Below, piece after piece: positions 1-37,142 of a DNA stretch of 37,142 nucleotides (position 1 is its first letter; each line of letters begins with the position of its first letter). The notes beneath the pieces are model-generated. The model did no database searches, was not told where the DNA came from, and saw only the letters and a program-made list of their open reading frames with translations. Source of the stretch: an uncultured Bacteroidales bacterium (GTDB lineage Bacteria > Bacteroidota > Bacteroidia > Bacteroidales > JACABE01); contig CAIZXK010000739.1 in NCBI GenBank assembly GCA_903936865.1, forward strand, positions 1-37,142, written 5' to 3'. The position numbers and the translations under genes were made by a program.

Positions 1-3000
1 GCGGCTTCTTCTCCGGCACCATCCACAGCACTGGTGGTTAATCCGCCAAGAGCCTTTTTAACTTCTGCAATTTTATCGAGCAAAACCTGTTTTTCTTCAT
101 CGCTCAGTACTTTGTTGCTTAGGTCGATACCCTCATTGGCTGCCAATCCCATCAGATCCGAAAGCGCTTTATGCATTTCCGTGAGGGCTTCGGTATCCAG
201 TTTTATTTCATCGCCATTCAAATCGACTATATCGAATTCAATGGGTTTGCTTAGGGAAGTTCCCAGTTTTGCATTAAGCTGATTCTCCAGTTTTTTAAGG
301 TGATCAATCTGCAGTTTTGTTTCTTCATCCTGCATTTGTTTTTCCAGTGCTTTTTTAGCCTGATCGAGTGTTTTTATTTTCTGCAATTGCTTTTCACTCA
401 GTGTTGCTATCAGGAGTTCTTTTGCCTGTTCAAAAGAAGTAATGCTGTTCAGCTCTTCGGCATGTTTTATTTTCAGCTCATTAAGCTGATCATCGGCTGC
501 TTTCTGCTGAATTTCAATTTCCTTCAGAAGCGATTTTGCATTTATTTCACCCAGCTTTTTCAGGTGTTCCGCTTTTATTCCGGCAAGGGCATCATGCTCC
601 AGCTTCGTCATTTTCTTTTTATTGCCCACATATTTATCAAAGTTTGCTAACTCTTCCGTATAACGCAAATTTTCCTTTTCCAGTTCGCTCACTCCGGCGG
701 CTTCTTTCATAAACTGAGAAGCTTTTAGTTTCTCTTCGGTTTGCTTTATCTGTTTGTCCATAAGATCACTCTGTAAGCTTGCAAGTTGTTCCCCAGCATA
801 TTTTCCCGATTTCAGCTGTTTGTCCAGAAACTTAATTTCCAATGCAAGCAGCTCGTCTTCAAGTTTTTCTTTGGAAGCAATTTCTCCTTTTGCAAACTGA
901 TTGTTCAGTATCCCTTTTTCTCTCAGGTATTCCAGGTCATTATTCAGGGAGTATTTTTTCTTATCGGTAGTTTCTGGAGTAAAAGTATATTCTTTGCTAT
1001 CTTTGGGTTTTCCGGCTTTTACGTTGTTGCGTTTCTCCAAAATATCAATCTGAGCCTGAATATCCTTTTTGGTTTCTTTGGTTTCGGCTCTCGATTGAGC
1101 AGTTCTTAATTCAGCAATTTGTTCTTCAACGCTTAAGTCTTTTATTCGTTTGCCCATAAATGAAGCATAAAATGCATCCAGTTTTTCAAGTTCATCCTTT
1201 TCTTTATCTACAGCATTCATAATACTGCCAAATGCATCAGTTGCAGACACTTTTATCACATCACCCCAATCCTTTACATGTAAACCATATTTCACTTTAA
1301 GTACATTAAACTTTTCAAGTGTTTTCTCATATTCGTTATTTCTTCCAAAATCAATTAGATCTGACAGTTCACTGGAGAATAATCCGGCTGCAGCTTCTCC
1401 TTTGCTTTTTCGTGCAATTTCTACCAATCTTTCAAAATTCTCTTTTTGTTTATCAGCACTTTTCTCTAAAATACCTTGTATCGCTTTATCTTTTGATTTA
1501 AGAGCAATGGATTCCCTTAATGCTGTATTTGCGTCTAATTGTGCTCTCTTTATCTCAATTAACGATGCTTTTTCATCCAGTAATTTTGGCAGGTATTGTC
1601 CAAACACTTCATTTATTTTCTTGATTCCTTCCGCTCTTTCTGCAGTACCTTCCCCTGTTTTCTTCACAATATCAAAGAGGTTGTTCATTTCTCCCCTTTG
1701 TTTTACCAAGGAGGAAAACAGTTCGGAAGCTGCTTTGGCAGTTTCACTTATTCCATCCTTTAAGATAAGGAAAGCTCCGACTGCAACAGCCGCAACAGCA
1801 GTAAGTACACCCAGCGGACTCATCCCTACAGTAGTGTTGAATAATCGCATGGCAGCCGAAGCTCTGGTTATATTTCCGGTTAACAATGCTTTAGCGGCAC
1901 TGAAAAGCAACGTGGCAGCAGTAGCTGATTTTTTAGCTAATTCACCGGCTTTAGTAGTTATCGTTGAAAAGATTGTTGTTCTGGAAGCCGCTTTATCGGC
2001 AACAATCTGAGCTTCTGTTGCAGTTGTGTTTAAAGCGTTTGCCTTTGCTGCTGCATTATCTGCTACAACCTTTGATTCTGTTGCTACAATTTTTAAACGG
2101 GCAGCACCAACAGCTGCCTTATCGGCTCCGGTTTGGGCTTCGGTAGCCATACGGTTCAATGTGAGAGATTCAACCAGGGGATATTGTGCAAAACGCTGAG
2201 CTTCAATAGCACGAATCGTTAATTTTTTGGAAGCGAGTGAAGCATTATCAGCCAAAGCCTGAGCATTCGTTGCCGTTGTAGTTAAAGCCGTTGCCACTGC
2301 AGTTGCTTCTGTAGCCGCAATGTTCGCTTTTATTGCTATCAGTTTCTGAGCTTGAGCGATGGAAGCTTTTTCTGTGAAAAATGCTTCTATTTTAGCAGCT
2401 GCAGTATAAGAAAGTATAGCTGCTGTAACGGTTAATAAAGCTCCGCTGTGTTTTATGGTAAAATCGGTCAGAACACTGACAGACTTTACAAAATAGCTGA
2501 ATCCGGAAGTAGAAACACGAAGCACCGGCATTAATTTCTGACCTAATTCGATGGTCATATTCGATAATGCTTTACTGGCTTTGTCGAGTTTTGCCTGTGC
2601 CGTTTCGTTTTTAATATTAAATTCATTGGTAAGCGAAGTTCCCAATGCAAATTCCTTATTACTTAAGGCTTGTTGCTTTCTTATCAGATCGGTATTATTG
2701 GCTAAGACTCCCAGAACGGCAATGGCACGTTTACCTTCGAGTCCCAGATCGCCCATTCTTACGGTAAGTTCATCCATGCCACCTGAATTTCCTTTCAGCC
2801 CCTGCATAAGTCTTATAAAAGCTTCGTTACCGTCAGTTTTCAATAAGCTGGTGAATGTTTTCAAATCTATATTGGCTGCTTTTGCGAAAGCTGCTGTATG
2901 CTTATACATCCCACTGATTACTCCGGAGAAAACCGTACTGGAAACTTCTGAAGTCTGACCTAAATTGTCTAATGTGGCAGCCAATCCCAACACATTCTGT

Positions 3001-3770
3001 ATGCTTATTCCCGCCTGTGGAGCAATACCGCCGACACGCTTGGTGAACTCTACCATATATTGCTCATTGGCTGTACTCGAAGCACCCAATGCGTTAATTG
3101 AACTACCTACTTTCAACAGAGAATCTTCAATACCGAATTTATCTTTAACCTTAAATATATCCACTAATTTCCCAATCTGGCGGATGGATTCTTCGGTATT
3201 TCCTCCCAAATCTTCTTTAAGTGCCACATTAATTTTATCGGCTGCTCTTATAAAACCCATTAAATCTTTTTCACCTCTGATACCCAGTTTACCGGCTATT
3301 CTTCCCAGATCCATCAGTTCCAGCTGCGAGGAACGGGTATTTAATTTCTTAAGTTCCTCGTTCATGGCATATACCTGCTCTTTAGCCAATCCGGTGGTTT
3401 TCATCACATCGCCCACTTTATCATCAAATTCTGCAAAAGTGGAGATGGCTTGTTTGCCGGAATACAGCAAACCGCCAATGGCAGCTCCAAAGGCGGCAAA
3501 TAATGAAAAGTAACGGTTGAAATTATCGCCCATTTTGCCCAGCTTTTCCCAGGTGCCGGTAGTAGTTTTCAGGTCGTTGTTATGTTGTTGGATAATCGCT
3601 TTCAGGTTTTTAATTTCGTTAGTGGTTTTCACATATTCCTGCGATCCGATAGTCATCCTGGCTTGCTGAGACACAAGCTTATTCATTTCAGCTTTTATGG
3701 AAGCTATTTCATTTTTCACTTCCTTGCCGTTTATATAAAGGTTTATCCGCCTTGTGTAGGTATTTGCCAT
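1..3770 (-). CDS. Phage tail tape measure protein (TP901/PhageMin_Tail type, Bacteroidota prophage), 3'-truncated by the window edge, at least 1256 aa
   Basis: Manual translation from ATG at 3770: MANTYTRRINLYINGKEVKNEIASIKAEMNKL...FAEFDDKVGDVMKTTGL...NTRSSQLELMDLGRIAGKLGI...GFIRAADKINVALKEDLG...GSSINALGASSTANEQYMVEFTKRVGGIAPQAGISIQNVLGLAATLD, the typical tape-measure core. An Ala/Thr-rich hydrophobic region and a long coiled coil follow. The same frame is open at base 3 (..VDGAGEEA). Confidence 0.9.
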   Translation of the reverse strand, partial: MANTYTRRINLYINGKEVKNEIASIKAEMNKLVSQQARMTIGSQEYVKTTNEIKNLKAIIQQHNNDLKTTTGTWEKLGKMGDNFNRYFSLFAAFGAAIGGLLYSGKQAISTFAEFDDKVGDVMKTTGLAKEQVYAMNEELKKLNTRSSQLELMDLGRIAGKLGIRGEKDLMGFIRAADKINVALKEDLGGNTEESIRQIGKLVDIFKVKDKFGIEDSLLKVGSSINALGASSTANEQYMVEFTKRVGGIAPQAGISIQNVLGLAATLDNLGQTSEVSSTVFSGVISGMYKHTAAFAKAANIDLKTFTSLLKTDGNEAFIRLMQGLKGNSGGMDELTVRMGDLGLEGKRAIAVLGVLANNTDLIRKQQALSNKEFALGTSLTNEFNIKNETAQAKLDKASKALSNMTIELGQKLMPVLRVSTSGFSYFVKSVSVLTDFTIKHSGALLTVTAAILSYTAAAKIEAFFTEKASIAQAQKLIAIKANIAATEATAVATALTTTATNAQALADNASLASKKLTIRAIEAQRFAQYPLVESLTLNRMATEAQTGADKAAVGAARLKIVATESKVVADNAAAKANALNTTATEAQIVADKAASRTTIFSTITTKAGELAKKSATAATLLFSAAKALLTGNITRASAAMRLFNTTVGMSPLGVLTAVAAVAVGAFLILKDGISETAKAASELFSSLVKQRGEMNNLFDIVKKTGEGTAERAEGIKKINEVFGQYLPKLLDEKASLIEIKRAQLDANTALRESIALKSKDKAIQGILEKSADKQKENFERLVEIARKSKGEAAAGLFSSELSDLIDFGRNNEYEKTLEKFNVLKVKYGLHVKDWGDVIKVSATDAFGSIMNAVDKEKDELEKLDAFYASFMGKRIKDLSVEEQIAELRTAQSRAETKETKKDIQAQIDILEKRNNVKAGKPKDSKEYTFTPETTDKKKYSLNNDLEYLREKGILNNQFAKGEIASKEKLEDELLALEIKFLDKQLKSGKYAGEQLASLQSDLMDKQIKQTEEKLKASQFMKEAAGVSELEKENLRYTEELANFDKYVGNKKKMTKLEHDALAGIKAEHLKKLGEINAKSLLKEIEIQQKAADDQLNELKIKHAEELNSITSFEQAKELLIATLSEKQLQKIKTLDQAKKALEKQMQDEETKLQIDHLKKLENQLNAKLGTSLSKPIEFDIVDLNGDEIKLDTEALTEMHKALSDLMGLAANEGIDLSNKVLSDEEKQVLLDKIAEVKKALGGLTTSAVDGAGEEA

Positions 3771-3784
3771 TTTTTTATTTTTGG

Positions 3785-3820
3785 CAAAGGAAAAGAGTAG
3801 GTAGGAAATGAGAAAGGACA
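3785..3820 (-). promoter_or_regulatory. Putative promoter of the tape-measure gene (TGTCCTTT-N20-TTCCTTTG)
   Basis: On the minus strand, TGTCCTTT (3820-3813) is followed by the -7-like box TTCCTTTG (3792-3785), 14 nt before the ATG. Confidence 0.4.
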
Positions 3821-3902
3821 AAGGGTTTTGGTTAATTTGAAAATATTTAGGGGGTTAATGAATTAAAAAAATCAAAAAAATCAAAATTAAATCAAAAATT
3901 AT

Positions 3903-3910
3903 TATTTTTG
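3903..3910 (+). promoter_or_regulatory. Bacteroidota -7 promoter box for a short non-coding transcript
   Basis: TATTTTTG matches the TAnnTTTG consensus; no + strand gene follows. Confidence 0.45.
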
Positions 3911-3914
3911 TATC

Positions 3915-3990
3915 AAAGATTCCAAATGGAATAACTTTTTCTCACGCCATGAGATTGGGTAGCCTGTAGCTTAATTGTTACAGGCTTTTT
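3915..3990 (+). ncRNA. Candidate ~75-nt structured small RNA (three hairpins)
   Basis: Hairpin 1 AAAG-ATTCC-aaat-GGAAT-aa-CTTT (3915-3938), hairpin 2 TCTCA-cgcca-TGAGA (3940-3954), terminator hairpin 3961-3986 plus T tract; lies directly behind a -7 box. Confidence 0.4.
3961..3990 (+). terminator. Rho-independent terminator
   Basis: AGCCTGTAGC-ttaatt-GTTACAGGCT-TTTT: 10-bp stem with one G-U pair that forms only on the + strand RNA; the U tract is on the + strand only. Confidence 0.65.
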
Positions 3991-4468
3991 AATTTATTTC
4001 ATTCAGTAAATGTAAGATTTGAATCAAATTATCATCTTCTTTATTCCCTCTGTATTCTTCAATAAATAATACATTTTCTGTGGGAATGATATTTTGCGGA
4101 GTGTCATCAATTATTTTAATATTCTCTAATTCATATCCCTGAATTTTTGTTAAATCTTTAATATAAGATTCAACATTCATAAAACCATTCCATTTTGTAA
4201 TTCTTTGGCAATTATTTCGGGTCCAGATAAACTTGAATTTTGACAAATCACCTGTAATTTTCTTCAGGATAAATTTTGCATAATCTGCCTTTGCAGATGT
4301 CCATATAGCAACATCATATTTCTTAAAGCAATTTTCCAAAAATTTATTCAAATATGGTCTCAGATAAACCCCTCTTTCTTTGAAATAGAAATTGGGTTCA
4401 CGTTTCAAATCCTCATAAGTTGAGTGTAAAAGTGTTTCGTCTATATCTAAAATTAGCAGATTATTCAT
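3989..4468 (-). CDS. NIF/FCP1-like HAD-superfamily phosphatase
   Basis: LLILDIDETLLHS (DxDxT motif), RPYLNKFL, IWTSA..DYA, KDL, IIDDTP. Confidence 0.9.
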   Translation of the reverse strand: MNNLLILDIDETLLHSTYEDLKREPNFYFKERGVYLRPYLNKFLENCFKKYDVAIWTSAKADYAKFILKKITGDLSKFKFIWTRNNCQRITKWNGFMNVESYIKDLTKIQGYELENIKIIDDTPQNIIPTENVLFIEEYRGNKEDDNLIQILHLLNEIN

Positions 4469-4517
4469 TTTTAATGATTTATTTAAAATAAGAAATTATA
4501 AATAAAGAACTATTACT

Positions 4518-4697
4518 CTAAAAAAAATATTCATTTTTATCACTTTCATCAGAATTACCTTCGTCTGAATCTAAATCAAAATACTCAATTTTATAATCTT
4601 CTCCTGCCAACATCTTGCGTGCTAATTCTTTCGTTTCCAATTTTATTTTTTCTCTACCTTCTCTCATTTCTTCTTCAGTTAGTATATGTAATGCCAT
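4518..4697 (-). CDS. Small hypothetical protein with an acidic tail, 59 aa (below the ORF-track cutoff)
   Basis: ATG 4697 to TAG 4518: MALHILTEEEMREGREKIKLETKELARKMLAGEDYKIEYFDLDSDEGNSDESDKNEYFF; fills the gap between two co-oriented genes. Confidence 0.5.
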   Translation of the reverse strand: MALHILTEEEMREGREKIKLETKELARKMLAGEDYKIEYFDLDSDEGNSDESDKNEYFF

Positions 4698-4733
4698 TTC
4701 TTTTCCTCTTTATTTATAAATGATAAATATTTA

Positions 4734-5519
4734 TTAAGTAATATTCAGCTTGTTAAACTTATCAATAATCTCAATAAACTCATCCGGTAATCTTTTTAAT
4801 GTTTCCTCTAAAATATAATCTGGAATAATTTTGTAATATGCAGCAGCTATACCACCTGCCATACATGCAATGGTATCACTATCACCACCGATTGAAATTG
4901 CTAAACGAATACAACTTTCATAGTCTGAACTTTCCAGAAAAGCAACAATTGCTTGTGGTACAGAATCCTGACAGATTTCAGAAAAACGGTATCTTGGTCT
5001 TATTTCATCTAAGGTAAAATTAAGATCATAGTCAAATGTTATTCTGATATAATCTTTAATATCATTTTTTGGAGCACCGTTTTTTGCCAGAAATATGGCA
5101 GAAGCAATGGCCTGAGCTCCTTTTATACCCTCAGGATGATTGTGGGTTACTTCTGCACTTTTCTTTGCTTCTTCCAATACCTTTTCAAGAGTGGAAAATG
5201 CAAAGCCAACAGGACTAACCCGCATTCCGGAACCATTTCCAAAACTGTTATAGGGTTGAGGATTATTGCTCAGCAGCCATTTAAAAAAGTTACCACCATA
5301 TCCACGTCTTGTATATTTTCTTCCGAATGCATGAATATTTTCTGAATAATCTTTTCCGTTTAAAATAGCATCAGCTACTGCCATCGTTAAAACAGTATCA
5401 TCCGTAAAAGTTGTTTCTTCTGTAAACAACTCAAATTCTGTTGTTTTAATATTGTGAAACTCGAAAACAGAACCGATTACATCTCCTGCAATGGCTCCAA
5501 TAATGCTGTGATTTGTCAT
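4734..5519 (-). CDS. ADP-ribosylglycohydrolase (DraG/ARH family)
   Basis: GAIAGDVIG, FTDDT, SFGNGSGMR, THNHPEG and GGDSDT motifs. Likely start MTNHS at 5519; the ORF track extends to 5564. Confidence 0.93.
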   Translation of the reverse strand: MTNHSIIGAIAGDVIGSVFEFHNIKTTEFELFTEETTFTDDTVLTMAVADAILNGKDYSENIHAFGRKYTRRGYGGNFFKWLLSNNPQPYNSFGNGSGMRVSPVGFAFSTLEKVLEEAKKSAEVTHNHPEGIKGAQAIASAIFLAKNGAPKNDIKDYIRITFDYDLNFTLDEIRPRYRFSEICQDSVPQAIVAFLESSDYESCIRLAISIGGDSDTIACMAGGIAAAYYKIIPDYILEETLKRLPDEFIEIIDKFNKLNIT

Positions 5520-5556
5520 ATTGCTTCTATTTTTCATGATTTGTATTACGTCAAAA

Positions 5557-6132
5557 TTAATCATTATTTACTTCTCTTTCTTGTTTAATCCGATTAAATT
5601 TACTTTTTATTTCTTCAATTTCCTTTTCAATCATTTCCTGACTATAATCATCAAGCATTTGTATGAAAAACAGATACATGCAATAACAAAATGCTTGTTT
5701 TAATTCTCCATTAATATCACCATTTAAAAGCAAATCAAGACTGTATTCCAGATATTGCCAGTATTGCATTACTGCCACATCATATTCATCAAGTTTATTG
5801 TCATATTCGGGATAAAATGTTTTAAAATAGCTGCATAATGAAACAAAAGCATACGTATTTTTTTTATCTTTTTCATTCCATAATTCAGGATGATTTCCTA
5901 AAAAACTACCTCCAAAATCATAAAAAACTGTTCTGTATCCTTTGCTGATTCCACAATTTTCACAGTATGCTTCTATCATTAAATACAGAACTCTTTTAGG
6001 ATCAATTGCTTTCCCTTTATTAAGCTCATAAATAAACTCTTCAGTAAAATCTGTATATTCTTTCCTCGAAAAAATCAGATTAAAGACTGGCATCTCAAGA
6101 ATTTCCTTTTTTGAAATTTGTTGCTTTTCCAT
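5557..6132 (-). CDS. Hypothetical protein, one copy of an unrecognised ~165-aa domain
   Basis: 191-aa ORF; aligns by eye with both halves of 6190..7293. Confidence 0.75.
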   Translation of the reverse strand: MEKQQISKKEILEMPVFNLIFSRKEYTDFTEEFIYELNKGKAIDPKRVLYLMIEAYCENCGISKGYRTVFYDFGGSFLGNHPELWNEKDKKNTYAFVSLCSYFKTFYPEYDNKLDEYDVAVMQYWQYLEYSLDLLLNGDINGELKQAFCYCMYLFFIQMLDDYSQEMIEKEIEEIKSKFNRIKQEREVNND

Positions 6133-6160
6133 GTTTTTATTTTTGTGTAAAATAACGAAC

Positions 6161-6187
6161 TACTATTGCAGTGTATCTGCAATAGTA
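6161..6187. promoter_or_regulatory. Palindromic operator 1 (putative WYL binding site)
   Basis: TACTATTGCA-gtgtatc-TGCAATAGTA, perfect 10-bp arms with a 7-nt spacer, in a 57-nt intergenic gap. Confidence 0.65.
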
Positions 6188-6189
6188 AT

Positions 6190-7293
6190 TTATGGCTTTA
6201 TGATGATACAATCTTCAATTGGTATTAATTTGTCTGTTATAAATTTATGGCTGATAATGGGATAAATGTTTTTTTCAAAAATATACATAGCATAACAGAA
6301 TAAAGATTTTGTAGTTTCTGTTAATTCAGTATTTTCAAATAAATCAAAACATTCTTTAATAAACTTGATATTAGAAAAATATAATATACCGAGCTTATTG
6401 TTTGCTTTGCCCGAATAGAAAAACAATTCTTTATATTCATTATATAATCCATAATACATTCTTTCCTTTGAAATACTATTTTTAAATTTATGATTTTCAA
6501 GAATTAAAACTTGTAAGGAAAAATAAAACATCAACTTTTTGATGTAATCATTGTAATTAATTCTAATGCAAGCTTTCAAAAAAACATAAATGGCTCTTTC
6601 TCTATCTAATTCATTCCCCAGATTAATTTCCAGAACAAAAGCATTTAAATAGGAAACATATTTTTGTTTTGAAAAGATACACTTAAAAACAGGGATTTCC
6701 AGTATTTCTATTGCTGTAATATTTTTTGAGTTATCAATCTTAGGTATAATATCGTTTACTGATTCTGTAATTAGATTTTTATACTTTTCTCCTTTATGTT
6801 CTATTAAAGGTTGAATTTCTTTAACATAAATAAATATTCCGTAGCTGAATGCAGATTTTATGTTTTCTTTTAAATTCATGGTTTTTAATAATTCAAAACA
6901 GTATAAAACAAATGTATAATTTGCAAAATTTTGATTATCCGACTGTTCAATTATCTTATCGGAATAAAAACAAAGATTTTTAAATTCCTTATGATGCTCA
7001 TTAAATAACCTTGCTCTTTCTTTAGGATTAGAATATTTATAATCTGCTAAAATAAATAGAGTTATATAAAAATTAAAAGCTGATTGTTTACTGAAATTTA
7101 TTCCACAGTAATGAAAAACAGCATCTAAAAGTAAAATTATACGATCATCAACTACAATATTTTTGCCTTTTTGAACATCTGTTACAAAATCAGTTAGAAA
7201 TTCTGTGTGCCTTTCATCTGAAAATAATTTATCAAAAACAGCAAGTTTCAGAATATCATTTTTTGAAATTTGTTTTGTTTCCATTAAATTCAT
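6190..7293 (-). CDS. Hypothetical protein, tandem duplication of the same ~165-aa domain
   Basis: 367 aa; halves begin KQISKNDILKLAVFDKLFS and KNITAIEILEIPVFKCIFS and end KSAFSYGIFIYVKEIQPLIEHK and KSLFCYAMYIFEKNIYPIISHK. The start may be METKQ at 7284. Confidence 0.75.
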   Translation of the reverse strand: MNLMETKQISKNDILKLAVFDKLFSDERHTEFLTDFVTDVQKGKNIVVDDRIILLLDAVFHYCGINFSKQSAFNFYITLFILADYKYSNPKERARLFNEHHKEFKNLCFYSDKIIEQSDNQNFANYTFVLYCFELLKTMNLKENIKSAFSYGIFIYVKEIQPLIEHKGEKYKNLITESVNDIIPKIDNSKNITAIEILEIPVFKCIFSKQKYVSYLNAFVLEINLGNELDRERAIYVFLKACIRINYNDYIKKLMFYFSLQVLILENHKFKNSISKERMYYGLYNEYKELFFYSGKANNKLGILYFSNIKFIKECFDLFENTELTETTKSLFCYAMYIFEKNIYPIISHKFITDKLIPIEDCIIIKP

Positions 7294-7309
7294 TTTGTTT
7301 TTTTAATAA

Positions 7310-7561
7310 TCATTCAATTATTATATCTTTCTTGTTTTCTACTTTTTCAATCAAATCAGACAGTTCTGTTTTAAGAGATGCAAATTCTTCATTTTGGATT
7401 TTTAAATCAACTATTTTCTTGTCTAAAATCTGCTGTTCAACTTTTAATTGTTCAAGAAATTCTTTTTTATATTTCTTGTCAAAAATTGCTGCAAGATTTT
7501 CATCCACATTGATTTCAATGCCACAATCGGGACATTTGATACTATTTATTTTTGCTTCCAT
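7310..7561 (-). CDS. Small CxxC/coiled-coil protein resembling the N-terminus of DUF2130 proteins
   Basis: MEAKINSIKCPDCGIEINVDENL.. followed by a heptad-like helix. Start moved to 7561 because the upstream in-frame stretch contains the promoter and operator. Confidence 0.55.
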   Translation of the reverse strand: MEAKINSIKCPDCGIEINVDENLAAIFDKKYKKEFLEQLKVEQQILDKKIVDLKIQNEEFASLKTELSDLIEKVENKKDIIIE

Positions 7562-7584
7562 ATTGTTTTTTGTAATTATTGTTG

Positions 7585-7620
7585 CAAAAATAAAAAACCA
7601 TATTGCAGTGTATTTGCAAT
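7585..7620 (-). promoter_or_regulatory. Operator 2 plus -7 promoter box
   Basis: ATTGCA-gtgtatt-TGCAAT (7602-7620); minus-strand TATTTTTG at 7592-7585, 11 nt after the TGCA arm. Confidence 0.65.
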
Positions 7621-7647
7621 GGGGGTAATAATAATTCAAAATTTCAA

Positions 7648-9048
7648 TTATTTCAAAATTTCAATCATCCTCTTAATAAAATCATTTTCTTTTTTAACTA
7701 GTTCGTCAATATTATCATTTGTATTATTCTCAAATTCAGACAAATCAATACCATCAACTACAAATTTGCCCTCACCACCAAGCCATGATTCAGCATAGGT
7801 TTTTTCTTTAATCAATTTAGTATTTAGTGGATATAATAATCCTCCAGCAACTAAATTTTTATTTTTATTAAAATAACTCATATATGTATGAATCTGAAAA
7901 AAATCACTTCTGTCTAAATCTCCATAATTTCCATCTCCGCCACCAGTTTTCATGTTCATTCTTTTATATTTAGCTTCAAATACAGCCACTTCGTTTGTCC
8001 TATTATTAAATAATACAATGTCAGGGCGGATTTCTCTATTATAAAAAATTGGTTTATCATAAACAATAACAGGATACTGAGTTTCAACACGCCAATCAGT
8101 TTCTGATAATCCATTAGTTAAAAGGTTGGATAAATACAATTCCCAAAGTTCTGAAATATCTATTAAATATGCTGAATGTTGAGCTTGGCTTTTGCTATTA
8201 TTTGGATCTAAATCCTGTAATTTAAGTAATAGTTTAGAATAACGTAAAACTTCTTTATAACTAGCATAAATTGGGTTTTCTAATGATTTGTGATTTAATG
8301 CTTTATCAATAAAAAAAGTATCAACCAATTTTCCCGTTTGTTGTTGCTTTAGAAAACTTCTTATACTACCCAATCTCCCTGTTATATCTTTACTAAATTC
8401 CTTTTCTAAAAATTCAATGGTACCGTAAATAATATTTGCAATTTCAGGGACAAAGAGTTGTTCTCGGGTAACACTCGAAATTTTTCCTTTAAATGGGTTA
8501 TCAAATTTGATAAAATGATTAAAATCAATATTCCCGTGTATCTTCGCTTCGTGATATTCAACTTTTTTATACGCTTTTGGAAATCCTAATATAAATGCTT
8601 TTTCAAGTTTTTGAATAAAGAGATGTCCAAGTATATATTTTACCAGTCCAGATTTTGTATTTGTTGGGTTTGCATTGAATGTTGCATCTTGTATAAAGAC
8701 ATTATTTGCAACATCAAGCATTCGTTTTAGTAATACATCTGAAAAACGCGAAGTAATTTCGATATTAACATTTTTGATTGCAAAAAAACCAATAAAATTT
8801 CCAGTACGTGGAAGTTTTATAGTTTCATTATTTTCAATAGTTTGTTGAAATATTTCAAATACCAATTGCTCACTTTTATCTTCTTTTTTATCGCGAGCAT
8901 TAAAATGAAGCAAAGTTTCTAGATTATTTATTAAAATATCTTTAAGCAACCATCTACTACATGGGAGTTTTTTAAAATATTCAGCATGAGATATTGACTT
9001 TTTGTCAAAACCTCCAAAATTCAGGTTATCTTCAAGCTTATTCAGCAT
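7648..9048 (-). CDS. mcrC: McrC-family PD-(D/E)XK restriction endonuclease subunit
   Basis: TGNFIG, ITSRF, IDISELWELY, IRPDIVL..FEAKYK, SDFFQIHTY, GGLLYP; directly downstream of an McrB gene. Confidence 0.88.
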   Translation of the reverse strand: MLNKLEDNLNFGGFDKKSISHAEYFKKLPCSRWLLKDILINNLETLLHFNARDKKEDKSEQLVFEIFQQTIENNETIKLPRTGNFIGFFAIKNVNIEITSRFSDVLLKRMLDVANNVFIQDATFNANPTNTKSGLVKYILGHLFIQKLEKAFILGFPKAYKKVEYHEAKIHGNIDFNHFIKFDNPFKGKISSVTREQLFVPEIANIIYGTIEFLEKEFSKDITGRLGSIRSFLKQQQTGKLVDTFFIDKALNHKSLENPIYASYKEVLRYSKLLLKLQDLDPNNSKSQAQHSAYLIDISELWELYLSNLLTNGLSETDWRVETQYPVIVYDKPIFYNREIRPDIVLFNNRTNEVAVFEAKYKRMNMKTGGGDGNYGDLDRSDFFQIHTYMSYFNKNKNLVAGGLLYPLNTKLIKEKTYAESWLGGEGKFVVDGIDLSEFENNTNDNIDELVKKENDFIKRMIEILK

Positions 9049-9052
9049 TTTT

Positions 9053-10903
9053 TTAATTCTTTAGAGGATTCCAAGGTTTCAAAAACTCAATTCTAGCTAA
9101 GTTAATTTGACCTTCAATTTTTTGCTCATCAAAATAAGTTCTTAAGTATTCCTTTAGTAATTGACCAATGTAATAATCAAAAATGTTTTCCACACTATTT
9201 CTTGAAATTTTATTATTGTTAATATGGTTTTTGATATTTGAAAAATATGATGGACCTATTTGATAGTAATCAGGCAACTTAATATTATTCGTAATAAATT
9301 TATTCAAATAATCAATACTTTTCAAATAATTATCTTTTCCAGTAATACCGCTAATTTCACTCTCCAACCAATCCATATTAACATCAAAATACTCCCAAAG
9401 AAAGCGTCTTCTTAAAGCAAGATCAAAACTATCAATACTTTTATCCACATCATTCATTGTTCCAATTATATATAAGTTTTCAGGAATACATATTTTTTTA
9501 AATTTATCTGGAGAAATTTCCGAATATTGATGGTCAATTTCCTCACCTCTTTTATCAATACAAAATAAAACTTCTCCAAAAACCCTTGATAGGTCTGCTC
9601 TATTTATTTCATCAATTAATAAAAAAAATGGAGTTTTGATATTTTTATCGTCTTCTAAGTTAAAAGTATTAATTTTATTGCAATACTCAAGGAATGATCC
9701 CGCTATAAAATCAAAACTTATTTGTTCATTTTTTATAGGTTTAATACCACCTATAAAATCTTCATAAGTGTAAGATGGATGAAACTGTATAATCTTATAA
9801 CGATCCTTATTGTTATCACATAAAAATTTTATTGAGTTTGTTGCTGCATAGGTCTTCCCTGTGCCCGGAGCTCCATAAAGTATTATATTATTTGAATAAC
9901 TCATTAATTTTTTCATCTCATCTACATATGAAATATCCAAATTGTTATAGTTTTTAAATTTCAATGCATTTTCATATAATTCTTTAAAAATCTCATTTTG
10001 TTTGTCTTCTATATCTTTTTTTTCTATTTTTTCTATCAAATTGAAAAATTGATCAGTAAGATAATATAATGGAAGTTCTACATCTAAGACTTTAATTTCT
10101 TTTGCAATTAAATTTTTTATGTGTGTAATTTTTTTTAAATCGTTATTGCAATCTATAAAAAAATCGCTTCCTAAAATATATTCTATTCTCTCAATACAAT
10201 TAATATCCGTTGAATTTAAATTTGGGAAAAAATTATCATTAATGTAATAAGAATAAAACAACTCTAATGCTGAGTTTTTCATTCCTTTCAAAGATTTTAC
10301 TGTTTTTATAATTTCATTAAAATTTTCATTAATTTTAGCTTCATTAAATACTAATCCACTTTTTAAATTTTCACTTATAAACTGGGAATCTGTACTATAT
10401 AATTTTTGAAATAAAGATTGGATGTCTTTAATTTTTATATTATGCTTATTTCGCAAGTTTGTAGCATTAGAACTTTGTTGTACAGCACTAATATAATTTC
10501 TATTCCAAAAACCTTCAAATTTAATCCATAGATGTTCATCAGTATCATCTAAATTAAATCCATTAACTTTTTCTTTTAATTCTCTTTTCCCCTTTAAATA
10601 ATCATTTTCTCTTGATAATTTACAATGTTTCGAGTCCAATCCTATATGAGTTACAAATCTTTCAATTAATTTCTTAAAAAGGTTTATATTATGCTCCTTT
10701 GATTTTTCTATTAATTTTAATTTTGCATCTTCTAAATTTGCAAATTGATCTATTTGTGAATTACCATTTATCATTTCCCAATTATTATTTTCTTTTTTTA
10801 AGAAAATGGGATAATCTTCATTGAATTTTCGTAAATGTATTTCTTTATTTCCATTCTTATCAATTTCTTTGAATTCTTCTTCGATTTTATTTTTTTTACT
10901 CAT
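9053..10903 (-). CDS. mcrB: McrB-family AAA+ GTPase with a long unrecognised N-terminus
   Basis: NIILYGAPGTGKT, IQFHPSYTYEDFIGG, LIDEINRADLSRVFGE, GTMNDVDKS (NxxD), DLALRRRF. Confidence 0.92.
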   Translation of the reverse strand: MSKKNKIEEEFKEIDKNGNKEIHLRKFNEDYPIFLKKENNNWEMINGNSQIDQFANLEDAKLKLIEKSKEHNINLFKKLIERFVTHIGLDSKHCKLSRENDYLKGKRELKEKVNGFNLDDTDEHLWIKFEGFWNRNYISAVQQSSNATNLRNKHNIKIKDIQSLFQKLYSTDSQFISENLKSGLVFNEAKINENFNEIIKTVKSLKGMKNSALELFYSYYINDNFFPNLNSTDINCIERIEYILGSDFFIDCNNDLKKITHIKNLIAKEIKVLDVELPLYYLTDQFFNLIEKIEKKDIEDKQNEIFKELYENALKFKNYNNLDISYVDEMKKLMSYSNNIILYGAPGTGKTYAATNSIKFLCDNNKDRYKIIQFHPSYTYEDFIGGIKPIKNEQISFDFIAGSFLEYCNKINTFNLEDDKNIKTPFFLLIDEINRADLSRVFGEVLFCIDKRGEEIDHQYSEISPDKFKKICIPENLYIIGTMNDVDKSIDSFDLALRRRFLWEYFDVNMDWLESEISGITGKDNYLKSIDYLNKFITNNIKLPDYYQIGPSYFSNIKNHINNNKISRNSVENIFDYYIGQLLKEYLRTYFDEQKIEGQINLARIEFLKPWNPLKN

Positions 10904-10954
10904 AATATTTGCTTTTTATTTTTAAACAAATTAAATTTCTATTTTCAACTTAAC

Positions 10955-10962
10955 CAAATTTA
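10955..10962 (-). promoter_or_regulatory. -7 promoter box for mcrBC
   Basis: Minus-strand TAAATTTG between the WYL stop codon and the mcrB start. Confidence 0.45.
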
Positions 10963-10969
10963 TATTCAG

Positions 10970-11974
10970 CTATTTATAAAGCTCTATTGCCATTTCCAAC
11001 TCCTCTTTTATCCTTTGCTGCAAGCTTAACGGACTTATTACTTTCACTCTCTTTCCCCAACCTAAAAAATAGGTAATCAGCTCATAATTAGGTATCAGAA
11101 AAAGGCTAATGGTAATTTCATCCTTTTCTTGTTTTAAAAGTTTTTGGCTTATATGCAAGGGTTGGGTTAAAAGGTATTTTCCGGTATGGTCGTTAAAACA
11201 AAGAATGATTTCTACAGGCTGTGCCTGTGGCTCGCTGATACCTAACGTATTTGAAAAGAATAAAGATGCATTTTCAGGTTTTTCCTTGTGTATTGTATCT
11301 AAATTTGTGCTTATTTCTTCAATCCGGTCCAATCCGTAAGTTCTAAGTTCGTTGATTTCATTATCCAAACCTATCAGATACCAGCGGTTGCGGTATTCTT
11401 TCAAATAGTAGGGATGTACAATATGCAACCTTGTTTTCTCTGCATCAAAACGCAGATGATATATATTGAGAACTTCCTTATCGGCAATGGCTTGTATCAA
11501 GGTTTTCAGATACTCGCTACCTTTAAAGAAAGGAACAGTTTCAAACTGTATAAAATCATTTATGTCGGTTTGTTGCTGCAAACGTTGGATATGGATTGCA
11601 TCGCTGATTTTATTTACAGCAGCCGAAAAAGTTTTGAGAATATCCACTTCCTTAAACTGTTGCAAAAGTGAAGATGCAAAACTCAACGCACTCATTTCCT
11701 CATTATTGATAGGTATATTATCAATTGAATAATCTGCATCTTCGTAATAATAAGCTGATTTCTCACGACTGAAAGCAATGGGTGCAAAATACCCTAATCT
11801 CTCATCTTCACGCATATCATGTATATCCTGATTGATAGTTCTTTCGCCAATTGGTGCAATATATAAGGCTTCTTCACAGGCTTGTATTAACCTGGAACGA
11901 CTTACATATTTCTGCTCGAAAAGGCAACGATTAATTACCCTGTAACGGATTAAAGCTTCTTTGTTTGTGGGCAT
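10970..11974 (-). CDS. WYL-domain transcriptional regulator (wHTH-WYL-WCX)
   Basis: MPTNKEALIRYRVINRCL..RTINQDIHDMR (Bacteroidota WYL N-terminal HTH), HPYYLKEYRNRWYLIG, RTYGLDRI, TQPLHISQ, VKVISPLSL. Confidence 0.93.
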   Translation of the reverse strand: MPTNKEALIRYRVINRCLFEQKYVSRSRLIQACEEALYIAPIGERTINQDIHDMREDERLGYFAPIAFSREKSAYYYEDADYSIDNIPINNEEMSALSFASSLLQQFKEVDILKTFSAAVNKISDAIHIQRLQQQTDINDFIQFETVPFFKGSEYLKTLIQAIADKEVLNIYHLRFDAEKTRLHIVHPYYLKEYRNRWYLIGLDNEINELRTYGLDRIEEISTNLDTIHKEKPENASLFFSNTLGISEPQAQPVEIILCFNDHTGKYLLTQPLHISQKLLKQEKDEITISLFLIPNYELITYFLGWGKRVKVISPLSLQQRIKEELEMAIELYK

Positions 11975-12112
11975 AATTCTGTTTTATTTTTAAAAAAGAC
12001 GGAAGACCGAAGTTAATGTGTTGAATTTGTCAACCTTTGTTTTTTGAGTAAAAGTAATGTTTTTTTATTTATTGCTGAAAAATTAACAAAATTATTTCAA
12101 AAACAATCTAAA

Positions 12113-12146
12113 TGCAGATACAATGCAGTGTATAATCTCAATTTTG
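12113..12146 (+). promoter_or_regulatory. Operator 3 plus -7-like box ahead of the AAA ATPase
   Basis: TGCA-gatacaa-TGCA (12113-12127), then CAATTTTG (12139-12146) after the same 11-nt gap as at site 2. Confidence 0.6.
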
Positions 12147-12171
12147 CGAAGTATCTAAAAAACAATAATAA

Positions 12172-13866
12172 ATGGAAAAGCAAGGGAAAATCAAAAGCTT
12201 TAATGCATTGCAAAGTTTGGAAACTCTTTCAGAAAAAGCCAAACAATCGGAACTTTCAGAAAAATATCTATCAGAAGCAAAAAAAGAATATGCTGTTTTA
12301 TGCAAAATGCTAAATCTGAATATCAGGCAATGCAGTTTATTTTCTATCATTCTGCGATTAAATTTAGCAAATGAAAATGCACATATTCACAGTATATGCG
12401 AATACACTAAATGCAGCCCATATTCATTACTTTCCTTTCAACCTGATTTTGATTTTTTAAAAGAAAAAGGATATATAGCCAAAGAAAGCAATAGGAGAAG
12501 AAGTAAAAGACGCAATGTTTATGATATCGAACTTCGTTATTCGATTGATGAAGAAATTGTCAACAATCTAATAAACAATAATATAAATGAAATGAATGAA
12601 AATAAAAAATTAAATGCCATTGATTTTTTATTGGAAGTATATCAAATAGTAGAAGAAAGAAATGATGATGAAGGTAAATATTCGGAAATGCTGGATAGAA
12701 TAAATAAACTAAAAGATAAAAATAAGGATTGTTTACCCGTTAAAGCTGCCAGACAATTTTTGTTAGATAATGAAGAAGAGGTTTTTGCTTATTTAATATG
12801 TTATGCTACTATTGATTGCGATGAAATAGGGCTTAACGATTTATTGAATAAAGTATTTGATTCTGAAAACAGAAAGATCAGATTTAAGAAAAATCTTCTT
12901 TCTGAAAAAAGCAATTTAAGTAAGTATGAATTAATACAGTTTAATCAGGCATTTATAAGAACAGACAGGGAATTGAGTATGACTGAAAAAGGCTTGGAAA
13001 ACTTTATTGGTGATGAAAAAGACATCTTTTTTGGCGATAGTTTAAAATCGGAAGATAAAGATTTGCTTTCTCCGGATACTATACTTCATAAACAATTGTT
13101 TTACAACAAAAAAGAAGGTAAACAACTGGAAGAACTTTCCAATCTATTGAAAAATGATAATTACAAAAATATAAAAGACCGATTAAAGCAACACAGCATG
13201 AGTCCAGCTCTTACCATATTGTTTCATGGTTATCCGGGTACAGGAAAAACGGAGACTGTAATGCAAATTGCACGAGAAACTGGACGCCCTTTATATATGA
13301 TTGACGTTTCAAAGTTTAAAACCTGCTGGTTTGGTGAATCGGAAAGAAATCTGAAAAAACTATTTGACAAATACCGTAAAAAGGTTGATAAAAGTGATCT
13401 GGAACCTATCATGTTGTTTAATGAAGCAGATGCTATTTTCAGCAAAAGAAAAGATGTTAGTAGCTCCAATGTAGCTCAGACAGAAAATGCAATACAGAAT
13501 ATTATTCTTCAGGAAATGGAAACTTTGGAAGGGATATTAATTGCGACCACAAATATGATTGATAATTTCGACAAAGCTTTTGAACGCAGATTTTTATATA
13601 AAATCGGTTTTGACAAACCTGGTGATGAAGTTGCATTACAGATTTGGAAATGCCGTTTTCCGTTTGTAAACGAAAATGAATTAAAACAAATAGCAGCAAA
13701 GTACAAATTTTCAGGAGGTCAGATTGAGAATATTGCGCGAAAATCCACTATGAATCAGGTTTTAAAAGGGATTGCACCTGATTATTTTCAAATTGAAAAT
13801 TATTGTAAAGAAGAGGTTCTGGCAACAGACAATCAGCGTAAAACTTTAGGGTTTTGCATTAGTTGA
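12172..13866 (+). CDS. AAA+ ATPase with an N-terminal helical/wHTH-like region
   Basis: Walker A HGYPGTGKT, atypical Walker B MLFNEAD, sensor I IATTN, arginine finger DKAFERRF, FSGGQIENI, C-terminal ..KTLGF. Confidence 0.9.
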   Translation: MEKQGKIKSFNALQSLETLSEKAKQSELSEKYLSEAKKEYAVLCKMLNLNIRQCSLFSIILRLNLANENAHIHSICEYTKCSPYSLLSFQPDFDFLKEKGYIAKESNRRRSKRRNVYDIELRYSIDEEIVNNLINNNINEMNENKKLNAIDFLLEVYQIVEERNDDEGKYSEMLDRINKLKDKNKDCLPVKAARQFLLDNEEEVFAYLICYATIDCDEIGLNDLLNKVFDSENRKIRFKKNLLSEKSNLSKYELIQFNQAFIRTDRELSMTEKGLENFIGDEKDIFFGDSLKSEDKDLLSPDTILHKQLFYNKKEGKQLEELSNLLKNDNYKNIKDRLKQHSMSPALTILFHGYPGTGKTETVMQIARETGRPLYMIDVSKFKTCWFGESERNLKKLFDKYRKKVDKSDLEPIMLFNEADAIFSKRKDVSSSNVAQTENAIQNIILQEMETLEGILIATTNMIDNFDKAFERRFLYKIGFDKPGDEVALQIWKCRFPFVNENELKQIAAKYKFSGGQIENIARKSTMNQVLKGIAPDYFQIENYCKEEVLATDNQRKTLGFCIS

Positions 13867-13923
13867 TAATAAGGAAGACAGAATATTAATAATTATTAGT
13901 CTGAACAATTTTAAAAATATACT

Positions 13924-14259
13924 ATGTGTAATATAGAAAGTGGGATTAACCTAATTAAAAGAGAATTATTGACAAAGTATCCTATAAGAGGCGGATATGG
14001 TAAATCATTTGAAGATGCAATTGAATTTGACATCCAAGCTGCTTCGAAATTTGTCGAATTAGAACATAATCTTGTTCGCTTTTTAGGTGCTAATATCCAC
14101 AAAATGTACCGTGTAAATAAACAACATCTGAAAAAACATGAAGACAAAATTTATGATATTCTTCATGTTGCTGAAATTGATAGCTACAGGGAGAAATTTG
14201 TTACTGAGATTTATTTCAACATAACTGATTGCTGGAACAGAAAAAACAAGAAGAACTAA
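13924..14259 (+). CDS. Conserved-looking hypothetical protein, 111 aa
   Basis: Co-oriented in the cluster; GGYGKSFEDAI..KQHL..KIYDILHV..EIYFNITD pattern. Function not recognised. Confidence 0.65.
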   Translation: MCNIESGINLIKRELLTKYPIRGGYGKSFEDAIEFDIQAASKFVELEHNLVRFLGANIHKMYRVNKQHLKKHEDKIYDILHVAEIDSYREKFVTEIYFNITDCWNRKNKKN

Positions 14260-14297
14260 AATTAAATTTATACATTTGTAGTTCAAATAATTCATTT

Positions 14298-16322
14298 ATG
14301 AGATACCTGACAAAATCAAGATTTAAAACTGCATTGGAATGCCCTGCCAAATTGTATTATACCAATAAAAAAGAATATGCCAACACAAAAATGGATGACG
14401 ATTTTCTGAAAGCATTGGCCGAAGGTGGTTTTCAGGTGGGAGAACTGGCAAAATTTATGTTTTGTGACGATCCGGTTTTGGAAAATATTACTGTAAATGA
14501 GCGTACTTATGAAGAAGCGTTGAAAGTTACAAATCTTATGATAGCCGAACAAAAGACTGTAATTGCAGAAGCTGCAGTTAAATTTGAGAATCTGTTTATC
14601 AGAACCGATTTGCTTAAAATCAATTATACAAAAAAATTGATTGAATTATATGAAGTTAAGGCAAAATCTTTTGACAGAGAAACTCAATTTACCAGTAAAA
14701 AAGGAGAGATAAGCAGCAAATGGAAATCTTACCTGATGGATGTTGCGTTTCAGCGATATGTGGTTCAAAATGCTTTTCCTGATTTTAAAGTAATTGCCTA
14801 TTTAGTTCTGGCAGATAAGAATCAAACAGCCAGTGTTGATGGGCTTAACCAACTGTTTAAAATCAAAAAAAACGGAGAACAAACCCATATTGAAAGCGAA
14901 CCCGGATTAAAACAGGCTGATTTGGGAAACATGGTATTATCTGCTGTAAATGTGGATGCTGTGGTTGACACAATACATCAACAGCCTTATATTGACGACA
15001 GTGGTGTTAACTGGAGTTTTGAAGATTATATCAATTTCCTTTCAGAAAATTATCAGAAAGATCAAATAATATTTACAGAAATAGGAGCAAAATGCAAAAA
15101 GTGCGAATACAGAGCCAAAGAAGAAGAAAAGCAAAAAGGATTTAAAAGTGGTTTTGAAGAATGCTGGAAAAAACAAGCAAAGTTTGTAGATTCTGATTTT
15201 AAGAAACCTTTGGTTTTTGATATGTCATTTCAGGGATTTGGTGGTAAACTTGACAAATGGATAAAAGAAGGTCGTTTTTTTCTGAATGAACTGGATGAAA
15301 GTGATTTAATTGCAAAAACGAAAGCAAAAACGAAAGCAAATGGTATGTCAGCCGCTGACAGAAGAATAACACAATTAGAGAAAGTTAAAGCAGCTGATTC
15401 TTCTCCATTTTTAGATGTTGAAGGACTTAAAGAAGAAATGTCTGATTGGATTTACCCTCTGCATTTTATTGATTTTGAAACTGCTATGGTTGCACTTCCA
15501 TTCTACAAAGACAGAAAACCTTACGAAGGTATAGCCTTTCAATTCTCACATCACCAGATAAATGAAGATGGAAGTATTGAGCATAAGGGACAGTTTTTAG
15601 AAACTACACCCGGATATTTCCCCAATTTTGATTTTGTTAGAGAACTTAAAAATCAACTGGATAAAGATAACGGAAGTATTTTCAGGTATCATAATCATGA
15701 AAATACTTTTCTGAATCATATTTATCGTCAGTTAAATGCATCAGATACAACAGTTGTTCCCGATAAAGACGAATTGATGTTATTTATCCAATCCATTACC
15801 CATCACAATGAAGACAATGTCTTAAGCTGGAAAGGTGAAAGAGATATGCTCGATCTGGCTGATCTGGTATTCCGTTATTATTTTCCGCCTCAGGCAAAAG
15901 GTTCTTATTCAATTAAGAAAATATTACCTGCAGTAATTGAAAATTCAGAATTTATCAGGAATAAATACTCAAAGCCCATTTATGGCGGAAATGCCGAAAT
16001 AAAAAGCTTAACGTATAAGCAACCTAAAATCTGGATTTCAGAGGAATGGAACAACGATCCCTATAAATCATTAGAAGCTGTTTTCTCTGATATTGATATA
16101 GAAATGAATGATGAATTAGAAGTAAGCGAAACCGGAATAGAAGAAATACATCAGGGAGGAGCAGCAGCAACTGCCTATGCCCGTCTGCAATTCAGTCATA
16201 TTCCTGATTTTGAACGTAAAAAAGTAGAACAAGCCTTGTTACATTACTGCGAATTGGATACTTTGGCAATGGTGATGATTTGGGAATACTGGAATGATGA
16301 GATTAAGAAAAAATACATATAA
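14298..16322 (+). CDS. DUF2779-domain protein (Cas4/RecB-like nuclease N-terminus plus RNase H-like C-terminal domain)
   Basis: MRYLTKSRFKTALECPAKLYY, RTDLL..YEVKAKS, DVAFQ, CKKCEY..EECW, YPLHFIDFET, AFQFSHH, YSIKKILP, LLHYCELDTLAMV. Start set to ATG 14298, behind a TACATTTG -7 box at 14271-14278. Confidence 0.85.
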   Translation: MRYLTKSRFKTALECPAKLYYTNKKEYANTKMDDDFLKALAEGGFQVGELAKFMFCDDPVLENITVNERTYEEALKVTNLMIAEQKTVIAEAAVKFENLFIRTDLLKINYTKKLIELYEVKAKSFDRETQFTSKKGEISSKWKSYLMDVAFQRYVVQNAFPDFKVIAYLVLADKNQTASVDGLNQLFKIKKNGEQTHIESEPGLKQADLGNMVLSAVNVDAVVDTIHQQPYIDDSGVNWSFEDYINFLSENYQKDQIIFTEIGAKCKKCEYRAKEEEKQKGFKSGFEECWKKQAKFVDSDFKKPLVFDMSFQGFGGKLDKWIKEGRFFLNELDESDLIAKTKAKTKANGMSAADRRITQLEKVKAADSSPFLDVEGLKEEMSDWIYPLHFIDFETAMVALPFYKDRKPYEGIAFQFSHHQINEDGSIEHKGQFLETTPGYFPNFDFVRELKNQLDKDNGSIFRYHNHENTFLNHIYRQLNASDTTVVPDKDELMLFIQSITHHNEDNVLSWKGERDMLDLADLVFRYYFPPQAKGSYSIKKILPAVIENSEFIRNKYSKPIYGGNAEIKSLTYKQPKIWISEEWNNDPYKSLEAVFSDIDIEMNDELEVSETGIEEIHQGGAAATAYARLQFSHIPDFERKKVEQALLHYCELDTLAMVMIWEYWNDEIKKKYI

Positions 16323-16325
16323 AAA

Positions 16326-17090
16326 TTAGTAATTCCCATTAAAAATCTTTGATGGACTATCTTTAAAAAGATATTCGCAGTTTTTTATTACGATTTGAGG
16401 AAAGCATAACCAACGATTATATGCAATACTTTTACTAATTGTATTTCCTTTTAAAGAAAATTTTACAAATGATTCAAAAATTTCTAAAACAGCTTGGTCG
16501 TGATTTCTTTTTTTACTCTTAGGAATTGGGACTAATTTTTTAAAATCATCATATTCCATAGAATTTATATCTATGTAAGCATAGTAAATCCAAAAATTAT
16601 TTTTATTTATCCTGTTAAGCAACGTATCGTTTAAATTAACAACATTTGAAATTGGGAAATTATCTCCATTAATTTTTTTTAATGGAGTAGAACAATATTT
16701 AATAGTGGTTAGAAAATCAAAGTTATTGTAATATTCAAGATAATTACCATAATCATTTTTTGTCCATCCTTTCCAAGCTAATGGTTTTGTTTTAGATTCT
16801 CTGCCATTTAATATTGGAAATGAAGGAGTATTAGTATAAAAATACAAATGCATAAATAAATCTGAAAGTCTCATATAAGTTGAATCACTTAAAACTATTT
16901 TATTTAAATGACGATTGATAATTGTTTTTATAATTGATTTAGATGTAATTCCTACATAATATGGAACAACTTTATTTCTATCACTAAGAATAAGATTGTT
17001 AAACCCCCATATATAAATGCCGGGAACATTAACATCTTCTTTTTTAAAATGAGCCAAGTCAAATGGCCCTTTAAAATCTAATGTAATCAT
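16326..17090 (-). CDS. Hypothetical protein with a GIY-YIG-like nuclease motif
   Basis: PGIYIWGF...PYYVGIT..I..R and a distal conserved-looking E (LEIFES). Confidence 0.55.
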   Translation of the reverse strand: MITLDFKGPFDLAHFKKEDVNVPGIYIWGFNNLILSDRNKVVPYYVGITSKSIIKTIINRHLNKIVLSDSTYMRLSDLFMHLYFYTNTPSFPILNGRESKTKPLAWKGWTKNDYGNYLEYYNNFDFLTTIKYCSTPLKKINGDNFPISNVVNLNDTLLNRINKNNFWIYYAYIDINSMEYDDFKKLVPIPKSKKRNHDQAVLEIFESFVKFSLKGNTISKSIAYNRWLCFPQIVIKNCEYLFKDSPSKIFNGNY

Positions 17091-17101
17091 AATTTTTGTT
17101 T

Positions 17102-17857
17102 TTATTTATTAATTTCTATTACAATAACTTCTCCAGTTTCTACTAATTTAATATTTTCATATTCAAAAATATCTAAAAAAAGCTTTGCTTCTGCTCTGTC
17201 TTCATCCGTATAGCTTTCATCCAGCATTAATTCTTCAAATTTTGGGCCATAAGAATTATTGATCATACCCATGAATTCCTCTAAATTCATTGCTTGAGAT
17301 TGTATGAGCAAATCATTTTTTAATTTAAAATATGTATTTTGAGAATCAGTCAGTTGATTTAAGATTGCTTTTTGTCCTGTAGATACAACTTCCTTTTGTC
17401 CGTTAATACAACTGATTATTGTTTCATAATCTGCTATTATTGATATATCGTCCCACCAGGGGAAATCTATATCGATAGAATCGTTTATAATTATTTTTGG
17501 AGTTCCATCTTTAACCTGAAAAAGAGCAAAGATTTCAATAATATCAGGGACATTACCAACTCCATTATATATAATTTCATCAATGGTTCCTTTTCCTTGC
17601 AACGAATATATAACTCTGATTTTGAATATATTTTTTAATCCAATTGAATTAAATAATGCCGAATAATGAAATTCATCCAGGTATAAAAAATATCGGTTAT
17701 CGATAATTCGATTTCCCATGATCGTACATATTTCTTTTAATTTCCCGGAATTATCTTCCGAGATAGAATTAAACAGAATTGAATTGTAAAATTTTTCGAG
17801 ATAAAAAAAATATCTTTCTTCTATCTTTGTAAAATATGCTTCATAAACAGTTCTCAT
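17102..17857 (-). CDS. Hypothetical protein with a 40-aa N-terminal tandem duplication
   Basis: 251-aa ORF; ERYFFYLEKFYNSILFNSI and NRYFLYLDEFHYSALFNSI lie 120 nt apart. Confidence 0.7.
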   Translation of the reverse strand: MRTVYEAYFTKIEERYFFYLEKFYNSILFNSISEDNSGKLKEICTIMGNRIIDNRYFLYLDEFHYSALFNSIGLKNIFKIRVIYSLQGKGTIDEIIYNGVGNVPDIIEIFALFQVKDGTPKIIINDSIDIDFPWWDDISIIADYETIISCINGQKEVVSTGQKAILNQLTDSQNTYFKLKNDLLIQSQAMNLEEFMGMINNSYGPKFEELMLDESYTDEDRAEAKLFLDIFEYENIKLVETGEVIVIEINK

Positions 17858-17942
17858 TGTTTAAATTAATTTATGTTTTGCTATCATTCTTGTTAATTGG
17901 ACTGAAATTCTTCATAATTTAAAATTGGTTTAGGGATTAATT

Positions 17943-18386
17943 TTAGTGCATTTTTAAATTTGCATATTGAATTTTAAAAATATTATTCAGCGTTTGTTGT
18001 ATATATTCCGGTTCAAAAATGCCTTCATCATTGTATAAAATTTCTTCATATGCATAACTTACAATATTTTGTAATGATTTGCGAAAATCTGATTCTTTTG
18101 AATATTTTACTAGCAAAGAAATAGAATGAGATTCCGATTCAATGTATTTGATTTCAATTACAAATGGATTCAAGTGTTCTTTGTTATCATTTATTATATA
18201 TTTGAGTTTTACACCAGGAGTCTGTCCATATTCGAAAATATTTTCAATGTCAACTTTTATACCATCAAATTTTTGCATTACATCTCTCCACTCTTTACAA
18301 TTTTTAATTAATTGCACGTTCAGATATTCAAATCTGTATATATGCTTTGTAGCAAGGAATGCTCCTATATCTTCTTTCCAATCCAT
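17943..18386 (-). CDS. Hypothetical protein
   Basis: ORF-track frame 17943..18443; likely start MDWKE at 18386. No motif recognised. Confidence 0.6.
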   Translation of the reverse strand: MDWKEDIGAFLATKHIYRFEYLNVQLIKNCKEWRDVMQKFDGIKVDIENIFEYGQTPGVKLKYIINDNKEHLNPFVIEIKYIESESHSISLLVKYSKESDFRKSLQNIVSYAYEEILYNDEGIFEPEYIQQTLNNIFKIQYANLKMH

Positions 18387-18760
18387 AATATATTTTTTGT
18401 ATTTTAAAAAATTATTTATTACTATAATTCGCCAAATGTACATATTAATAAATGAATTTCAAAATATGGAAATAGAAAATTGAAAAATTAATAAATAATT
18501 CTTTCTATAAATGTAAAATCACGATAATATGTGCTATTGGCGATTGTGAAGATTGAAATAAAATTAACAAAATAAACTTGCATTATTTTGTCAAACCTAT
18601 TGTTTTATTTAATATATTTGTTTGATATTGTGATATTTCAAAAAAGAAAATACTTAATTAAAAAAGGTAATTTCCAATAAAAAAGGTAATCAGAATAGAA
18701 AAGAAAAAAGTTTTTAAAAAAGATAATTTTAATTGAAAAGATATTTTAAAACAATACTAT

Positions 18761-19147
18761 ATGAAATCAAATTTAAGTAGAAATGAATTGAGAAAGATAC
18801 GTTTGAAAGGCCACAGAATACCTTCTACTAGTTATTTTGTTGATGAAAATGGAAAAGAAACTTTAATAGATGAAGAAGAAAGTGAAAAATCAGAGTATAT
18901 TCTGCTTAACGATATTTTTGTGCCAGTCATTAAGCTTATAATGAAAGGTTTGCATCCCAAAGAAGCCATAGCAGAAATTGCAGAAAAAGTGGCACTAATT
19001 GATGAAAAAGGTTTGACAAATTTATTACTATTAATCCTTGATTTTAACAATCTTGATGAGCTGGCTGAATGTGTTAAAATTGGAGAAATTAAAGATCGTT
19101 TGATTGATTTATATCCATGGAGATATGAATTGTTTTATTTGCTTTAG
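18761..19147 (+). CDS. Hypothetical protein
   Basis: 128-aa ORF with normal protein composition after an A-rich leader. Confidence 0.6.
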   Translation: MKSNLSRNELRKIRLKGHRIPSTSYFVDENGKETLIDEEESEKSEYILLNDIFVPVIKLIMKGLHPKEAIAEIAEKVALIDEKGLTNLLLLILDFNNLDELAECVKIGEIKDRLIDLYPWRYELFYLL

Positions 19148-19177
19148 TGAAAGAACAAAATCAATATTGAATAAAGA

Positions 19178-19939
19178 TTAGTCGGTGAAATATTGTAAAT
19201 ATAAAATATTCTGAATATCCGATGTTTCCATCATTCCTATTATCATTTTGATTATTTCCTGATTCAAAAATGGATTTACAGATGTTTTATAAATAATGTT
19301 TTTTCTGTTATTTAGATAAAAGTGTTTTTTATTTATAAAAGCTATCGAACGCATATTTGTTTTCCATTTACTATATTGTTTTTCGACTACTTTAATCTTT
19401 GAAGCTTTTTCATATTCCTGTTTTGATATAGCTTTTGATTTTTCTATTCTCAGCTTTGCAAGTAGCTGATAATAAGAAAAGAAGATTACATCAGCTTTGT
19501 TTTCTGGTTTTTCAATTATAATTTTAATGCGATCATTCTTTAACTTCAAAAATATCATTTCAAATTTATCCCATAGTTCAGCATTAAGAGGATCAGTATT
19601 CAACATTACAATAATTTGATTTAGGCTGAATAATATTTTATTTAAAGATAAATCGTTCAGATAATCAATTAAATATGCTTTTTCATCTTTTAAATCATCA
19701 GTGGTGAATGGACTAAATGTAAATGAAGCTGTAAATTTAAAAACCCGCATACAATGGATGCATTTCAGCACTAAATTATTTTGTTTCATAACACCCCATT
19801 GATCTGTATTATCTGTTGTGAGCATTGAAATATAAGATTCATTCGTATTGCTTTTCTTAATAAGTTCAACTTTATAAGATTGGCAATACGGACAAATCCT
19901 CTTTATTTTGAAATCTGACAAAAAGAAGTTTTCTGACAT
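19178..19939 (-). CDS. Hypothetical protein with a Zn-ribbon and a UVR-like motif
   Basis: CPYC...CIHC pair; LRIEKSKAISKQEYEKASKIK resembles the UvrB/UvrC (UVR) coiled-coil motif. Confidence 0.6.
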   Translation of the reverse strand: MSENFFLSDFKIKRICPYCQSYKVELIKKSNTNESYISMLTTDNTDQWGVMKQNNLVLKCIHCMRVFKFTASFTFSPFTTDDLKDEKAYLIDYLNDLSLNKILFSLNQIIVMLNTDPLNAELWDKFEMIFLKLKNDRIKIIIEKPENKADVIFFSYYQLLAKLRIEKSKAISKQEYEKASKIKVVEKQYSKWKTNMRSIAFINKKHFYLNNRKNIIYKTSVNPFLNQEIIKMIIGMMETSDIQNILYLQYFTD

Positions 19940-19954
19940 CGTTTGATATTATTA

Positions 19955-20863
19955 TCAATATCTTTCTGTCAGATAATCTCTTAATTTATCATCTTTTATA
20001 ACTTTAATGGCATCATCCCAATGTCCATATTTGAATCTTTCACGTTCGTAGGGTGATAATATCTCAGACCAAACTTCATATAGTTTTTTGCCAGCATACT
20101 TTTTTAAGCCCGGACTGAATTGCAAGTATTTTTCATGTAAAATCTCAATTTCTTTGTTCATTGAATGAGATAAATGTACAATACGATAATCTTCAACCTT
20201 AATATCACCAATTTGGATGGGTGTAGTCATTTTAGCTAATAAGGTCATTCTCAAAAGCTGATAAAGATGATCAACAGAAAAATCAGAAAGACCCATACCA
20301 TTTTCTAATTCAAACTGAAACGGGAATTCAGCTTTATTTCTTAAAGGTACTAAAATTTCTGAATATCGTCTGAGTCTTTCTAAACCTCTGAAACCGGAAA
20401 ACTTTTCTAATGTTAAAGGTCTTGATTTACCTTCTGTAAATTTCCATTCTATCAGCAATTGCGTGATTTTACCTTTAATTTTAGCAATTACAAAAGCATC
20501 TACACTGGTTCTCTGAAGTCCACGACCGCCACCTTTTTCATTGATAGGTGATTCCTGCGGACCTATCCATTCAAAAACGACATAGCCTTTGTCCGAATAA
20601 TTTCGTCCTCCTACATTGGCATTAGTTGGAAACTCATAAAGCATTTCAATTTCAAGACCGAAATGATTTAAAAAGTTTATCAGTTCTTCGGGTTTAAACA
20701 TTAACGAACCCAATACATTAATACAAGCCGCTGCACTACTTAGTGGATGACCTTTTGTTTCATCATGCAATTTTACATGTGAATCAACATTGTAAAAGAC
20801 TGATTCATCATAAATTAATTTGCCTTTAAACTGATTTTGAAATTCGATTGTTAATTTGTCCAT
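19955..20863 (-). CDS. Putative restriction-endonuclease-like PD-(D/E)XK protein (PGN_0703-like)
   Basis: HPLSSAAACINV, VFEW, RTSVDA, LIEWKFTE, YQLLR. Confidence 0.7.
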   Translation of the reverse strand: MDKLTIEFQNQFKGKLIYDESVFYNVDSHVKLHDETKGHPLSSAAACINVLGSLMFKPEELINFLNHFGLEIEMLYEFPTNANVGGRNYSDKGYVVFEWIGPQESPINEKGGGRGLQRTSVDAFVIAKIKGKITQLLIEWKFTEGKSRPLTLEKFSGFRGLERLRRYSEILVPLRNKAEFPFQFELENGMGLSDFSVDHLYQLLRMTLLAKMTTPIQIGDIKVEDYRIVHLSHSMNKEIEILHEKYLQFSPGLKKYAGKKLYEVWSEILSPYERERFKYGHWDDAIKVIKDDKLRDYLTERY

Positions 20864-20881
20864 ATTAAAAAATTTATATTA

Positions 20882-20960
20882 AAAATACATACTATATAAT
20901 ACGATAAACTATTTGAAGTACTTCAAAGCCTTTCCTGTAAAGGGATACAAGGCATTTTTT
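20882..20960. other. Degenerate dif/Xer-like site followed by a perfect palindrome and a hairpin
   Basis: AAAATACATAC-TATATA-ATACGATAAAC (11-6-11), then TTTGAAGTACTTCAAA (20912-20927) and GCCTT-TCC..GGGA..AAGGC. Confidence 0.25.
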
Positions 20961-20996
20961 CAGCTATTTTATTAAAAAAATTAAAGGTAATCACAA

Positions 20997-21737
20997 TTAT
21001 TTTAATTCTTTTAAATCAATACTTTTGGAAATAAAATAAAATGCTTTTGCTTTTGTATTGATTTTTCTGTTAATAATTGCTTGAATACCAACTCTCTCAA
21101 TATGTTTCTCAATACAATTTTGCCATTCTTCTTTTGATGTAAATTTATCATTAAAATCATCATCTTTTAAAAATCCAAGATATATCAAAACAACTGGAAT
21201 ATCATTTGAAGCTAACCACCAAGCTGATGCAACTCTGTTAGAAAGCTGATAACATGTGTCAATTGATAATTTAGCATTGATACCAGTATTATTTTCATTT
21301 ATAGAATTATTTGCTTGTTCTATTGCAGCTTTAATATGTTTGTGATTTTCTGCTTTTTTATTTTCATCAATTTGCTTTTTCCCTTTATCTCCCGTTACTT
21401 CTGATTTATGAGCTTTTGCTTCAACAAGCAGTATACCCTCTTTGCCATCAATTTTACATTTTGAAATTATATCCCATTGGGGTGTTCTGCTACCAAATTC
21501 AATCCACCATTTTATGAAATCTGCACCTAATTTTTTATCATTCCAAACATCTTTTAAAAAAGTGCTTAGTGTTTTTTCATTAGGTTGATTTGACCCTTTT
21601 GGATAAATACTATCTTTATTTTCAATAAAAGTATTTGTATCAACTAATAAATCATTCATTTTGTCTATAAATAATTTATTATCAATTAAATTTAAAACAT
21701 GTTTTTTACTTCCTTTTGGCATATTACTTTCCTCCAT
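20997..21737 (-). CDS. Putative PD-(D/E)XK nuclease
   Basis: TPQWDI...LLVEAKAH..E, CYQLSNR, VVLIYLGF. Confidence 0.65.
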   Translation of the reverse strand: MEESNMPKGSKKHVLNLIDNKLFIDKMNDLLVDTNTFIENKDSIYPKGSNQPNEKTLSTFLKDVWNDKKLGADFIKWWIEFGSRTPQWDIISKCKIDGKEGILLVEAKAHKSEVTGDKGKKQIDENKKAENHKHIKAAIEQANNSINENNTGINAKLSIDTCYQLSNRVASAWWLASNDIPVVLIYLGFLKDDDFNDKFTSKEEWQNCIEKHIERVGIQAIINRKINTKAKAFYFISKSIDLKELK

Positions 21738-21799
21738 ATTTAAGATTATGTATGATATTATTTTTATTTTTTCATATTAAAACACACGAATTATCAATG

Positions 21800-22018
21800 T
21801 TACCAGTAAAAAAACACTCCTAATAGCATAATTAATGACATCATGCATCCTTTAGAGGTTTTGTTATATATTTTATTGTAAGCATACTTTTTGGGGTTGG
21901 TAATCCAGCCATAACCACGCGGAGCTTTAATTCCCATTGATTGCCTTATATATCTTTTAACAGAAGTTCGGGCAGCTATACGTTTGCTAAGTGATGGTAT
22001 TCTGAATCCTATTTTCAT
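21800..22018 (-). CDS. Small basic phage-type hypothetical protein, C-terminal membrane anchor possibly frameshifted
   Basis: MKIGFRIPSLSKRIAARTS..GYGWITNPKKYAYNKIYNKTS resembles a small family seen in prophages; hydrophobic tail. Confidence 0.75.
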   Translation of the reverse strand: MKIGFRIPSLSKRIAARTSVKRYIRQSMGIKAPRGYGWITNPKKYAYNKIYNKTSKGCMMSLIMLLGVFFYW

Positions 22019-22047
22019 AATATTCTGATTTTAATTATCATTCAAAA

Positions 22048-25000
22048 TCACGATGCCTTCAGCAATCTCTTCAATGTTTCCTGCATAGCAGTTTTAAAAG
22101 CATCATCTTTTGATATTAAACGATATAAATCCAATTCATTTTTGCGTTGTGTTGCCATTACATCATCAAAAATCTTACGGAATGCAATTTCACGGTTTTG
22201 TTCATCGGTATTGGCTTCGTATTTTTCCTTGTAATCAGGGTGCTTTCTCATGCTCTGTGCCAGATTCACAAATTTAACTCTTTGTTCTTCGGGCGTTGCA
22301 TCCCAACCCTGAAACCATCTTTCATTAAATGCTTTGATAATTAAATCCAAAGGATCTTCTTCTTCCTCGCCTCCATGTGCACCTCTTGGATTTGGATTTT
22401 GAGGATCCAGTTCCGTTTCGGTTGCATCTAATTTTATGGTTTCATTCAGCTTAACTCTTTCGATACCATAAGTGGAAAGATCAACAGCATTTAACAATTC
22501 ATCCAATGCATCCTTAGTCGGGTCAACGATAATAAGTTTTGGAATCAGAAATTTTAAAAACCAGAATAGTTTTTCCCATTTTACTATTTCATAGGTCATA
22601 ATAGAAGCCATTTGTCCATATATTTTCACAAACTGCTTGGCTTTTATCTTGTAATCAGCCTTTTCTTTATCTTCCAATTCCAAACCGGAATTAAATCTTT
22701 CAGCCGCTATATCAATAATCGGACTTAACTGCTGTGCATTTACTCCCCTGAAATATTTTTCATTAAAATCTTCTACCTCTATCCATTCATAAACTCCCAC
22801 ATTGTCGAGCATCGATTTGAGTTCGTGCAATACATTCACATCTGTAGCTTTACTCAATGTAGTTGAAGTATAAAATGGATCAAAAGCCGTTTTAATATCT
22901 TCAGTTGAATTGAAAAAATCAAGTACAAACAAATCTTCTGTTTTTTTACCCAGTTTATCATACGAACGATTTAATCTGGATAAAGCCTGCACAGCCATTA
23001 CCCCCTGTAGTTTCTTGTCAACATACATGGCTGTCAGTTTCTTTTGATCAAATCCTGTAAGATATTTATTGGCAACTACCAATATCCGGTATTCATCTTC
23101 ATCAAATTTATCACGGGTATCTTTTTCAGCAAAACCATTCATACCAGCTTCTGAATATTCTATTCCATTTAAAGTCTTTTTGCCCGAAAAAGCAACAATA
23201 ACTTTAAAGGGATTTCCTTTTTCGAAAAGAATAAGCCTGATTGCCTGATAATAATAAATAGCAGATTCAATATTTTGGGTTGCAACAATTGCCTTTGCTT
23301 TGCCTTTTAGTTTCTTGGTATTTACAATTTTTGCTATAAAATGATCGAGCATGATTTCAGCTTTGACACCTATGGTTTGCTGATGCCTTTCAACATAAGC
23401 CCTGAGTTTCTTCTGAGCTTTGTTAGTCTCAAACAAAGGATTGTCTTCTATTGATTTTTCAATCTCATAATAACTTTTGTAAGTAGTATAGTTGGCAAGT
23501 ACATCTAAAATAAAACCTTCTTCAATTGCCTGTTTCATCGAATACAAATGGAAAGGTTTGAATTTGCCGTCTTCCTGTTTTATTCCGAATTTTTCGAGTG
23601 TATTGTTTTTAGGTGTTGCTGTAAAAGCCAGATAAGAAGCATTTCCCCGCATTTTTCGGGTTCGCATGATTTCAAGTATTTTTTCCTGTGCATCAAAATC
23701 TTCTTCTTCATCTGCATTATTACCCATGGCTCTGTTCATATTGCCAGCTGCTGAACCACTCTGACTGCTGTGTGCTTCATCTATGATTACTGCAAATCGT
23801 TTTTCGCTCAAATCGGCAATTCCATCAACAATAAAAGGAAATTTTTGTATGGTTGTGATAATAATTTTCTTGCCGCTTTCCAGATTTTCTTTAAGCTCTC
23901 TGGCAGTGTGGGCGGGAGCTACAATATTTTTAACTTCAGAAAATTCCTTTATATTTTCCCTTAACTGCTTATCGAGCAATCGCCTGTCGGTAACTACAAT
24001 TACCGAATCGAACAAAGGATTATGAATTCCTTTGCTTCCGGGTACTGCATCATGTTCGGGATAGGTTTCTATCAGCTGATAAGCTGCCCATGTTATGGAA
24101 TTGGATTTGCCCGAACCTGCCGAATGCTGAATTAAATAACATTGACCCACTCCTTTTTTGCTTGCATCGGCTATCAGTTTGCGAACTACATCCATTTGAT
24201 GATAACGGGGAAAGAACAGGTTTTTTTTGCTCAAAGCATCCGATTCTTTTCCATCAAAGCGCACAAAATGCTGAATGATATTGGCAATGCTATGGCGGGT
24301 AAAAACTTCTTCCCACAAATAGGAAGTTTTATGTCCGAATGGATTAGGCGGATTTCCTTTGCCAAAATTATTTCCCAGGTTAAACGGTAAGAAAAAAGTA
24401 TTTTCACCATTTAGTCTGGTTGTCATGTAAACTTCGTCGGTATCTACTGCAAAATGTACTATGCAACGACCAAAGTTTAACAAAGGCTGGGCAATATCTC
24501 TTTTGAATTTATACTGGTTTTGTCCGTGAACTCTGGCATTTTGCCCTGTCCAATGATTTTTCAGCTCCATGGTAGCAATTGGCAAACCATTTACAAACAG
24601 CACCATATCTATTTCTTCTCTCGGGTTATCAGCAGAATAACGCAACTGCCTTGTAACACTAAACTGATTGCTTTCGAAATTCTTTTTGATGATATCGCCA
24701 CTGCTTGCCAATGGCAATACATAAAACAATGTAAAATGTGCATCATCCACTTCAAGCCCTTTTCGCAGCAAACGGATAATTCCATATTTTTTTATCATTC
24801 TGTCGAGGCGTTCCAGTATCTTCAGTTTCCAATCGCTTTGCTTTTGAAGTTTGGTTAATTCCTCTTTCTGAGTAGCTTCCAGAAAATTCCAGAAACGTAC
24901 TTCATCTATGGCATATTTAGCTGAAAAATCATCAGGAGAACCCATATAATAACCATTACCGGCACGATATAAATCTGACCTTTCGGCAACTTTCGGATAA

Positions 25001-25098
25001 TAAATGCCCTGTTCTTTCAGTTCTTCCAAACAGTTGCCTGTAAGACATTTCTCAATAGCAGCTTCTAAAGCTTGTTCATTGGTTTGACTTGTATTCAC
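22048..25098 (-). CDS. hsdR: Type I restriction enzyme R subunit
   Basis: [20 protein letters not shown] nuclease motif, [53 protein letters not shown]; GTG start. Confidence 0.96.
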
Positions 25099-26676
25099 TT
25101 TTTAGCTTTTTTTGAAGTTTAATACCTTTTGCAGTCAGTTTGTATTTCTGCAATTTGCTTTTTGGTTTATCAGGAATTGTCATTTCAATTAAACTCGATT
25201 GTAAAGAAGGTTCCAAATAGGTTAAAACAAAATTCTGACGATGCTTAAATCAAGTTTTTCCATTAATTCTTCCCTACTCATTTCGTTTTTCAGTATCCAT
25301 ATAAGTCTGTGTGTTAACTCAGATAAATTTATAAATACAATCTCAGATACTTTATCATGTGCGGTATCATGTGCGGTATCATGTGCGGTATCATGTGCGG
25401 TATCATGTGCGGCATCATGTGCGGCATCATGTGCGGTGTTATATGCGGTATCAATCTGATTATGTGCAAGTCTCCAGATAATTATTTTAAATCCTTCACT
25501 TGTATCAAACTCAGGTTTTTTTAATCCGGCTTCCTGTGTTAATCGCATAATCTCAGCTGTTCCTGTACCAAAACGTTCAATATAGGCAGTTTGATAAAGC
25601 ATTTCAGCCAGATTAGGATTAAAAGGGTAAGAACTATGATCAAATTCGAGTTTTTCAATACTAAGTTCTTTGGGTAAATGACCCGGATTTCTTATCTCTA
25701 ATCTGTCTTTAAACAACCATACTTCAACACTTCCATTGATATTATAATCTCTGTGAGCTATTGCATTTACAATAGCTTCTGTAATTACAGCTCTTGGTAT
25801 TTCATAAGCTATAGGTGCTTGATGGGATTTATCCCGTACACCAACCGAAACACTAATTTTTGCCAATACAAAATCAACAGCTTCAGATAGCTGTTCAAAA
25901 ACATTGCCTTTTATAACCTGGTGATTAGGAATTGGTTTTTCAACATTAAATCCATGAAAATGAGCACATTTTACAATAGCTGAAGGAAAATATTGCTGTG
26001 GATTTGATGTAAAAGCAAGCAATGCACTGTTTTTGACTTTATCGGAAGAAGACAATAAATTCAGATGAGTAAGTACTTTCTTTACAGAACTTCCGCGATG
26101 AAAAGGGAAATTTCTTCTTTCCACTGCCATATCTAAAAAATCATTCAACAAATCTGTATCAATATCACTAAGTTTAGCTTCAGGATGAGTACTTGCATCG
26201 AATGAGTCGGACAATAAAAAACCCTTTTGTTGTAACAGACTTACAAAAGCCCTGTTTATTTCCTGAATTAAGTCGAAGGTATTTGCAAATCGCTTATAGG
26301 TTAGATGCTTTTGTACTTTCTGTAAAAAGTTTTTTTCTTTTGAATGAACAGCAGACAAAGGATTTTCCTTGATAAAAGCCAGGGAATCAAGTCTGGATGC
26401 TAATGCAGTATCAAATTCGAGTTCGGTGGCAGAAATTCCTTTTTCATTTTCATTACCATATTCTGCTCCAATTAAAACTACATAAACATCAGATTTTCTG
26501 ACTCCTTCTAAAAAGATATAATCGGCAGATTTTGAAGAAGCCGGTAATTTTTCAAACATCACAACATCGAAATACACCTTTAAAAATGGATCGTTTTCTA
26601 TATGTTTATAAAGAGCTTCCCTTTCTGAAGCAAATTCACTTTGTACACTTGATATAAATACTTTTAATTTCTGCAT
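25076..26676 (-). pseudogene. DUF4062 + RecG-C/HATPase_c_4-like domain + low-complexity linker + C-terminal wHTH; frameshift near 25245
   Basis: KVFISSVQSEF..ER (DUF4062), EAIVNAIAHRDY, DRLEIRNPG, IERFGTG. The ORF stops at 25222, but another frame continues [40 protein letters not shown] to TGA at 25076. Could be an intact gene with a sequencing error. Confidence 0.75.
25354..25452. repeat. 12-bp coding tandem repeat, (ATCATGTGCGGY)x7 plus one degenerate copy
   Basis: Read directly; encodes (T/A)AHD repeats on the minus strand. Confidence 0.95.
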
Positions 26677-26698
26677 CGTTTAAAATTATCTTATTTTA

Positions 26699-26761
26699 TT
26701 ACAAAATTAATCTTTTTTCTAAAGTAGCTTCTAATGCTTGTTCGTTCACTTGACTGGTTAT
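26699..26761 (-). pseudogene. Remnant copy of the hsdR 5' end
   Basis: Translates ITSQVNEQALEATLEKRLIL* versus Hsd[19 protein letters not shown]; ATA sits where a start codon would be. Confidence 0.75.
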
Positions 26762-26764
26762 ATC

Positions 26765-29700
26765 CTATTTGAGATTTAGTTTTTCAATCAAAAAATCTAC
26801 AAAAGTATCAATATCACTTCCTGTTTTAATTAAACTACGTGGTATTGTAGCTTTAATATCTCCATCAATTGTAATTTCATTCTCCAAATCCCTTTCTATA
26901 ATTATATTTTTCATTAAAGGTTCTAATTCTTCGCCTATTGAATTAAGAATTTTGATTCTATCAATTATTGAAATAATATCTTCAACTTTATATCTCTCAT
27001 CATCTTGACCAACTTTGTAATCAGACATCTCAACACAACATAATGAGTATTTATCTTTATTATTTATTGCATTAGTAACTTGGTTTTTGCTCATTCTTAT
27101 TGGGTTATCTTTGTTCCATCTTGATTTGACTTCGATATAATATACGATGATTTCATTTATCTTAATTATAAAATCTTGTCCATCTTGTTTTTCTTCAACT
27201 ATTACATTAAAAGATTCAATATCGTGACCAATTTTTTCACGAATTAAATCTTCTATATGCACTCCAATTTTCTTCTTAAACTCGAAATCAAAATTTTCAA
27301 CTTTTTCCTGAATTAATGCATTTTTTCCAAGTTCAATAATTCTTTCAAGATTCGAAAGTTTAGCCAATTTGCCTAATAATGAAATTCTTGATTTATCTTC
27401 CAATCCTATAATGTTAAATAAATCATTCTTAACATCGTTATCTGAAATTTTTGCCATCATTATTAATGCTCGCTTATCGCTTAATGTTGGAAAAAAATTT
27501 GCCCATTCTTCATTATCTGTTATTTTTCTAACTATTTCAAAGATATGAGAACAATAAGTGTGGTCATTAATTTCGGCATAATCACCGGCTTCTTTAAATA
27601 CCTGTTCTAATTTACTTGATAATTCAAGTCCAGTTCTAACATTCCTTTCTGGTAATAAATCTGCAAAATCATTTAAAACTAGTTCATTTTTAACTTTCCC
27701 AACAATATTCTCATAAATCTTTTTTAAATATTCATTATCAGTTATTTTTAATGGGAAAAGCTCTTCAACTTTTAAAGTTGCTTGAGTACACAATTCATAA
27801 TTTTGATTAGGAAAGATTGGCAAAGTTTTAATTAAATCCTCAATATTACTGTTTTTTGCAATTATCTGTAAACACTCTTTATAAAATGCAATATTTTTTT
27901 CTAACCAATTTTCATATTTACTATCAATATCACATCTTGCTATTATTTCAAAGAAAAAATTCTTAACCAAAACTCTAAATGGAGTATAATCAAAATCAAA
28001 CTTATCGTCTTCTATATTTTGAAAGAAACCTTCTGTGTAAGTTAAATTATAAAATTCACAAATCTTTGGAATTAATTGTTTCCTATAACTTGGACCACCA
28101 ATACTTGGAGCAAAATAGCTACAAAGTTTAATTAATGCATTTCTAATATCTTGATTTAGTAAATTATCTTTATTGATGTTTATCTCAAGCAGTTTTGTAT
28201 TAAAGTCCTGTGATAATTTATATCTATTATATAAATTAAACAATTGTCCCAATTCAAAATCCTTATTAACGAATTTTCTTGGAACATCAGGAATTATTAT
28301 GTCTGCTATTTCAATAAATTCAACAGGGATATTTACTGATTTATAAAGAGTAATCTTTTCTGCAAATTCATTTTTTATATTCGGCAACAATTTATAATTA
28401 TCAAAGTATTCAATTTCATTTATTTCAATCAAATATTTATAAAAATCTGCTAATACTAATTGATCAAAATCATTCAAATTAATTTTTTCTTCAATACTTT
28501 CTACAATATCTTTAATATAAATCCTTTCAATTGATTCATTTTCACCCCACTCATTAATTATTTTTGTCCAATCTTTGCTTATTTCCTTTTGAGGTATACA
28601 GTCCCAAAAAAAGGATATAATTGAATAGATCGAATTATAATAATTACTATTCTTTAAAAGTTCATCATCTATAAAATATGCGTCTTTTGGTGTTATTCTG
28701 TCTTTATTGGTCTCTACAAGTATGTAAGTAATAAATTTATTAACCCATTTTTCTTTAAGCTTAATAAAATATTCATTTAATGATGACTTATCTGTTTCAA
28801 TATTAAAATTTATATAAGCTAGATTAATAGGGTTTGTAATTGATTCTGCATTTTGTTCTATAAATGCAAAAATTAGTTCTGAAGCATCTTCTATTATTTG
28901 ACGATTATTTTCTTCTTTTTCTTTTGTCTGATCATTTTTACTATTTAAATAAATACCGTCTCTTGCTTCGAGTGGTGCAAAATGGATTGAGTTAACAATA
29001 AAATTCCAACCCCAATTCTCAGTACCTATCAGTGGAAAATATAAAAATAATTTTGCAATTGAATCTTCGATTAATTTTGTCTCTTCTAATGATACTAGAG
29101 GTAATATAATTTCTATAGATTCATCTTTAGACTTTAAATAAAATATATGATGTTCAGAACCATTTATTTCAATTGTTAACTTATTTTGAGTAGTTGTATT
29201 TTCTATATTAGTCCTCTTATATTCTGTAATTACTCCATCATTATTAATTACTTTTATAACTTTTATTTTCCTGTTCAATGCCATTACTATAGGAGCATAA
29301 TGACCTAAATCTTTTTGAGCAATAATAACATTGGTTTTCTCGTATTCTGTTTCTGAAAAATAGGTAAATGTTGTTGTTGGATTTTCAACTGAAAGTATTT
29401 TTCCCTCATCAATTAAACTATAAACATTATTCTGTTGGTTGGTCAATTTTCTTACTAACTCAGTTGAATCTTTAGCTTGTCTATCAATTAAAAAATCTTT
29501 AATCTCTATTAAATTTTCAAACGCATCCAGAAATGAATTAATTTTAAATTTCTTTCCAAAAGAATGTGTTGTAATAAAGCCAGTGCCAAATTGTCCTACT
29601 TCTTCTGAATTTTTATCAGGTGTTTTTGAACTAACCTGTTTTATTAGTGAAATAAGTGTATTTGAAGTAAAAGGTTTCCCTTTATGTGAAAATGTGAAAG

Positions 29701-29917
29701 AACCGTTGCTAAAATCAATTGTAATCTCACATGAGTCTGATAAGTCAGAAGCATTTTGTACTAATTCCCAAATTGCTCTTCTAGCATGAGATTCATCTAA
29801 TTTCTCAAATCCTTGAATTAATTTATCAGCATGTTGTTTCATATCTGCTACTGCTGATTCATCTTTAGCTCTTATAACAGCTTGTTGTCTTTGCAATTCA
29901 AAAAATTCTACTTCCAT
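26765..29917 (-). CDS. GHKL (Hsp90/sacsin-like) ATPase fused to a C-terminal DUF3883/NOV_C-like PD-(D/E)XK nuclease
   Basis: RRAIWELVQNASD, FSHKGKPF, GQFGTGFITTH, LFLYFPL, VNSIHF; C-terminal DGQDFII..YYIEVKSRW..MSKNQ. Confidence 0.82.
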   Translation of the reverse strand: MEVEFFELQRQQAVIRAKDESAVADMKQHADKLIQGFEKLDESHARRAIWELVQNASDLSDSCEITIDFSNGSFTFSHKGKPFTSNTLISLIKQVSSKTPDKNSEEVGQFGTGFITTHSFGKKFKINSFLDAFENLIEIKDFLIDRQAKDSTELVRKLTNQQNNVYSLIDEGKILSVENPTTTFTYFSETEYEKTNVIIAQKDLGHYAPIVMALNRKIKVIKVINNDGVITEYKRTNIENTTTQNKLTIEINGSEHHIFYLKSKDESIEIILPLVSLEETKLIEDSIAKLFLYFPLIGTENWGWNFIVNSIHFAPLEARDGIYLNSKNDQTKEKEENNRQIIEDASELIFAFIEQNAESITNPINLAYINFNIETDKSSLNEYFIKLKEKWVNKFITYILVETNKDRITPKDAYFIDDELLKNSNYYNSIYSIISFFWDCIPQKEISKDWTKIINEWGENESIERIYIKDIVESIEEKINLNDFDQLVLADFYKYLIEINEIEYFDNYKLLPNIKNEFAEKITLYKSVNIPVEFIEIADIIIPDVPRKFVNKDFELGQLFNLYNRYKLSQDFNTKLLEININKDNLLNQDIRNALIKLCSYFAPSIGGPSYRKQLIPKICEFYNLTYTEGFFQNIEDDKFDFDYTPFRVLVKNFFFEIIARCDIDSKYENWLEKNIAFYKECLQIIAKNSNIEDLIKTLPIFPNQNYELCTQATLKVEELFPLKITDNEYLKKIYENIVGKVKNELVLNDFADLLPERNVRTGLELSSKLEQVFKEAGDYAEINDHTYCSHIFEIVRKITDNEEWANFFPTLSDKRALIMMAKISDNDVKNDLFNIIGLEDKSRISLLGKLAKLSNLERIIELGKNALIQEKVENFDFEFKKKIGVHIEDLIREKIGHDIESFNVIVEEKQDGQDFIIKINEIIVYYIEVKSRWNKDNPIRMSKNQVTNAINNKDKYSLCCVEMSDYKVGQDDERYKVEDIISIIDRIKILNSIGEELEPLMKNIIIERDLENEITIDGDIKATIPRSLIKTGSDIDTFVDFLIEKLNLK

Positions 29918-30033
29918 TTTTAATTTTTTAAAATTATCCTATTTATATTTTCCGACTTCCAATCCATTTATAAAACTCGCTTTGTTCTTTTTAAACTTCT
30001 ATAATACAATAAAATTCATAGGCTTACAATATT

Positions 30034-30094
30034 TTACCTAAAACTTTATATTATACAACCCGCAATACCAGTCTGCCCATTAATTAAGGGCTGG
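30034..30094. other. Second degenerate dif/Xer-like site with a downstream hairpin
   Basis: TTACCTAAAAC-TTTATA-TTATACAACCC, then CCAG..GCCC-attaattaa-GGGC-TGG. Confidence 0.25.
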
Positions 30095-30125
30095 AATGAT
30101 TTGTTGTTTAACTACTCAAATATTT

Positions 30126-31052
30126 CTATTCTTTTTTAATAATTCTCTCATATTTGGCCAATGCCTTATCAAGTGCAATTTTCTCACATTGTTCAATTCT
30201 TTCCCATTCATTGGGATCGTCAGAATACAAGGTGTTTAAATAAGCATTTTTGTAGTATTCCATAAATTTACCGTAACTTTTTAGTTTATTTTCAGTTGCA
30301 TATTCCCATGCATTTATGTGTGCTTTTGCTTTAGCTTTTGCGAAATCGAGCGATTCTTCATCATTCGAAATGCCATACCTTCTTTTTACATCGACCAGCT
30401 CATTTGCGTATTGATAGGCATATTCCATTGCATATTCTTCGTTTTTGCCATTATTTATCGATTCTTCATAGATATAGGCGTAATCATCGCAAAATAAGTG
30501 GTGATAACCATTGATTAGCCAATCAGCATATTGATAAGCATATAATTTAGATTTGCCTTTACTAATTTTCCCATTATAATTCAAAACAAATTTTTCAACA
30601 TCTTTTTCAATTGACCTATCACCAAAACGATCTCCAGTTGATATTCGTTTTAAAAAATAGTCGATGAACAATTGATCGCGTTTAGTTATTTTGAAATAAT
30701 TCATTAAATCGGCATCGGCTTGTTGCTTGTCTTGTTCTTCAGAGGCTTCGAAGCACGACATTAATAGGTTACTGTTATCAAATGAGATTTTAGATTCTGC
30801 ATATTTTATGCTCCAAGTAATACTAAATCCTTCATTTCTTCTTTTCGAATAATAGTTTGTGTGCTCAATGGGAACTATGAGTAAAGAGGCAGCTGTATCC
30901 TCATTTTCGATTTCATCATCCTGTTCCAATTCTGTAAGAAAAAGATCCAAGTACCTTATAAACTCCTTGAAACTGTCTTCGTTATATTCATTTAGGCTCA
31001 CAGCTTGTTCGAGTGCTTCCTTGCCGATATATTTTTCAATTATTGGTGTCAT
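30126..31052 (-). CDS. Hypothetical acidic protein with YAxxYA helical repeats
   Basis: 308 aa; YAYQYADW, YAYIYEES, YAMEYAYQYANE. Confidence 0.75.
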   Translation of the reverse strand: MTPIIEKYIGKEALEQAVSLNEYNEDSFKEFIRYLDLFLTELEQDDEIENEDTAASLLIVPIEHTNYYSKRRNEGFSITWSIKYAESKISFDNSNLLMSCFEASEEQDKQQADADLMNYFKITKRDQLFIDYFLKRISTGDRFGDRSIEKDVEKFVLNYNGKISKGKSKLYAYQYADWLINGYHHLFCDDYAYIYEESINNGKNEEYAMEYAYQYANELVDVKRRYGISNDEESLDFAKAKAKAHINAWEYATENKLKSYGKFMEYYKNAYLNTLYSDDPNEWERIEQCEKIALDKALAKYERIIKKE

Positions 31053-31068
31053 AGGTTTATTTATTAAT

Positions 31069-32307
31069 TTAATTTATTTTTATTTTCCCCGTTACCGCAC
31101 TATTTATCAATACACTCTTATACTCCTTCAGCTTTTCTATCTCCTTTTCTTTTAAAGAAATGGCTGTAGCAATTTTTGTTGTTGCAACATCAATATAATC
31201 AGCAATTCCAATTTGTTCATTAAAAGGTGGTATAGCAATAATGTGATTGTTTAAATCACTTTGTGTCATACTAGGTAAAGCTGTTGCTGTACTATATAAT
31301 TTAAATGGAATTGTTGTTGCAACATAATATAGAAATCTTGTATTATTATCATTTTTAGAAATTGCATAAAACATAGTATCAACCGCCCAAAATTTTCCAT
31401 TAAAATATAAAGGTTTGTCAATTGTCCCTTTTCTACCTAAAAAAACTACCTCACCATCATACATATATTCGGATGCATAAGCAAACTGTCCACCAGAACC
31501 TATTACAGGAAAACCTTCGTCTGTTTGAATATGTTTGTAATCTGAGCCATTATTTATATTAAGTACATACTTCAACCTCTTCACCTCCCAATGTTCAGGT
31601 ATTTCTCCAATCCATTCCACACCACTGTCTTTCATTTTTACATCAGGATTTAACCCTCGGGTAACAGCATTATGGATAAGTATCTGTCTGCGTTCTTTAA
31701 GTAATTCTATTTGCTTTTGTTTGATGGCTATGGCTTTATCAATTAAAGCAGTTTTATTGTCAAGAAAGGTGGCAATGGCGGTTTGTTCTGATAGGGGTGG
31801 GACAAATGATCTGAATGAAAAGAAATTATCTTTTGAAATGGTATTTCTTAAACCTGTATAAAGCGGTTTCATTCTTTTGTCAGCATCTAAATTTAGGTAG
31901 AAATAGTATAGAAAACCTTTGTCAAAGTTTTCATCGGGTTGCATTACAGTATATGCACCAGTAATCATTCCATCAAAACCAGACAAACCAACTGTTCTTG
32001 GAGTTTCTTCTACATCAAACAAACAGAATATAAAATCCCCTTTTTTTACTTCCTGATAAGTATTAAACTCTGCAGGAAACTTACCTTGAGGATTTTCCAT
32101 ATCTCGTTTAATAACCCCATTTAATGTTAATGAGAGTAATACAAAATCAGATGATTTCTTCCCAACCTGATTTTTCTTTAATTTGAAAATATATTTATTT
32201 GCTAATGTTTCCCAATGTTCCGGAATTTCTCCCAGCCAATCAACACCAGATGGTTTGTAAGTTGGATATTTTTCAAATTTTACTTTTCTCAATACTGCTT
32301 CCATCAT
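31069..32307 (-). CDS. hsdS: Type I R-M specificity subunit
   Basis: Two conserved blocks KPSGVDWLGEIPEHWE and KDSGVEWIGEIPEHWE, PPLSEQ and PPFNEQ, LINSAVTGKI; start overlaps the hsdM stop. Confidence 0.95.
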   Translation of the reverse strand: MMEAVLRKVKFEKYPTYKPSGVDWLGEIPEHWETLANKYIFKLKKNQVGKKSSDFVLLSLTLNGVIKRDMENPQGKFPAEFNTYQEVKKGDFIFCLFDVEETPRTVGLSGFDGMITGAYTVMQPDENFDKGFLYYFYLNLDADKRMKPLYTGLRNTISKDNFFSFRSFVPPLSEQTAIATFLDNKTALIDKAIAIKQKQIELLKERRQILIHNAVTRGLNPDVKMKDSGVEWIGEIPEHWEVKRLKYVLNINNGSDYKHIQTDEGFPVIGSGGQFAYASEYMYDGEVVFLGRKGTIDKPLYFNGKFWAVDTMFYAISKNDNNTRFLYYVATTIPFKLYSTATALPSMTQSDLNNHIIAIPPFNEQIGIADYIDVATTKIATAISLKEKEIEKLKEYKSVLINSAVTGKIKIN

Positions 32308-34652
32308 TTCAGGTTTAAAATTTCACGAATCAAACCTTCACTTTCTTCTTCCAATGCTAAAATATCGGCTGTAACTTCCTCAATATTCCGCAAAGCTTTG
32401 TGACGATAGAAGTATTTATTAAAGCTGATTTCATAACCAATTTTGGTTGCATCAATATTAATCCATGCTTCTTCCACATGAGGTTTCACTTCACGTAAAA
32501 AGTAAGTATAAATATTTTCTTTTAATGGAACATTTTCGGTATCACGCAAATCGCTTTCGGTTTCATATTCTATGTATTCGCCTTTTTTACCTGTGTAGAA
32601 ATATCCATAATCGGCTAACTGGCTTTCATTACAACCCAATTGTTGCAATAAATTCTCTAATTTTTCTCCGCTTAATTTATGGATTGCTTTTATCACTTTT
32701 TCAGCATTGGCATCATACCAACTTAATGTATTTAGCATAGTATTCTTTTCAGAAGCAGAAAGTTTAATACCTCTGTTTTTTAATTCTAAATCAACTTTCG
32801 AGCGAAAAACATTAAAATCATTAAATTCTTCTCGTCCAACACCATATCCTAAAAATGCTACATTAATCATTAATTCCGATTGCTTTTGCCAGGTATCAGG
32901 GTTTACAATGGCTTTAAGTTGTCTGGCATTTAAATTCAATTCCTGTTTTTCGCACCAATCCAGTATGCTTCTTTCGTGTTTTGCCAAATTGGAATATACT
33001 TCTTCTCCAAACTGCTCATAAGCCCACTTCATTGGCTCCAACAAGGTTTTATCATATCTCAATTCTTCTATTCTTTCTTTTGTAAACTGAGCTTTTAAGC
33101 GTTTGGGTCTTTCTATGCAAACTTTATAATATCCAAAATCAATATTATCAAATAGTTGCGAAGCTATGCCTTCGTCAGCAGTTCGTTCAATAGCTTGCAT
33201 TTTGGTATAAACATCTACAATTTCGCGGATATGTTCGGGAGCAAATTCGCAATTTTTGGCACCTAAGTTTTTACGCAATTTCCGATACATTTGTCCGGCA
33301 TCTATCAGTTGTACTTTGCTTTTGCGATGTAATGCCTTATTATTGCTTACTATCCAGATATATGTTGTAATACCGGTGTTGTAAAATAAGTTGTTTGGCA
33401 ATTGAATAATGGCTTCCAGCCAGTCATTTTCAATAATATATCTGCGGATATTGCTTTCGCCACCACCTGCATCACCAGTAAACAAACTGCTGCCATTGTG
33501 AACAGATGCGATACGGCTGCCTTGCAAACTCTGACTGAGTGGTTTCATCTTATTTACCATTTCCATCAGAAACAGCAATTGTCCGTCCGAAGAACGGGGC
33601 GTTGCATCAGCAGCTTCTTCAATACCCCGAAAATTCTTAAGTTTAATTTCAAAACGAGGATCGATAATCTCTTTACCGTCTTTGATGTATTTCAACTCAC
33701 TCGCCCACGATTTTCCATAAGGCGGATTGGAAAGCATAAAATCAAATTTTGTACCTGCAAATTCATCAGTGGATAGGGTAGAGCCAACCCGTATATTTTC
33801 AGGATTATTACCCTTAATCATCATATCCGATTTGCAGATGGCGTAGGTTTCATCATTAATTTCTTTACCATAGAGATAAACATCGCCTTTTGCAGAAATT
33901 TCACCTTCTTCATCCTTCACAAAATTCTGCGATTCGGTAAGCATACCCCCACTGCCGCAAGCCGGATCATAAATGGTCATTACCGGAGGAAGCATTTCTT
34001 TAACCGGCTCAAAAACAATATGTGTCATTAGGTCAATTACTTCACGCGGTGTAAAGTGTTCTCCGGCTTCTTCGTTATTTTCTTCGTTAAATTTGCGGAT
34101 CAATTCTTCGAAAACATAACCCATTCCCAAATTGGATAAAGCTGGTAATTTTCTTCCATCTGTATCGTTTTTCTCAAAAGGAGTAAGATTGATATTAGGA
34201 GATGTAAATTTTTCCAACACATTAAGCAGCACATCTTTTGCTGCCATGTGGCGTATCTGGCTTTTAAGTTTGAATTTGTCAATAATCTCTTTTACATTGG
34301 CACTAAAGCCATTCAGATAATCTTCGAAATTTGCCTGTAATATCTGCTGGCTATTGGTAGCAGTGTCGTGTAAACGTTGCAAGGTCCATTCACTGGTATT
34401 GTGAAAAACATAGCCCGAAGCATCCCTTAATCCATTTTCGTCCCATTCGGTAAATTTAGCTTCATCGCGTTGAAAAGCCAGTTCTTCCAAAACAGCTTCT
34501 TTGGTAGGTTCAAGTAAAGCATCCAAACGACGGAGCACTACCATCGGCAGTATTACATCACGGTATTTTCCTCTTACATAAATATCCCGCAAGCAATCAT
34601 CAGCAATCGACCAAATAAAAGAGACTAATTTATTGTGTGAAGCAGTGTTCAT
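32304..34652 (-). CDS. hsdM: Type I R-M N6-adenine methyltransferase subunit
   Basis: FIWSIADDCLRD, AGEHFTPREVI, YDPACGSGGML (SAM binding), SNPPYG (catalytic), LFYNTGITTYIW. Confidence 0.96.
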   Translation of the reverse strand: MNTASHNKLVSFIWSIADDCLRDIYVRGKYRDVILPMVVLRRLDALLEPTKEAVLEELAFQRDEAKFTEWDENGLRDASGYVFHNTSEWTLQRLHDTATNSQQILQANFEDYLNGFSANVKEIIDKFKLKSQIRHMAAKDVLLNVLEKFTSPNINLTPFEKNDTDGRKLPALSNLGMGYVFEELIRKFNEENNEEAGEHFTPREVIDLMTHIVFEPVKEMLPPVMTIYDPACGSGGMLTESQNFVKDEEGEISAKGDVYLYGKEINDETYAICKSDMMIKGNNPENIRVGSTLSTDEFAGTKFDFMLSNPPYGKSWASELKYIKDGKEIIDPRFEIKLKNFRGIEEAADATPRSSDGQLLFLMEMVNKMKPLSQSLQGSRIASVHNGSSLFTGDAGGGESNIRRYIIENDWLEAIIQLPNNLFYNTGITTYIWIVSNNKALHRKSKVQLIDAGQMYRKLRKNLGAKNCEFAPEHIREIVDVYTKMQAIERTADEGIASQLFDNIDFGYYKVCIERPKRLKAQFTKERIEELRYDKTLLEPMKWAYEQFGEEVYSNLAKHERSILDWCEKQELNLNARQLKAIVNPDTWQKQSELMINVAFLGYGVGREEFNDFNVFRSKVDLELKNRGIKLSASEKNTMLNTLSWYDANAEKVIKAIHKLSGEKLENLLQQLGCNESQLADYGYFYTGKKGEYIEYETESDLRDTENVPLKENIYTYFLREVKPHVEEAWINIDATKIGYEISFNKYFYRHKALRNIEEVTADILALEEESEGLIREILNLK

Positions 34653-34667
34653 ATTTTATTTTAATAA

Positions 34668-36551
34668 TTAATTTTTAAGTATTTCCTGATTAAATTCCAA
34701 GTTAATATCATCAATGTCAATTTCATCCATTTCAAAATTTGGAATGGATTCGATTTCCTGTTCAGTTATGGTTTTGTCAATTTCTTTATTCATTGCTATG
34801 CTAATCAATTTTAAAATATTTTTCTTTCTATCTTCAAAAAAAGCATAAAAATCATCTGAGTAAATGGCTTCAGCATTAATTAAATGTGTTTTAAGTAATT
34901 CACTCAACCCATTTTTATCAGTTTCAAGTCTGTTTTCGAGTCTGGGTAAATAACTCGAAGGTGCATCACCTCCGATTATTCTGTTAGTACGTGCAGAAAG
35001 AGGAGTTTTGTTAATGATACAATCAAAATCATTTGATGGAATATTGTTTTCAGCTTTCAAACACCAGTTTTTAGGAAATATATGGTGAATGTCAATAGAT
35101 TCAGCAAAATAATTAGTAAAACCTATAGTACTGCCATCAATCCAGTCTTTAGCCTGTTCATTCATAAATAAAGCATAAATGCCTTTATAAGCAGCACTAT
35201 TTCTGGTTCTTAAAGTATGTAATCTGCTGGGATTAAAACTCGCATCATAAATGGTTTTTACATCATTAATGCTTATTTCGTTATTAATCCATGCGATTAG
35301 TTGCGGAAAATCGAGTGCATACCTGGTTTCATTGGCTCCTCCATACAACTCGCCGAAAACACCACACCAATACCATTGCATTATCTTTTTCTTAATGCTT
35401 ATATTATCAGCTTCATCGCCAAGTATAGCATAAACAGCACTTAATGGAACCAATTGTGAATTATAAGGTAGATCATCAGCTTTAAAAATATAATATTGAT
35501 TTAGTAATTTAGCTGCTTTGATATATCCATTTTTTATTTTCTCAAAATAAATCTGATAATCATTTAACTTTAAGTTTAATATTTCTTTTCTTTTAGCAGA
35601 AATTGCTGGCAACTTATCCTCTGTAACGCCTTCATTGACAGCATTTTTTCTTTTATAATAAGTAGATACTAGTGAAAGTGACTGAAGAAAATCGCTATTT
35701 CCTGTATTTTTAAGAACAGGAGATAAATTAAATTCAGATTTGATTTTACTCCAGTTTTCTCTTAAATCGAAATTATCACTGGCAAAAATAGCTGTAAGTA
35801 ATTCAAATACATTTAAAGAAACACCACCTGTATTTACTTTTTCAAAAACCTGACAAACGGCTTCTTTTGAATTTTCCTTTAATAATCTGATTATTGGTAA
35901 TTGGTAGTTATTGAAACTATTAATAATATTATTTTTAAATTTATTGAAGAAAATAATTTTCTCCCTATCATAATCCCAGTGTTCTTCATAATTCATCCTC
36001 CAGTTATCATCTTCATCTATCATGCACACAGGATACATAAGATTCTGGTATTCATATTCTGGTTTAGAAAGATCCAAAACGATTTCTCTTCCAAAGTCTC
36101 TTGTAATTTGTTTCTTTTCATTAAGTGATATTATAGCTTCTTCGACATCAGTATTTATATCGAGTGCTTTTTGCATATCTATGTAATACCATCTGTGAAT
36201 TTCCTGCCCTTTTTCATTTTTGGTTTTTACTATGTTATTTGATATAATAGTTTGATAAAGAGAAGTTATTCTTTGCTGTCCATCTAATATAAGTTCTTCA
36301 GGTTTTTTAAAATCACTTCCTGCATCAACAGATTCCACAGGACGTGTTTTAAAATTTACTGACTCGTTACCATTTTCAAGCAACATTATTGCACCAATAG
36401 GAAAAGACTTGGCAATGCTGGCAAGTAAACCTTTTATTCTGAAGTCATCCCAAATCCATCCTCTTTGAAAATCAGGTAATTGAATTTTTCCTGTATTAAC
36501 ATCTTTGAGTACATCGTAAAGTCTTCGCTTCGTAGAATCAAATAGTTCCAT
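34668..36551 (-). CDS. gmrSD: Fused GmrSD-family (DUF262 + DUF1524/HNH) modification-dependent restriction endonuclease
   Basis: IQLPDFQRGWIWD, FPIGAI, LDGQQRITS, VFEKVNTGGVSL, IDIHHIFPK..INKTPLSARTNR. Confidence 0.88.
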   Translation of the reverse strand: MELFDSTKRRLYDVLKDVNTGKIQLPDFQRGWIWDDFRIKGLLASIAKSFPIGAIMLLENGNESVNFKTRPVESVDAGSDFKKPEELILDGQQRITSLYQTIISNNIVKTKNEKGQEIHRWYYIDMQKALDINTDVEEAIISLNEKKQITRDFGREIVLDLSKPEYEYQNLMYPVCMIDEDDNWRMNYEEHWDYDREKIIFFNKFKNNIINSFNNYQLPIIRLLKENSKEAVCQVFEKVNTGGVSLNVFELLTAIFASDNFDLRENWSKIKSEFNLSPVLKNTGNSDFLQSLSLVSTYYKRKNAVNEGVTEDKLPAISAKRKEILNLKLNDYQIYFEKIKNGYIKAAKLLNQYYIFKADDLPYNSQLVPLSAVYAILGDEADNISIKKKIMQWYWCGVFGELYGGANETRYALDFPQLIAWINNEISINDVKTIYDASFNPSRLHTLRTRNSAAYKGIYALFMNEQAKDWIDGSTIGFTNYFAESIDIHHIFPKNWCLKAENNIPSNDFDCIINKTPLSARTNRIIGGDAPSSYLPRLENRLETDKNGLSELLKTHLINAEAIYSDDFYAFFEDRKKNILKLISIAMNKEIDKTITEQEIESIPNFEMDEIDIDDINLEFNQEILKN

Positions 36552-36608
36552 GAGATATATTTTAAATAATTACTAATTTTTTCTTTAAAATTGATTTTTT
36601 ATAAAAAA

Positions 36609-36639
36609 CAAACTTAGTAAATAAATCATTACAAAGTTA
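36609..36639 (-). promoter_or_regulatory. Two -7 promoter boxes upstream of the gmrSD-hsdMS operon
   Basis: Minus-strand TAACTTTG (36639-36632) and TAAGTTTG (36616-36609). Confidence 0.45.
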
Positions 36640-36707
36640 TAGAAAAGTAAATTAATTAAAAAAGACAATCAAATTAAATGATTTTTTGGTAATTTGTATT
36701 ATAACTC

Positions 36708-36983
36708 TTATTTTGCAAAGGCTTTAATACGATGCTTATTTAGAAATTCTTCAAAATCAGAACGACGGTAATAAATTACACGACCAATTTGAGAAAATGA
36801 GATTAAGCCTTTATCCCGATAATCCTGAAGTGTTCTTTTTGAGACTTTTAAAATTTTAAGTGCATCTTCATTGTCGTAAATAATGTCATCTAATGACTTT
36901 AAACGTAATTGTTTAACTTCTTCTGTCAATTCCTTTATTGAATTTAAAAGTGGTTCCATATCTGAATTTTCAAGAATATACAT
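36708..36983 (-). CDS. Excisionase-like helix-turn-helix protein (HTH_17 type) of Bacteroidota mobile elements
   Basis: YDNEDALKILKVSKRTLQDYRDKGLISFSQIGRVIYYRRSDFEEFL. Confidence 0.88.
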   Translation of the reverse strand: MYILENSDMEPLLNSIKELTEEVKQLRLKSLDDIIYDNEDALKILKVSKRTLQDYRDKGLISFSQIGRVIYYRRSDFEEFLNKHRIKAFAK

Positions 36984-36989
36984 AATTAG

Positions 36990-37142
36990 GGTCTACTGAA
37001 AAACACATATATCATTGACAATAAAAAAAATATAGCTAAATTTGCTAAATAAAGTGCAAGCAAATATGACAAAAAGCTATAAAAAGCGTGCATTAGCACC
37101 AAGTTATGTAAGTCCAAACCAGCTGGTTTTGGAAGGATTTGA
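36990..37142 (+). mobile_element. Left end of a probable IS5-family insertion sequence (partial)
   Basis: TTAG (YTAR-type target, 36986-36989) followed by IR-like GGTCTACTGAAAAAC, a TAAATTTG -7 box (37037-37044) and a transposase-like ORF start. Confidence 0.55.
37066..37142 (+). CDS. N-terminus of a probable IS5-family transposase (partial)
   Basis: MTKSYKKRALAPSYVSPNQLVLEGF.. resembles the Y.SP.QL.LEGFETPF start of Bacteroidota IS5 transposases; only 25 codons are visible. Confidence 0.55.
   Translation, partial: MTKSYKKRALAPSYVSPNQLVLEGF

Follow-up and report, generated by a model that had tools for sequence, protein, structure and literature searches.

A rare 15-bp promoter element as the probable operator of a WYL regulator in an uncultured Bacteroidales bacterium

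Results

The window, a 37,142-nucleotide stretch of DNA from an uncultured Bacteroidales bacterium, encodes on its minus strand a 334-aa regulator of predicted HTH-WYL-WCX build (10970..11974; Pfam WYL and WCX), the proposed binder of three predicted operator sites nearby. Divergent from it, on the plus strand, are genes for a 564-aa AAA ATPase (12172..13866), a 111-aa protein of no family (13924..14259) and a DUF2779 protein (14229..16322; Pfam DUF2779, 9.4e-21). On the other side, all on the minus strand, McrB (9053-10903) and McrC (7648-9048), both recognised by Pfam, fill 7648..10903 between the WYL stop codon and operator site 2. They are followed by an 83-aa CxxC/coiled-coil protein (7310..7561), a 367-aa protein (6190..7293) and a 191-aa protein (5557..6132), an ARH3-like ADP-ribosylglycohydrolase (ARH; 4734..5564; Pfam ADP_ribosyl_GH, 1.8e-38; PDB ARH3, 2.2e-19), a putative 59-aa ORF (4518..4697) and a NIF/FCP1-like phosphatase of the HAD superfamily (3989..4468; Pfam NIF, 1.3e-31). 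From the NIF phosphatase through McrBC, the WYL gene, the AAA ATPase and the 111-aa ORF to DUF2779, these calls agree with those of the initial annotation. The surroundings form a defence island, with McrBC, REase-ARP, type I R-M, GmrSD, DUF4062 and NOV_C.

The AAA ATPase combines a clade-specific N-terminal domain (residues 1-330) with a Cdc48/VCP D2-like AAA domain. Its assignment as an IetAS/IteA ATPase was rejected: the NF042959 profile scored 86.8 bits against a cutoff of 510 and matched the AAA domain only, and no protease gene was found nearby. The 111-aa protein has three relatives in a set of 5.8 billion proteins. The DUF2779 protein, with an invariant D..ExK, four cysteines and DEDD-like residues, is predicted to combine, as a fusion, a Cas4-like PD-(D/E)XK nuclease with an RNase H-like 3'-5' exonuclease. 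The 367-aa protein carries twice, in tandem, the domain of the 191-aa protein, which is a paralogue of its halves; the model of the latter is all-helical and, at a pLDDT of 46.5, too poor to judge the fold. In PADLOC, the operator-bearing operons match no system save via the generic AAA domain.

The three sites lie where the initial annotation had placed them, with the perfect 10-bp arms claimed for the first and a -7-like box 11 nt behind each. Site 1 (TGCAGATACACTGCA; 6161..6187, core 6167-6181, minus strand; arms 6161-6170/6178-6187) begins 3 nt past the stop codon of the 367-aa gene; its box, TTATTTTA (6148..6155, minus strand), is weak, matching 4 of 6 specified positions, and 15 nt past it, at 6132, stands the ATG of the 191-aa gene, the first gene after this site. 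Site 2 (TGCAAATACACTGCA; 7604..7618, minus strand) is located between the McrC stop codon and the gene for the 83-aa CxxC protein, the first behind it, whose ATG at 7561 is 23 nt past a box matching at all six positions (TATTTTTG; 7585..7592, minus strand). Site 3 (TGCAGATACAATGCA; 12113..12127, plus strand) occupies the divergent WYL/AAA intergenic region and points to the AAA gene, whose ATG is 25 nt past a box matching at five of six (CAATTTTG; 12139..12146, plus strand). The arms differ in length, from 10 bp at site 1 to only 6 bp at site 2 and 4 bp at site 3. In all three promoters of the window the -33 stretch is without TTG at the usual distance from the box, and the putative operator fills that stretch.

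We searched the 5,275,802-base assembly (779 contigs) with the exact 15-mer of the initial annotation, TGCA-rATACAm-TGCA, which had been defined from this window only, and found three copies in 5.28 Mb against 0.05 expected from mononucleotide composition. The pattern TGCANATACANTGCA also matched three times genome-wide, each time inside the window, where mononucleotide composition predicts 0.19 for the genome; reversed control patterns gave one match and none. With three observed against 0.05-0.19 expected, the motif is above background in the whole genome. The arms alone are within chance in the window: TGCA-N7-TGCA occurs three times there against 0.98 expected, a number reached in 8 of 100 shuffles, and at 109 sites genome-wide. 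A scan of the window that tolerated up to three mismatches showed no excess either (7 observed vs 6.03 expected). The signal resides in the spacer.

Relatives were taken as the best 80 loci with WYL orthologues (35-79% identity; 1.34 Mb in total), 79 of which entered the upstream count. The exact 15-mer has eight matches in this set, five of them 28-114 nt upstream of a WYL start. In 19/79 loci a relaxed motif stood no more than 150 nt before the WYL start, in a single orientation and never in reverse, against 0 or 1 in each of ten control windows; it was composed after viewing the upstream regions later counted, so that the figure of 19/79 is partly circular and the fair tests are the a-priori 15-mer and the spacing to the box. 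The other 60 of the 79 loci had no relaxed motif upstream of WYL and mostly hold Flavobacteriales-type orthologues of 35-41% identity. The pattern YGCANTGTAYNTGCR matched 14 times in five other genomes, with a box at 11 nt in eight cases, and its reversed control did not match. The WYL gene is the sole gene common to the motif-bearing loci. The scan of relatives supports the suggested linkage between motif and WYL gene. Dyad arms at these sites are often longer (5-13 bp), and alignment of the flanks revealed no similarity past the 15 bp.

The closest relative among the best 80 loci (G004; WYL 79% identical) keeps all three sites in unchanged order. Its equivalent of site 3 (L021 17961-17975) is identical in position and sequence, and its site B, right behind the WYL stop codon, has 13-bp GC-containing arms. 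An ARH homologue (73% identical) stands behind a site with the WYL gene directly adjoining, and G004 has no mcrBC, CxxC, 367-aa (p367) or 191-aa (p191) gene.

Promoters of Bacteroidota are of a different type, with -33 and -7 elements. We looked for the TAnnTTTG box, counted when it matched at 5 or 6 of 6 positions, at 40 distinct sites chosen without use of the box. It lies at exactly offset 11, reading away from WYL, in 33 of them; every other offset is represented by at most one site, and boxes in the opposite (WYL) direction are scattered. The 11-nt distance first noticed in the window thus generalises beyond it. The cargo behind the sites is mutually unrelated, comprising AAA, DUF6150/DUF2779, SbcDC, ARPP-1, hsdMSR, a radical-SAM cluster, a DnaB_C-like ATPase and a TPR protein, and in one relative (G064) the identical signal heads SbcCD, ARPP-1, a type I R-M operon and a radical-SAM cluster. 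As a separate observation, the gene that lies divergently behind the site has a housekeeping look in other clades (TPR protein, OMP, OmpA), and the regulator family is therefore not purely for defence.

The regulator has a WYL sensor domain (PF13280, 1.1e-14; 54.6 bits vs a cutoff of 21.8) and a WCX extension over residues 253-327 (PF25583, 5.8e-06; 27 bits vs 23.9). An LKEYRNRWYL block is invariant across 24 orthologues, as are arginines within and beside the WYL motif (R195, R197 and R217). No Pfam HTH family matched the protein even at E up to 5; the PADLOC WYL profile spans residues 18-318, PDB profile matches begin at residue 71, and the N-terminus is the most conserved part of the protein (M1, P2, N4, K5, R10). 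Compared with the PDB, the family profile matched PafBC at 2.2e-15 (6sj9) and 2.8e-14 (7p5x), DriD at 1.7e-13 (8tp8), BrxR at 4.3e-4 (7t8k) and CapW at 8.2e-4 (9c5g) to 2e-5. By profile similarity, the regulator is nearer to PafBC and DriD, which activate, than to BrxR and CapW, which repress. From sequence, we infer that the WYL protein binds the three sites; as site 3 is common to the divergent WYL gene, autoregulation is likely.

Among the best 80 WYL loci, an AAA homologue divergent from WYL is found in 11, DUF2779 in 10 and ARH in 3; the AAA/DUF2779 operon is the only regular partner of this WYL clade, and the ARH/phosphatase operon is accessory. In the window scan mcrBC had no operator of its own, and no counterpart of it adjoins WYL in G004 or the other 79 of the best 80 loci; mcrBC is outside the conserved module and probably entered the stretch from the WYL gene to site 2 by insertion. 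The initial annotation had seen here one co-regulated system split by mcrBC. The split agrees with the three sites that G004 keeps without mcrBC, whereas "one system" is too strong, given that only AAA/DUF2779 is a regular partner and that the operator in G064 heads unrelated operons. A regulator with modular cargo is the better description.

Discussion

Taken as a whole, these results make it probable that the 15-bp element, which recurs beside related regulators throughout the phylum, serves the neighbouring WYL regulator as operator, fixed in promoters and defining a local regulon; the signal very probably switches a small group of genes for defence and DNA processing. The operator, with the consensus YGCA-rATAc-nn-TGCR, would be set within housekeeping-sigma promoters of Bacteroidota type. 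Since 11 nt separate its promoter-near end from the -7 box (TAnnTTTG), it would span roughly -38 to -24, the usual place of the -33 element, whose contact it may replace. Three units would be controlled in this genome: the AAA ATPase, 111-aa protein and DUF2779 double nuclease; the CxxC and 367-aa proteins; and the 191-aa protein, ADP-ribosylhydrolase, 59-aa ORF and NIF phosphatase. As for the direction of regulation, ligand and biological role, we infer that a WYL dimer on the operator, with a ligand at the WYL domain, would recruit RNA polymerase to promoters without a -33 element. The ligand may be nucleic-acid-derived, either ssDNA or possibly an ADP-ribose derivative, and the regulon, with three sites in the genome, would be local, with modular defence and DNA-processing genes as its cargo. 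Such ligand-triggered activation, analogous to that of PafBC, DriD and SiwR, is slightly favoured over repression because of the closeness to PafBC/DriD and the operator at the -33 place.

Repression by the same regulator on the same operator is possible, if less likely: a WYL protein like BrxR or CapW would block RNA polymerase at the -33 position until a ligand, for example an ADP-ribose or nucleotide derivative freed during phage attack, releases it. The defence-island context is that of BrxR and CapW, and the authors of the ARG systems discussed below assumed that WYL/Nudix factors regulate negatively (PMC9503650, section 3.8). At five loci (L028, L029, L030, L032 and L104) the site is only 28-45 nt before the WYL ATG, where a bound protein would hinder WYL transcription, and the site-to-box distance in the WYL direction is variable, as simple occlusion predicts. 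Occlusion, however, does not need the exact 11-nt spacing that precedes unrelated genes at 33/40 sites, and although such spacing is expected of an activator, it is also compatible with occluding a sigma contact. The family profile, which places PafBC/DriD ahead of BrxR or most CapW chains by 9 to 11 orders of magnitude, argues against a repressor, as does the lack of a TTG at the usual distance from the box in a stretch that the operator occupies.

That another transcription factor reads the motif, or that it is the upstream promoter element of an alternative sigma factor, is improbable. The element is at the -33 position, the place of sigma region 4, and its asymmetric spacer has a fixed orientation relative to the promoter, as this reading would have it. 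Yet the motif loci share no gene but WYL, the sites have dyad arms and the downstream box is an ordinary TAnnTTTG; no sigma or anti-sigma gene is among the Pfam-scanned ORFs of the window, and the Bacteroidota LexA-like motifs given in PMC8565304, GGA-N5-TCC and CTAA-N5-TTAG, differ. That the sites are RNA or DNA hairpins acting as terminators or attenuators, or belong to a small repeat element, is very improbable: site 1 with its perfect arms just past a stop codon could fold, as could site B of G004, but the arms of sites 2 and 3 are too short for a stable stem, conservation concerns the spacer and the spacing to the -7 box rather than stem length, and repeat copies do not fit flanks that fail to align and only three copies in the genome.

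The regulator has its best sequence relatives of solved structure in PafBC (6sj9 and 7p5x), and PafBC of mycobacteria and SiwR of M. smegmatis share the HTH-WYL-WCX build predicted here. PafBC and SiwR are described as binding at -26, between the -35 and -10 regions, at a site needed for activation (PMC10693628), and this intra-promoter position, ahead of the -10 region, parallels the 11-nt distance found here. PafBC, in contrast, is a PafB/PafC fusion or heterodimer that serves many DNA-repair genes, where the present regulator is a single 334-aa protein with three proposed sites, all local; the motif, the sigma/promoter type (here -33/-7) and the cargo differ from those of both PafBC and SiwR, and activation and ssDNA binding are proposals in the present case. 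DriD of Caulobacter is a one-polypeptide HTH-WYL-WCX dimer, the build proposed here too, and is reported to be activated by ssDNA at a palindromic promoter site and so to answer a nucleic-acid signal (PMC9186387). It controls didA and other damage genes, not a defence island, and its operator sequence is unrelated. BrxR (BREX) and CapW (CBASS) resemble the present case as WYL regulators beside anti-phage genes that they presumably control, although the sequence relation is much weaker (7t8k 4e-4, 9c5g 8e-4). Both are repressors, of a regulator family that adjoins many different cargo sets, and we know of no fixed operator-to-promoter geometry across those cargoes.

The initial annotation had called the system undescribed, which does not hold for one part of it: ARG-centric systems with a WYL/Nudix-regulated ADP-ribosylglycohydrolase and a phosphatase were predicted in 2022 by Iyer, Burroughs, Anantharaman and Aravind (PMC9503650). 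As in those systems, the ARG lacks a coupled ART or sirtuin, none being found among the 12 ORFs of 3989-16322 (four of which are without any family), and a WYL regulator is linked to it, adjacent in G004 and 5.4 kb away here with mcrBC and three genes between. A phosphatase is linked as well, two ORFs downstream of the ARG; it is NIF/FCP1-like HAD, unlike the rhodanese-type or 5'-nucleotidase-type enzymes described in PMC9503650. Variable accessory nucleases and an ARPP paired with a WYL factor, also described there (PMC9503650), have likenesses in ARPP-1 behind the same operator in G064 and the REase-ARP gene of the island. The systems as presented in PMC9503650 are named for actinobacteria, planctomycetes and proteobacteria, not Bacteroidota, and its section 3.8 gives no operator. 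No TY-chaperone (TY-Chap1-3), vWA or SseB was recognised here, and the 191-aa and 367-aa proteins match no family. In this clade, unlike the ARG-centric systems, the ARG is accessory and AAA with DUF2779 is the regular partner.

In Actinobacteria and Proteobacteria, WYL regulators are known to control DNA-damage and anti-phage genes; our literature search found no WYL operator or regulon described for Bacteroidota. We tentatively suggest a Bacteroidota "sigma adaptation", in which a WYL sensor on a 15-bp operator that replaces the -33 contact might be a portable ON switch placed by lineages before acquired cargo: the AAA unfoldase with the Cas4/DEDD double nuclease as a new inducible system against phage or foreign DNA, ARG/phosphatase, type I R-M, SbcCD or ARPP-1. 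Phages, in turn, may counter with HTH-only versions of the regulator that lack the sensor and occupy the same operators. The Cdc48-like AAA ATPase and predicted Cas4-like/DEDD double nuclease are a candidate new effector pair, absent from current defence catalogues. The rigid geometry would offer a direct handle on the contact between a WYL factor and Bacteroidota RNA polymerase, and the putative operator may both supply the cis-element that has been lacking for part of the ARG-centric systems, so far predictions only, and serve as a sequence tag with which to find inducible defence cargo in uncultured Bacteroidota.

Candidate operators in the window

The three TGCA-N7-TGCA sites proposed as operators of the WYL gene (10970..11974, minus strand) lie where the initial annotation placed them. 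Read towards the gene behind, they are TGCAGATACACTGCA (site 1, 6181->6167, minus strand), TGCAAATACACTGCA (site 2, 7618->7604, minus strand) and TGCAGATACAATGCA (site 3, 12113->12127, plus strand), each followed after 11 nt by a box resembling the Bacteroidota -7 promoter element TAnnTTTG: TTATTTTA at site 1, TATTTTTG at site 2 and CAATTTTG at site 3, with the ATG 15, 23 and 25 nt further on, respectively. The arms by themselves have little meaning, as 0.98 TGCA-N7-TGCA matches are expected in the window, at least three occur in 8 of 100 shuffles, and there are 109 arms-only sites genome-wide; the signal resides in the spacer. TGCANATACANTGCA has three matches in the entire 5.28-Mb assembly, all inside the window, against 0.19 expected in the genome (0.05 for TGCArATACAmTGCA, the exact a priori pattern). 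Nothing was gained by loosening, since up to three mismatches gave 7 matches in the window versus 6.03 expected. A relaxed expression matched 17 times in the genome, and only the three window sites are promoter-like; the regulon is therefore local in the source organism, as far as a 98%-complete, 779-contig assembly allows.

Linkage of the motif to WYL genes

One genome per species was scanned for relatives of the WYL protein, 553 were found, and the best 80 loci were kept. In the closest relative (G004) the WYL protein is 79% identical and three sites stand in the same order as in the window. That between the divergent WYL and AAA genes is a 15-mer identical to site 3; site B, 40 nt past the WYL stop, consists of TGCAATTCCACTGCA, 11 nt and TACTTTTG; and the site ahead of the ADP-ribosylglycohydrolase (ARH) gene consists of TGCAGATACACAGCA, with one arm mismatch, 11 nt and TATTTTTG. 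No mcrBC, CxxC, 367-aa, 191-aa or NIF phosphatase gene was found at this locus. Across the 1,339,902 bases of the best 80 loci, the a priori pattern has eight matches: five lie 28-114 nt upstream of a WYL start, one is ahead of a DUF6150/DUF2779 operon, one is ahead of sbcDC, and the eighth, within a long ORF and lacking a box, is probably due to chance. The relaxed form YGCA-NN-B-TAY-N-TRCR occurs within 150 nt upstream of WYL at 19 of 79 loci, a count that is partly circular because those upstream regions had been read before the expression was drawn up; it is always in one orientation and never the reverse, against 0 or 1 in ten control windows.

The fixed geometry of site and box is a fair and independent result on this linkage. 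In the direction away from WYL, 33 of 40 distinct sites are followed at offset 11 by a box that agrees with TAnnTTTG at 5 or 6 of 6 positions, any other offset matched at most once, and matches towards WYL were scattered; the seven exceptions are mostly weak boxes (site 1 included) or probable chance matches. The strict pattern gave 14 matches in five further genomes versus none for the reversed control, and eight of the 14 have the box at 11 nt. Of the remaining six, five fall within ORFs and one (locus L117, ahead of the L029 c8/AAA genes) has a weak box only. Among 301 genomes of the order, a loose composite pattern was matched in 67, versus 6 for the reversed control. Most of these matches fail the strict form, which is present in 6 of 30 fetched loci including that of window site 2, and three of the five foreign loci with it have a WYL homologue within 1.5 kb.

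At 60 of the 79 WYL loci, mostly those of Flavobacteriales-type orthologues with 35-41% identity, no such motif was found upstream. About 40 nt upstream of a WYL paralogue in the source genome (G000:C396:2192-3187, locus L023, 38% identity) lies CGCAGCCTTTTTGCG, which shares the arms but not the spacer and has a box, TATCTTTG, at 12 nt; this suggests that specificity between WYL paralogues is set by the spacer. Given the motif's absence in distant orthologues and the altered spacer and distance in the paralogue, the operator seems to drift with the protein. LexA-type control was rejected, as the published Bacteroidota LexA-type motifs (passages of PMC8565304) differ from the sites. Run across the genome and related loci, the motif search that the initial annotation had proposed as a check yields comparative evidence that supports a WYL regulon, whose ligand, function and direction of control are inferences.

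Position of mcrBC

The motif scan of the window found no operator ahead of mcrB, and mcrBC adjoins WYL in none of the best 80 loci. In three loci besides G004 (L042, L065 and L046) a site lies 64-274 nt past the WYL stop. That mcrBC was inserted between the WYL gene and site 2, as originally proposed, is the simpler reading; deletion of mcrBC in other lineages, instead of insertion here, is possible. The claim does not extend to a junction, because only the sites align between the intergenic regions of the window and G004, so that none is definable. Contigs from four DNA runs are short, and depth over the mcrBC bins is almost zero in X9. One contig of 5,920 nt matches 5552-7624 and diverges right after site 2. 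No run contig spans the gap with flanks of adequate length, the sides having 20-24 letters, and this counts neither for nor against the insertion. A direct repeat, two copies of TTCAAAATTTCAAT 4 nt apart (7637-7668), is found at the mcrC 3' end beside site 2.

Proteins of the proposed regulon and their variation between loci

The gene calls of the window were borne out by Pfam, NCBIfam and PADLOC, and profile searches assign WYL and WCX domains to the regulator. In the AAA protein, a Cdc48/VCP D2-like ATPase domain follows a 330-residue N-domain, whose relatives are only Bacteroidota-type proteins without a family; for this N-domain, ESM Atlas gave one weak winged-helix lead and otherwise just Bacteroidota clusters without names. 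This N-domain family is present in 27 of 301 genomes of the order, with a WYL-domain gene in the 1.5-kb flanks at 14 of the 28 loci examined. A second N-domain gene copy in the source genome (G000:C429:385-1287, 41% identity) contains six in-frame stops and is a decayed copy of the effector. For DUF2779 proteins, passages of PMC13621843 and PMC3985635 describe a fusion between a Cas4-like nuclease and an RNase H-like 3'-5' exonuclease. Nine orthologues show no variation at the D..ExK residues, at four cysteines or at the DEDD-like acidic residues. Neither the single sequence nor a nine-sequence profile matched a solved structure, so the predicted Cas4-like reading rests on conserved residues and the literature.

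The window hydrolase is ARH3-like. The 367-aa protein (6190-7293, minus strand) consists of two tandem, duplicated copies of the domain found singly in the 191-aa protein (5557-6132, minus strand), the latter being a paralogue of each half, and both have the common start ISKxEILEIPVF..FS. In a 5.8-billion-protein set the 191-aa protein, and with it the family it forms with the 367-aa protein, has only two relatives and the 111-aa protein only three; their structure models are poor (pLDDT 46.5 and 61.9, respectively), and Foldseek gave no match to the PDB for the 111-aa model at E <= 0.001. ESM Atlas had none above 0.78 for the 367-aa protein, and Pfam at E up to 5 gave nothing usable for the family-less proteins or the N-terminal half of the DUF2779 protein.

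Of the best 80 WYL loci, 11 have an AAA homologue divergent from WYL, and these all belong to the closest orthologues; DUF2779 occurs in 10 loci and ARH in 3. In more distant clades the divergent gene encodes a TPR protein or a 126-aa protein without assignment, with outer-membrane and metabolic genes behind it. At locus L027 the sites are ahead of genes for an AAA protein, a beta-flower protein and a DnaB_C-type ATPase, and in a Lentimicrobiaceae MAG (G064) four strict sites, all with the box, head sbcD-sbcC, ARPP-1 (divergent from WYL), hsdM-hsdS-orf-hsdR and a radical-SAM/SPASM cluster. The last of these (L120 3273-7101, G064:C37) comprises a 72-aa ORF, a 478-aa protein, an 87-aa ORF and a radical-SAM/SPASM enzyme, and looks like a peptide-maturation cluster that would be under WYL control. 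The initial proposal of a single co-regulated system therefore stands in its link between WYL and motif, by comparative evidence, but not as one fixed system, since the cargo varies.

Direction of control

A profile of 24 regulator orthologues, matched to solved structures, hit PafBC (2.2e-15), PafB in the polymerase complex (2.8e-14), DriD (1.7e-13), BrxR (4e-4) and CapW (8e-4 to 2e-5). The usual -33/-7 spacing is about 19 nt, and the candidate operator fills the stretch where the -33 TTG is expected, at a distance from the box that is exact ahead of unrelated genes. PafBC and SiwR, according to passages of PMC10693628, bind at -26 within the promoter, and the site is needed to activate. The profile matches, this similar binding position, the occupied -33 stretch and the exact distance tilt us towards activation, in which the WYL factor would act through a fixed contact with RNA polymerase. 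Repression by occlusion is somewhat less probable. In its favour, BrxR and CapW are repressors, and in several loci the site lies so near the WYL ATG as to suggest autorepression at a minimum. Repression is also what the paper on ADP-ribosylglycohydrolase (ARG) systems assumes in its relevant section (PMC9503650). The regulator arginines in and beside the WYL motif are invariant in the orthologue alignment, and beta4/beta5-loop arginines are reported to bind ssDNA in PafBC and DriD.

Surroundings and viral contigs

The remaining window is a defence island with REase-ARP, type I R-M, DUF4062, NOV_C and GmrSD. The REase-ARP nuclease gene (19178-20863, minus strand; 2.5e-19), which adjoins a UVR-motif protein, lacks an operator and lies 15 kb away from the ARH gene, although the family takes its name from a link to ARG systems. 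At the left edge (3-3821, minus strand) a 1,273-aa open-ended ORF matches PhageMin_Tail (tape measure, 2.8e-17), with a G+C of 0.38-0.42 versus 0.22-0.33 in the island; from this ORF, the island would abut, or sit in, a phage-like element.

Viral contigs gave 76 exact 15-mer matches, approximately the chance level, and only three have the box at 11 nt; this search thus found no motif enrichment in phages. Four viral contigs (L155-L158) encode 138-163-aa proteins that match only regulator residues 1-128 (HTH and linker, 36-37% identity) and have no WYL or WCX part. The gene on L155 (3001-3417) is flanked by the composites CGCAAATAGACTGCG+11+TAATTTTG and CGCAGATAGGCTGCA+11+TAACTTTG, and the four could be putative sensor-less phage copies that occupy host operators.

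Relation to known systems

WYL regulators next to defence or damage genes are well known. Section 3.8 of Iyer et al. 2022 (PMC9503650) predicts WYL-/Nudix-regulated ARG-plus-phosphatase systems, including an ARPP-WYL pair and REase-ARP, and the window ARH/NIF operon fits the ARG systems in that section, barring the phosphatase type and an absent chaperone. This type was thus already predicted, and the earlier description of the system as undescribed holds for the operator, its geometry and the AAA/DUF2779 cargo: the literature search found no account of an operator for a Bacteroidota WYL factor, of the fixed operator-to-box geometry or of AAA and DUF2779 as a pair of regulated cargo genes. The DUF2779 protein has no model in PADLOC, which recognises the AAA protein only via its generic AAA domain. 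These comparisons suggest a single family of regulators whose promoter-operator cassette is portable and whose cargo would change between loci, and the regulon reading is a sharply testable proposal.
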